64,000 nucleotides of DNA from Ruditapes philippinarum (Eukaryota), in NCBI RefSeq assembly GCF_026571515.1, contig NW_026860746.1, positions 1 through 64,000 on the forward strand. The letters are read 5' to 3'. Below the pieces are notes generated by a model that searched no databases, was not told the origin of the DNA, and saw nothing but the letters and a program-made list of their open reading frames with translations. This document shows positions 1 to 64,000 of this stretch, in pieces. The position numbers and the translations under genes were made by a program. Numbering within the stretch: position 1 is the stretch's first letter; every line of letters starts with the position of its first letter.

Positions 1-1338
1 AAAGATATACAAAAAAAAATCTTCAAATTGAGAACAGTTTTTATTTCTGAAGCATATTTTGCATGAATGTGACAATTTGTTGCTATTCTATGCCACACAT
101 TGTAAGTTTTAGAAATAAACAAATTATGCAAGAATGATGTTTTGATATCTTTTGTTTATTTTGCAAATCATTCTTCACCCAAACAATCATTTCTATTTGT
201 CATGTTTCTTTACTTAAATGTATAGTGCATTGAGCTGGTCAGTTGATCATCTTTTAATGGTTAGAGTAATTTTGAAACTTAAAAAAGTAATTTTGAAACC
301 TTAAAATACAACTACTTTTGATAATAAAGCTACAGAGGGTCTTACAACCTCAAACTCTGAGTATGGTCTTTCAGTGGCCAATTAGAATGATGTAAAAAAT
401 GATTTGTAAAAAAAAAACCAAAAAAACTTCCCCTCTATGATTTTTTAAGACTTCCTTAATCTTTCCATTATATTAATGCTGCTGGGTCAAAGTTTCTAAA
501 ATTGTTTTTTTTCTTTTGACAATGATGCTGCCATACTAGAAAAAAAGATGACAGTTTTAGGTCAGCAGATTACCCGTTATGTCTTTATAAGAGGGGTTTT
601 TTATGTAAAATTGAGGAAGAAAATTGCACTAATGTTGGTCTTTGTTAAGATAATGTATTTTTATGTTAATGAACAGTTTGCTTTCTTTTTTGCCATGTCA
701 TTTCTAAATGAAGTGATAAAGTTTGATTAATCATAGTAGTAAAAAATTGTTAATTTGATTGTTGTTGCTGCCATGTCAGTATTATGGGGGATTTATCCCC
801 CTAGTTTTCAATTCTCTTAAAAGAAATATAATTTTTAAGGCTAATTTTACGTGGAAATCTGTTAGATTTAACAGTATGGGCTATACAGACTGATCAGGTT
901 CTCAATTTTTGAAAAAAGATTTATTATAAATCCCTCAAATTTACAGTCGGCCAGTCTAAATTCAAATAGGAGAAGTCTGTTACACAAAGTCAAAGTGGAA
1001 ATGGTTGAGGATATAATGCATAATTGTTTCTTGTGGTAAATTGTTTATAAACAAAACCCTCTAAATCAAAATAAACTAGCTGAAAAAATGATGAATGTAG
1101 GAAACTTCAAGTGCATAGCAAGATAAGGCAAACAGGCAATTTATTGAGAAAAAGCAGACGTTACTTCAAAACAGAGTAATAATCCAGCAATTTTCAGCAG
1201 TTTTGTCTTGTTTTGACTTGAAAACAGACTGATATGCATAAGAAAGTTTACAGTGACATACATATGTTATAACTACAAAGCAGAGTGATTTTTATACAAA
1301 AGTTTACATTGACATACATATTTTTCTCCGTTTTTCAG

Positions 1339-1479
1339 ACCTTTTATACCTCCCCGTCAGAGAATCCGGTTTGATGACATCACACGGCAACAGCAACAGT
1401 ATATGGCCAAAATGAAATCAACGCCAGAAAAAAGTATCAACGGTACTCCGTCTGCTTCTCACAAACTTGGTCAAAGAAG
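1339..1479 (+). CDS. GRID2IP: Exon: end of first HN-like domain (PFIPPRQRIRFDD...LGQR)
   Basis: tttcag acceptor, ag|gtaatt donor, phase 2-2, in frame with the PDZ exon. Confidence 0.8.
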
Positions 1480-4400
1480 GTAATTCATCATTCTTAGTAA
1501 TGATTGGTATGACTGACTCAATTGATACTGTGGGTACGAATCTTGGCAGCCGGTCGCTAAATTTCCTACCATAAGACAGCTGTCAAGCTCACTGTTCAGA
1601 AGGGCGGTGATTCTACTTAATGATTATCAGAGATTCTAGCTTGCTCATGCATGCTTATAAATGCATCTCCTTCAGTGATCAAGCCTGAAACTTTTACTGT
1701 CTGGGGTCAATTTACCCTAAAACAAAAGAAAAACATAATTATTCTTTAGTGAACAAGTCTGAAACTTTTAATCAGGGTAAATAAACATGAATCTCATAGA
1801 AATATTTCCAGTTCCTACTTGTCAAAAAACCTAAGTGGACTCCCTTTAAGAGATGATAGTTTCGTAAATGACCTTTTCTCTAATTTTGACAGCATTTGTC
1901 ACTGATCTATCTTCTCAACATTGTTAATACATGTATAGATAATATTTAAAACTTCTGTATGAATAAATTGAGTGATTCATTCTTAGCTAGCATTTCCATA
2001 GAATAATTATAACATTTGGTGTCTGAGATATATTTCAAAGGGGGCGTATAAATGCCATTTATATACACTGTGGTGAACATTTAAGTATATCTTTACTCTT
2101 TAGCATAAATATAAATGTTGTTGTTGAGCATTTATAGGATGGAGAAAAACAGAATCCCTAAAGAAAGCTCAACACGGCATAATTGAAAATGATGCAGTTG
2201 ACTCTGTTCATAGACAGTACCGGAAAGTAGTTAGGATGCCCCTCAGGATTACAATGCTGAAACACTTGTAAATTGCTGAGTTTATATTATGAATACTTAT
2301 AATATGGTTGATTAAATTTTATATTATACTTAATAGGCTATTTCAAATTAAGAAAAATCGATTTTGCATGAAGGTTTCAAAGGCCTGTAAATGTGTACAA
2401 ATTTTTATGTCCACTCCCGGTATTGGGCTTCGTCCTGCTAACGTTGCCTTGTCTTGTTTATCTTTTTTCTTGTATTCTTGTTTTTCATGATTATTCTGAA
2501 ACAGATAAAGAATCCTTAAAATTTTTGGGATGTAATTCATGGAAGGGCACATGAGGTTCCCGCATATCCTGTAGCAAAGCTTGAATGGTCCCATATGACC
2601 ACAACAATATACATGTAACTAAAATCCCAACTTAAGGGGTCCATACTCTCAGTGCCTGAAAGGGCAGATGGACCTTTATAAGCATAGTATAAACAAAAAT
2701 AACTGTATTAAGAATTATTGTATTCATTGGTGACTTTGGACAATTTATTTCAGATGAAAATAATATAACTTGTTAACAGTCAGGGATATTTGATTTCCCT
2801 GACAAGATAGAAGCTTTGGGTCGATCAATAAATCAATTTGTAAACCTCTTGACATGCTTTTCGCTTAGAGATACTTTTAATTGATGAAAGCTGTTTTGTT
2901 ATTAATCTAATTGCAAGTTTAAGAGAAGTCGATTTTGTCAGGCTGTGATGCCATGTTATCTTTTATACAGGGCAAATTTGTGAAAAGTAAGCCGCAAAAA
3001 ATACAAAAAAATAATCGCCAAAGAAGTTTTGCATTGTAGCAATGAATGATGAATTATTTTTACAAAGAATTTAAAGGGACTCCACTGAGGTTTTTTGATT
3101 TGACGGTACTTGAAATATTTTTTCAAGATAATAATATTCAGTTTCATGTAGATAGTGCAAATTTTTTTATATTATTCAAACCTTCTGAAAAATGAGCCAA
3201 AATTGAAAAGTGTTTTTCACTTAATCAAATAAATAAGAGCACAAAAATTGATTTTTATTTTACTTCTGAGAATATTTCTTAATTATCTTCTGCATTATCT
3301 TTCTGTTTAAGTACCCTAGCTGTTCTATGTGAAAAATTCAGATTTTATGTTTTTAGGCTTTTGGACGTCAGTGGAGTTCCTTTAAGGTAATAGGGGAATG
3401 ATTATAACAGTATTGTTGACTGAAGGAGAAGCAAGATCTGATAATTATCCTCATGATTAATGGGAAATCATTTTGTGATTTTACAAGATCTTTGCTTCTT
3501 TCATGTTTGTTCACTTTTATCTTATTTGACAAGAAAAATTACCCTTGAAACTAAATACAAGATACTTTGGAACAGAAGGGTTTATGTCTTTTTGATGTGC
3601 ATGTTTGAATGTTATAATAAGATGTGAATTGTCCATGTGAATAGCCTTTTCAACATCAAAAGGTTTATGTTATTTGGGTTAGAATTAGCTGATTGATTTC
3701 TCTGGAAGTTCAGTGTGGCATAAATCTTAAATCACCAATAATGTTTGAAGTTAATGCTATGAAAACAATTTATGATGATCCTTTTGTTGCTGGTATCCAC
3801 TTTAAAGAAAGCAATAGTTTCTGTGAAAGAATTAAACTTATTTAAAGGTGTTATTTTTGTACAAAACAGATTTTCAATAAACTGTTTTATCATTCTGTGA
3901 CATCATTGGCATTGGTGTAAGACTGAAATATTGTGACAATGGTGTAAGACTAAAATGCTGTGATAATAGTGTAAGACTAAAATGTTGTGGCATTATTGTA
4001 GATTAAAATAGTCTGACAGTGATGTGAGACTGAAGTACTGTGACAAAAGTATATGCCTGAAATACTGTGACAATGATGTAAGATTGGGAGAGTGTGACAT
4101 TGATAAATGATTGATAATACCCTTACAAAAGTGTAAGACAGAAATAGTGTGATAGTGAAACATGGCTGAAATAGTGAGATTATGGTGTTAACAAAATAGT
4201 GTGACAAAAGTGTGTGACTGAAATACTGTCACAGCGATACATGACTAAAATAGTGTGACAAAAGTGTATGACTAAAATACTGTGACAAAGATGTCTGACT
4301 GAAATACCGTGACAATGATACATGCCTCATAGTGTGGTTGAACTAATGTGTGACATTGATGTTTAACTGAAATATTGTGACAATGGTTTATCAGGCTGAA

Positions 4401-7400
4401 ATATTGACAATAGTTTATGACTGTTATACTGTGACAGCAGTTTAAGACTTTAACACTATGACAGTAGTATATCAGGCTGAAATACTGTGACAATAGTTTA
4501 AGACTTTAATACTGTGACAGTAGTATATCAGGCTGAAATACTGTGACAATAGTTTAAGACTTTAATACTGTGACAGTAGTGTATCAGGCTGAAATACTGT
4601 GACAATAGTTTATGACTGTAATACTGTGACAGTAGTGTATCAGGCTGAAATACTGTGACAATAGTTTATGACTGTAATACTGTGACAGTAGTGTATCAGG
4701 CTGAAATACTGTGACAATAGTGTATGACTGTAATACTGTGATAATAGTGTATGACTGTAATACGGTGACAATAGTGTATGACTATAATACTGTGACAATA
4801 GTGTATGACTGTAATATGGTGACAAGAGTGTATGACTGTAATACTGTGACAATAGTGTATGACTGTAATACTGTGACAATAGAGTATGACTGTAATACTG
4901 TGACAATAGTGTATGACTGTAATACTGTGACAATAGAGTATGACTGTAATACTGTGACAATAGAGTATGACTGTAATACTGTGACAATAGTGTAGGACTG
5001 TAATACTGTGACAATAGTGTATGACTGTAATACTGTGACAATAGAGTATGACTGTAATACTGTGACAATAGTGTATGACTGTAATACTTTGACAATAGTG
5101 TATGACTGTAATACTGTGACAATAGAGTATGACTGTAATACTGTGACAATAGTGTATGACTGTAATACAGTGACAATAATGTATGACTGTAATACTGTGA
5201 CAATAGAGTATGACTGTAATACAGTGACAATAATGTATGACTGTAATACTGTGACAATAGAGTATGACTGTAATACTGTGACAATAGTGTATGACTGTAA
5301 TACGGTGATAAGAGTGTATGACTGTAATACTGTGACAAGAGTGTATGACTGTAATACTGTGACAATAGTGTATGACTATAATACTGTGACAATAGAGTAT
5401 GACTGTAATACTGTGACAATAGAGTATGACTGTAATACTGTGACAATAGTGTATGACTATAATACTGTGACAATAGAGTATGACTGTAATACTGTGACAA
5501 TAGTGTATGACTGTAATACTGTGACAATAGAGTATGACTGTAATACTGTGACAATAGTGTATGACTGTAATACTGTGACAATAGAGTATGACTGTAATAC
5601 TGTGACAATAGAGTATGACTGTAATACTGTGACAATAGTGTATGACTGTAATACGGTGACAATAGTGTATGACTGTAATATGGTGACAATAGTGTATGAC
5701 TGTAATACAGTGACAATAATGTATGACTGTAATACTGTGACAACAGAGTATGACTGTAATACTGTGACAATAGTGTATGACTGTAATACGGTGACAACAG
5801 TGTATGACTGTAATACAGTGACAATAATGTATGACTGTAATACTGTGACAATAGAGTATGACTGTAATACTGTGACAATAGTGTATGACTGTAATACTGT
5901 GACAATAGAGTATGACTGTAATACTGTGACAATAGAGTATGACTGTAATACTGTGACAAGAGTGTATGACTGTAATACTGTGACAATAGTGTATGACTGT
6001 AATACTGTGACAATAGTGTATGACTGTAATACTGTGACAATAGTGTATGACTGTAATACTGTGACAAGAGTGTATGACTGTAATACTGTGACAATAGTGT
6101 ATGACTGTAATACTGTGACAATAGTGTATGACTTTAATTCTGTGACAATAGTTATTGACTGTAATACTGTGATAATAGTTATTGACTGCAATACTGTGAC
6201 AATGGTTAATGACTGTAATACTGTGACAGTAGTTAAATATTGTAATACTGTGACAATAGTTTAATATTGTAATACTGTGACAATAGTTTATGACTGTAAT
6301 ACTGTGACAATAGTGTATGACTGTAATACTATGACAATAGTGTATGACTGTAATACTGTGACAATAGTGTAAGACTGTAATACTGTGACAATAGAGTATG
6401 ACTGTAATACTGTGACAATAGTGTATGACTGTAATACTGTGACAATAGTGTATGACTTTAATACTGTGACAATAGAGTATGACTGTAATACTGTGACAAT
6501 AGTGTAAGACTGTAATACTGTGACAACAATGTATGACTGTAATACTGTGACAATAGAGTATGACTGTAATACTGTGACAACAGTGTATGACTGTAATACT
6601 GTGACAATAATGTATGACTGTAATACTGTGACAATAATGTATGACTGTAATACTGTGACAATAATGTATGACTGTAATACTGTGACAATAGTGTATGACT
6701 GTAATACTATGACAAAAGTTTAAGACTGTAATACTGTGACAATAGTGTATGACTGTAATACTGTGACAATAGTGTATGACTGTAATACTGTGACAATAGT
6801 GTATGACTGTAATACTGTGACAATAGTGTATGACTGTAATACTGTGACAAAAGTTTAAGACTTTAATACTGTGACAATAGTGTATCAGATTGAAATACTG
6901 TGACAATAGTTTATGACTGTAATACTGTAATATTGGTGTGACAGTGATGTGTGAGAGGAATAATATAATGTATGGCATAATTTATTGTTACAATGATGTT
7001 GATATTGACAGAAAAGGAAAGTTCCTGGATCTCTGATTTTAAAACATTAAAAATGAGTTTGACATAATGAAAATTATGAGCATGCCTTTAGAATGACCTT
7101 TATTTGTATCAAATGTGTCTGATTTATTTTGCAGAGCTTTGCAGATTGTAAGGGAGAACAACAGTTTTGGATTTGTAATAAAGGGAAGTAACCCAGCATA
7201 CATAGAGACGGTTGATCCTAATGGAGCAGCAGAGAAAGGAGGTCTTCAACCAGGTGACTTTGTCATCAAACTGAATGGAATAGATGTGAGGTATATATAT
7301 TGTTGTAATTGTTAAAGATTCATTGAATAGTAGCTATAAACGTTTCTTTGATTTACATAAAAAAATTTGGTCTTTGGATTTACATAACTTGCCTAATGAA

Positions 7401-10400
7401 TGTAATTGTTAAATCCTATGTGGCAGAGCATTGAAGGTTGCAGGCCACAAATCCCTTGCCTCTCACTGCTATTGGTTCAAATCCCATCAGAATCTTTGGA
7501 TTATTTAAGTGAGGAAACTATCCTGCTGTCTCGCTGAAGGTCAGTGTCTGCTCTGTAAGTCCTATACCCCTAGTTAGAATTTTTTGGAATATGGTTCATA
7601 TTTGCATCTTTACAATGCAATTTGCAGAACTGACACATCCACTGTGTTGGCTCAAGGTTATATGTCATCATTGAAGGTGAAATGTCAGAATTTTCAAGAT
7701 ACTTTTCGAACACCTACAATAAATAGAGATGATAATTGTTACAAGCAATAATTCATTTAAAAGTTCAGTCAAATGGGATTATAAGGTTTTGAATTGTTTC
7801 TTTTCCTTTTCAGAAAGTGTAGTCATGCACACCTGGTGCAGTTATTACAGGATAGTGGTACAGCTCCAATTTTAGAGGTTTTACGGTGTGACCAAGAGGA
7901 ATGTAAGAATATTTAAAAAATTTGTGTAATTTAATGCACTTATATAATTATTAAGAACAATTATATTTTTTGCATATCTAGAGTCAGGGGTTTAATTAAC
8001 AATAAAGATAGTTTTGTTACTATTTGAGAATATTCTGAAGAGATAAATATCTTAGAAAAAAAGAAAAATTCCATCCAAATAAGCCATTTATAAAAGAACA
8101 GAAATCTCTGAAGAAAAAAAAGCTGTAAAAAACAAGAGACATTCCTGAAAAAGGCAGATATTTTCCTGGGATTAAAATTGTTCAGTGTAATATTAAATTG
8201 GCTAAAAATAATTTTCATTTAGCGAAACAAGAATTGCTATTTAGTTCCATCATATCATGAATAATGTAATGTGATGTTGTTACATTCGACTGACTTTGTT
8301 GCTTTCAAATTACATTTGCCTGGAATTGGATGAACAACATTCATTTCCTGTCTCTAGACATGTTATTGTAATGCAATATGTGAACTTATATAGTGAGTGC
8401 AAGCAATTAAGTCTAGGATCTAGATATCTCTATCACAGTGATACCGATAGGTTGTTTTTGTATTTTCTGATCGCAAGATCAGTAAATACATAGCTAACAT
8501 CCACGGTCTAACACAAATTTTCCTAACAGACCTAACAACGCAAAGTAGTTCTCACTCAGAACTGCTTAAAAACCAGCAATTTTAAAAGAATAATTTTTAA
8601 TGTATGCATTTAACGAATTACAGTGCATTAAAAGTTTAGAGTAGTCAATAGAAATATGAGGTTACAATCACACATTTTGCGGATGAATATCTTTTTTACC
8701 CAATGAAAAATGTTTGGCTATTTCCGTAAAGCTTAATCAATGAAAATGCTATTTTTAGCTATGTCGATTACCGAATACTCCAGAGCGTAGTACATGTACA
8801 CATAAATCTGACTGTCGAGTAGTGGCATATATACATGTCGTACTGTTTTGGCGAGAAGATTTTCGCTAAATTATTTTCATCCGTGTTAAACAACAGGTTT
8901 ATAGTGAAGAAAATACCTCGAAATTAGTAAGGATTACAAACACGGAATGGAAATTCTCAATTTAGAATTACAATGTATTTGTTATTATTCAAGCTACATA
9001 TGTATTACTTCACCGTGGTGCAGAGGTAGCGCGCTCGTTTAGGGTGTGACAGGCCCAAGGTTCAAACCCTAGTCGAGGGCAACTTTTTTTTTTGAAGTGC
9101 CTTTTTTAAGGAAGTAGCCGATAAAGTATGGTTGCATAAAAAATGAAAATGATTTTTTGATGCAACTCTAGTCATGCAAAATTCCATATGTATCAATCTC
9201 AAACTGTTACAGACGCAGTCGCTGCGTAAGATTAATTATAGTATATAAAATAAACTTATATAGGAAAATACATACAGATAGTCAGTATGATTTAGATTGC
9301 AAAGATCAGAAAATACCACAGAGGTTGCAGCCCTTTGATTTTTATGAGTTTTAGAGTTTGTTGTTTGATTTTGAGATGACAATGACCTTTGGTGAAGGTT
9401 ATTCACCAGTCAGTTGTAACCCAATCCTACCAAATGAAGCCATTTTTTGGCCCATTATCGTAGAATTTTCGGTATCGATCCATAGTATGTACTTTAGTCA
9501 TCAGATTTGTAGAAAATACAGACAAATGGTAGAAGTAAACAGATTGAAATCTAGCCCAACCTTGATAATACTAAAAAACATCATGGTCCCAGATGATTAC
9601 TCATTCTTTAGTGTAGCAATGGATTGTAATAATCTCGGTAATATCATAAAATACAATTAAAATTGAGGCTAATAGATCACTATCTATGGCATTGTCTGCC
9701 CCCATGAAGAAATAAAGAAATAAGAATAGGGGGGGGGGGGCATCTAACTGTAAACTAAACAAAAGAGAACAATGAGGTTTAATATTCTGTTACAATAAAG
9801 TAAGGGGCCTAGCCTCTATCAAACAAAAGAAAATAACGAAAGAAATGGCCCCTTATTTAAATTCAGCTAGATGTCCATCTGTATGTCTGAAGACAATATT
9901 GGTTTCTGCAGGATAACTTTTGAATGATTGTGTTTATGCCTGGCGTGTATGTATGTTATACCAAAAGACAGGTTAAGTTCAATTTTGGATGCAATCAACT
10001 TCAATTAACTAATATCTAAATCTGTTTTTCAGATCCATACAGCTCTGGGGCCCAAGGTTCAAATTCTTCCGCATCATCAACTTCGAGCCATGCCGAGTCA
10101 GACTGGACAACACAAGATAATAAACTTATAGTTGACAAGGAAGGGAGGACGTACCTTGAAAGAGTAAGGTCCCAAAATAACTTATCGTGGATGGCAATTT
10201 TAAAATCTTAACTTACAACAGATTTTTGGGTTTCTGATAAAATGTAAAAAAATTTTAAACATATCTTTTCAAATTTTGCATTCTAAGGTCTGTGTGAAAG
10301 CCTACTTAAAGTTCACAAATTTGCCCCAATCAAACTGATTATCATTAAAAGATTAAGTGCTACAGTGCCTACCAGTCCAAGTGGTTTAGGTTGTTGACTT

Positions 10401-13400
10401 CAAATCACTTGTCTCTCACCTCTGTGGGTTCAAATCCTGTCAGAAACATCGGATTTAAACTTACGGAAGGTCAGTGGTCCTAAAGGTGTCTGCCTGAAAT
10501 CAGGATTACCTAAGGTCCTCATCCACCATCATGAAGCTGGTACATATATTCACATTTTCTCTGTCTGTGTGACATTAAATTCATCAAAAGTAAAACAAAA
10601 ATGATAGCTTGGACAATTTTAAGCATGTCACAGAAGCACTGAAAATCTTTATAATGTTCCTTAATTCACAGGTGGTAGGGGGGACATAAGATATTTTTAG
10701 TTTTCTGTATTTAATTGTCACAAAAAAGTCTTTCCACCTAAATAACAGCCTTCAGACTTCACAGATTTTATATTATTACCCTTCCAGATTTTTTCCGCCT
10801 TTTTGATTGGATATTGATCACCCGAAAGAAATTGATATAACCGAGCCAGACGGGTAATATACACACTAAATTTCCCCGTTGGGTACCCAACGTTGTAAAC
10901 GACATGCGCTGAGGTGATGCGCGTACGGTTCGATTTTACGCGGTGTAAATTCCGATTTACAAGCACTTTTTAACTGTCAAATGATAAATATTTACCAAAG
11001 TAGAGTAATGATACAAATTCCCATCAGTATTGAAAACAAATATGACCTTGTGAAAGCTTGATATTAATTACAAAAAAGTGCTTTCAATAGACTACTCCTT
11101 TTCTCTTGTTTACATTCGTTAGGTACGGGAAAATACGTCATGTATTTATGTGACGTCATGTTGTGATGAAGAGGTACCCTAAAGGGAATCTTATTTCGAC
11201 GTTTCATTTGAAACAGCAATGATTTTTTTAAAAAATCGTCTAAACTCGGCAGGGGAAGGGTAATAAAATTATTATTTTGGTTTTGGAGTGATATATGTGG
11301 ATATATTACCTGCCAAGATAAAATATCACCCTCGCCTAACGGCTCGGGTGATATAAAATCTTAGCAGGTAATATATCCACATATATCACTCCAAAACCAA
11401 AATAACATATAATATTTACCTACCAACACACTTAGAGATCACAAGGTCGAAGGTCAAGGTAGTGCTTGTTTTATATTGATCTTTATATGTTTCTTCAAAT
11501 GTGTTGAGTAGGGCATTTTAGGATTTGAAAACCATTCCAATTTATTTCAGATCTAACAATCAAATGCTGCAAGATTTTAGAACCTTTCTTATTTTTTAGA
11601 TTTAAAAAAAAGAAGCTGATAGTGTAACAAAATCTTGTAGATCTATTTAAGCCCTGCATTATCAGAGTTTAACAGGACTTAACAAATTTTTTATAGTGCT
11701 ATATGTTTATGAGCACAAAAATGTCATCAAAAATCAACAAGCAAGACTAATGAGTAATTTTTTGCAGGCAGAATTTTTGCTAACCACTAAGGAAAGGTCA
11801 AAGGTCAAGAAAGCATGGATAGAGTATGAAAGCACTAGGTAAGAAAAAAAAATCTTATAATATATCTAGTAATCTTTTATAATACGCCAAGTTTATAAAG
11901 TGCTATTTTCAAGCATATGTACCCTGTTAATTCTGTACAAATTAAAGAAATTTTTATATGGATTTGCCCAGCTTTGAATTTGAAACAGTTCATTCACCAT
12001 GAGTTTAAGGGATTTCAATATTAAAGTACAAATTTTTAGCTACCAACAGTATAGAGCTTGGTCAGACTGCTTGGATGTGCAGGCATCAGTCTGTACAGTC
12101 AGACCTGGGGTTTTAGCGGTGACAAAGACTAATCACTTTCAGTTCCAGCAGGTTAAGGGTTAAATAAATCTCTTTTTCATTTCAGTAACATAGTGGAGTT
12201 GTTTGAATCTGTTTCTGCTGTCCTGGACACGCCCTCCAAGAAGACATTATGGATGTTTATCTTGGCAAGACTTTCACCACCTCATCAACAGTATTGTATT
12301 AACCAAATTTCCCTGCCTAGAGACATTCTGTTAGGTAAGGTCCAAATTATCCTTTCTTAAAGTTATTTTGGGCTTTACAAATTCTTTTATTCCTCAGTGA
12401 CATTTTGATAGTCTTATATTGGGGTGTCCATGGCTGAATTGTTAAGGTTGTTGATTTAGAACTACATGTACTTGTCCCTCACTGCAGTGGGTTTGAATCC
12501 CACCAGAGACTTTGGATTCTTTCATATGAAAAATTTATTGCATTAGCTTACAGAATGTCAGTGTTTCTACTTGTATGCTCACTCATTCCTGAAATAAAGC
12601 ACAGAGGGGCAACTGAGGGGCACCAGTTTAGCTGAAAAGTGGCCATATGAGACAAACAAATGGATTGATAATGTATAATTCTTTGAGATGATAGGTTCAG
12701 TCTTACATTTGGCTAGCTATATAAATAATACATAAGGAATAATAGGCTTCCTTGACAGAGTAGTTCGGTTCATTGGAATGCCATTCACTGCTGTTGGTTT
12801 AACTCCCACAATGGAGGCTGATTTTTTTGTGTGAGGAAGCTAACCAGTGCCAGCTAACTTAAGGTTTGAGGATCTATTCAAGTGTCTGCTTTAGTCTGAA
12901 AAAAATCTGAGGTCTCTTCCTTATCATTAATAGTGATCAGTTACCACAGAGTTATATATTTAAACCAACCAAGACAGAAAATAGAAAAATACCTTTGTTG
13001 AAAGCAATTTAAAATAAGTGTCTACATAATTATTATTTTCCATATAGGTGTTTATTAAAAAATCACTCATACATATGCTTGAACAGATCAAAAAAGGTTA
13101 AATTGAGATATAGTAGTAATGTTTTTTGTACAAGCAAATTTACAGCAATAAAATGATAGTTTAAGAATACCTGTTGCAATAGTAGATTATTATATCAGTA
13201 ATAACCACTGTTTAAGTTAGAAGCTGCTGTTTATAAAACATGTACATCTGTTTGATATTTTTAGACAAAAGTCTCTTTTGTTTTTTTTATTTTCAGAATG
13301 CATAGAAAAAATAGAACATGGCAGAAATCACCAAAACTGGTCAGGAGATGGTAACATATGTTTTATTTTATTATTCTATTGTATAAAGTCAAAGATATAG

Positions 13401-16400
13401 AACATTTATCATACTTTCCTTTTGAGTTTCTCAAAAAAGCTTTGAATCATCAAACATGTTCATTCATGAAGCTCAATAGGGACTATAAGGGAGAGCCTCA
13501 GACTCATAATTCAGGGATGACGGTGAAGTGACAATTGTTCTTGGACATTGGTTTTAATTGTTATTTGTCTCTCACTACTAATATAGAAATCATGTGGGAT
13601 TAGAAGTCCATGGATCGCTGGTTCTACTATTGGGCGAAGTGAAACATCCTTGTGACAACTGATATCAGACATTGAGCCTAATGGTCATTTGTCTCTCACA
13701 TCTGATTCAGAAATCATGTGATATTAATAGTCAGGTCACTTTTGGAAAAATTGGTAATTACTGGTTAGTTAAGCAAGGAACGTTGGTTCAGTGGACTATG
13801 TACATTTTCTAGGGGTGACCATTAATCATGTATTATTATCAGTGTGTATAGTACTGGCTGCTGACAAGTATAAACAGGGCACATAATTATAATAATATTT
13901 TTTCTGTCAGACTTGAAGCCCACTATAACAGCCTGGTCTCTTTAGAAATTGATAACCATTTATACTCTTTAGAATGTTTTTATATTGCATGCATGAAAAC
14001 CAATAGCCTATGGTTTAGACCTGTAATATCTGGCTTACAAAAGAGAGAGTAAGACCAGTTTTCTGATATTTCTTGATAGAGTTGGGAAAATTCAAAAAGA
14101 AAAGATAATTGTTGTTTTTAACAAATTTTACATTAAGGTAGTTCTTTCACAGGTTTTTCTTTATATTTTTTTGTTGCTATGGTTTCAGGTGATACAACCA
14201 GTACATCTGCGTGGGGCTCCCGCAAGTCCAGCATCAAAATATCATCATTTCAACAGCAGGTAGAGTATCTCCTCACATCGCGAGAGAGGTCCATGCTGAA
14301 AAAAGCCCTTCAACTCTACTCTGAAAACAGGTATATATTCACTTTATCGCCGATTTTATGACTCTGTAAAAGTGGTATTGCACAGCTGTGCATATATTTC
14401 GCAGTGACGTCATTAACATTGTAAAACATATTTAGTGTAAAAACATGCTAAATGTTACGGTTATAAAATGAAAGACTGTCTTTTGCACTTTAAACAGTCT
14501 TTAATTTGTTTATGTGATAAATATAATATTAAATTCCTATAGGTTCATTACTGAATTTATTGAACTGGTTGATTTGTTCAATGAATTCAGTATTGAACCT
14601 ACACTCATTTAATATCCTCTATTTATTCACTCCTAATGGTATTTGTACAGTCATTTAAAATGAAGTGACTGACAGAGACTTTGGATTCTTTCTAAGAGAA
14701 GATTATCAAGCTAGCTTACAGAAAGCCAACTTGACCTTGTATGTGAAATAATACTCGAAGGGTCACCTGAGATTGTGGTCCTCCACCTGCGATCCCTAAA
14801 AGTCATCATTTGACCTCTTCAGTTGTGGCATGACCTAAATTCCAAACATTAAATGCTTTGAATATACATAAACCTTGTTAACTTAATTCCAAACCAACCA
14901 GTACATGTGTACTTTTTTTTTTATTCTAAGAAGCATAGAAGATAGAGACCTTTAAAATGTTTTTGAAATATATTTTAAGATTTAACAGTCTCTTAGCCAA
15001 AGATTTAGCCTGTGTCCTCCAACTTTCAAAGGAGACTTTTTTCTCACTTAAATTTCAAAGCAGTGGCTTATATCTAAAAATGAATTTGATAGTGGAAGAA
15101 AGCAAGGTCTTTTGCCAGTATTAACAGTTTAATTCTCAATGTGGCTGTGACCTTGACCTTTGACCTAATTTAATTTAATTTTCAATGTATGTTGTGACCT
15201 AGACTTTTAATATGAAAATATATCTAATAGAAAAGACATGTATAACTTGCTGTTCCATTTAATTTTCTGAATACTTTTGGTGATAATAACCCCTTTAGAA
15301 ATGACATGATGATAATGATAATATTGAACCCCCTTACAAATGGCAATGGACTGTTCCATACAAAAAAATGAACAAGTCCATGAAATATATTCTGCAATAT
15401 GAGGCTAAGAGGAAAGAGGAATATTTCTATTTCAGAAATGTTGATAACTTGATTGAGGATCTGGATGTCATTCTAGACACGCCCTCTAAGAGGACATTAT
15501 GGATGTACATCATACCTCTGTTAACACAGATGCATCAAGATGTTGTTCGACAGAGAGTAGGAACAAAACAGGTGTCCAGTCTACAAACTACGTCAGGTAA
15601 AAATGGTCATAATTTAGGAAACTCAGTAACCATTGATCTAGGACATTTAGAGTAATGGTCGTTTGTCTCTCCTTGCTGATTGAGAAATAACATGTGGGGT
15701 TCGAAGTCTGTTATTTGTGGATTGATAATTACTAGTTTGTTATCAAGGAAAGCCGGTTTAGTGGATCATCACTTAACTACTAGGCCTTTGCTCTCTTTAA
15801 CCCTTTTCCTGCTACATATCTTAAATGCCCTTGTCCATCTTTCAATCTGGACAACTTTTCATTACTTGAAGGGAAAATTTCAAAATGTTAATTGACTGAA
15901 TAGCTAAAATTGAGGACCATGATGAGATGAAATGTGCTTGCTGATCTTGGTCTGCACTGGTCGCATAGGCTTAATCAGCAACATTTCTGTAAGGGAGACA
16001 TGCAAAGATAGTAAATAATAATATGGTCCAATGTTACTTTAAAAGCTGTCTTAAGGTATAATTTTAGAGATTTTTATTTCAATTTTAATAGTTGATTCTC
16101 AATGATAAGGCAATTTTTTAGCTTTTTGGGGTATGGTGGGTGTTTTGATATTATTATTTCTTTTCTTATTTTCCTCTTTTGTGTGTTAAACTTTTTTGTA
16201 ATACAAATCTTAATATAATACTCTAATGTTTATTTTGTTTTAATGAAATCATATGTAAAATACCTTGCTATAGGTATGTCCTTATGTGATTTTTAACATT
16301 CACTTTCATTATGATATTGTTTTCAGAGTCTGAATCTACTTTACCAAAGAAATCCACATCCAAAAAGGTACATGTAAGTTTATTCATTATCTTCCTGACT

Positions 16401-19400
16401 TTATTAAGGACTGCAGTACAGGACTGCAGATTGCAATGCATATTTCTGATTTAGTTCTGTCTTTTGTTGTAATATTGTTATTAAGACCTAACTGTAAGTC
16501 TTTCCAAAATGTGGGGAAAAACACCGTTAGAAATAAAGTCTTTAAAATAATTTATCTCATTACTAATAATTATGACAATGTCTGAAATTAATATGAGATT
16601 TGTCGGCTGAGTATAATAATGTCTAAGCTCTGGCAATCATGCCGAAATGTCCCGAATGTCTGGGATTGTCCCAGAATTCTAGTTATTTCCACAGAGGTAT
16701 CCCAAACGTAAACATTTCCTGTAAAATATTATTAAAGTTCTTACCAAACATTACCTACAACCTTATAAAATGAATAACCAATGCCTTCCAAAAGAAACTT
16801 TGTAATTTCTTTGAAATTGCACTTTCGATGAAGTAGATATTCTTTTATTAAATTTTATACTCTTAAAGGTTGTTTTCATTTTCAGACAAAGTCTTTGTAT
16901 GAATTTCCAGACATGCTAAGTCTCGTGATCTCAGCTGGGCCCATTCAGAAGTTAACAAGAGATAAAATAGAGTAATACAATGCTAATATTATGGAAGCTT
17001 TGGTTATCTCTGAGTTCACTTATGAGAATGAGTCATAGCTCAATATCAGACTGTGTCAGCTCAATATTACAAAAGCTTAGATGTCATTGTAAATATAAAT
17101 ACAAATGGTAAATATTGTCTCAAGCTTTATAATATATATTCCAGCCGTATATGTCATCTGATGAGGAGCATGATTTTATCTCTAGATCTGGGGACAGAAA
17201 ATCGAAATCCAAACCTACTGGTATGTATTTCAAAGCTCCTAGCTTTTGAAAAGTCCTATCTTGATAGAAAGAACTATATGATAAAGGTACTGAAAGTTAG
17301 CCTCTTTAACAGTTAAGGGTTTAGACAGCAGACTTAGGGGTTATTGTCCTCTATTATGGCAAAGCCCTGTTAGTATGTATGCTATTACTTGGCAGATTTT
17401 TGTGGATTTATTTTGATTGTGTCAGTATAAACTTGCAGGTATATGTTTCAACTATTACTAATTCTGTAGATGCATTTAGACTACATCGAATCTGCAAACA
17501 ACTGTAGTTCTTGAGTGAACCGAATCTAAAAGGGTTTCATCTAAACCTTACCAGAACAATCCAATACCTATGATATTTTATCAATGTCCTGTGATTCATT
17601 TATTAATTAATTAGGGGTTATGAAAATGTAAAAATGTTTGTCTGACAATTTTCTGTCACTTGTTCACTTGTGAGCTTATTCAAATCTGTATATATCATTA
17701 CTAATACAGCTCCCCTTGGTGGATTAGACCTGTCAATCATTAAAGAACTAGAGGAGACACGAAGAGCTGTACAGGAAGTTAAAGAATTTTTGACTAAAGG
17801 ACAAAGTCCAGGTACAGTATAAAAAACTTACTTAAAATAATACAAAACCTCTATATCACCATGACATATAACACTTTCATCTCCCTTATGTAATTATAGT
17901 ACATTGTACTGCTTGACTAAAAGCCAATTGGATGATTGAATTTAATTACCCTCATTCAAAGTTAAATAACTATTATACTAGTCAAAGGTCAAACTGATTT
18001 AGAAAATATGTGTAAATAATGTATATCAACATTTTTTTTTCCATTATTACGAATTTACCAGAAAGTGTACACATTTTCAATGTAACTTAATGATACGATA
18101 TAACATTTCTATGAATTTGCTGTTAATAGGTACTGCGAATTCACTTATATTCGTGGGCATGAAAGTTCGTGGTTTTATCAAAACGGGCATTTTCGTGGTT
18201 CTTAAATTCGTGGATTTTCGTTTTCTTGTAAAAAAAAAAATTCAGTAACCTAATGCAAAGTAATTTTAATCGCCGAACATTGTTACTTACAACATGTACA
18301 TATCTTTACTTGTCACACAGCGGTTGTCAATAAATTTAATCCTTGCCTCTGGGTATAACTCTAATACAGCACAGTTACTGCCGATAATTGACTGCAATTA
18401 ACACATTTATGTGACATGATATGCACCTCCATTGGACACACTGCCCCTGTAATTCGCCGATGTAAACATCGCATAATTTATAATAATAGCAATAGCACAA
18501 AAACTGATTAAAAATTATATAAACTGGAGCATTCAAAATCAACGAAAGAAAGTACAATAAATCTGTTTTAGCGATCGTATTTTTTATAATTTTGTGTACT
18601 TACGACATTAATATCAAAGACATTTTTTTAAAATTAATAAGAGCAAACTGAGAATTTTTATTAGCGCTAATTATTGCACTGCCTGGGTTCCCATATTAAC
18701 TCGATTATGTCAAGTATTCTTGTTAACACAATTAAGTCCTAGTAGACTACAACGATCAAGTATGTATATGCGACATTTGTGACAGTAAATTGAGGACATA
18801 TAATCGAGTTTTCTTTCAAGTTTCTTAAATATTGCAAACGGATTTAATATGTCACTAACCTGGTTATCTGTCTGTACTTACATTCATTTCACGAAATATC
18901 GGCCGGAAAAGAGCCGACGCATGTTTGTAATATATAGAACAGAGACAGGGTAAGAAGTATTTGTCGGGATAAAAGTTCGTCGGATCTTAAATTCGTGGAT
19001 TGACCTACCCACGAAAACCACAAAAATTCGTGCCCCACGAATAATAATGATTTTACAGGATATAGAAGTTGACTTTAAAACTTAATACTGTGTTATCTTA
19101 ATATTCAAATTTCTTACAGAATTTGATCGTGAGAATTTCAAGTATGTTACAGTTATTCCAATTGAACGACAGCTCCAAGAGTCGTCCTTACATTCACCAA
19201 TTAGTATACAGCTTCCCGGCCAAACAATTCCAATGACCTTGAACTCTCAAAATATTCCAGGGGTTTTAAATCCCAGTCAAAGACTATATTCAGCACAGGA
19301 AGTTCAAAACTTAGAGGGTAGACTCTTTTCACCTGTGTCAAATAGTGGCGTAAGACCACATTTAAGTGATTCTGGACCAAGAGTTAGATTTCCCGCTAAT

Positions 19401-22400
19401 TTCATGGGGTTTGAAAACACTGCTGAAAGTGATGATTCACCGCGGAGTCCACCAAGTTTTGTTATAGACCATGTGGACGAGAACAGTAGATTAAAAATTC
19501 CGCCAAATTTTATGACAAGTGGGACAGAAAGTGACAATGAGATTGAGTTAGAGAGGCGGGCCCAATCTCAGCTGCTAGTATCTAAATTTGCTAAAATGGG
19601 AGGTATGTATCACTAGGGCTGTCATTGACAGAAAATATTGTATCGATATATTGAAGAGTAAATATTAACAATATATTGAGTTAAAATACATTTATATATT
19701 AAGCTATTATACAGTTAAGTTATTAAACAGGGTCTTTCAAATTTCTATTTGAAAGACCCTGGCTATAATAGATGATAAACTCTGTCATCAAAATGTTGGA
19801 TATGCTTGGTTTAGATATATAAAAATGCAACTGACCAGAAGAAACAGTAACTTCTGAATATTATAAATATTAAGAAAATGAAATTGCTGTTATAATTAGT
19901 TAATGGAACGTTGGTGGCTGTACTCGGGTGCCAGTTTGTGCCTGAAATAAAGCATGAAGGGGAACCTGAGGTCTTCCTCCACTAGAAAAGCTGGAATGTA
20001 GCCATATGACCATTATTGTGTTGGTGCCAAAGATATAAAGAAATAATTTATATTTAAACAAGCTTTGAGAATACAAGATCCATAGATAATGGAGAATTGT
20101 ATAGGTCACATTTTTACTCAATAAATATAAACATCTCTTCCTCAAAAAACTTCCAAAATTTCTGAATTAATCTGCTCTGAAAGTTTGTTAAAACACAAGT
20201 TTTGGATGAAAAACTAGGCAGTGACAATTTCTGCAGTATATAATGTAATACATTCATGTACATGTATTTATTTGTATTTGGTATGTACATTTAAATTTGT
20301 TTGCAAGATTTTGATAACATACAGTTGTTTCTGAGATTTTCTTGAATTCATTTATTTATTTGCAAGAAATGTGAAAAACATTTGAAATTCAGGTGAAGAT
20401 TCATGAAATTCAGTTTTAATTGTCTATGGTTTTGTTTTATGAAGCTCATACTATGACCTTGTTCCTCATGTGTTACACATATAATTTCAGGGGACACATT
20501 TAACAGACATGCATTGACAGCCTTAAAACAATTGGACGCAGCAGTCGCAGCGGAAGTGTCTGACCTTGAGAACAGTGGCGATGCTAAGAGAAAATCAGCA
20601 GACGTCAAAGTGGCGCCATCTATAAATGGGGAGACAACTTCGTCTGTACCTGCTCCACCTCCACCTCCCCCACCACCAGGTTTGTTGCATATAATTAATG
20701 AAATTGATAGTTACCATTTCTTTTATTCAATCATAATTCCAACAAATTTGTGTAATGAACTGCTTTGTACTTGGAACTGTCCTTTTTCAATTTTATAGAT
20801 GGTGATATGAAAGTATTAAAATATGAATTAAGGTAAGACTACATGTATAGAGAAATGCAGCCTGGTCTGGTATTTGATAGAGATAGGACAATGTCTGCCA
20901 TTATTAACATCAGATGCCTTCACCCAAGTCATAGATTGAAAGAGTTTACTCTGTGTGTAATATGCATATTTGAAATGAAAGTATGTTATAGGACGGTGAC
21001 CTAAATTTTTTTTCATTATGATTCTCTGTAATGGAGCAATGTTTAAAAAGAATCTGCAAGCTAGTGTATTTTTTTCATCTTTAACTTCATATTTCATCCT
21101 AAGTTTTGTAGAAACAATTTACTACTCCTGTCTCCTTATTAGACTATCAACATATTGGTTTAAACATATTTATTTAAGCTCGATTGCGAAACAAGTTCTT
21201 GCAACTCATATAAATCACTTTCTAGTCTGCTTCCAGGAACCAACCAGTACTGGTGTCATATGAAGAAACATGGTCATAACCCGAGTAGGGCTCAAACCCA
21301 TGATCTCTGGGTTGAGAGGCAGACACCTTAACCACTTGGCCACCTTATCACCCTTATCAACATATTAATTTGGTTTGATATGTTTACAGTTGCTCCTCCT
21401 CCTCCAGCACCTCAGCTGCCAGGAACCAGCTCACCAGATAAATCACAGATGAATGTGAAGAGAATTAACTGGGAAAAACTTGACCAACAAAGAGTGGAAA
21501 ACACTGTTTGGGAACAGGTACTGTTAACCTTTTACCCCATGAGCATATTGTGAAAAATGGCCGTTTCCATTGAAAAGCCTCCTGTTACAAGTTCAAACTG
21601 CTATGAAATTATGAAAAATGCTTCAACACTGATGAAACTTGCCACAAGTGTTGACTTAGACCATAGCCTCTGTAACAATATGCTCAATTGTAAATTTCCT
21701 GTTACCATGGCAATGGGGGACGTCTCAAAATTGCCAAAAATCCCTATTTTGCATTGCTTCTTTCCATCAAAACTGATTTCAAAGTGCTGCAACTTCTGAA
21801 TGAAAAGGCTTTTCAGCATTGGTTACAAGATCGACCTGAGGCCATTTTTAGCCTGTCACATGTCCAAAATTTTCTTGGAGATGAGGGGGACTACCGCCCC
21901 CCTTCAAACCCCTCAAACAGAAGGGGGCACATCCCCCTTCTGGCGACCCTCTGATGCCCGGGCAGCGCCGAAAATGTGGTCACTTTTTTAACACCATTTC
22001 TCAAACGAAAAACAGTGTTGTGGGTCTAAAAATAGGGCATTTTTTTTACTGTTTGAGGCCTCAGAAAAGGGGGGGGGGGGGGGAAAGCAGTCAAAACACG
22101 TCAATATGAGGGAAAAGGTTAATATAGCTTGATGATTAAAATTGTATTTTTTAATTGCACACTGTTTTGAAAAACAGCTACTGTGAATATAAATTGATAA
22201 TTAAAATTGCTATTTAAAATTGCATTGTAAATTAAGCACTGTTTTGGAACAGCTAGTGAAAAGATATGATTGTCATTGTATTCAATCAGGTACTGAATGT
22301 AGCTACGTACATGTATAGGTCTGTTGGAAATATGAAATATGAGAAAAGCATGATTTTTTTTAAATACTATCATGGAACTGCAAGGTAACCAAACAGGTAG

Positions 22401-25400
22401 TGTAAACAGGATTATACATGTAGCTGAATAAAGCATTCAATTTGGAACTGGTACTGAAAAAAAAAATTCAATGTGTACTTATAGAATAACAATATGTGAA
22501 CAAATATTTTTTGTGTAATAACTTGGCTTGGCTGTTTAGAAATTGGATCTTTCCAGAATTCAAATATCCAAAATTATCTAAAATTAATCTCAAACACCAG
22601 TTGGGTCGGAATATTATACAAGATTCATTTTGTTTTTTGAGACATAATATTTGTTAAAGAAATATCAGTTAATATTTTATAAAGAAATATCAGTGACTTA
22701 TAATACAGAGGGATAAGAAGCTCAAAAAATAGAACATTTTCCCATCCAGGCTCACAATCCCTTGCACGAGATTCATAGGCCCTTGAAGTTGATCGATTTC
22801 ATCCATATTGTTTTACGTGACCGAACGTTTGAGTTGATTATTGATCTCTTATTGTTATTCATTTAATTTTATATATATTTACATATTATAGTCATATTTA
22901 TTCACAAATTTGAAAATTCAAGCTTGCGGGATAATTAATCGCTGATACAGATTTTAAGTGTATGACGTCAAAGCTGACTCTCTGTGGAAATATGAAGCAG
23001 ATTAATGAAGCATTTAAGAAAATTAAAAATTTGAACATGTTCTTGTAATTATTTACTGAGTTGTACTTGTTAATTTACTTTCAACGAATAATTTGAGTAC
23101 AATTTATGATAAAGTATTAATTGTGATATAATATACCTGTGATGTTACAGATTGGAGAAGCTACTGATTTACAAGATGTTGTCCGGTATCTAGAACTCGA
23201 GCAATACTTCTCCACAAAATCTCCAAGACACAGTAAGTTGATATTTCTAGTACCTACATCGTAATTTGATATTGCACCGAAATAGTAATTTTTTATCTCC
23301 CAGACTTAGAAAAATTTGATACATGTATTTCTTCAATTAAGTAATTTGATGTCTCACTGACATAAAAAGGTGATATCAATTTTGTCAAGCATCAAGGGAT
23401 TTTGAAACAATTTGGCACAATTGTGTAGCTTCAAATGAGATTGTGTGTCATATGCAAGACCTAGGCTCCGAGGTCAAGGTCACACTTAGAGGTCAAAGGT
23501 TACCTTGTCCAGCATATAACTGTTATGCATCAAAAGATTCTGAAATAACTTGGCACAAATATGAAGCTTGATGAGTTGGTGTGTCATGCACAAGACCTAG
23601 ATCCCTATTTTCAAGGTAAAGGTCACACTTAGAGTCAAAGGTCTGTCATAAGGAAATCTTGTTGGGCCCATAACTCTGTCATGTATGAAGGAATTTTAAA
23701 ATAACTATGCACAAATGTGTAGCATGATGAGATCGGGTGTCATGTGTAAGACCTGGTGTCAAGGTCATAATAAGAGGTCAAATGTCAGCAATCAGTGTGA
23801 ATATACAAAAGAAACTGTTTTTTATCAACATTTTTTGTTTATCTTTTTTTTTTAAGGTATTTTATTGCAAAAAAAATGGTGTCCTAAGATATGTGGCAGG
23901 AGCATTCATGTTTTTCAGACACATTTATAGTAAAAGATATTTTGTAAGTAATAAAGCTATGGTTTCTAAAAGCTGAACTTGAAGCCATAGTATCAAATTA
24001 AAAATTATACCTTATTATGCTTCCCGAAGGGTGAGGTTATAGTCGCCACTTTGTCCGTCTATCTGTCCATCCTCACTACCACATGGAGATAGGGGGCCAT
24101 CTAACTGTAAACTTAACAAAAGAGACAAATAAAATTCATTTCGTAACAATAGAATAAGGGGCCTTGGCCCATCTATTAAACAAAAGAAAATAACAATAGA
24201 AATGGTTCTTTATCACTATTTGGTTGCATGTCCATCTGGTTGTCTGTCTGCCCCTACGCATCTCTAGTCCGGGACATAACTCTGTAACAACAAGAGGTAT
24301 CCACATGAAATTTTAAGAGTAGATAGAATTCATTGGGTAGATGATTGTGCAGTGCACAAGAACCATAACTCTGCCTTGCCTAATTTTGGAATTACTGCCC
24401 TTTGTTCATTTTTTATACTTTGAACTTTGTCCAGGACATAACTCTAAAACTATAACAGATACATGTTTAAACATGAAACTTTGTAAGTAGAGAGATCTCT
24501 TTGGGTAAAAGTGCAGTGCAAAAGAACCATAAGTCTGTCTTGCCTAATTTTGGAGTTATTGTCCTTTGTCCATTTCTAAACTTTAAACATTGTGCAGGAC
24601 ATAACTGTAACTATAAGAGATATCAACATGAATCTTTGTTGGTAGATAGATGTCATTTGGTAAAAGTGCAGTGCAAAAGAACCATAACTGTCCCTTGCCT
24701 AATTTGGAGTTATTCCCCTCTGTCTATTTCTAAACTTTGAACCCAGGGCATAGAAACTTTTAAGGTAGATAGATCTCTTTGGGTAGAAGTGCAGTGCACA
24801 AGAACCATAACTCTGCCTTGCCAAATTTTTGAGTTATTGCCCTTTGTTCATTTTTATACTTTGAACATTGTCCTTGACATAACTGATAGTATAATAGATA
24901 TGAACAAGACACTTTGTAGATAGATAGATCTAATTGCATAGTGCATTGCACAAGAACTGTAACTCTGCCTTGCTTAATTTTGGAGTTATTGCCCTTTGTT
25001 CATATTTACATTTTGAACTTTGTCTGGGACATAACTCTGACACTATAAGAGGTATACTTTTCTGTGTCCAAAATCTATTCAGGGAGCATCCGGTTCATCC
25101 TGTTCTTGTTTTAACTTAGTTTTAAGAAAATGAATTTTATTTCTGTTTGTTATTTTAGAAACCAAACTAACTGGTAAGGATTTATTCCTCAGGATAAATT
25201 TTTATTATAGACTGACTTGTATTTATAATTTGCATAATCATTTATATATTGCTTTATAATGTCAATTTATTTAACTATTTCTTTTCCTAGACATGTTGTA
25301 AACAAATTGTATTTGCTTTAAAAGGGTGTAAAGCTATAGAAGGTTGAAATGATGCATTTTATGTGTTTTTCTTATTCTTATGGTCAAATCTTACAAAAAA

Positions 25401-28400
25401 AATGTCTTATGATATTTAACCCTAAACCTGCTGGAACCATAAGTGGTTAGCCATTGTAATAACTACTGTAGAGCTAGCCTAGCCGGCATATTGGTGCATT
25501 GTAACGTTTGTAGCTGAGGGATTTTTTGTGTGGAGGCGCGGGGGGATTTGGGGGATGTCTGTGTGTGTTTTTTGGGGTTTTTTTGTATTTTGATATTGAA
25601 ATCCCTTAAATAAATTTTAATGGAATACTCTAAATTAAAAGCTGGGCAAATCCGCGGGTTAAAGGGTAAATACACATAAATTCTATATAAAATGGAGAAA
25701 AAAAACCCTGTGACAAAATATTCAATTAATTTATGTTGAGTAAGATACTAGCAAACACTCAACAAATTTTAGCCAGCCCAGTTATATACAATGTATATAG
25801 ATTACACCCTTTGAAGTCTGTATGGTAAAATATCTCATCTGTTATATTCATCTATGACAATTTTCATAATATTTTATTATTATTCATAAAAATATTTCAT
25901 ATATGGTTAGATTTCCAGTGTGACAAGGCCTTTTCACAGTGTACATGTGTAAAACATAGAATGTCAGCTCTTAAAAGTATATTTTACTTTACAATATTGG
26001 CATGGTGTGCGGAATTATAAAGCCTGCTTGATTAATATAACAAAGAATAGTTCAAGAATTGCTTGATTTATAACAAAGACTAATAGCATCTGTCATATGT
26101 TGCTGTTTGAATCAGAATATAGGTCCTGATGGGGACTGGTCCAGTTCCCAGAGAGGCGGATATTCTGATCTTTTCTTGCATATTCTACCATATTTTAAAT
26201 TCTTTACCTTATTAAAACAAATTTCCATGGAAATTTTTATCATTTCACCCATAACTATTTTCTTACAGCAGTGTATGAAATTACAACTCCATTCATAACA
26301 GCAAAATTCAACATCCTAAGCATGTCACTGTATAGCTTGTCCCCCATGCCAGATGAAATTTCCGGCATGGGTTAAACTAACGGAAACACCAGTCTGATAT
26401 GCAAGAAATATTATTCCCTAGTAAATTAGAATGATGCCCTTGCTTATTTGTATATAATTAGTCCTTTGTTTATTTATAACAAATTACTATTTGGTATTAT
26501 AAGTCTTTTATTATGTACAAGATTTATTTATCCCTTTACCTCATATATATGCGAAACAACGCACTTTCGACTCTATCTCAATCCATTGAGAAGTTGCAGC
26601 ACTTTGAAATCAATTTTGATAGAAAAAATCCACACAAAATAGTGATTTTTGGCAATTTTAAGATGTCCCCTTGTTGCCATGGTAACAGGAAATTTAAGCC
26701 TGAGTATGTGGTTACAAAGGAAATGATCCGGTCAACATTTGTGCCAAGTTTGATTAGTATTGAAGCAGTTTTTATAGTTTTATAGCAATTTGAACTTGTA
26801 ACGGGAGACTTTTCAATGAAAACAGCCATTTTTCACAAAATGCTCATGAAGTAATGGGTTAAGTCATATTCATATACGTTCTTTTTCTAGTTCCTAGATT
26901 ATTTATGACATAATTTATTGATATCAGGTTTATTTTTGAAAAAATTGGTTTTGAGTCTTTGATTAAATACCATATTTACTTGGTGTAAGTCCTTGATTAA
27001 GTACCAGGTTTATTTATTAGAAATTGGTGTAAGTCCTTGATTAAGTGCGAGGATTATTTATTAGAAATTGGTGTAAGTCCTTGATTAAGTGCCAGGATTA
27101 TAACAAATTGGTGTAAGTCCTTGATTAAGTGCCAGGTTTATTTATTAGAAATTGGTGTAAGTCCTTGATTAAGTGCCAGGATTATAACAAATTGGTGTAA
27201 GTCCTTGATTAAGTGCCAGGTTTATTTATTAGAAATTGGTGTAAGTCCTTGATTAAGTGCCAGGATTATAACAAATTGGTGTAAGTCCTTGATTAAGTGC
27301 CAGGTTTATTTATAACAAATTGGTGTAAGTCATTGATTAAGTACCAAAATAATGTATAACCAAATGATATTATTCCTTGATTAAGTCTTTTTTTATCCCC
27401 CGCCGAAATTTTTCGGCGGAGGATATAGAAATAGTCTCCGTCCGTCCGACCTTCCGTCCTTCCGTCCGTCCTTCCGTCCGACATTTTTGTCCGGAGCATA
27501 TCTCTAAAAGTATTTGAGTTATCAACTTGAAACTTCATAGGTGGATAGACCTCATTGAGGAGGAGTGCAGTGCACAAGAATGATAACTACCTTGCATGAT
27601 TTTTGAGTTATTGCCCTTTGTTATTTTTCAAAATTAATTTTTGTCCAGAGCATAACTCCAAAAGCCTATGAGATATTAACATGAAACTTCATAGGTGCAT
27701 AGATCTCACTCAGGAGGTGTGCAGTGCACAATAATGATAACTCTACCTTTCATAATTTTTGAGTTATTGCCCTTTGTTATTTTTCATACCTAATTTTTCA
27801 CCTGAGTGGAGCATAACTCAAAAAGTGTTTGAGATATCAACATGAAATGTCATAGGTGGATAGATCTTATTGAGGAGGAATGTTGTGCGCAAGAATGATA
27901 ACTCTTCCCTATACAATTTTTGAGTTATTGCCCTTTTTTTTCATGCTATTTTGTCCAGAGCTTATCTCAAAAAGTATTTGAGGTATCAACTTGAAACTTC
28001 ATAGGTGGATGGATCTCACTGAGGAGGAGTGCAGTGCTTAAGAATGATAACTCTACCCGGCATTATTTTTGAGTTATTGCCCTTTGTTATTTTTCAAAAT
28101 TAATTTTTGTCCAGAGCATAACTCAAAAAGCCTTTGAGATATCAAAATGAAACTTCATAGGTGCATAGATCTCACTCAGGAGGTGTGCACTGCACAAGAA
28201 TGATAACTCTACCTTTTATAATTTTTGAGTTATTGCCCTTTGCTCTTTTTCATACTTAATTTTTCAATTCAATTTTTTTCTCAAAAAGTATTTGAGGTAT
28301 CAACTTGAAACTTCATAGGTGGATAGATTTTACTGAGGAGGGATGCAGCACACAAGAATGATAACCTACCCTGCATTATTTTTCAGTAATTGCCCTTTGT

Positions 28401-31400
28401 TATTTTCAGCCATCAGTATTCACATAGGTTTCAAATCTGTAATCACTATAGCCATCAGTTTTCATTACCAAAAGACCTCTTAAAATGGAATTATTCCGCT
28501 CTACTACATATACATTCTTCCAATGAGCAAACACATTTGGCGGGGGATGGCCATGTTGACATGGCTCTTCTTTTATTTATAACAATATTACACACTCAAT
28601 ACTTTTATCTATTTATGACATCTTTTAATATTAGCATTTAGTGAAAACATTATAATTATAATAGTTAAAGCATGTTTAGAGTTGATTACTACCTAAAAAT
28701 GATATTAAAAACTGCATTGTTCTGATTGTGAATAGATTATAAAACTGTTTCTATAATGTAGCATGCACTTACCACTGTCATCCATTAAGAGGCTAAACCT
28801 TAACCAAGCCTGCAACATTTTTCAATTTTGCCATTTCTGACATTCTTTACATATTCCTTTTCTATCTCTATTTTGTTTGTGCAACACTCCTGATAGTGCA
28901 TATGTTTCTCTGATTAGACAGTTAGTCAATGATTGAAATTAACATGATATTGTGAAATTAACATGACATTGTGAAATTAACATGATATTGTACATAAGTT
29001 TTATTTGAACATCATGAAATTAACAATGTAAATTTTATTTGTCATATGTGCTCAACGTATATTTCAAATTTTTAAATAAGGTTTTATTTGACTGTCATTA
29101 CATGTATATGTTTCATAGTTTTATATTTGATTGCATATTTTGGATGCACCTTGTCATAATGTTCTAATTGATTGTACATAAAATGGAAAAGATGACAAAA
29201 CCAACATAATGCGTTTGCGACCAGCATGGAAACAGACCAGCCTGCGCATCCACGCAGTCTTATCAGGATCCATGCTGTTTGCTTACCAACCCTATTACAA
29301 GTAGAGAAACTAATAGCGAACAGCATGGATCCTGATCAGACTGCACGGATGCTTAGGCTGGTCTGGATCCATGCTGGTCGCAAACCCATTATGTTGGTTT
29401 TGTCATGGCGCGGCTCATATTATAATATTATGTTCTGGTCAATAAAACTTTTTCCAAGTGGTTTAAAATATCTGCAGTGTTCTTACCTTAAAATTTCTTA
29501 CACTGTTTGAAATCTTAAAAATAATGGAGATGTGGTCTGTTTGTTAATATGCCTGCCTCTCAACGTGGTATATAAACCGTGTGTCCGAATATTAAACCAG
29601 TACTGGAATTCAGACTGAAGAATAGAATATCAAAAGTATTGTACATGACTAATGGGTTTTTGGGTGTAATTTTAATCAAAATGCCAACTCTGATTTGATA
29701 AGAAAGCAGACTTGTATATGAGCCGTGTCATGACAAAACCAACAGAATGCGTTTGCGACCAGCATGGATCCAGACCAGCCTGCGCATCCGCGCAGTCTGA
29801 TCAGGATCCATGCTGTTCTCTTACCAACTCTATTACAAGTAGAGAAACTGACAGCGAATAGCATGGATCCTGATCAGACTATGTTGGTTTTGTCGTGACA
29901 CGGCTCATATGATTTTAAAACATGATAGTTTTCACATAGTGTAGTGTAGGTAATCATGAAATAGGACAGAAAACATGATAGATAGGTAATTATGAAGTAG
30001 GACAAGTGCTTACAATCATGTGAGGAAGTTGTACAGCACTGTTATAAAAATTGACAGTGATTCTACCAAGCTTCCTGTTTAAGCAAGGAATTGGGCATCT
30101 TGTTTTATTGCTAAATAATGATTCCATGGTATGTAACACTGTAATCCCACTCAAAAATGAAATAATATGAATTATGTAAGTTATTTAAATGGTTTTTGAA
30201 TATGCTAGTTTTATGGTAATGTTATCTTGCAGGGCTTCCAGAAAAGAAGTCGAAAATATGTATACTTAATCCAAAGAAAGCCTATAATCTATGTAAGTTT
30301 TTATACATGTATATACAATTTAACCTATGAATAATTTTTATTTTACTATGTTACAGTAATAGTGGGGCTGAGTGGTTATTGACTTCAAACCAATTGTCCC
30401 TTTCTGCTGTGGGTGTGAATCTTGAATTCATTCATGTGAGGAAACTATCCCACCTGCTTTCGGAACGTTGGTGGTTCTACTTAGGTGCCTGTTTGTGCCT
30501 GAAATAATGCATGGATGGGCACCTGTGGTATTCCTCCACATACAAGGTATGAGCTGGAAAGTCCCCATATGACCATTACTGTGTTGGTGTGTCATTAAAC
30601 CCAACCAAAAAAAAGAAAGAAATAAAATAAAAATCAGTAATAATGTCTAAAATATTATGCTTTGGCTTAATAGCTGGAACATCATAATTCATTTGTTTCT
30701 TAAAAGTTTTGGTAATTAGTACAGTTATTTAGTTATGTTCAGCAAGAAATTTATAAGGCCTGTAAAATTTACATTGCTTTTATTTATAACCAACAATAAC
30801 ATGGCCTTGGAAAAAAACTGTGATATGATATTAACCAATCATTCTAACACAATGTTTTATTTATGCTCAGCAATAATTTTGGGGCAGTTGAAGTTGACCT
30901 TGAGTGAGATACGGCATGCCCTGTACATGCTTGATGAGGAGGTTTTAACACCAGAACTGCTGAGACAACTTCTTTCATATGCTCCAAACAAACAAGAGGT
31001 AAGAAATTTAGCTACCTTTCACACCTAATACTACATAATTGTGTTACTCCCACAAAAAAAAGCCAAAATTTGACAGCTTTTTGAACAATTCTGAACCTTC
31101 TAGCTCAACTATACAAAAGTGCCACTTGGGACATGGCTGTAGCGTGTGAAAGTTTAGTTTTTTGCTAAAAATAGGTACACTTTGTATATTATTAAAGTTG
31201 TTTCATTTGGTATTGCTCATTTTACTCATGGAAAGGTAAGTAACTCTACAGATAAAACACTGTCCTATTTTCAATCTCCCATGCAGTGATCTCCCCTTAT
31301 CAGTCCACCATTTTATAATTTTTCAGCTTTTGAATATTTTTTTTCATTATTTTGTATAAAGTTAAAAATAAAACAGAAAGAGAAAAATGATCTTCGACTT

Positions 31401-34400
31401 TCTTTGTAACGGTATATATTTGACGTTACATCATGTGTCTTTCATCATCATGATTGTGACATCTGCAAAGGCAGTGATTACAATCTGTGAAGGGAGGTAA
31501 TCACTGTGAGGAGTTTGTCTTATTTTAAACACTAGTGTTGTAGTTGTCCCCCTTGATACATCTATAGAAACTTTAATGCAAACAGATCAAAGCATATCTT
31601 TATATTCACAGATGGAGCAGTTAGACTCGTATAATGGTGATATAGAGGAACTTAGTCCACCAGATAGATTTACATATGAGGTATGAGCTAACCCATTAGT
31701 TAAATTATCATTATTCCCATTCAGGTCATTTTCACTCTATCACTAGGGATGAAATAAGGCCCAGTGCCCATTCTAAGAATTATAAGCCTCATTTTTTTTC
31801 AAATTTGTAACACAATATCCAAACAGCAGTAAAAAAATATATAACTTTTCAAACCTCTGAGAAAAATGGAACAGTTTTGATGTGTTTCTTAAAAGAAGTG
31901 TTAATATCTTAACAAGGGTTATAGGTACATGTATAACCCTTTTGTATTGAAACAATCTTTGTGGAAAAAAACCATTTAAGGCAAAAAAAAATTTAATAAT
32001 TGATTAGATTGTATTTCTGTAATAGAATCAATGACAATTATGGTATATGAAGCCACATTGTTTATAGTATTTGAGGGCAGTCAGCTACTGGTACCTAATT
32101 CATTTGTCAAGAGAGCGTGGAGATCCCTTTTGTAGTTTGACATATTTAATATCAAGCATCTTTCTATGGGTGCTTGTCAGACAGAGTTACAGTCCTTGTT
32201 TTGTTTCTTTAATATTTCAGATGAGTCGAGTACCAGGTTATGAACAACGACTCAAAGCGCTGGTTTTCAAAGGAAATTTTCAGGAGAAAATCTCTGAAAT
32301 GAAAGATGTATGTATAATACACTGGAGCCGCGATATAGCGCTCATGTTGGGGTCCATGATCTCAAGACAGTGTTGTAACGAGTAACTTTTTATAACGCTC
32401 ATTGTGTAATTATAGCGAAAATATCGCATTACCCCACCCACCGCCGAAACATATAACGCTTGTTAGTGGAAATGATTGTTTACTTACCTTCCAATGGATA
32501 TCAGTCCAAGCTTTTTGCGACGGACGCGCCCTCAGGCGCGTTCAGAGCTAAGTCATCTACACATGGGATTTCGTTGGCTACACTCGCGCAATGTGTCCTA
32601 AACCAATTAACAGCCCAAGAAATAGTACATGAATTTGATCCTTCAAAACTCCCATACTTTGTCTGGATATCTTAATGTCTTCCATATTTAGCCTTTTCAA
32701 TTTCAAATTAAGTTATCCAAGTTAAAATATGAACGTATATTATTGATAAAAACGTTGTAGTCCCGTAGTATTATTGCGCAATATGCAAATTACTGCTGAA
32801 ACGATTTACCGCTGTCGAAAAAGTAGGACAGCAAATTATACTTCAATAAAGGTGTAACCTCTGAGTTCCAAGACATTATTAGTAGGAAATAAATATTTCT
32901 ACATTATACAAAACATTATTATTAACAAATCAAAAGTTTTTCGTGACTCTAGGATAACTCGCGCATTAATAAAAGAAGAACTATTTTCGTGACTCATACC
33001 GCGGGTTTAGCTGAATATTCAGCAGTTATTAATATATTAGATACAGTACAATGGCTAGTAAAAATATCTATTTTTGAAAATGCATGTAAGACACTTTACC
33101 GCCATGTAGTCTTTCATGGTAAGGAAGTTATAATATCAGTTCTACTTCCGATTCTTGTGGTTTGTTTACATATTTTACTAGGTCATGATATGAGTTAACC
33201 TTCGCTATTCTAAAATAGATTCTGCTTTACCTGTTCTGATTTTTGGACAGGCGATTATAGGAAGTACACATTAAACGTGTAATTAATAAACCAGCGGATT
33301 GTAATGCAATACTTTTAGAAATGCTATACAACTGTAAGAAGCAAACAAGTTGAAAATGGAATTTAGTGTGAAGTTGAAAAGGACAACTAAACACTGTAGT
33401 GCTTAAGTGACATTTAAATTAAAATAAAAACGATGTGCTCTGGCCTCTACATCTTTACCTTGTAAATAAAAAAAATCTAAGAAATACACTATTAATTGCT
33501 GATGATTTTAACCAATTTTTTTTTAATGAGACATATCCAAGAGAAATAAAAATACAAATGACTTATATTTTATTGTCTGTATGCCCACTATGATACAACA
33601 CGAAGCAATTCTAAATAGCATTCTCAAATGTATAATGTATTATGTTTGAAGTTTATTTGCCTGGATTTATTCTAGAAATATTTCGTTGATAGTTTTTTTT
33701 CTATTTACATATCATTTCTTAGAATAAATCGATAAGGACACTGATTTACAAGTTTGACCAGAGTTTTTAGGCATAAATTTCATTCTGTATTTAAGTGCTT
33801 GAAAGTAGAAAATCTGAATTATATCAGTTTGGGACACAAAATATATTGCTCTACAAATCTCGAACTTGTATGGAATAAATTTTCTCTGTTATATATATAT
33901 ATATTTTTTTTTTCTAAAAGAAGCCTTAATTAATGTCTCTCCGGTTGCATGTCCGTCGCATTCAGTGCTGCAGCACTTTGATTTATATATTATTATTAAT
34001 TATTTTGTAAAGCATTACTGAATATCTTTAATATAAACATGAAATTTACGAATTAAAAATATAAACCACGAATGTACAATTGTTTATAAATTTCCAGTAA
34101 AACAGCGGTGTTAACGTGTGTTATGTGTGGTCATGAAAATTGATACCTAGTGGATGGGACTAAATTAATCGTCTTTCCTGCTGTCTCTTGTGAAAAAATC
34201 AGTCATCCTCAACAACTTTTTTGCCGATAGATCGAAAGTAATTGCTTTTTAAAATTAATTGTATGCTTGGGTGATTAACTTAACTCTTCGGTGTTTGCAT
34301 GTTTTAGCTAACAGTTTGATACCTGACTGATCAACAGTTCAAAATGAACAAAAGAGCAGATTAACACTTACCTGTGTATGAATTCACACCTTCTTATCAT

Positions 34401-37400
34401 GAGTGATGTAATTATGACTGTTTATTGCACTCGACTGACACATTGAACAAGCGTTATAGTGGATAAGGTGCGGTATTGATATACATGAAAAAAAAATTAT
34501 AATCAGCGAAAAATACAATTTTTTTGGGGGGAGCCAAGGCATATGAGCGTTCTACTGAGATTAGCGCTATACCGAAGAGCGCTATATCGCGGCTCCAGTG
34601 TATTATGGTTATAATTTTTTTATTTTAAGATAGTCTTACTGTAATGCTCTCCCGCCAAAGAATGTCAAACATCAGCAAATATCATAGGAAATCGGTTATT
34701 TCCGGAACTTTTTTATTTTCAAAATCTTGGGTTTAAGATTATTTACAATCACTCATCCTTTATTGCTATGTACTAAATTCTGATTATAAATGCTTAAAAC
34801 TTATTGAATACCGAATATTGTGAAAAATAATATTCCGGAAATGACCAATATTTACGATATTGGCCAATGTTATCTAAAATTTAGGCGGGAAAGCATTACA
34901 ATACTTAATGAACAATTCCAAGGTGCTTGATATTATGAGTGTGTGACAGGTTTGATTTAATAACTTTCACACCATACATATCTTCACTTTGGTGCAGAAA
35001 TGGGTTAACTACTATTAAAGTTCAAAAGGAGTTAATCCGTTACTGCATTTAGGTGACGATATATGATTTTACATGAAAAAATCAGTTCCTAAAGGCTTTT
35101 TACATAATTTTGAAATTTTTTGTTTTATGTTATACTTTTATTTTTATATAAGATACCATGTCATTCTTATATAAAATGATGCTTCACTGATGATGATGTT
35201 GTGTTGTGGTGTTTTTTTGTTTTTTTTTTGTTGTTTTTTTAAATTTCTTTGACATTTTCTTGTTTCTTATCTAACCTGAACAAGAATTATTGAAAATATA
35301 CAAGTACATATAAATTAAATGACTGTATTTCTCATATTTTGTTAAGAGTTGTATAAGATCTAATTTTTCTTTAGTTTCATAAGTAAAGGTTATTTAACAT
35401 TATAAAAATTCTGTGACATTTGCAAGGTCTTTACGTTGTACTTTAATTCCAAGAAAGTTTTAAACAAACTGTATAGAAAATTAAAAAAACGGTCATGTCA
35501 ACTTAGCTTAACCCTAAGTCAGCTTTCAGGGGCAGATTCTACCTGACAGTATGTGTCCTGTGCAGACGACACATTCATATACACTGCTCGTTATTCAGTC
35601 ATTGAATTTTGAAATTTCTCCCCTAAACTGATGAATGGTTTGTGTCTTAATTAAAAATGTGATATTTTAGATTTTTACTAAGGTCTTTAAATAGCTATTC
35701 CATTTTAAGGTCCCTGAGCATCAAGGTCACTCTGGTTTAAACCCTTAACCTGCTGGAACCAGAGATGATCAGCCTTTGTCACCAGTATAAGCCAGTTTAG
35801 CCTACAAAGTCAGAAATTTTCCATCTTTGGCTGTATAAAAAAATGGTAGTACTGTGAATAATTAATTAGCAGGTGACTGTCTATTTGAAACATTACCAAA
35901 TAGAACCTTTCTGCAATAATGTTATACAAGCTGCAATAAAAATTGTTTTTTTTACTAGATTCTCTGTAATGAAAAATTTTCATTTCAACTCTTCAGTTTT
36001 AATAAAAAAGAAGTCTATTATACTACTCTTACTTTCATTTTCTTCATTGCTCACAGGAAGATATTTTAAAGAAAAAACAATTATTAACGTGTGTTCACAC
36101 AAACGTTAAAGACAATAAGTCAGAACCAGCTCAATATTAATCATAATGGTCAGAATTTTAACTTGCACTCAAAAAAAGGGGTGACCTGTCTCACAATGTA
36201 CGTTTGAGGTTGTCTTGGACCGTATTTGAGATGTCAATTTTAACAGTTACACCACACCAGGAGTCAAACACTTACGCCACACCAGGAGTCAAATCAATCA
36301 CACACAGAGTTTCAGTTATTTATTAAATTTCTGTAGAAGTAGCAAAACAGTCCTTGAGTACACATGTAGTTGCAAAGGTCAATACTTGTATAATCTTTAT
36401 GACTTATGTAAAAGTACTTTACATGTATTTTTAGATCTGAGTAAAAGATAATTCACCTTCCTTTATTTTTGAATTATTCATATTCATGTAAAAAGATAGC
36501 TTCAAAATAATCTGTGTATTAGGAAAAATATGTTTTATTCCATAACTAGAATATGGCAGACCCCGTTTTTACAGCCCTTTTACACATAGTATTGATAGGG
36601 GTAAGGAGCTGTATAGGAATAACTTTGTCCCATCCCAAATGTTTTATGAGATATATTTTAAACATAATTATATGTATCAGGTCTCAAGATTGCCAAGTAA
36701 GGCCAAGTTTGTAAAAATTTTATAATTTACATTTTCTTTTATAAATGTGTTCTTATTAAAATTGTGTAATTTGCTTTTTTCTTTTTCAATGGGTGTGACT
36801 GTTACCAAAATTTTTGTTTTCCAGCATTTGCAGCATATTAGGAAAGCATCATTGGAATTGAGACATAGTAAAAAACTGTCAAAGATTCTAGAGGTAAGTA
36901 TAAATACATTGTCATAATCCTTCTTTTAATTACTTCAGAAATTTGTTAGATTGATTGTTTAGCTTACGGCATAAGGTGAGCTCATTGTGATCACTTTAAG
37001 TCGTGCATCGGTGGTCAGTGCTTGACTACAAGATCTATGTCATCTCCTGGTAAATCACTTAGTCATTTGTCATGAAACTTACTGGAATGGCCCTCTACAA
37101 AAAAGTATTGGTTTATTTCGTTGTACTGAACAAATTTGCCATTCTGTAGAATAAGCTAATAAAAAAATGAAATAAACTTTGAACTACATCATTCTCTCCA
37201 AGGTCCTTGGATGAACATTATGGTCTGTCAAACAAGATGATGTTACAATGTATTTAGGTGCTAGTAACAAAATAACTTTTAACATCATCTAGCTTACCTC
37301 AACATATGGACCGATTTTGATGAAACTACCGGTATATAGGAATAATAATTGTATAATTGCTTAGGTTCTTCTTGTTTGTGAAACAAATAGCTGACAATAA

Positions 37401-40400
37401 ACTCACAATAAACTTTAATGAAACAACATGTCCTCTTCAACTTGTAAGTCATTTCCAAGATTGGGTTCAGAACTAAAAATAGAAACTTTAAATAACACCA
37501 TCACTTCAACTGCTGGGCATGCTGACTAAAAAGCAAACAGTGCAGACCATGATTATGATTAGGCTGAATTTGGTCTGCACTGGTTGCATAGGTATATTCA
37601 GAAACCAACAGCACACTAAAGGTTTTGACATAGCAGCAAATGAGAAATCACTATTTTATTATTGCAGGATTGCCTCAATCTTGCATGCAGAAAATGAGAA
37701 ATTGCTATTTTAATATTGCAGGATTGCCATATTGGCAATTGTCAAAACTGATATATGATATGTAATATTTCAGCTTATATTGGCAATGACCTAAATTGTT
37801 ACATGATATTTTATATTTCAGCTTATATTGGCAATGGGTAATTACATGAACCAAGGTAACCAGAGGGTAGGAGAAGCAGCTGGGTTCAAGATCAGATTTT
37901 TATCTCAAGTAAGAATTAATCCTTTAAACCTGGCAGTGTTATTGTTTTGTCTAAGTCTAGCCTGCCGATCTATGCGGTCCCTGGTCCCTTGACTGCTTTT
38001 AGTTGATTATGTTTCATATTGAAATCCTAACAAAGGACAGTTTTGTATTCAAAGCAGGAAAAGTCCTTTTATAATCATTTTATCATTAGAATAATTATAC
38101 GAGACCTCACTGGAACTGGACTGAATCCAAGTTGTTAAGTCATTATTTATAGAGTTATGCCCCTTTTTAACCATATTTAACCCATTACCCGATAATCATG
38201 CCTTTTAACAGCCTTTTCACCCCCCTTTATTGTTGTCTCAAATTGTGAAAAAGTGCCTTATTAAGGCACCAAACACTTGTTTTCTTTTGAGCAATGTTGT
38301 TTAAAAAGGTGACTTTTTGGCGCGCCCCCTTATCCAAAAGATACATCAGGGGGATGTGCCCCCTTCTGTTTGGGGGGTTTGAAGGGGGCTGAAGTCCCCC
38401 TCATCGCCAAGAAAATTTTGGACTTTTTAGAGGCTAAATATGACCCTAGATTGATGAGGTAATGTGTAACCAACGCTGAAAAGCATTTGACTCTATCTCA
38501 ATCCATTGAGAAGTTGCAGCACTTTGAAATCAATGTTGATGGAAAAAATCAACACAAAATAGTGCTTTTTGGCAATTTTGAGATGTCCCCTCGTTGCCAT
38601 GGTAACAGGAAATTTAAGCCTAGGCATGTTGTTACAAAGGCAATGGTCCAGTCAACATTTGTGCCATGTTTGATTAGTATTGAAGCAGTTTTTATAGTTT
38701 TATAGCAAATTGAACGTGTAAAGGGAGTCTTTTCAATGAAAACAGCCATTTTTCACAAAATGCTAATAATGGGTTAACTGGTTTCAAAGCATAACTTTTG
38801 AAGGATTTCAATGATTTTATTTATTTTTGGTATGTAATATGTTATATCAAAACTCAGTTTTAGTTCGATTTTGGTCACAATTAACTTATTATTAATTAAG
38901 TTATGCCCACTTTTAAGTGAATTTTTTGTGTAATTATCAGAATAACTTTAAAGGATTCCAGGGAGTGTGTATACATTTGCCAAGCAAGTATGTAATATTA
39001 GAACACAGGTCAAGTTTGATAATTTCTCTGCAATCAGCGTATTGCAACTTTGATTTAATTGATTTCTTTTAATGCAATGTTCAATTATTTTCTATTACTG
39101 ATATGTTAAATTTTTGCCAAGAAAAAATTTAAACTGTATATTTCTCTTGTACATTTGATGGAAGTCATAATCAGAACCATTTATAACAAGAAACTTGCTA
39201 TATTTCTGTAAGGCACATTTTAGTTACCTTCTGGTAAATTTGCCACCCTGCCTCAGCAGAGCTCTTATGAAAACAAGTTCTTTTTCAAAGTTAATGTCAT
39301 TTATATTGGTTGAGGTTGGGAATCAGACATTATAACAAGTATTGCAATGTCAGTGACAAACTTTTGTTTATTTAAGACTTAATAATAATGTAACCCGCCT
39401 GTGAAAAGCAGGGCAGCATGTTCACTGACAAAACATTTTGATTTTTGGCAGACGTATTGCTTTTGCCTTTTTCGTCTGTCTATTCATCCACCCAAGCTTG
39501 AGGAAAAATAAGTAATGGTACTTTCTCTTAGATGTCATTCCTTCCATAACTGGCTTTTATATGGCTATCTTCCTTTATGTGGCTTAAAGAAAATTAGGGA
39601 GAACAATAGAGTAAGCCACATAAGTATAAGAACTTCTGTTTGTCTGCAGTAAACTTGTCATGCTTTCACAGTTTCAAACTGCCAACTGGATTTAGATGAA
39701 ACTTAACAGGAGTGATTATTACTATCTCTAGTTAGAGTAGTTGTACACATAGCCAGCATGTTACGCTTCCCTGCACAAGATGGCCACCAGAGCTTAATAT
39801 AGAAAAAACAGGCTTTCATTTATCGAAAAATCCATCCTTAGAATAGACACATGTACACACAGGGGAGACATATGTTTTTGTGACAAAAAACCTTCTAGTC
39901 TCAAGTTAAAATCTCTTTTCTTACTTCATAACTAAACTGTTTTTATTATGTAATCTAAAGTGATTAATTGTATGATTTTTTACAGCTCGAAATAACGAAA
40001 ACATCTGACAATAAACTGACATTCCTACATGTGTTAGCGGAGGCTGTGTTTAACAAGTTTCCAGAGCTTGTGGCAGTAGGGGAGGAGCTTACTACAGTTC
40101 CAGCAGCAGCCAAGTGTAAGAGATATAATTGAGTTGTGCCTTGACAAAACCTAAAGTGCTTTTGCCACCAGCATAGATCCAGACCAGCCGTGCATCCACA
40201 CAGTCTGATCAGGATACATGCTGTTTGTCTACAAATCCTATTACAAGAAGAGAAACTTAAATAGTAAACAGCATGGGTCCTGATCAGACTGCGCAGATGT
40301 TCAGGCTGGTCTGGATCCATGCTAGTCACAAACGCATTATGTTGGTTTTGTCATGGCACAGTTTGTGATGCCAAGGGCACGAATTTAAGTTCAAAAGATA

Positions 40401-43400
40401 ACAAGACACCATGTCATGATGTGCATATATAAATATCATGTCACAAGGTCAAAGGTCACAAGGTCAATGTCATAGTGAATTATGATGATAATATTAAATA
40501 CAATGGTTATTCTATATCAAGGTCATAATGATATTTGGTCTAACGAATTTCCATTATATGATGTTTGTGTGTATAAAAAGCAAAAGGTCTATATAAACAA
40601 ACATATACCATATGAAAAAATTCCATAGAAAAGTTTAAGTGAAGATTCAGGTTATCCCTTTATTGTTAAGAATTTTTCAAACAAAAGTTGTTTTTTTTAA
40701 TTAAGAATAATGTTAGTGTTAAAAGCTATATATCTGCTGCCAGTAGTTACCAAAATTATTGTTTTTTGAATTATAAAAAGAAATAATTTCTATATGCACC
40801 TGTAGAAAAGAATTTGGTTCATTTATTTCCTTTATAGTGAGTTGAGTAGGGCATGCATGAAATCATTACTTTAAATAGCAACATAATATTTTGTTCTGGA
40901 ACATTTCATTATTTAAATGAACAATATTCATAAATGTTTAAAATGAAAGAGAAATTCTATGCTACAGATGTTTCGAGAATCAACCTTAAGATTATTAAAA
41001 CAACATAATTTTACCATTTATAACTCGTATTTATTTTATTTGTTGTAGAATAACACTTTTGGGGCAATGCTGTTTATTAAATTGTATTACTATTAAATTT
41101 TATTACTTTGTGACAAAACATTTTTGATTGATTTAACAGTTTCCAATGTTCTTTTGAATCAAGAACTTCAAGACCTGAGAAAAGTGTTACAAGTAAGTTT
41201 ACTGTTTTTTACATGACATTTTTTTCTAAAAACAGTTTCTAAAACTACATGTATATATATTTTTTTGTTTGGAAACCACATTTAAGACCTGTTTTATGTA
41301 TATTTCTTTTTTACACAATACATTAATTTTACATTTTTCAATCAATACTTTTATATAACATAAAAAATTACAAAATAATATACATACATGTATGTTGTTG
41401 TGTAAGTAGACATTTTAAAACAATTTCAAAGAGCTTAAACATGAATTTCTTAAGGAAAAGGGATATTATATTTTAAACAAAATAAAGTTTTGTTGAGTCA
41501 TTAATAAATGTTGACTCATGAAATGTCCATGAAAACAAACACCAAGAGAACTGATAAACATCACGTACAAGTAGTTACCGGTAAAGGTTATGTTCATGAC
41601 AGGACATTATGGTAATTAGCATATATCCATATTGTTAATTGACAATTATACCTGAATTGAGTAAACAAGGTTTCTTTAGTTGGTACACATTATGTTTTCC
41701 TTTGTGGCCCATAATTAGGGTTTCCTTGGTCTGCCACCATAAGGGTTTCTTTGGTTGGCCACCATAAGTATTTCTTTGGTGGGTAAATCTTCCTTTCCTT
41801 GGAGGGCAACCATTAGGGTTTTCTTGGTGGGCCACCATAAGGGTTTTCCTTAGTCAGCCACCTTAAAGGTTTCTTTGGCTGGGTACCATAATGGTTTCTT
41901 TGGTTGTCCACCTTAAGGGTTTCATTGATGGGCCATTCCTTGGTTTTCCTGAGTGGACCGCCATTAGAATTTCGTAACTACTAAGGCTTTCTTGGAAAGC
42001 AAGCATAAGGGATTCCTTGATAAGTGGCAATTAAGGTTTCCTTTGTAAGTGATTATTAACATTCCCTTGGTTAGTGACAATTAAGGTCTCCATCTTTAGT
42101 GTCAATTAAGATTTCCTTCTTAAGTGACAATTAAAGTCTCCTTGATAAGTGGCAATTAAGGTTTCCTTGATAAGTGACAATTAATGTTTCCTTGGTAAGT
42201 GACAATTAATGTTTCCTTGGTAAGTGACAATTAAGGTTTCCTTGGTAAGTGACAATTAAGATTTCCTTCTTAAGTGACAATTAAAGTCTCCTTGGTAAGT
42301 GACATTTAAAGGGAGACACAGGCAAAATTTTCATTTCTTAGTTTTGAATTTTTCGTTCCTAATTCTGTAAATGGCCTCAAAATAAATATATTAGACAGTC
42401 AAAGGAACAAAACTTTTCTCCATATAAAGAATAAATTGCGGTTTCCTAACCTGACCCGCGTGGGTCAGGTTAGAGCGCTAGGATTTCACAATAGTTGTCA
42501 CAGTGAACTCTGGAAATGTTAAAGAACATGTCAAATGAATGATTTAGATTTGTTTCAAGCATACAATATCCACAGTATCTGTTAATGTAACTTCAACGAT
42601 TTGTTCAAGTCACCTGACTTGTTTTAAAATTATTCGGTGATTCTATTGGCGTCTAAATTTTGTTCAACATATATAAATATATTCATGCTTCAAATCCAAA
42701 ATATATAGAATTTAAACAGAAATTTATGCTGAAACTTTCAGAAATGTCATTTTAGCGCGAGGTGAGTACAAAAGATCATTTTAATTTTTTTGTAATTATT
42801 TTGCCTGAATATCCCTTTAAGGTCTCCTTGGCAAGTGACAATTAAGATTTCCTTTCTAATTGACAATTAAAATCTCCTTGGTAAGTGACAATTTATGTTT
42901 CCTTGGTAAGTGACAGTTAAGGTGTCCTCCTGAAGTGACAATTAAAGTCTCCTTTGTAAGTGACAATTTAGGTTCCTTGGTAAATGACAATTAAGGTTTC
43001 CTTGCTAAGTGATTAGTAAGGTTTTTCTTGATGGGCAACCTTTAGGGTTTCCCCCATTTTCAGTACCAAGCTATCATGAAAAGATATAGTACATGAAATA
43101 ATTAGATAATTTTTGACAATATCCTTTAAGTATACATATTAGATATTTTTCTATAGAAACCTATGCCTTGATCATCTTTATAATATGACTCATCAACAGC
43201 TTCTATTATATCATCATTAGCATGGCCTGACCTATTGACGTATGAAAAAAGTTTTTTTATCCAGTCTAATGTTTAAAAGTCACAGGTCATGAAATGTTAT
43301 TAACTCTGCTTCTTAATAAAATCATCTTTAATGTGTAAAACATGTTAAGAAGATCTGAATGTTCGTCAGATGTTCTTGTGATGTCATAATGTCCAGAAAT

Positions 43401-45812
43401 ATTGTCTCTGGTTATGAGTCATAGGCCTCATTGTCCTTGTTTTTAACAAGGTCGTTTTCTCTTTACATATTAAGTCTGATAACTCTTACACAGGATAACT
43501 CTTACACAGGATAACTCTTACAAAGTCACAAAAATTATGTAGTTATCAAATTTTGGAGCACAAAAACATCATTGATCCTTCTTTCAAAGAATCTTGACAA
43601 TTCAAACAGTTGTCCTTCTTCCCCTGGTATAGCTAGCTACTCATATGGTGAAAAGTGTTATTCTTTTGGACACATTTTTAGTTTGTCACAATTTGGTTAA
43701 TGACACTGTGACAGAGTATCATTTGTTTGTCAGTGCTGCCTCGGTAGTTTACCTTGGTGTAGAAGCAAAAACAAAACTTACTGAAAAAAATATAAATACT
43801 CGTACATTTTCCAGGAACACTTGTTAATGAAATATATGCAAGTGTAAACCTGAAATACTGACTTTTAAATCTTACAGAAACAAACAGAAAATATATGTTG
43901 AAAAATAATGGTTATACATGTATTTCATTGTGTCATTCCAGGATATTTCTAACACACTCGAGAAGTTTGGATCGCAGAAAACAAACCTTGGTATCAATGA
44001 TAAATTCCAAGATGTGATGGGACATTTCATATCACAGGCATCAGATGAAATACAAAGTTTGTTCCGTCTGAATGCAAACACCATGGAAGAATTTCACAGC
44101 ACTGTTCAGTACTTCGGAGAAGATCCTAAAAAAGTGACAACAACTGAACTGTTTGGAGTATTTGCTGAGTTTATCACCAAGTTTGAGGTGAGGGCATTGT
44201 TAGTGTGTATTTTGATAAGTTACATATGTTACCTTTATTCACCCCTTAACCAGTTGATTTTTTTTGTATCTTTGAATTTGGAACAGTCCATTCAAATTAC
44301 AAGGGATTTCAATGACAAAATACAAAAATTGAACTGCCAACAGTATAGAACTGTATGTAAAATACAGGCTGGATTGGCTATATACTGGTAGCAAAGGCTA
44401 ATTGCGATGCCAAAGGCTTATTGTGGCAGCAAAGGCTAATTGTGGCGGCAATGGCTAATGCTAATTGCAGTGGCAAAAGTTGATTGCTTTGGTACCGGTT
44501 CTCTAGTAGGTTATGGGTAAGGGTATGATATGTCTATTTATAGTATATTCAAATTCTGCTTACTTTGTCATCCTTTGTGCTTATTTTTATTCATAAAGTG
44601 ATTTTTGTGCCCCCACGTTAGTGGCAGGCATTTAGATTTACCCTTGTCCGTCCGTCCGTCCTTCCGTCCGTCCGTTAACTTTTGTGTCGCACGTAACTCA
44701 AAAAGTATTTGACCTACAGTCATGAAACTTTACAGGAATGTTGATCAGCATGTGTTGTTGTGCACCTGGGTATTTTCGTCTGGATATTTTTAGTATTTTC
44801 AGAGTTATTGCCCTTGACTTAGTAAAATTTTGCAAATTTCAACTTGTGTTGCATGTAACTCAAAAAGTATTTGACCTAGAGTCATGAAACTTTACAGAAA
44901 TGTTGATCAGCATGTGTAGTTGTGCACCTGGGTATTTTCGTCTGGATATTTTTAGTATTTTCAAAGTTATTGCCCTTGACTTAGTAAAATTTTGCAATTT
45001 TCAACTTGTGTCGCATGTAACTCAAAAAGTATTTGACCTAGAGTCATGAAACTTTACAGGAATGTTGATAAGCATGTGTTGTTGTGCACCTGGGTATTTT
45101 TGTCTGGATATTTTTAGTATTTTCAGAGTTATTGCCCTTGACTTAGTAAAATTTTGCAATTTTCAACTTGTGTCGCATGTAACTCAAAAAGTATTTGACC
45201 TAGAGTCATGAAACTTTACAGGAATGTTGATCAGCATGTGCAGTTGTGCACCAGGTATTTTCGTCTGGATTTATTTAGTATTTTTAGAATGTTGCCCTTC
45301 ACTTACAAAATTTTTGCAATTTTCAACTTGTGTCTCAAGTTACTCAAAAAGGATTTGACATAGTCATTAAACCTTATGGGCAGGTTGCTCAGCATATTTA
45401 GATTTGCACCTGGGGTTTCGCTTGTGGATTTATCCAGTATTTGTAGAGTTATTTCCCTTGGCTTAGTAAAAAGATTGACAGAACAGTGGCGCGGAGGGGG
45501 CACCCGAGTCCTATGGACACATTTCTAGTTGTCATATTGTTAGGAATATCAATTTAATGACTTTGCTTGTTATCCCCCGCCGAATAGGTAGCGGGGAATA
45601 TAGAAATAGTCTCCGTCCGTCCACCACATTTTTGTACAGAGCATAAAAAACAACACTAAAAAAAACCAATTTATTTTAGGTTTCCTATAATTGACATAAT
45701 TGAACTGACTCTTAATTATAATACCTGATAATGTTCTTTTTCCTTTTTTTCATTTCAGAAAGCTCACCGGCACAACATTATGTACAAACGATATGCAAAT
45801 GAGAAAACTTAA
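1339..45812 (+). CDS. GRID2IP: Delphilin-like formin (HN/PDZ/HN/HN/FH1/FH2), 5'-partial, 27 exons
   Basis: Hand-spliced exons join in frame (3199 nt). PDZ: SFGFVIKGSNP. HN: VLDTPSKKTLW. FH1 polyPro. FH2 motifs VKRINWEK, KKAYNLSI, GNYMN, TKTSDNK. PDZ plus FH2 with no DAD is the delphilin architecture. Confidence 0.9.
3075..3381. mobile_element. Kolobok-like MITE
   Basis: TTAA-AGGGACTCCACTGA...TCAGTGGAGTTCCT-TTAA; AG..CT ends with a TTAA duplication. Confidence 0.75.
3900..6930. repeat. 27-bp minisatellite (GTGACAATAGTGTATGACTGTAATACT)n
   Basis: About 80 near-perfect units at 4710-6900, degenerate to the left. Confidence 0.97.
7135..7290 (+). CDS. GRID2IP: Exon: PDZ N-terminal part
   Basis: ALQIVRENNSFGFVIKGSNPAYIETVDPNGAAEKGGLQPGDFVIKLNGIDV; ttgcag / ag|gtatat. 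Confidence 0.93.
7814..7902 (+). CDS. GRID2IP: Exon: PDZ C-terminal part
   Basis: KCSHAHLVQLLQDSGTAPILEVLRCDQEE; tttcag / t|gtaag. Confidence 0.9.
8456..9340 (+). mobile_element. Helentron-like non-autonomous element with tRNA-like cassette
   Basis: 5' hairpin GTATTTTCTGATC-gcaa-GATCAGTAAATAC; 3' subTIR GATCAGAAAATAC plus palindrome GGTTGCAGCC. Confidence 0.6.
9009..9093 (+). pseudogene. tRNA-Pro(AGG)-derived Pol III cassette
   Basis: A box TGGTGCAGAGG, CTCGTTTAGGGTG arm, B box GGTTCAAACCC, T10 run. Confidence 0.65.
10033..10163 (+). CDS. GRID2IP: Exon: Ser-rich linker
   Basis: PYSSGAQGSNSSASSTSSHAESDW...YLER; phase 1-0, gtaagg donor. Confidence 0.85.
10375..10600 (+). mobile_element. tRNA-headed SINE, family A
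   Basis: Similar to 30362-30615; B-box-like GGTTCAAATCC. Confidence 0.7.
10771..11405. mobile_element. Non-autonomous element ending in a long hairpin
   Basis: Inverted ATTACCCTTCC / GGAAGGGTAAT, then a hairpin with ~59-bp arms at 11272-11404. Confidence 0.65.
11768..11838 (+). CDS. GRID2IP: Exon: HN repeat A, part 1
   Basis: AEFLLTTKERSKVKKAWIEYEST; ttgcag / ag|gtaag. Confidence 0.87.
11920..12163 (+). mobile_element. Short TTAA/piggyBac-like MITE (relatives near 15798, 25417, 44243)
   Basis: Ends AAGGGTTAA; shared internal GGATGTGCAGG / CTGATCTTGGTCTGCACTGG-like core. Confidence 0.55.
12186..12334 (+). CDS. GRID2IP: Exon: HN repeat A, part 2
   Basis: NIVELFESVSAVLDTPSKKTLWMFILARL...; phase 2-1. 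Confidence 0.9.
12420..12660 (+). mobile_element. tRNA-headed SINE, family A (second degraded copy at 12745-12970)
   Basis: TGGCTGAATTGTTAAGG A-box-like, GGTTTGAATCCC B-box-like, family body. Confidence 0.75.
13297..13350 (+). CDS. GRID2IP: Exon: short linker
   Basis: ECIEKIEHGRNHQNWSGD; strong polypyrimidine tract, phase 1-1. Confidence 0.72.
14189..14330 (+). CDS. GRID2IP: Exon: HN repeat B, part 1
   Basis: ...SSFQQQVEYLLTSRERSMLKKALQLYSEN; phase 1-2. Confidence 0.9.
15436..15596 (+). CDS. GRID2IP: Exon: HN repeat B, part 2
   Basis: NVDNLIEDLDVILDTPSKRTLWMYIIPLL...; phase 2-1. Confidence 0.9.
16327..16373 (+). CDS. GRID2IP: Exon: linker (alternative donor possible after 16367)
   Basis: ESESTLPKKSTSKK(VH); two in-frame donors, aag|gtacat and cat|gtaagt. 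Confidence 0.75.
17145..17220 (+). CDS. GRID2IP: Exon: linker
   Basis: PYMSSDEEHDFISRSGDRKSKSKPT; phase 0-1 is needed to join its neighbours. Confidence 0.78.
17710..17811 (+). CDS. GRID2IP: Exon: amphipathic/coiled-coil-like segment
   Basis: PLGGLDLSIIKELEETRRAVQEVKEFLTKGQSP; phase 1-1. Confidence 0.82.
18131..19060. mobile_element. Tc1/mariner-like MITE
   Basis: Imperfect TIR TACTGCGAATTCACTTATATTCGTGGG / CCCACGAATAATAATGATTTTACAG; repeated TTCGTGG subterminal motifs. Confidence 0.7.
19120..19602 (+). CDS. GRID2IP: Exon: large low-complexity linker
   Basis: Open frame that includes ORF 19233; ttacag / g|gtatgt. Confidence 0.87.
20491..20679 (+). CDS. GRID2IP: Exon: helix and start of FH1
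   Basis: ...ALKQLDAAVAAE...VPAPPPPPPPP; phase 1-1. Confidence 0.9.
21160..21343 (-). mobile_element. Short tRNA-headed SINE, family B
   Basis: Minus strand GGTGGCCAAGTGGTTAAGG...GGGTTTGAGCCC head plus body. Confidence 0.7.
21390..21517 (+). CDS. GRID2IP: Exon: end of FH1 and FH2 lasso
   Basis: APPPPAP...MNVKRINWEKLDQQRVENTVWEQ. Confidence 0.93.
21528..22118 (+). mobile_element. piggyBac-like MITE
   Basis: TTAA-CCTTTT...AAAAGG-TTAA; homologous to 26530-26862 and 38178-38777. Confidence 0.75.
23151..23232 (+). CDS. GRID2IP: Exon: FH2
   Basis: IGEATDLQDVVRYLELEQYFSTKSPRH; a|gtaagt. Confidence 0.92.
23380..23932 (+). mobile_element. Degraded HINE-type element with AGGTCAAGGTCA core repeats
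   Basis: About three diverged units containing AAGGTCACACTTAGAGGTCAAAGGT. Confidence 0.6.
24013..25112 (+). mobile_element. HINE-type element with internal tandem repeats
   Basis: subTIR ATGCTTCCC / GGGAGCAT, GTCC/GTCT microsatellite, repeated AACCATAACTCTGCCTTGCC units. Confidence 0.72.
25159..25173 (+). CDS. GRID2IP: Candidate 15-nt microexon in the FH2 linker
   Basis: tattttag|aaaccaaactaactg|gtaagg, phase 1-1, no stop. Confidence 0.6.
26530..26862 (-). mobile_element. piggyBac-like MITE, internally deleted copy
   Basis: Reverse-complement match to 21528-21810; ends ATGGGTTAA. Confidence 0.72.
26940..27345. repeat. 44/40-bp alternating minisatellite
   Basis: AATTGGTGTAAGTCCTTGATTAAGTGCCAGG at 27022, 27066, 27106, 27150, 27190, 27234, 27274, 27318. 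Confidence 0.95.
27392..28572 (+). mobile_element. Complete HINE (DINE-1/pearl-like)
   Basis: ATCCCCCGCC subTIR with hairpin, (GTCC)n, six ~155-bp units, GGCGGGGGAT subTIR, palindrome GCCATG-ttga-CATGGC. Confidence 0.85.
29192..29420. mobile_element. Palindromic MITE
   Basis: Long inverted arms ATGACAAAACCAACATAATG / CATTATGTTGGTTTTGTCAT. Confidence 0.85.
29716..29910. mobile_element. Palindromic MITE, same family, right arm partly deleted
   Basis: ATATGAGCCGTGTCA...TGACACGGCTCATAT. Confidence 0.85.
30233..30292 (+). CDS. GRID2IP: Exon: FH2
   Basis: LPEKKSKICILNPKKAYNL; t|gtaagt. Confidence 0.92.
30362..30615 (+). mobile_element. tRNA-headed SINE, family A (Meta-domain-like; family uncertain)
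   Basis: Body GGTGGTTCTAC...GCCTGAAATAATGCATGG...CCTCCAC...GCTGGAAAGT with A-rich tail; fragments near 1500, 7420, 14675, 19900. Confidence 0.8.
30871..30998 (+). CDS. GRID2IP: Exon: FH2
   Basis: SIILGQLKLTLSEIRHALYMLDEEVLTPELLRQLLSYAPNKQE. Confidence 0.94.
31612..31680 (+). CDS. GRID2IP: Exon: FH2
   Basis: MEQLDSYNGDIEELSPPDRFTYE; phase 0-0. Confidence 0.92.
32221..32307 (+). CDS. GRID2IP: Exon: FH2
   Basis: MSRVPGYEQRLKALVFKGNFQEKISEMKD. Confidence 0.93.
32320..34600. mobile_element. 2.3-kb non-autonomous Tc1/mariner (pogo-like) element
   Basis: Perfect 24-bp TIR CACTGGAGCCGCGATATAGCGCTC, TA flanks, no transposase ORF. Confidence 0.88.
34640..34900. mobile_element. MITE
   Basis: TGTAATGCTCTCCCGCC / GGCGGGAAAGCATTACA, 17-bp TIR with 1 mismatch. 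Confidence 0.7.
36825..36893 (+). CDS. GRID2IP: Exon: FH2
   Basis: HLQHIRKASLELRHSKKLSKILE; gag|gtaagt. Confidence 0.93.
37822..37908 (+). CDS. GRID2IP: Exon: FH2 GNYMN motif
   Basis: LILAMGNYMNQGNQRVGEAAGFKIRFLSQ. Confidence 0.95.
38178..38777 (-). mobile_element. piggyBac-like MITE
   Basis: TTAACCCATTA...TAATGGGTTAA; homologous to 21528-22118. Confidence 0.78.
39986..40115 (+). CDS. GRID2IP: Exon: FH2
   Basis: LEITKTSDNKLTFLHVLAEAVFNKFPEL...AAK. Confidence 0.94.
40129..40362. mobile_element. Palindromic MITE (29192 family)
   Basis: Same arms and core; half copy at 61247-61318. Confidence 0.8.
41140..41192 (+). CDS. GRID2IP: Exon: FH2
   Basis: FSNVLLNQELQDLRKVLQ; phase 1-0. Confidence 0.9.
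41670..43050. repeat. 25-bp minisatellite (CTTGGTAAGTGACAATTAAGGTTTC)n, interrupted
   Basis: 25-bp period, for example 42191 and 42216; GC-richer variant at 41670-41990. Confidence 0.88.
42310..42816. mobile_element. Kolobok-like MITE inserted in the minisatellite
   Basis: TTAA-AGGGAGACACAGGCAAAAT...ATTTTGCCTGAATATCCCT-TTAA. Confidence 0.75.
43942..44187 (+). CDS. GRID2IP: Exon: FH2 C-terminal part
   Basis: DKFQDVMGHFI...YFGEDPKKVTTTELFGVFAEFITKFE. Confidence 0.95.
44603..45530 (+). mobile_element. Complete HINE with five ~162-bp units
   Basis: GTGCCCCC / GGGGGCAC subTIR, (GTCC)n, units at 44693, 44855, 45017, 45179, ~45339, 3' GTCC-tat-GGAC. Confidence 0.85.
45570..45645 (+). mobile_element. 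Isolated 5' head of the 27392 HINE family
   Basis: TATCCCCCGCCGAA...ATATAGAAATAGTCTCCGTCCGTCC. Confidence 0.75.
45759..45812 (+). CDS. GRID2IP: Terminal coding exon
   Basis: Strong polypyrimidine acceptor; KAHRHNIMYKRYANEKT*. Confidence 0.88.
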   Translation, partial: KAHRHNIMYKRYANEKT

Positions 45813-46219
45813 GAAGACACCAGGTTTCATTTAAACATCATTTTTGACCGGAACATCATCCCGTTTCCTTTGAAGATTTTGCTTCCAGGCACATCACATT
45901 TCTCATTGACTTGTAGTTTCCTTGAAACATCATGATTTGTGACTTGTCTTGGATATTTGATACCTTTTGGACATCATCCTTCCTTAGGATATGTGATTTA
46001 TACTTTCAAACAGAGAAAACTTTAGTGCCAATCTTTTTCCTTTGGACAACTGGCTGCCATTTAACTTTGTGTATTCCATGGACATGTTGATTTGTTTTGG
46101 ACAGCCTGCTTCCATGGATATCATATTCTGTGGAAATTTAGCATCATTTGAATATCTTCATTAACATGAACATCATATGCATTTTTTTGAAATCAAGCTT
46201 TGTTTGAACATATAACTTG

Positions 46220-47200
46220 TAAGGACATGAATGGTGACATGTGAGGACATGAATGGTGACATGTGAGGGCATGAATGGTGACATGTGAGGACATCAATGG
46301 TGACATGTGAGGACATCAATGGTGACATGTGAGGACATGAATGATGACATGTGAGACATATGAGGACATGAATGGTGACATGTGAGGACATGAATGATGA
46401 CATGTGAGGACATGAATGGTGACATGTGATGACATAAATGGTGACATGTGAGGACATGAATGATGACATGTGAGACATATGAGGACATGAATGGTGACAT
46501 GTGAGGACATGAATGGTGTGACATGTGAGGACATGAATGGTGACATGTGAGGACATGAATGATGACATATGAGGACATGAATGGTGACATGTGAGGACAT
46601 CAATGGTGACATGTGAGGACATGAATGATGACATGTGAGACATATGAGGACATGAATGGTGACATGTGAGGACATGAATGATGACATGTGAGGACATGAA
46701 TGATGACATGTGAGGACATGAATGATGACATGTGAGGACATGAATGGTGACATGTAAGGACATGAATGGTGACATGTGAGGACATGAATGGTGACATGTG
46801 AGGACATGAATGGTGACATGTGAGGACATGAATGATGACATGTGAGGACATCAATGGTGACATGTGAGGACATGAATGATGACATGTGAGACATATGAGG
46901 ACATGAATGGTGACATGTGATGACATGAATGGTGACATGTGATGACATGAATGGTGACATATGAGGACATGAATGGTGACATGTGAGGACATGAATGGTG
47001 ACATGTGATGACATAAATGGTGACATGTGAGGACATGAATGATGACATGTGAGACATATGAGGACATGAATGGTGACATGTGAGGACATGAATGGTGACA
47101 TGTGAGGATATGAATGATGACATGTGAGGACATGAATGGTGACATGTGAGGACATTAATAGTGACATGTGAGGACATGAATGGTAACATGTGAGGACATG
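46220..47200. repeat. 22-bp minisatellite (GTGAGGACATGAATGGTGACAT)n
   Basis: More than 40 units with a recurrent GTGAGACATAT variant. Confidence 0.97.
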
Positions 47201-47747
47201 AAAGATGTAACCTCATAAAGTCTAGAATACATTCATTACTTCCCTGTGATATTTGATATCTGAGGGAATCTAGCATCCTTTAGACACTTTGCTTTCCTTT
47301 CGTGGAATTTAATCATCTTGCTTTTTGAGAAAATTATGATATTTGTAGAAATTGAGCATTCTGTGGGAATCTTTTTTCCTTGGACTTCATTCTGTCAGAT
47401 TCTATGGGAAGAATTTTTTCCTTGGACTTCATGCTTTCTGTAGGAAGGATTTTTTCCTCGGATTTCATGCTATCTGTGAGAATTGAGCATTCTGCTGGCA
47501 TCTTTTTTCTAGTTCACATTGAGAAACAAGGTAAACCAATCCTTTAAGTACCTTGAATAGAAATTTGATGTGATGTAACTATGACAAGTTATTAAGGGAA
47601 GGATTCCGGCATATTCATTTATTTGCTGGTGAATCTTTATTAACATAGGTTCATGATAAAGTGAATGTACATGTACTAAAAGGTTAAAAAGTAACTGCTC
47701 TGACTCGAAGTTCCTAAAAAAATCTTTCTCAATTTGTTTAAGCATAT

Positions 47748-48090
47748 TGAATTGCAATACTTGGTACATTAAATTTCAATACTTTGTACATTGATCTGAA
47801 ATACTATATATATTGAACTGCAATATTTCATACATTAAATTACAGTACTTTGCACATTGATCTGAAATATAGTGTTCATTAATTTGCATTTTTTTTACTT
47901 TGAATTGCAATACTTTGTACATTGAACTGCTATACTTCATACATTAAATAACAATACTTTGTACATTGAACTGCAATACTTTGCACATTAAATTGCAATA
48001 CTTTGTACATTGAACTGCAATACTTGGAACATTGAATTGCAATACTTTGTACCTTGAATTGCAATACTTTGTGTGTTGAATTGCAATACA
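47748..48090. repeat. 22-bp degenerate minisatellite (ATTGAACTGCAATACTTTGTAC)n
   Basis: Visible periodicity. Confidence 0.88.
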
Positions 48091-48544
48091 AAAAGTACTG
48101 GCTTCAAATAATGGATTGAAAAATAAGTTCTTACTTATGGTGCTTGTATTAAACCACTTTTCTGCCATTTGTATTCCTTAAAGGCTGGAATGTTTGATTT
48201 GTATAAACAAACATGGAACACGAATGATTTTTGTGTGGGACTTTCACTTGTCACATTAAAAGTCTGTTAATTTATAAAAAAAAATTGGCATTTTTTAATA
48301 TTTCATAATTTATAATAGTTCATCAGGGGCTTGTTTGTTGACATTTTTTCTTATTCCATTTATTAAATGACTTTACACCTCATTAATAGACCAAGTGAAA
48401 TTTTATCATAATATTTTTAAAAAATCTGTTTGTTAATCATGTTTTTCATTATATGAATCATGTACGCAACAATGAAACATTTTTTTTGAAATAATTATTG
48501 TTAAGCATTTGATAACATATCATTGCTCAGTATGTAGTTTTTTT

Positions 48545-48622
48545 TATCATAATCATAATTATCATAATCTTCATCATCATCATCATATCATCATCATCAT
48601 AATAATAATCATCATTATTATC
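48545..48622. repeat. (ATC/ATA)n microsatellite
   Basis: Direct reading. Confidence 0.85.
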
Positions 48623-48663
48623 TTGACCAATAGATGTTTGCTGTTAACCAACAGTCTTATTAA

Positions 48664-48996
48664 AGGGACTCCACTGAGGTTATTTTGATATAATAAGAAA
48701 GGAAATACTTTTTTTGAGATTTTTGCATCATTTGATGTTTACCCATAACTTTTGTGCAAAATATCATATTATTCCCTACATTTGTTTTTCCAGAATAGTA
48801 ATATTCATCGTGCAAAATTAATCAAAACAACAATAACACTTTTAACTCAAATCAGACTAAGAATGGCATAAAAAGTCAATTTTAAATTACATTTCTTATT
48901 ATCTTTTGTCTATGTTTCTGGTTTAAGTGCGCCAGTTAATCTATGTAAGAATTTCAAACTTCATATTTTAGATTTTTGAACCTCAATGGAGTTCCT
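48664..48996. mobile_element. Kolobok-like MITE, second copy of the 3075 family
   Basis: Same TIR AGGGACTCCACTGAGG and a similar 3' body. Confidence 0.75.
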
Positions 48997-49380
48997 TTAG
49001 TAAAAATGCTTAATTTGTATAAAGAATTTTTAAGGGTTGTTTTCATTGTACATCTTAATTTTATTAAATTATTTGCAAAATATTTTCTCTGAAGATGTAG
49101 AAATTGTTTATGATATTGCGGTTATTTCTGATTTTATTTCATTATTGTTTGCACAAGGCAGTATTGGAAAATCTTACGTTAATGTTGCCGTGGTTTTGTT
49201 TTACTACGTTACAAGGAATTTGTTATTTGGTGAATATGCCTAATTAAAATAAAATTAAGGAAAGTGTGGCACTCCGCAAGATTTCTGTAAAAACTGTGAA
49301 ATAGTTGACGTCAATGCTAGGATAGGTTTTAACTTTTATAAATTTATTTATTAGATTTGGCTGAGTTTTAGGACACACCA

Positions 49381-49640
49381 GGGTTTCATGTTGCACTTAT
49401 TGTAAATGTTATATGGCAACTTTCCAGCTTTACTTGTGGAGAAAGACCTCAGGTGCCCGGCCCTCCATGCATTATTTCAGGCACAAATGGGCACCTGAGT
49501 AGAACCACCAACATTTTTCCACAAGCTAGCTGGATATCCTCTCCACATGAAAGAAACCAGAATCTGTGGCATGATGCCAACCAACAATGTAAGGGACAAG
49601 TGGTTTGAAGTCAACCATCTTAACCAGAACCATGCCAAGG
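49381..49640 (-). mobile_element. tRNA-headed SINE, family A
   Basis: Reverse complement of the 30362 body. Confidence 0.8.
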
Positions 49641-49984
49641 TACTGACAGCAAAATTGATATGTACGGGGGTATTTGAGAAAAATATAATTTACACTGACA
49701 ACACAAAACACCTTATTAATGAATAAACCAAGCAATATACTGTCAAGAAAATAGAAGGCTATTTGGAGAAAACAGTATATACGTGGTGTACTTCCTTTAT
49801 TCTTACTATAATTCCCCTCGAATTTGAATTCTGAATTTTTACAAATTTTATTTATAGTTTTTCTATTTCAGTTATACTTTTGAAATCTTTTCACCTAAAT
49901 ACCTGTTGCCAAAAAATCTCAAATATAGTCATTTTGATAAAAGAGTTTATAATAATATTTTCTCTTGCACCGATGACTTGTGGC

Positions 49985-50303
49985 AAATATTGTAATTTTA
50001 ACACTTACATTGCCTCCTGTATTTAAGTGGTGAAAATTGTTATTTAACACTTACATTGCCTCCTGTATTTAAGTGGCAAACATTGTTATTTAACACTTAC
50101 ATTGCCTCCTGTATTTAAGTGGCGAACATTGTTATTTTAACGCTTACATTGCCTCCTGTATTTAATGGCGAACATTGTAATTTTAACACTTACATTGCCT
50201 CCTGTATTTAAGTGGCGAACATTGTAATTTTAACACTTACATTGCCTCCTGTATTTAAGTGGCGAACATTGTAATTTTAACACTTACATTGCCTGTATTT
50301 AAG
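49985..50303. repeat. 46-47-bp minisatellite, about 7 copies
   Basis: AACACTTACATTGCCTCCTGTATTTAAGTGG repeated. Confidence 0.95.
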
Positions 50304-53184
50304 ATGATCTACTAGTGCTAACATGAGTACTTTCCCCTTAAAATTTATCACATTTTCAATGATTTCTTGCCATTGTATTTCCAGTGTACATGTATTTCCA
50401 TTCTATTGACATATATTCTAGTTATACATAAGTGTATTAACATATGTCTGAACTTATGCCATATTATTTAGTTGTTTTCAATTCTATAATTGACTTCTAA
50501 CAATAGACACAGAGAACAGCACTTATGTTTCACCAGAATGATAATGAATGAATGATAGTTTTATACAGTCAGTGTAATTCTATATTGTTTCAAGGTAGTT
50601 ATGAGTATTGCCATTCAAAGTGAGTGTTGTCATTGCATTGCCAGCATAATGTCACAAAGCTATTTTGTAAAAATGAATTCATACTTGACCACAAGAGCTC
50701 CAGTTTGACTGACCTTTAAATGATCTTGAGCTCTAAGGTAAAATTTTTGAAATTCAGGATTTTTTTTAACTGACTTTTCTCTAAGATGATAAAATAGGTA
50801 TTTAAGCATTTATGTGTTTTAAATACTAACACTTTTTGTTTAACCAATTAATTATATATTTAAAAAAAACTTATTATACAAGGTTACTTGCTAAATTGTT
50901 GTATGCTATTTTAAAGTGACATTATGCTCATATTTTCATTGTCAAGTTGAGCTGAATTGACTTTATATTTCAAAATATTGACTGTTTAAATGATGTCTGA
51001 CCAACAGATTATATTGGAAAATGTTAAAGATAAAATTTAAAATCTGCCTAAAATATAAAAAGACTGCCCCACTCTTTTTATAAATTGAACGTTACAGGTA
51101 AATTCTAAATGTATTTACTGAAATTTCGTTTGAATCTGGTGGTTTTTTTATTGTAAATGCGAAGTAAATCATTAAATCAAAAGGGATTATGGCATAATGA
51201 AATTTTTTTGAATCTCATCTGTTCACTCACTATATACCTTTAGATGGGCATAATGTCACTTTAAAGTGGCTTAAATCTTATTTAGCATAATATTATGTTT
51301 GTTGTAAAATTTGCAATATCAGCATATCACAGGTGATGAGGCCTTTTCTTTGGAAAAATCTTAGTTATTATGTCACAGTTTTTAATCAGATTTTTCTGTC
51401 AACTAATAGGCATTAGAGAGGTGTTTCTGGATCAATTACTTCAGTTGAATAATTATGATTTACCTTTTATGTATATTATTCATTACAAATTTTATTCATT
51501 CAATAAAAGTGTGAAGAACTTATGTTTTGGCGCTGTAAATCTAGGCAGGGTATCAAAAGAGAAAGAAATCTTACATAACTTATATACATATGATTTTTGA
51601 AAGATTGCTAACCTTTGACCTTTTGCAATAGCAAGAGAATTGTTTTTGTCACTTACATAGAGCCAACCCAGTTGGATGCATATTTTTTGTAATTTTCGCA
51701 TTTAAATCCCATAAACTTTTAATGGACTGTTCAATATTGAAAGTTTTGCAAATCCATTACAAAAAATGAACAGATTACTAAAGGGTTACAATATATCGCT
51801 ATTACACAGTTTGGCATTGTATAGATTCTTATAATACTGCATGTTTGTAACGTCATTTTTCATTGGATAATTGTGACGTTCATATAGTTTTATATGCATG
51901 ACTGCTGTTATTTTATGAAGAAATCTCACCTTTTTCTCTTAAAAAAAATGCTTGCTGTTTTATAACTTCCACACAAATATTATACTATGGCAATAATATT
52001 ACTATATATGTATATTTTTCAAGTTATCTTTTGCCTTTGTGATATTTAAGTATAAATTAACGATTATTGTTTAAATTGATGCTACAGATATTTATTTTAT
52101 GTTGTAAATATGTAAATAACCACATTGCAAAAATCATTAAAGGTATTCTTAAACTTGATCTTGTTTTTATAATTCTTTATCTGGAAGGGTATACAATAAT
52201 GTAATGCCTAAAAATCTAATGCCCCTGTGACCCCTTGTATGAAATATACAGAAATTTCAGTCCTCCTATCCCATCGTCAATCACAACTTAAAACCCATTG
52301 TAGCTCAACTTTTTCAAAAACACTACTTTGATTGCATTTGATACTTTTACTGCAAATAATTTCACATTTGAAGCGCTACTTTCGTCATGTGATAAGTGCT
52401 CGAAAGCCATTATTTTAACATTTAATGAAAAAGCTCGTGTTTGGCCATTCTAAAAAAGGAAAGAATACATTCGTTTATGTGGAATAATGTGCCGCGCATT
52501 TGTAACCAAAGGGAAATAATCAGTTGTAGTTTATTGATTGAAATCTGTATGAGTGATTTCCCTTGTCTGTTTTTATGAGTTAGTCATGCGTGTAATTGTT
52601 CCCGCCGTTTTCTGAGTTGTCATTTTCAGTTATTTATAATGATAACTTGATTATTAATTCTTAAAAAGGATTGTGGATTTTGGATTGAGTATGTTGCAGT
52701 AACACCACAAGACTGAGAGTATTTTTGTATGAGTCATTGAGTGTCATTTGAGTCCAATCCATAATTGGGCTTGATCTTCTTAATTTGATACTGTTTATAT
52801 ATTGATTGGTGCTTAAACAAGTGCTCGATGTGAAGTTGTGATGTGACTTTAACCTCTTATATTAATATAGTAATATACTGAGATCATACACTGATGGACA
52901 TTTCAATTTAAAGTATTGAACGAACTCAGCCTCGTTGATAATTTATACCTTTACATCTTTAAGGGCATAATTTTAAAAAAGGTAACACATAAATATAAAA
53001 AATCAAGTTTTTATGCCCTGTTACAATGTCTCACACTTCAATTAAAAATCGTTTTCAAAGTTTTCTTGTGATGTAACAAAAAGTAAATGTACCTGGGTAG
53101 TCATAGAAAAACAACGCGATTTATTTCAAGACAGACAATTTTTAACGTACAAGTGCTATTTAAAACGATCATCTAAAATAACAC

Positions 53185-53425
53185 GAATAGCTGAATCGGT
53201 TGAAGCGCTAGACTTGTAATCTCGACATTGTGGGTTCGATTCCCGGGATGGCCAACTAAAATTACTAAACAGACTTTCGGATGAGACTTGAAATCGACGT
53301 CCCGTATATGCACCTAAACACTTGGCGCGCTAAAGAACCAGGAGAATCTTATCTTTTTGTGTCTGTAACTTGCTCTGTCCGCTAAAATGACTAGAGTACA
53401 CAAACGGTGGCGAGTATAAATAAAC
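53185..53425 (+). mobile_element. tRNA-headed SINE with Deu/Nin-like core
   Basis: A box TAGCTGAATCGG, B box GGTTCGATTCC, core CTTTCGGATGAGAC..AAATCGACGTCCCGT. Confidence 0.7.
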
Positions 53426-53863
53426 TCAAATACACACAAATAAACAGACGATATACATACAAAAATGATGAGTATCATATGCAGTCCTTAAAGTAATTTT
53501 ATTAAAAAAACTTTTGGAGCAACCGTAATAATAAATGTCCAGTGTAGGTTCAATGAAGGACAAAGGGGTAGCTACTCGTGGCGCGTTCGGTAGAAAAACG
53601 ATGTAAATTGTCTTTCCTTGACGATAGTGTATCCCTATCGTATGCGTTGACTCTAAAGACAACAGTTTGCAGGTAGGTAAGTGCATAAGGAGTGTTCTAA
53701 AATGAATGTTCATAGATTTTTTCTAAATTGGTTCCCTCAAAATATTCACCTCCAACAGACATACAAAGTTTCAGTCTCCAGATCCAACCTTTGAAGTCAT
53801 TTTTTTATACTTTAGAATTTTAACACTGGAATATTGCAGAACCGATGTGTATGCGCTGAACTA

Positions 53864-54709
53864 CGGAATGCCGTTAGGGCCATCGCCTATGAATGGTTTG
53901 ATCTGAAACACGATACTCGAAAGTACGATGATGAAAACGCGAAATCACGAAACCACCATGGTGAAAACGCGACAGTACGATGATGAAAACACGACAGTAC
54001 GATAACGAAAACGCGATAATACGACAGTACGATGATGATAATAGAATTAACTACCGTGTTTTCATCATCGTACTTCCGCGTTTTCACCATCGTTATATCG
54101 TGATTTCGCGTTTTCATCATCGTACTGTCGCGTTTTCACCATCGTTCTATCGCGTTTTCATCATCGTACTGTCGTGTTTTCATCATCGTACTATCGCGTT
54201 TTCACCATCGTACTGTCGTGTTTTCATCATCGTACTATCGCGTTTTCATCATCGTTCTATCGCGTTTTCATCATCGTACTATCGCGTTTTCATCATCGTA
54301 GTTTCGTGATTTCGCGTTTTCACCATCGTACTATCGACTATCGCGTTTCAGGTCAACACATTCATAGGCGATGGCCCTAACGGCATTCCGGAATGCCGTT
54401 AGGGTCATCGCCTTTGAATTGTTTTATCTGAAACGTGATACTCGACAGTACGATGATGAAAACGCGAAATCACGAAACTACGATGGTGAAAACGCGACAG
54501 TACGATGGTGAAAACACGATAGTTTATCGCGTTTTCATCATCGTAGTATCGTACTGTCGCGTTTTCATCATCGTACTATCGCGTTTTCATCATCGTAATT
54601 TCGCCTTTTCACCATCGTAGTTTCGTGATTTCGCGTTTTCACCATCGTACTATCGACTATCGCGTTTCCGATCAACACATTCATATGCGATGGCCCTAAC
54701 GGCATTCCG
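53864..54709. mobile_element. Head-to-tail dimer of a foldback TIR element
   Basis: TIR CGGAATGCCGTTAGGGCCATCGC occurs four times; internal inverted ~21-bp arrays; outer TA flanks. Confidence 0.85.
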
Positions 54710-54861
54710 TACTAAACAACTTTTCGGCCTGAAAGGCATTTTTTAGCTCGCCAAGATCAGGTGAGTACGCAGTACCATGACGTTTTTCTGCTTGCGATGA
54801 CGCGTTGTCATGCACCTTCATGACATTGGTCAAACCTATCGCGTATCTTGGTTTTTGAAAG

Positions 54862-55148
54862 CACAGGTTATCGGCGTGAGACCAAGCCCTACCCCCAAGG
54901 TACCACCCCCCAGGACCCACTATACTACCCAAATATACTTCAACACATTCAAAATACATGTCAATACAAAATCAAACAATTCTATCAAAAAATATAATAC
55001 TGATACTATAAACTATGTATATAGTATCAGTATTATATTTTTGATAGAATTGTTTGATTTTGTAGTATATTTGTATATTTGGGTAGTAAAGTGGGTCCTT
55101 GGGGATGGTACCTTGGGGTAGGGCTTGGTCCCACGCCGATAACCTGTG
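54862..55148. mobile_element. Palindromic P-element-like MITE
   Basis: CACAGG...CCTGTG ends, 8-bp TSD TTTGAAAG, arms pair over nearly the full length. Confidence 0.82.
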
Positions 55149-55823
55149 TTTGAAAGCATTTGTTTAGTTTTCCTTCTAAAATTTCGCATTAACAGATTTG
55201 CCTCTAGGAACAGCAACCTGAAAGGCGGGACCCTGAGTTGTAAAGTAAATGACCCTTGTTGCAATCCATGGCCTGTTTCCAGAGTTTTGTAGCCCAAATC
55301 TTGTTTAAGTGTTTCCGTTTTAGCCCATAAAAATCAGCCCATGTTTAGTCACCACTGACGACAATGCCAAGACCGTGCATGGTAATTTGGATACTGTTTA
55401 TTGAACAACTGAGTGTATTGCACTCGAGTCTTTTATTGCTCATATGTCAGCAAATGGGTAATCCATCTCTCATTTTCAAGTGAATGGTATTAACTGCCCT
55501 TAATGAGATACCAACGCCATTAGGTTTTTGCCCATTTTTTTTTGTATCTAAAGACTTATAATTAACTATTTCTACTTATAATTAACTATTTCTATCACTT
55601 TAGCAACCATTATGACAGACATTACTGTTTTAGGCCAACGGGCATGGAGTGCATCTTCAGTCGAAATTAACCCACATTTGAATTTATCAAGCCGACGAAT
55701 ACAGAGAATAACTGAAGAAAAGGAAATTTCATTTTACCTATGCCAAGTCAATAACATTTTTGTATTCCAGTCAGTATACCAGTATTAGACAATGTACTGC
55801 GAACTTTAAACACTGCTAAACAA

Positions 55824-56127
55824 CGATGGCATAAAGGGGCCATCAGAAATATTTTATCTACTACGCGCGCACGCGATAGCTACTACGTACGCATTCGATA
55901 GCTAACACGTGCGTACGCGATAGCTGCTACATGCGCACGTACAAGCTATTACTTGCGTGCGCGATAGCTACTACGCTCGCACGTAATGATTCACCAACAT
56001 AGGGGCTATCGCGTGCGCATGTAGTAGCTATCGCGTGCACACGTTGTAGCTATCGTGTGCGGACGTAGTAGCTATCGCGTGCGCACTTGATCGATAAAAT
56101 ATTTCTGATGTTCCTTCTATGCCACCG
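55824..56127. mobile_element. Foldback element with inverted ~21-bp arrays
   Basis: TIR with CATCAGAAATATTTTATC / GATAAAATATTTCTGATG; GCGCACGCGATAGCTACTAC units. Confidence 0.8.
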
Positions 56128-56269
56128 TAGTTAAACTGATCGGATTTTAATTAATGTGGCATCATCATGTTTCTTTTTTCTGTTTTTTGTTGTTGTTGTT
56201 TGTGGGTTTTTCCGCAATATATATTCTGCATGCATTCATATTTGAAGCTCCCTGGTGGATTGGACCTTG

Positions 56270-56635
56270 ATTAAACTTTACCAAAATCTTAATCAAGGTT
56301 TCATCTGCAAAACTTGACCAATGTTTTATTGCAAAACTTAATCAAGGTTTATCTGTAAACATTTGACAAAAGTTTTATCTGTAAACATTGACGAAGGTTT
56401 TATCTGTAAGTATTTCTGAAGGTTTTATCTGTAAGTATTTCCGAAGGTTTTATGTGTAAACCTTAACCAAGGTTTTATCTGGAAGTATTTCCGAAGGTTT
56501 TATCTGTAAACCTTAACCAATGTTTTATCTGGAAGTATTTCCGAAGGTTTTATCTGTAAACCTTAACCAAGGTTTTATCTGTAGGTATTTCCGAAGGTTT
56601 TATCTGTAAACCTTAACCAAGGTTTTATCTGCAGG
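56270..56635. repeat. 25-bp minisatellite with 50-bp dimer
   Basis: AAGGTTTTATCTG followed by alternating TAAACCTTAACC / GAAGTATTTCCG. Confidence 0.92.
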
Positions 56636-56658
56636 TTTGCTATCCCTGCTGGTAGCTA

Positions 56659-57305
56659 TTTTTGTTGGTTTGGGTTGTCAGAACAAACAAATAATGGTAG
56701 CGAAATTTCAGACTCTAATGCTGTTAATTGCAAATGCCGAAAGTAGTCCGCTTTTTTGAAGCGGTTACTTCCCTTTATATGTAACACAAAGGCCGAAAAA
56801 TTCAGGGGAGATCACTGCGTAAATATGGTCACATGACAGGCGCATTAATTTTCAAGCAAAATAATTCCCGAATGGTCGAAGATTTCTAATATTGTTTTAT
56901 TCTTTAAAGATATACATGCTTATAGTAAGCGCCATGATTATTTACACAAGTTAGCGTCGTTACAAACCATAATTTAGAATAATATGGTTTTCTTCAGGCC
57001 GTTTACATATAAATTCGCCGTGGCCGAGGGGTTTGCGCATTCACTTAGGAAGCGAGAGGTCTCGAGTTCAAATCCCAGTTAAGGCAACTCATTTTTTTTT
57101 CAAATTGTTTAAGTCAAATAAACATTGGATTGAATATAAGTGTTGCAATTATAAAATATATAGTCTTATAGCCAATCTACTACTATTAAAACGCTGGAAA
57201 GCATTGGTGGCACTATACAAAAACAAATTGTTTTACAATCTCACAACCTTCACCTTTCTGACATTCTGAGACCCAAACAAATTCAGCGCCTTCTGTGCTT
57301 TGATT
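56659..57305 (+). mobile_element. Helentron-like non-autonomous element with tRNA-like cassette
   Basis: 5' TTTGTTGGTT..AACAAACAAA hairpin, 3' CCCAAACAAA plus AGCGC-cttct-GTGCT plus TTGATT. Confidence 0.55.
57014..57100 (+). pseudogene. tRNA-Pro(AGG)-derived Pol III cassette
   Basis: TGGCCGAGGGG A box; CTTAGGAAGCGAGAGGTCTCGAGTTCAAATCCC resembles the tRNA-Pro 3' half; T9 run. Confidence 0.68.
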
Positions 57306-57689
57306 GTACTTTGATATTGAATTCCTTTAATGATCTACTGGGCAAACTATAAGCAGGTAGAGTCGCAATTGTAACCGATGTAGACTGGAAGCCACGATCC
57401 CCGGGTTGAGCCTTGGAAGATATCTTACATCATTGATACTGATTCAGCTGCAAAAAAACATAAAATAATTAAACAGTATGGCTTAGGTTAAACAATACAT
57501 GTTTTGTGACCTAACGTAATAGTAGGAAAGAGGGGCCTGAAACCACTCGTATATTTCTTAACTCTTGTAACCAGCCGAATTTGTGTAATAATTTGTCCTG
57601 CAGTCCATTTTAAGTTAAGAGAATTCAATATCAAAATATATGTAAAAAAAAAATCTTGAGATTTCCTCCTCATCGTCATCGTCGTCATC

Positions 57690-57841
57690 NNNNNNNNNNN
57701 NNNNNNNNNNNNNNNNNNNNNNNNNNNNNNNNNNNNNNNNNNNNNNNNNNNNNNNNNNNNNNNNNNNNNNNNNNNNNNNNNNNNNNNNNNNNNNNNNNNN
57801 NNNNNNNNNNNNNNNNNNNNNNNNNNNNNNNNNNNNNNNNN
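57690..57841. other. Assembly gap (152 N)
   Basis: N run after a (TCA/TCG)n tract. Confidence 1.
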
Positions 57842-58002
57842 GCGTCATTTTCATATACACGTTCAAATGCGCTTTACAGTGATATAAACTGATAACTAAA
57901 TAGCAATTGACAGTACCATTAAAATATAAAAGACAACTTTGTAACAATAAATGTGCAACGTACTCAAAATAAAAACAAAGTTTAGACATATGGTATAAAT
58001 CT

Positions 58003-58125
58003 AGTAGGCTGAATTTAAAACGATGCGGGCAACTGTACTTTTGAACGACTTGCAGTTCAAATGAGGTACTCCATGCAGTAGTGCATTGCAGTAATCACCA
58101 TTGAAGTCAGTATAGAGCACGTGCA
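58003..58125 (-). mobile_element. Degraded CR1/L2-group LINE ORF2 fragment
   Basis: Minus frame HVLYTDFNGDYCNALLHGVPHL...VARIV resembles the post-RT motif DYCNSLLYGLP..AARLV. Confidence 0.55.
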
Positions 58126-59159
58126 AACTTGCCCATAAACCAATCGGAACATCTTGGCTATTTTCTAATGAAAGGACCGAAAAGTTGCGATTGGCTCTTT
58201 AAGCGAAATTATTTGTCAAAAAAGTAGCAAAATATAAATAAAAATAGTATTTTGGCTTCCATACAAAATACTAATATAGTTGTACTAATTGTCTAAAAGA
58301 GTCAGAGACATTGTTACATACATCTCTGGTTCAGTAGTTTTAGACACTATATAATAATGACACAACAAATATAAAAAGGCTTTACAGAAATAAAATTATA
58401 ATCATATAATGAGCCTTTAAACCAAGAACCTTACAAAAGCTGTCATTATAACTTTTCATTCCGTGCATATGCGTACTTATACCGAAAATAAAATAATGAT
58501 AATATTATCATGAATTAAATTTATTTTCATTCCTTTGGCCAAAAAAAAACAAACAACAACAAAAACAACAACTTAATGAGGACATAGCGTAATGACTGAC
58601 ATAATGAGTTCGCTTTATTGGCATTGCATTAGGACTAGGATCTATGTTTGTGTTATATAAACAGTTTCAAAAGTTGCCTTAATACAGATGCTGCCGGAGT
58701 TCATTTCCCATTTACAGACAGACATGCTAACAAAAAGTAAATCTCTGTATATATTATATGTAAATGCGAATGTATGCCGGACTAATTAACTTGAAAGATG
58801 GGTGACCACAGGCATAGACTCTACAGTACTGACGTTGTTCAGGATTCGAACTTAGCCGTCTGAACTAGATTATATCTATATACTGTATATTTTATGGTCT
58901 TCTTGGTGTTAGATGTGCAACAATATTTACAACAATATGTGTGCAGTAAGACGATCTAGTACTTACAGGACGAAGTAGATCTACAGTACAGTAGATTAAA
59001 GTCGCAAAAAATCAAATCACAGAAAGTAAAAGAAAATTTTCATTTCCGAATAATCCGAAATTGTACCGTTATCATTTCAATCTAACACAGATGTGGAATT
59101 CTATAAATGCTGTTTTGTTTTATTTATTATCTGAATATATTTTTTGCTCTGTAACATTT

Positions 59160-59350
59160 ACAATTAGCTACGCCGTAGCCTTCTGGCGCGAATCTATATA
59201 CTCTCACGCCCTCTGTTGGATACTACGTGGGAAAGTAAATTTACTACGACGCAGTATTTCATTGTTTGTTGATGCAATATTGGGCGGTTCTACAATATGT
59301 AAAGCCGTTTCTGATTGGCTAAACCTGTTGCGCGCGAGACGAAGTACACA
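59160..59350. promoter_or_regulatory. Possible promoter of a downstream gene
   Basis: Local CpG enrichment, CTGATTGGCT (CCAAT box), GGGCGG. Confidence 0.35.
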
Positions 59351-59768
59351 GATATTAAAACTGAATACACAACGATATTTGTCAAAATGAAACAAATGTT
59401 TCTTTCCTAAGTAGATATAGTGTACCTGACAATCTTTATTGAAGTCGTATCTAAGGAATTGTATATATGTGTGGTAACTATTAAACTTAAATATTTTGAT
59501 TCATAAAGGTATTGGATTGAAATATCGACTGCCACTCAGTACAGCTGACTCATCAAGTTTTACTGCGTCAATACATAGTGCTCTGTGGCGCAAATCAAGC
59601 AACGGTCGGTATAGTGTACAAGCACACGACAAACTACGTAATAAGCAGTTTTCTACACATTCAACTGGTGGTTATAAACTGAATTTCAGAGGGTTAAAGA
59701 CATAATATAGTTGGTAGAGTTACAGAACAAATATATTGGATTCTTTCAGTGATTTTGGATATACAAAA

Positions 59769-59780
59769 ATGAGTAAAAAG
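59769..59780 (+). CDS. Possible first coding exon (MSKK) of an unidentified gene
   Basis: AAAAATG context followed by AAG|GTATGT donor, downstream of the promoter-like region. Confidence 0.3.
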
Positions 59781-62700
59781 GTATGTTTATGAATACAATA
59801 TTTGGGTCAGTTTCATTGTGTACTAAATTTAGAAAAGAGCGGCGTGGAGTACGTCTCTTTGTTTACATTTAGTTTTTAACTTTTTCTTCGTTTATTTGTG
59901 TTTCTAAACGTTAATATTTTGATGAAAATTGTTGATATTGTTAAAATCATACACTGTCAAAACTTTATATAATCTTTACAAAGTTTATATAAGAAAGACG
60001 TAAAAGTTTCGTGTATTTCGTGTTTATCTACTAAATATTTTGTTGAAGCACGTGACCTGTTGATTGCCAATTTATTTTACGTCGATTTGAATAGACAATG
60101 CGCCCATGGGAAAAAGGATCAAGTGTATGAAACTGTATAATACTCAGTAAAAGAATATGAAATGTTAAAAGAAATGAAGAATTAAAGTATCATGTAAATT
60201 ATAAAACCTGTAAACATTATTAAATAATAATACTTATTGATGTTTATATATAAACTAATAAAGTTATTAATTTTGGCCCTACCTTAAATTTTGGGTTAAA
60301 TATCTTTTAGCTGACTCTGAGTGAGTCAGAAACAATTGATTATGTACTAAATACTTTTAGGGCCTAATTGGTGAATTTTAAATTGGACCAAATTCATTAA
60401 TCCCATTTATTCTGTTAAATTCAATGTTTCTAACAGTTACTACTGTTTGGCAAAATAAAGTTAAATCAAAATAATAGTAAGTACAGTACTGTATACATAA
60501 ATTGTTCACATTCATTGGATTCATTTATAAATTAATTGCTTGTCTGCTTTTCCCCTTGTTGACCATTCCTCAGTATTAAACTATAACTTTAAGCCTGTCA
60601 ACTGTGACCAAGATCAGCGGCCAGAGATTGTTCTTAAGTAACTAAAAGATTGAAAAGTTAAAAAAAGTTTTTAAGTTCCTAAATCTTAATGCTAATGGCA
60701 ACATGAAAACAGAAAACCCCGAAAAAACAAACTTAGTTACATGTGGTACTACAATTATTAGTAAAGTTAGCTGTTTTGATTTTCAGTTATTTACAGGAAA
60801 GTTCTTTAATTTATAATTCATTTTCAATAACTAAAGTTGTAATATTTGTTTAAAATTCATAAGGACACAGAAGTCAGAATTGTGTAACATTTATATTAAA
60901 CTATGAACAAGAACTGGGACAATAGCCTTCTTATATATATAAAGAAAATACTAACAAAGAAATTAGCCTTCAAAATTTAATGAAAAGGCTTAATTAACAT
61001 GTAAAATTTGAATCTTGTCATTTCAAAAACTAGTTTCAAAAGTAAGAGCTTTTTTTTACATTTACATGAAATATATCTGAAGCATTTGATGTCTTAAAAT
61101 ATTCATTTCCTGAATTATGTTATTAAAAATGAAAAAGATATTAATTTAAACTTATTCTGATAATAATTTCTAACATTTTCTTTTCATACTTCCTTTATTT
61201 TGGGCCTTTTGTTTTTTTTTTTATTTTGGGAAGGAATCTTATGACTATGAGCCGTGCCATGACAGATCCAACATAATGGGTTTATGACCAGCATGGATCC
61301 AGACCAGCCTGCGCATCTCACCCTCACTTCTGAAAAAAAAATCCCCTCCACCAAAGAAACATTTCTTTATTCCATTTTTTACATGTGACAGATTAATTTG
61401 TCTCTCGTGGAAGTTTCTAGGGAGTAAAATGGCATAAATTTATAGGTTAATAAAAAAAGGCTCTAATTCAAAGCTGTTGGTCATAATTTAATAATTCTAC
61501 TTTGATAGATCTAGATCTTTGTCATAATGATAAGTCTATTGTAATGCATATTAGATCAGCTTTTCTCAGCACTAAACAGCAGCCTTTGAAGTGTCTCAGC
61601 ACTAAACAACAATCTTTCCTACCAAACAACTGCCTTTCTAATTTTGTCCTTACTCAGCAATAAATGCAAGTGTTTCAATTTCTTGATAATATTTCAGTAA
61701 TGATTAAATGGAAGAAATGAGACAGGTGTGAATAGACATTTAGTTTCTTTAATCTCAATCTCAGTTATTTCGTTTAACTGGGTTTCTGTCTTCCTTGAAC
61801 TTTTTTTATTCAAGTCCTGACTAAGCACTATAAATAATTTTCCTTGCGGTTATAGAAAAAAATAAACCAAAGTAACCCAGTTATAAATAAATACACTGCA
61901 TTCTGTTATGTTTGAATTGTTAACCAAAAATCTTAATCTGTTTATTCTACCTTAAAGACCATGATATATATTTTTATTGGAGGTGTACCAGTGTTAAACT
62001 TGACCTGTTTTACATGAAAAAGTTGATATAAGCATTTGAATTTAATAATAAGAACCGAAATATTTACACGGAAGCACTGTTTGCTAAGGAGTCACCAACG
62101 TAAACATTAGGCGGTAGCTATAAATAGACTATTGCGCTGTTCAGTAACTATACAGAATACAGATAATGTTTATTCTAAAAATAGATTTACCATAGTCGTG
62201 ACTTGTGTTTACTGATTAATTAAATAAGCAACTTATTTAATAATATAAATTATATATATATAGATATATATCATTATTATAATTTATATAATTTATACTG
62301 TACTGCATTTGTATGAGTTGAAACTTGATTTAAATATGTACTGAATTTTAGAAGGTTAACATTTAGAACATACTGGTAATGTTATAATAATAGTAAATCA
62401 CAAATTGTGAGGTGAAATTTGAATTTCTAAATTTAAAAAGAACAGTCATATCATTATGGGTGTGAATTTGAAAAAAAAGATTCAGCCAAAGATTTCGGTT
62501 TTAAGGTGTTTTTGTATATTTAGCTCTGGTTATTTAGCCCAGTAAAAAATGCCATATTTTTTATATCCGTGCTAAAAACTTTAATATCAGCCTTAAAATA
62601 CATTATTTTATTGATTAGATATAGTACTGTAACGTTTCTGTTAAAATTTACTATTCCATTGACGCGATCAGCTGTTTAATTTGTTACCAATTTAGAGTTC

Positions 62701-63529
62701 ATTTGCACTTCATCTTAAATGCTGCTGTATTTAGTTCTCCTTTTCTCTATAAATTTATTTTACCAATCCGTTTTTTCCCTACGCACAGAAATATATTAAT
62801 AGCTCTAAATTAATACTAATCTTATTGCCGAGAATACAAAGATTACTCTTATGTCTTTTTTTCCTTGTAGTTTTATCCGTCTATGTTATGCTATTTCAGA
62901 CAACTATATTGACTATTTCTTTGAGAGAGTTTCTAAAATTGACATTATTAATGCTGTATATGGAAACCACAAGCTATTTTCTGCAGTTCAGAGCTAAATA
63001 CGGAATCTCATCAAATGACGCTCTTCCTAGATTGTAAATGCTTTAATAGTGTCGATTTTCCAGGAAAACATATTTGACATCATAGTAGAAATGGCTTGAG
63101 AAAAGCTGTGCTGACGTCATTCACCCATTCATAAGCTGTCTCTTGTGAAACTGAGATTATTATAGAGTAAATTGCGGTCTATTGTGGTCGCAGAAATGAT
63201 CTAAATTAGAAACCAAGAGAGCGTATTTAGATTCAAATGACATTTTAGTTGTTTTGATGGTAAAGAATGTCATCATGGGAGACACACCCAGTTTGAAACA
63301 GGAATCATTATGTCATTGATTAAGAAAATATAGAACTAACGTTTTACATTGAAGAGAAAAAAGATAGTAAGGTGTCAAGTTGTCTGAAAAATTATCGCAT
63401 TAAATTTTCATCATGTTTGATGGTTTCATCCTTTTCTGTAATAATTTTTGTATACCTTTTGACCAACTAAGTTCAAGACAATTAATGGTAAAGTGTCTGT
63501 ATATTTAACTTTCTACACTATAAGTATAG

Positions 63530-63723
63530 CAGGGCTTTTTTCACAGGTTGAGGAAGCAGCCCTGTCCTTAATTTTTGGAAAAATTACATGGAATAATAGC
63601 AAAAGGAAAAGAAAAAACTTGATGTAAATTCAATTTTTGGGGAAAACTGCATGATTTGAAAGAATTTTTCTTTGGGGAAGCAGCCCTATAACGGCCCCTG
63701 CTATAGAAGGAAAAAATGCCCTG
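63530..63723. mobile_element. Small hAT-like MITE
   Basis: CAGGGCTTTTT...AAAAAATGCCCTG; no clean 8-bp TSD. Confidence 0.5.
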
Positions 63724-64000
63724 TATAGTGTATGACAAAAAAACAAAAAAAGAACCCCCGAAAACTTACAAAAAGAATCACTACAATGTAGAAATGCTTT
63801 TTTCCCCCCAAAAAAACACATATATACAATGTGACCACAATACCACTATAATGAGTACAAAACAATATATACATAAATATATCCTTAACCAGCAATTTTA
63901 ACATTTTAAGTAAAGACCTTAAATTAAGTTTGTGATTTTTTTTTTCTTCAAAAATCCATACCAATGCTAAGGCTGAATAATGCAGGGTATATTGTCATTA

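Follow-up and report, generated by a model that had tools for sequence, protein, structure and literature searches.

Results

A HINE with a tRNA-derived unit on the plus strand of the window

The window analyzed here is a stretch of 64,000 nucleotides of Ruditapes philippinarum DNA (contig NW_026860746.1, positions 1 to 64,000 of the forward strand). At 8455..9340 its plus strand carries one copy of a young subfamily of a HINE, which we call family 1. The element opens with a T-run (8455-8459) and a 5' subTIR of 13 bp (8460-8472), followed by a nearby inverted copy of this subTIR (8477-8489) that is complementary at 12 of 13 positions; both the subTIR and its inverted copy are conserved across copies. 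At the other end we found a 3' subTIR (9304-9316) that is the exact reverse complement of the 5' subTIR, an imperfect palindrome (9323-9332) and the 3' end of the element, which lies inside a T-run (9339-9340). The HINE-type ends that the original prediction had placed at 8456..9340 are therefore all present, including the subTIRs, the inverted repeat and the palindrome, and sharp common ends were found in all 30 aligned loci. Tandem core repeats had been described as missing from the interior; accordingly, Tandem Repeats Finder (score of at least 80) detected no array inside the element. No open frame of at least 110 aa overlaps it.

The interior is occupied by a short module that begins with upstream DNA at 8868..9008 (left edge approximate), delimited by its homology to a second family described below. 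Its last bases include a mutation hotspot at 8992..9000, that is, at -17 to -9 from the first base of the unit, which is likely the Pol III start region and has a counterpart at the same place in host tRNA-Pro genes. The hotspot is followed by a degenerate tRNA gene (9009..9081), closest in sequence comparison to tRNA-Pro(AGG), in which the acceptor and T stems are partly broken. It contains an A box (9016..9026), AGG at the place of the anticodon (9041-9043) and a B box (9059..9069). A trailer resembling the one found in host tRNA-Pro(AGG) genes and a run of ten T (9084-9093), the predicted Pol III terminator, complete the module (9080..9093). The distance from the unit to the 3' end of the element is 180-320 bp.

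Several other features were noted in the window. Likely exons of a formin gene (20457-20798 and 43909-44391) lie further along on the same strand as the element and encode a proline-rich stretch and an FH2 domain (43909-44388). A 27-bp minisatellite (~95 copies) and arrays with units of 155-162 bp, the latter typical of repeat-bearing HINEs, are located at 4366-6928, 27483-28406, 24267-24742 and 44682-45471. At 7420-7540, 10373-10500 and 53188-53300 there are tRNA-like heads with B boxes whose body lacks a T-run; these are likely ordinary SINEs.

Copies, insertion and class of family 1

The genome searched comprises 1.4 Gb. A DNA search with the family 1 element returned 2,817 candidates, and all 40 that were scored are long matches at 90-97%. 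These 40 further long matches and the sharp common ends of the aligned loci mark the element as a repeat and not a chance arrangement. Both ends were exact in 30 of 30 aligned loci, and the sequence outside them differs. A genome-wide check with the 3'-end pattern gave 1,180 matches with one mismatch, and a looser form gave 1,186 exact matches, while the reversed controls gave none, confirming the expected abundance of the element with more than 1,100 3' ends. The window copy had also been labeled copy 1. A second unit does exist in the window, but it lies in a different family, and a BLAST search with the first element found no second copy.

In 58 copies analyzed at their junctions, T-runs are present on both sides and repeats at the junctions do not exceed the length seen in mismatched pairs, indicating that no target-site duplication is made. 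Where family 1 is nested in family 2, the site was opened between two T, and head-to-tail copies, an indirect sign of rolling-circle transposition, occur at C1568 and C14363. Helentrons and HINEs are rolling-circle DNA elements, and the elements of families 1 and 2 likely move as DNA. According to the definition given in the available text of Thomas et al. (PMC4067079), HINEs have subTIRs of 12-15 bp, one lying within a few bases of the 5' end and the other ~40 bp before the 3' end. With its subTIRs, inverted repeat and palindrome, its TT insertion without duplication and its noncoding interior, family 1 has the anatomy of a HINE.

The genome contains 94 matches to the Helitron Rep domain (PF14214). 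Among 20 of these 94 with long frames, inspected with up to 10 kb on each side, none has the ends of family 1 or 2 as its own. A Helentron at C7914 was considered as the autonomous partner and rejected, since its ends are of a different kind and it was itself inserted into a copy of family 1. It is an autonomous element of ~11 kb with a frame of 1,644 aa (G000:C7914, ~12,400-26,700; L535, L551), and the same family 1 copy also houses a tandem-repeat HINE of another family. Longer members of family 1, of 2.1-4.7 kb, share common inserted DNA downstream of the unit (L364-L368; G000:C118, C120, C330, C83, C1114). Supposed sister families with the same ends but no cassette were likewise discarded, as they turned out to be longer copies with insertions.

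Identity of the tRNA-derived unit

The unit had been predicted to be tRNA-Pro(AGG)-like. Pro(AGG) is indeed the best of the seven isotypes compared, both for the units in the window and for the reconstructed roots of the two families; an Rfam tRNA search of the genome gave mostly Arg, Lys and Thr genes, which limited the comparison to these seven. However, the likeness is not clean: tRNA-Val fits the 5' third of the unit better (20 vs. 14 of 27 positions), and in four of five other copies tested Val or Arg fits as well as Pro(AGG) or better. A Pro(AGG) parent is therefore probable from the sequence but not certain. Alignment to the genome's own tRNA-Pro(AGG) genes gave 75-80% over 54-72 nt (E 2e-7). 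The window unit is identical to host tRNA-Pro(AGG) at 48 of 72 positions; for the two reconstructed roots the figures are 54 of 72 and 52 of 73.

Scored as an Rfam tRNA, the unit reaches 16 bits (cut-off 29) over model positions 8-63 only, and in an Rfam scan of the window at E 0.1 the unit had no hit. ARAGORN did not call the window copy, and it called many other copies tRNA-Pro or tRNA-Thr. The D and anticodon stems can still pair, yet the unit lacks the full cloverleaf of a functional tRNA-Pro, its anticodon loop varies between copies, and it does not fold better than shuffled sequences (z -1.3, RNA parameters). Judged by these features, the unit is a degenerate tRNA gene and not a working tRNA.

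An 8-base trailer starting at position 72 matches 10 of 22 AGG, 4 of 11 CGG and 0 of 41 TGG host genes, which would favor capture of a genomic tRNA gene over a retroposed tRNA or the head of a SINE. A run of at least four T follows the unit in 181 of 185 copies. The sequence features of a type 2 Pol III gene are thus in place, namely an A box, a B box at tRNA spacing and a run of at least four T. A and B boxes recruit TFIIIC, and their established consensus was used for scoring the box sites.

Other tRNA-like sequences were observed in the genome during these searches. Clusters of tRNA-Pro genes (L184-L213; G000:C1103, C1241) include some Pro bodies with a changed anticodon that ARAGORN called Gln or Ser. 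Tandem arrays resembling tRNA-Arg(TCT), with a period of ~162 bp, lie at G000:C24:218165-219203 and C9003:13888-20817 (L460-L477) and account for 106 overlapping ARAGORN calls. Near a Helitron Rep locus (L559:5962-6300; G000:C6487) there is a pair of tRNA-like units, 254 bp apart, with A box, B box and T-run; they resemble odd tRNA-Thr(GGT) calls and are possibly another element-borne Pol III unit.

A second family and a composite element

A profile of the family 1 element detected one diverged unit at 57014-57086 (nhmmer E 4e-16), the only other unit in the window. It lies on the plus strand in a HINE of ~650 bp (56659..57305), family 2, which has different subTIRs and its own inverted repeat and hairpin pair, and whose 3'-end pattern has 3,091 matches in the genome. 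Counted with its T-run, the family 2 unit spans 57014..57100 and comprises the unit proper (57014-57086) with an A box (57021-57031) and a B box (57065-57075), followed by a run of nine T (57092-57100). The two families have in common a homologous module of ~140-150 bp of upstream DNA, the unit and the T-run, whereas their ends differ. Their reconstructed roots agree at 14 of 15 box sites vs. 44 of 57 other sites of the unit.

Family 1 inserted at a fixed site in family 2 forms a composite of ~1.5 kb that has spread as one element with two tRNA-like units (L246, L248, L257, L259, L265, L272, L273, L314-L328 and others, e.g., G000:C24:226400-227660). Its inner unit has a variable anticodon loop and the strongest upstream mutation hotspot of all (8-fold), while the outer unit displays little hotspot.

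The unit lies inside the two families wherever sampled

To the 3' half of the unit there are 3,144 pattern matches in the genome, and all 30 places fetched lie inside family 1 or 2. The same holds for 30 of 30 fetched places among the 767 matches to a narrower pattern of the unit. In the places sampled, the cassette thus does not occur mainly outside such termini, an outcome that would have spoken against the original prediction. Conversely, when copies were chosen by their 3' end alone, a unit was present within 1,350 bp in 107 of 120; eight of the 13 others were followed further, and six of them have a unit upstream of an insertion. The first 30 copies per family were taken in listed order, and later ones were chosen from the listed places (60/70 per family), with preference for copies that had not been sampled before.

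A pattern designed to catch SINEs that begin with this head and then continue differently had 107 matches, the contexts of the first 30 of which were fetched. Sorted by their letters, 100 listed matches consist of 71 tRNA-Pro genes, 28 single-base variants of the HINE unit and one that is neither. No SINE family with this head was found among the 107 pattern matches, which speaks against the unit being the head of an ordinary SINE. The predicted lack of a SINE body or tail was also borne out: the unit is internal, the T-run follows it directly, and there is no target duplication at the ends of the element. Neither terminal direct repeats nor a duplication were found, and a simple element has one unit, which sets these elements, in their present form, apart from TRIMp3 (Helenus). 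A scan of metagenome contigs gave 0 matches to the unit.

All 15 key box sites are intact in 101 of 147 copies of one family and 76 of 113 copies of the other. The proposal of a DNA-transposon family that disperses A/B-box units therefore stands as far as dispersal is concerned, with thousands of units lying between HINE ends.

Few box-breaking changes on shared branches

To assess selection on the boxes, trees of 152 and 114 copies were used, from which loci picked by their unit and a further 12 and 5 duplicates or hits below 55% of the model, respectively, were left out. Changes were divided into those on tips and those on shared branches, the latter having given rise to further copies, and were counted at the 15 key box sites. 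On tip branches, box sites changed at the neutral rate, with 47 changes vs. 40.5 expected and 49 vs. 50.5 in the two families. Since the tips are neutral, the host does not keep the boxes copy by copy.

On shared branches there were eight box changes, which is not significantly few (p 0.06-0.77), and five of them are transitions allowed by the consensus. When only box-breaking changes were considered, three were found on shared branches and 75 on tips, while 12-14 (14.1) were expected on shared branches (CMH p 0.006). This approximately four-fold depletion amounts to ~10 missing events, and the split into tolerated and breaking changes follows the known box consensus but was applied after the first result. 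The deficit has the same direction in both families. A sliding-pattern null gave P 0.003-0.007 and a base-matched null P ≤0.004; re-analyses in which weak nodes were collapsed, gap-rich and hotspot sites dropped or BLAST-picked copies taken out gave P 0.0015-0.005. A control for selection at the 5' end worked in family 2 only.

No box-breaking change was found in the A box on shared branches of either family; all three lie in the B box, in family 1, and head clades of 10, 4 and 2 copies. Lineages whose B box is broken were thus amplified, and an intact B box is dispensable. No constraint was seen in the remainder of the unit, with ratios of shared to tip changes of 0.21 vs. 0.23 and 0.17 vs. 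0.14, suggesting that the promoter and not the tRNA fold is kept; conservation of the fold was found neither in the shuffle comparison nor in the shared-branch changes. The original prediction expected boxes more conserved than their flanks and named decay at the neutral rate as a refutation. Landed copies do decay neutrally, so that at copy level the boxes are not conserved and the refutation applies in part; the depletion of breaking changes is seen on shared branches. Conservation on the very branches that make new copies points to a benefit for the element.

A mutation hotspot upstream of the unit

In the available text of Thornlow et al. (PMC6130373), a mutation peak 12-15 nt upstream of active tRNA genes is tied to transcription. 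In the interval used there, -20 to -1, we counted 114 tip changes vs. 44 expected and 138 vs. 54 in the two families, an excess of 2.6- and 2.5-fold, respectively. This interval ranks 5th of 782 and 3rd of 534 in the two families, and all better intervals overlap it. The excess involves all kinds of substitution, peaks at -17 to -9, a range chosen after seeing the data, and is 3.7- to 8-fold where significant. It reached significance in five of nine subfamilies and was weak and not significant in three small groups; in subfamily 1B, whose boxes are intact, the hotspot is absent (0 of 126 sites).

When the hotspot was assessed without a tree, four of six groups were positive, one of which (n = 7, broken B box) was inflated by a misaligned row. 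Alleles seen only once display no upstream excess, and at sites without a shared-branch change the excess in family 1 is 1.2-fold. The result for once-seen alleles is expected at recurrent hotspots, but it would also be seen if subfamilies exchanged sequence. Part of the upstream excess may therefore come from such exchange or from recurrent alleles placed wrongly on the tree.

Host tRNA-Pro paralogues of moderate divergence have a peak at the same place (24 of 148 vs. 22 of 346, p 0.001; 50 of 167 vs. 81 of 385, p 0.03), while near-identical pairs of host tRNA-Pro genes were flat, with 3 of 179 (18 close pairs) and 3 of 153.

Transcripts

In two runs of 150-nt cDNA reads and two contig sets, reads were found along the whole element on both strands, and they were least abundant over the unit. 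Coverage amounted to ~26-44 reads per strand over the unit vs. more than 2,000 at the 3' end, and the reads have no common starts or ends. Coverage of the unit is uninformative here, as short RNAs drop out of such cDNA libraries and reads from other subfamilies do not pass the 90% filter. In addition, ~70-90 reads per run skip 491 bp (window 8765-9257), including the unit, and represent a deleted form that lacks it and is transcribed through.

Discussion

The two indirect signals, depletion of box-breaking changes and the upstream hotspot, suggest that the unit is not dead cargo. We give slightly better than even odds to the explanation that the degenerate tRNA gene has a Pol III promoter which is still engaged and through which copies that retain it multiply more readily. 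At the DNA level, an ancestral element would have captured a tRNA gene of the genome together with its trailer. The unit would be loaded with TFIIIC and TFIIIB, and Pol III would produce an RNA of ~85-95 nt that stops at the T-run. Since this RNA would end far from the 3' end of the element, it would not be a transposition intermediate. Instead, the bound, nucleosome-poor and transiently opened DNA might escape silencing or ease access for a Rep/helicase acting in trans. Copies with intact boxes would then become donors more often, the promoter being helpful without being required, and Pol III factors would load on many copies in the germ line.

It is rather unlikely, although a serious alternative, that a tRNA gene was captured once and has been carried passively, with incidental Pol III activity and a deficit due to chance or imperfect trees. 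Gene capture by rolling-circle elements is known (available text of PMC5443660), the boxes decay neutrally in landed copies, subfamilies with broken boxes did spread, and the deficit rests on ~10 missing events and a split made after a first look. On the other hand, the deficit survives three nulls and three re-analyses with the same direction in both families, and the family roots agree better at the box sites than in the rest of the unit.

A host function at a few loci, where copies would be kept by the host as small-RNA genes or TFIIIC insulators and would also serve as donors, would produce the same deficit on shared branches with neutral tips, and thousands of intact B boxes are dispersed. 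We consider it improbable, as the deficit spans many separate lineages of two families, neither the RNA fold nor the anticodon loop is conserved, and no conserved single locus was seen in this genome. About the same low probability is assigned to an origin of the unit from an ancient tRNA-derived SINE or a Helenus-type LTR that inserted into an ancestral HINE; only its head would be left, and the boxes would date from earlier selection. Mixed tRNA likeness is common in SINE heads, and the mixed Pro/Val likeness of the unit is typical of them; Helenus LTRs with tRNA-like boxes also occur in bivalves (available text of PMC10886601). However, the T-run and the host Pro(AGG) trailer follow the unit directly without a body or tail, no free family with this head was found among the 107 pattern matches, five motifs of the unit have no match in the supplements to the papers on Helenus and on bivalve SINEs, and the deficit comes from the HINE trees and hence postdates capture. 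Least probable is a cloverleaf or hairpin of single-stranded DNA that acts as a signal in rolling-circle copying: a structural role of a tRNA in a Helitron has been speculated for Arabidopsis (available text of PMC10701932) and the D and anticodon stems still pair, but folding is no better than in shuffles, the stems are unconstrained on shared branches while box bases located in loops are constrained, and the unit lies well inside the 3' end.

The reason given for a Pol III promoter in a mobile element is that an RNA intermediate has to be made. An element that moves as DNA, keeps its boxes on donor lineages and makes an RNA of less than 100 nt would need another reason, e.g., to stay open or unsilenced. 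More tentatively, and with somewhat less than even probability, the elements may represent a DNA-transposon counterpart of SINEs and TRIMp3, in which a captured Pol III promoter works as a built-in chromatin opener that raises copying, seeds more than 2,000 intact TFIIIC sites and local mutation hotspots, and leaves a readable record of germ-line Pol III in upstream mutations. The units outnumber tRNA-Pro genes, counted by one exact pattern (87), ~35-fold, and could draw TFIIIC and act as scattered insulators. Thousands of near-neutral copies allow mutation at Pol III start sites to be read with unusual clarity, and the ARAGORN calls of tRNA-Pro and tRNA-Thr on many copies give rise to false tRNA genes in annotated mollusc genomes.

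Comparison with known systems

The full-text literature and paper supplements searched hold no description of such a family; Repbase, Dfam, subscription papers and preprint supplements were outside this scope, and the families may already be catalogued in Repbase or Dfam. Likewise, the available text of PMC10294476, PMC11481361, PMC4758252, PMC5139131, PMC5443660, PMC12001565 and PMC8010984 contains no precedent.

HINEs are well known in bivalves (available text of PMC7492417). As far as the available text of the respective papers goes, HINE, DINE-1, Cg_HINE, Pearl and DTC84 share with families 1 and 2 a 5' subTIR with an inverted repeat, a 3' subTIR with a palindrome, T-rich ends, TT insertion without duplication, a noncoding interior and nested or head-to-tail copies (PMC4067079, PMC7492417, PMC3879986). 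Families 1 and 2 differ from HINE, DINE-1, Cg_HINE, Pearl and DTC84 as described there in that a tRNA-derived unit takes the place of microsatellite or central tandem repeats. According to the accessible part of PMC3879986, DTC84 and Pearl lack complete Pol III A and B boxes, and the word tRNA is absent from the main text of PMC7492417 and PMC4067079.

TRIMp3 elements (Helenus, Ajax, Cassandra) are, in the available text of PMC10886601, similarly non-autonomous, carry a non-functional small-RNA gene with conserved boxes, occur in bivalves and inflate tRNA predictions; they differ in being LTR retrotransposons with PBS, PPT and duplications of 4-5 bp, whose promoter makes their own RNA. The elements described here have Helentron-type ends, and the T-run would end the predicted RNA ~250 bp before the 3' end. 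Bivalve tRNA-derived SINEs, as described in the available text of PMC11481361 and PMC4758252, also have a tRNA-like head with A and B boxes and reach thousands of copies, whereas families 1 and 2 have neither a central domain nor a LINE-derived tail or target duplication, and their unit is internal, with ~550 bp upstream and 250 bp downstream. The Helitron-associated tRNA-Cys cluster of Arabidopsis is, in the available text of PMC10701932, a single tandem array of near-intact tRNA genes at one site, and its link to the Helitron is speculative. In contrast, we found thousands of dispersed copies of a degenerate unit in two families, to which a test for selection could be applied.

Helitrons have reportedly spread binding sites elsewhere, such as ISX in Drosophila miranda and heat-shock elements in Caenorhabditis, which are said to serve Pol II regulation or the host, and extra-TFIIIC sites are found in repeats. 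In families 1 and 2, unlike in the ISX and heat-shock Helitrons, the signal lies on the element's own donor lineages.

Follow-up and report, generated by a model that had tools for sequence, protein, structure and literature searches.

A tRNA-like cassette occurs twice, between different ends, in the 64,000 nt of Ruditapes philippinarum DNA analysed here (contig NW_026860746.1, positions 1 to 64,000; hereafter the window), and the question raised by its copy at 56659-57305 is whether the cassette has been kept there for a purpose or merely carried along. The earlier note on this DNA had taken the element for a second, diverged copy of one family, in which the cassette persisted while the termini diverged and might serve the element's life cycle. 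The reading that we prefer, with a probability of roughly 0.7, is that the tRNA-like piece is a decayed passenger, captured once and passed as a block of about 200 nt between two families of non-autonomous Helentrons (HINEs) with different ends, each copy likely being made by the Rep/helicase of a larger partner.

The element at 56659-57305 is one copy of a non-autonomous family of about 650 nt, which we named B (Table 1). When the window's own 1.4-Gb genome was searched, the best 40 of 3,497 candidates were 89-94% identical to this copy and nearly all full-length, and 30 aligned loci gave a consensus of 649 nt with sharp ends. A 17-nt pattern for the B 3' end has 2,584 exact matches in the genome, against 0 for its control. 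In four public runs, the two ends of the copy fall in bins where depth on the contig jumps by orders of magnitude, and among the contig joints listed for these runs there was none that skips it whole. At its 5' end stand T5, a hairpin and a subterminal repeat; the 3' end carries the inverted counterpart of that repeat, together with a short hairpin and TTTGATT. The subTIR pair is 12 nt long in the B consensus and 11 nt with one mismatch here. Because substitutions have weakened it, the 5' hairpin is only slightly more stable than shuffled sequence in this copy (z -1.0, compared with -7.3 in the other family of the window, A), while the 3' hairpin of B is a 5-bp stem at the expected place after the 3' subTIR, with a stability no better than that of shuffles. 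To the left, a 50-nt tandem repeat at 56282-56638 stops about 20 nt before the element.

Table 1. Features of the two window elements (positions are those of the window).
Feature	Position	Strand	Remarks
Full copy of non-autonomous Helentron family B	56659..57305	+	620/660 columns identical to the consensus; sharp ends
5' T-run and 5' hairpin holding the 5' subTIR (56665-56676)	56659..56691	+	Substitutions present in this B copy's hairpin
5' arm homologous to the 5' end of EB (G000:C6487)	56659..56906	+	B 1-177 89% identical, B 178-248 72% identical
Block common to family A: AT-rich upstream part, tRNA-derived unit, T-run	56937..57100	+	Lacking in EA and in EB
tRNA-derived cassette: A box from 57021, anticodon AGG 57047-57049, B box 57066-57074	57014..57089	+	
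T9 run forming the right-hand edge of the shared block; predicted Pol III terminator	57092..57100	+	
3' arm homologous to the EB 3' end: 3' subTIR 57270-57281, hairpin 57285-57299, TTTGATT end	57244..57305	+	
Family A copy, ends matching the 20.7-kb coding Helentron EA (G000:C13302)	8455..9340	+	
Shared block as found in the A copy, with its cassette at 9009-9084	8870..9095	+	

By its ends, its target and its partner, the element at 56659-57305 is a HINE. There is no flanking duplication in 24 of the 28 B junctions that could be parsed, nor in 22 of 29 A junctions, and where there is one it does not exceed 3 nt; the paralogous empty sites consist of short T-runs, which fits insertion without target-site duplication. 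An inverted repeat pairing with the 5' subTIR is present in both families. SubTIRs, a 5' inverted repeat and a T-rich target without duplication are the traits ascribed to HINE and DINE-1-like elements by the available text of PMC4067079, PMC7492417 and PMC11417382. Two further kinds of structure were seen in the window: GTCC-type microsatellites adjoining tandem units of 155-162 nt (24267-28406 and 44646-45471), in a layout like that of oyster Cg_HINE and pearl-like elements, and long hairpins (11283-11393, 54355-54423 and 54468-54608) whose Rfam microRNA matches fall far below the cut-off and which are likely transposon inverted repeats.

Coding partners were sought among 94 Helitron Rep matches, 20 of which, picked for long reading frames, were examined. 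One of them, EB, is a 19.7-kb element (G000:C6487:476800-496520, minus strand) whose first 248 and last 62 nt match B, the latter at 92% identity over B 588-649, and whose set of protein domains (OTU-like, DUF6570, Rep, PIF1 and endonuclease) identifies it as a Helentron. Eight of the nearest relatives of EB included EA, an element of 20.7 kb (G000:C13302:107139-127824, plus strand), the first 278 and last 66 nt of which match A at 92-94%. EA and EB are thus the likely partners of A and B, respectively. Both have interrupted Rep/helicase/endonuclease reading frames and nested repeats; they share 56-72% amino-acid identity, and their non-coding interiors match only in a nested repeat. The cassette is absent from both, with profile scores of at most 4.2 bits compared with 73-108 on true copies, and is also missing from the EA-homologous part of a second copy of the EA family. 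EA and EB are decayed copies, and a loss of the block from them could have occurred. A Rep/helicase gene lying between A ends at G000:C7914 had also been considered as the partner of A, and was set aside as belonging to another Helentron, nested in the opposite orientation. At this locus (L149-L150), T-runs of one A copy have received two insertions: an 11-kb Helentron from another family, and a repeat-bearing element of 2 kb.

Family A, to which the other window element belongs, has a length of 896 nt and 2,818 candidates in the genome, and its 17-nt 3'-end pattern has 2,096 exact matches (control, 3); the window copy has subTIRs of 15 nt with one mismatch. Much of what the earlier note had said of the two elements stands. 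Both are non-autonomous with subTIRs, the subTIRs of the two do differ, all of the motifs named for them are found in both, and the families are old, with older subfamilies about 15-20% apart within each type. The bounds given for the copy at 56659-57305 are right, and those of the other needed moving by one base, from 8456 to 8455. Their description as two copies of one diverged family, however, has to be given up, for A and B are two families.

Likeness between the two window copies is concentrated in and next to the cassette. Their whole-length alignment scores 174, against a shuffle mean of 91, and none of 500 shuffles reaches that score; for the cassette the figure is likewise 0/500, and for the 60-85 nt immediately 5' of it, the sole significant part outside the cassette, 6/500. 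The far upstream (212/500) and downstream (52/500) parts of this alignment are not significant. Comparing the A and B consensuses gave z values against shuffles of 6.6 for the upstream block, 4.3 for the first ~100 nt, 3.5 for the downstream part, 3.1 for the last ~65 nt and 1.1 for the far upstream part; the downstream part was not significant in a local re-test (142/500 shuffles). The proposal that shared sequence reaches past the tRNA-like part is therefore borne out by the upstream block. As a statement about everything outside the cassette, it holds for the block beside it and, weakly, for the termini, and does not extend to the far upstream part.

The block that A and B have in common measures about 160-230 nt and is sharply bounded. 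In up to 48 A-B pairs, drawn from an alignment of 6 A-type and 8 B-type rows with two A copies that lack the anchor motif left out, identity rises from 40% ahead of the block to 71% in its upstream part, stands at 73% over the cassette and falls to 42% past the T-run. In none of the six pairs tested did the upstream part differ significantly from the cassette in identity (p > 0.1 in each), and older B copies have a longer upstream part that aligns with A almost base for base. These observations speak against a cassette that persisted while the ends around it diverged: the ends come from two coding Helentrons that have no cassette, the edges of the block are sharp, and its non-tRNA half is conserved equally well. 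Since an identity of 71% in non-coding sequence is unlikely to be as old as the split between EA and EB, the block appears to have moved between the families after that split. In a tree of the block, which is unrooted and has weak support among the B rows, the A rows group together.

How might such a passage have come about? Rolling-circle copying by Rep in trans is established for the element class. The Rep of a partner would bind the ends formed by subTIR and hairpin, nick them and copy the element by the rolling-circle route. Capture of the tRNA-derived Pol III unit would have taken place at the level of DNA: a Pol III transcript would lack the 90-140 nt of upstream flank that travelled along with the unit. 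Finally, the block may have passed from one family to the other, either through a nested insertion with later deletion or through recombination between copies. Nesting of A in B, amplified as a composite, was found at 5 of 30 cassette loci, with insertion at about B 240, and one junction is common to at least 8 loci. This insertion point does not coincide with the edge of the block at B 279; the composites illustrate a route of transfer without recording the transfer itself. In the composites (L062, L063, L070, L083, L084, L214, L225, L233 and L266), an A-type element with a damaged 5' hairpin lies within B, giving two cassettes. A second amplified composite is seen at L249, L251, L255 and L257, where A copies have in common a nested, oppositely oriented element at A position 802.

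In the cassette itself, an A box and a B box accompany anticodon and T arms of Pro-like type and a weak acceptor stem, with the T-run following. The description that suits it best is that of a tRNA-derived Pol III unit, decayed and possibly mosaic, and not of a tRNA gene. Against the genome's own tRNA genes, a partial set comprising Pro, Val, Arg, Lys and two odd calls, its 3' 47 nt fit tRNA-Pro(AGG) best (33-37/47, followed by Val(CAC) with 29-32). Over the full length Val(CAC) comes close to Pro, and in the 5' third tRNA-Arg(TCT) or a SINE head scores above Pro. The label tRNA-Pro, under which the cassette was first described, thus suits its 3' part and not its 5' third, and neither ARAGORN nor Rfam calls a tRNA in the copy at 56659-57305.

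That the elements carry and amplify a functional tRNA-Pro gene is a reading to which we give hardly any credence. ARAGORN does call a tRNA in 25 of 136 cassette-bearing stretches, 17 of them with AGG, and the anticodon stem is fully paired (5/5) in all four consensuses; one A subfamily even pairs 6 of 7 acceptor positions. The B consensus, however, pairs only 3/7 in the acceptor and 3/5 in the T stem and so forms no full cloverleaf (the window copy has 3/7, 4/5 in the anticodon stem, and 3/5), and the anticodon varies by subfamily (AGG, AGT or ATG). The genome, moreover, has at least 84 pattern matches to tRNA-Pro genes of the ordinary kind elsewhere, mostly clustered; clusters of ordinary tRNA-Pro, -Val and -Arg genes were noted on contigs C1103, C1241, C3922, C5519, C13761, C24 and C9003 of G000. 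As about one fifth of the examined copies are called tRNA by ARAGORN, tRNA gene counts in such genomes may be inflated.

A foreign source for the cassette gained nothing from metagenomes. Scans with a tight cassette pattern gave 0 matches, and a loose pattern gave 64, mostly prokaryotic tRNA genes, none of which matches A or B beyond the cassette. At best, a metagenome match agrees with the cassette at 46-48 of ~58 positions, and host tRNA-Pro at 40-42. Since the pattern itself fixed 24 of the positions and the best among 64 matches was chosen, we do not take this difference as a sign of horizontal origin.

Could the block instead be a small mobile unit in its own right, such as a solo LTR of the Helenus kind or what is left of a SINE plus its flank, with separate entries into the two families? 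We regard this as unlikely. The succession of upstream spacer, tRNA-like part and T-run does resemble the Helenus LTRs in the part of the PMC10886601 supplement available to us, a TG..CA-like pair of ends frames the block in one old A copy, and the 5' third of the cassette is like the head of a local SINE. A pattern of the B box and 3' end, however, had 1,429 matches in the genome, and all 30 loci examined lie inside A- or B-type elements, although the pattern was built from A and B and a more distant free form could escape it. With all 30 so placed, the 5' head, body, tail, target-site duplication and mobility of its own that characterize a SINE are not seen. Nor are the two LTRs, primer site, polypurine tract and 4-5 nt duplication of TRIMp3 elements, as there is one unit per element and no flanking duplication. 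By eye, the candidate LTR ends of the old A copy have no target-site duplication, and 14 nt upstream of the candidate TG start are common to A and B. Motif searches of the Helenus supplement (PMC10886601), with the sequences themselves compared only by eye, gave 0 occurrences for each of two upstream motifs diagnostic of the block, and for one motif of the cassette.

Several SINE-like sequences were met along the way. A family of about 205 nt with a tRNA-Arg-like head, an AAAC tail and target duplications is abundant (L272-L300; 1,258 candidates), and one of its heads is fused into the B copy L234. That copy, with its other tRNA head, had raised the possibility of repeated promoter capture, which was dropped because the head belongs to this ordinary SINE family and 0 of 29 other loci have B ends around it. 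Within the window, a tRNA-like head with a TGT anticodon at 53188-53400 (plus strand; Rfam tRNA 26.6 bits, below the cut-off) probably marks a SINE copy, and is followed by a motif that we take to be V-domain SINE-like.

If the decayed passenger is the right reading, the cassette should be under no special constraint, whereas a role in copying would demand fewer cassette changes on the lineages that produce copies. In trees of 48 A and 58 B copies, substitutions on internal versus terminal branches stood at 29/216 for the cassette, as against 68/540 for the flanks (p 0.81); the corresponding figures for indel events were 6/45 and 12/127 (p 0.58). For the A and B boxes the numbers were 6/46 against the same flanks (p 1.0), a comparison of low power for boxes of 10-12 nt. 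An apparent scarcity of cassette gaps on internal branches (p 1e-6 per column) did not survive a count by indel event. Neither family conserves the cassette better than its flanks, although indels per pair are fewer in the cassette (1.4 events) than in the flanks (3.5-4.2). A role of the cassette in the element's life cycle thus found no backing: copying lineages show no constraint on it, and a sister family amplifies without the block. That sister Helentron group (L346-L391) has the same TTTGATT end, related Rep genes and multi-kilobase copies up to 99% alike; the cassette is absent from 30/30 of its loci over the last 1.5 kb or less and from all 16 re-read over ~6 kb. At L012, L023, L149, L353 and L367, members of A, B and the sister family are each inserted before one short sequence of another repeat, which suggests a shared hot spot.

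A rival to this reading is that the cassette is a working Pol III promoter that aids HINE spread and has been kept by selection in two families, for example because TFIIIC keeps copies open or because a short RNA exposes single-stranded ends. Both boxes are intact in 80 of 101 copies that were not selected on boxes, and since they persist in most copies, some copies could still recruit Pol III factors. The T-run has at least six Ts in 48 of 48 parsed copies. The cassette is retained at 26/30 B and 22/30 A 3' ends, most of the misses being nested insertions of other elements, and no amplified cassette-free subfamily of A or B was found. Apparent copy numbers, although not counted like for like, are also higher with the cassette than without it (B 2,584 and A 2,096 by 17-nt patterns; sister family 155 by a 22-nt pattern). 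In addition, there is a retroelement precedent in Cassandra and Helenus, to judge from the text at hand of PMC7215508 and PMC10886601. On the other side, the branch and identity tests show no constraint, the coding partners and the sister family do without the cassette, a DNA transposon requires no RNA intermediate, and an 11-nt duplication within the cassette has been amplified in one A subfamily (4/30 loci). Four RNA-seq runs, whose 150-nt paired reads are unsuited to an RNA of ~80 nt, read the element on both strands, with depth over the cassette below that of the 5' part and no pile-up of read starts or ends on the element. On balance, we consider a working promoter improbable.

It is tempting to speculate further, and to see in A and B a rolling-circle analogue of Cassandra and Helenus, in which a portable block with a Pol III promoter speeds HINE copying and has therefore spread between Helentron families, so that, in this genome, its carriers would outnumber the other HINEs of their clade. 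This idea, too, seems to us a long shot. If the promoter did raise transposition, however, it would give Pol III a role in the life cycle of a DNA transposon, of which we found no description in the literature searched. Whatever its effect, thousands of units with A box, B box and T-run lie scattered across the genome.

The decayed passenger that we favour can be placed beside several known systems. In the text seen of PMC11481361, bivalve tRNA-derived SINEs likewise have a tRNA-like head with A and B boxes; in A and B, by contrast, the head is internal, a terminator-like T-run follows it directly, and body domain, tail and target duplication are lacking. Cassandra, Helenus and Ajax (TRIMp3 elements), as far as PMC7215508 and PMC10886601 were available, resemble A and B in being short and non-autonomous, with a unit derived from a small-RNA gene that has A and B boxes and a T-run and is unlikely to give a functional tRNA. 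They are, however, LTR retrotransposons that need an RNA copy and whose promoter boxes are selectively conserved, whereas A and B are rolling-circle DNA transposons in which no LTR pair, primer site, target duplication or excess conservation was found. Capture of host fragments by Helentrons is known (PMC4067079, in the text available), and in the accessible part of PMC10701932 (2023) an Arabidopsis tRNA-Cys cluster overlapping annotated Helitrons is presented as a first case of possible tRNA capture by Helitrons. There, structure-based tools did not confirm the Helitron call, and the tRNAs form a single cluster of real genes; in A and B the tRNA is decayed, whereas the element is clear and occurs dispersed, in thousands of copies. 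No description of a tRNA-derived cassette in HINEs was found in the full-text literature searched, including the available text of the bivalve surveys PMC10294476 and PMC11481361, and these families may be held in subscription papers, Repbase, Dfam or the survey supplements.

The closest relatives by structure are the HINE and DINE-1-like elements themselves (PMC4067079; HLE2, PMC11417382; oyster Cg_HINE, PMC7492417). In the portions of these sources that we could draw on, such elements have, like A and B, a 5' subTIR within an inverted repeat, a 3' subTIR, T-run ends, a T-rich target without duplication, and ends in common with an endonuclease-encoding Rep/helicase element. They also have a 3' hairpin, of which the 5-bp stem in B may be the equivalent. 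A and B depart from them in having no microsatellite or central tandem array and in carrying as cargo a tRNA-derived Pol III unit. Oyster Cg_HINEs, within the text seen of PMC7492417, combine related flanks with unrelated cargo, or are related or unrelated throughout; A and B, unlike HINEs of that description, have one cargo block in two families with different subTIRs and partners. They offer a clear case of a rolling-circle transposon that carries a tRNA-derived unit, and also of two families that have different coding partners and yet one internal block in common, which suggests that the interiors of HINEs can change partners, much as SINEs swap tails.
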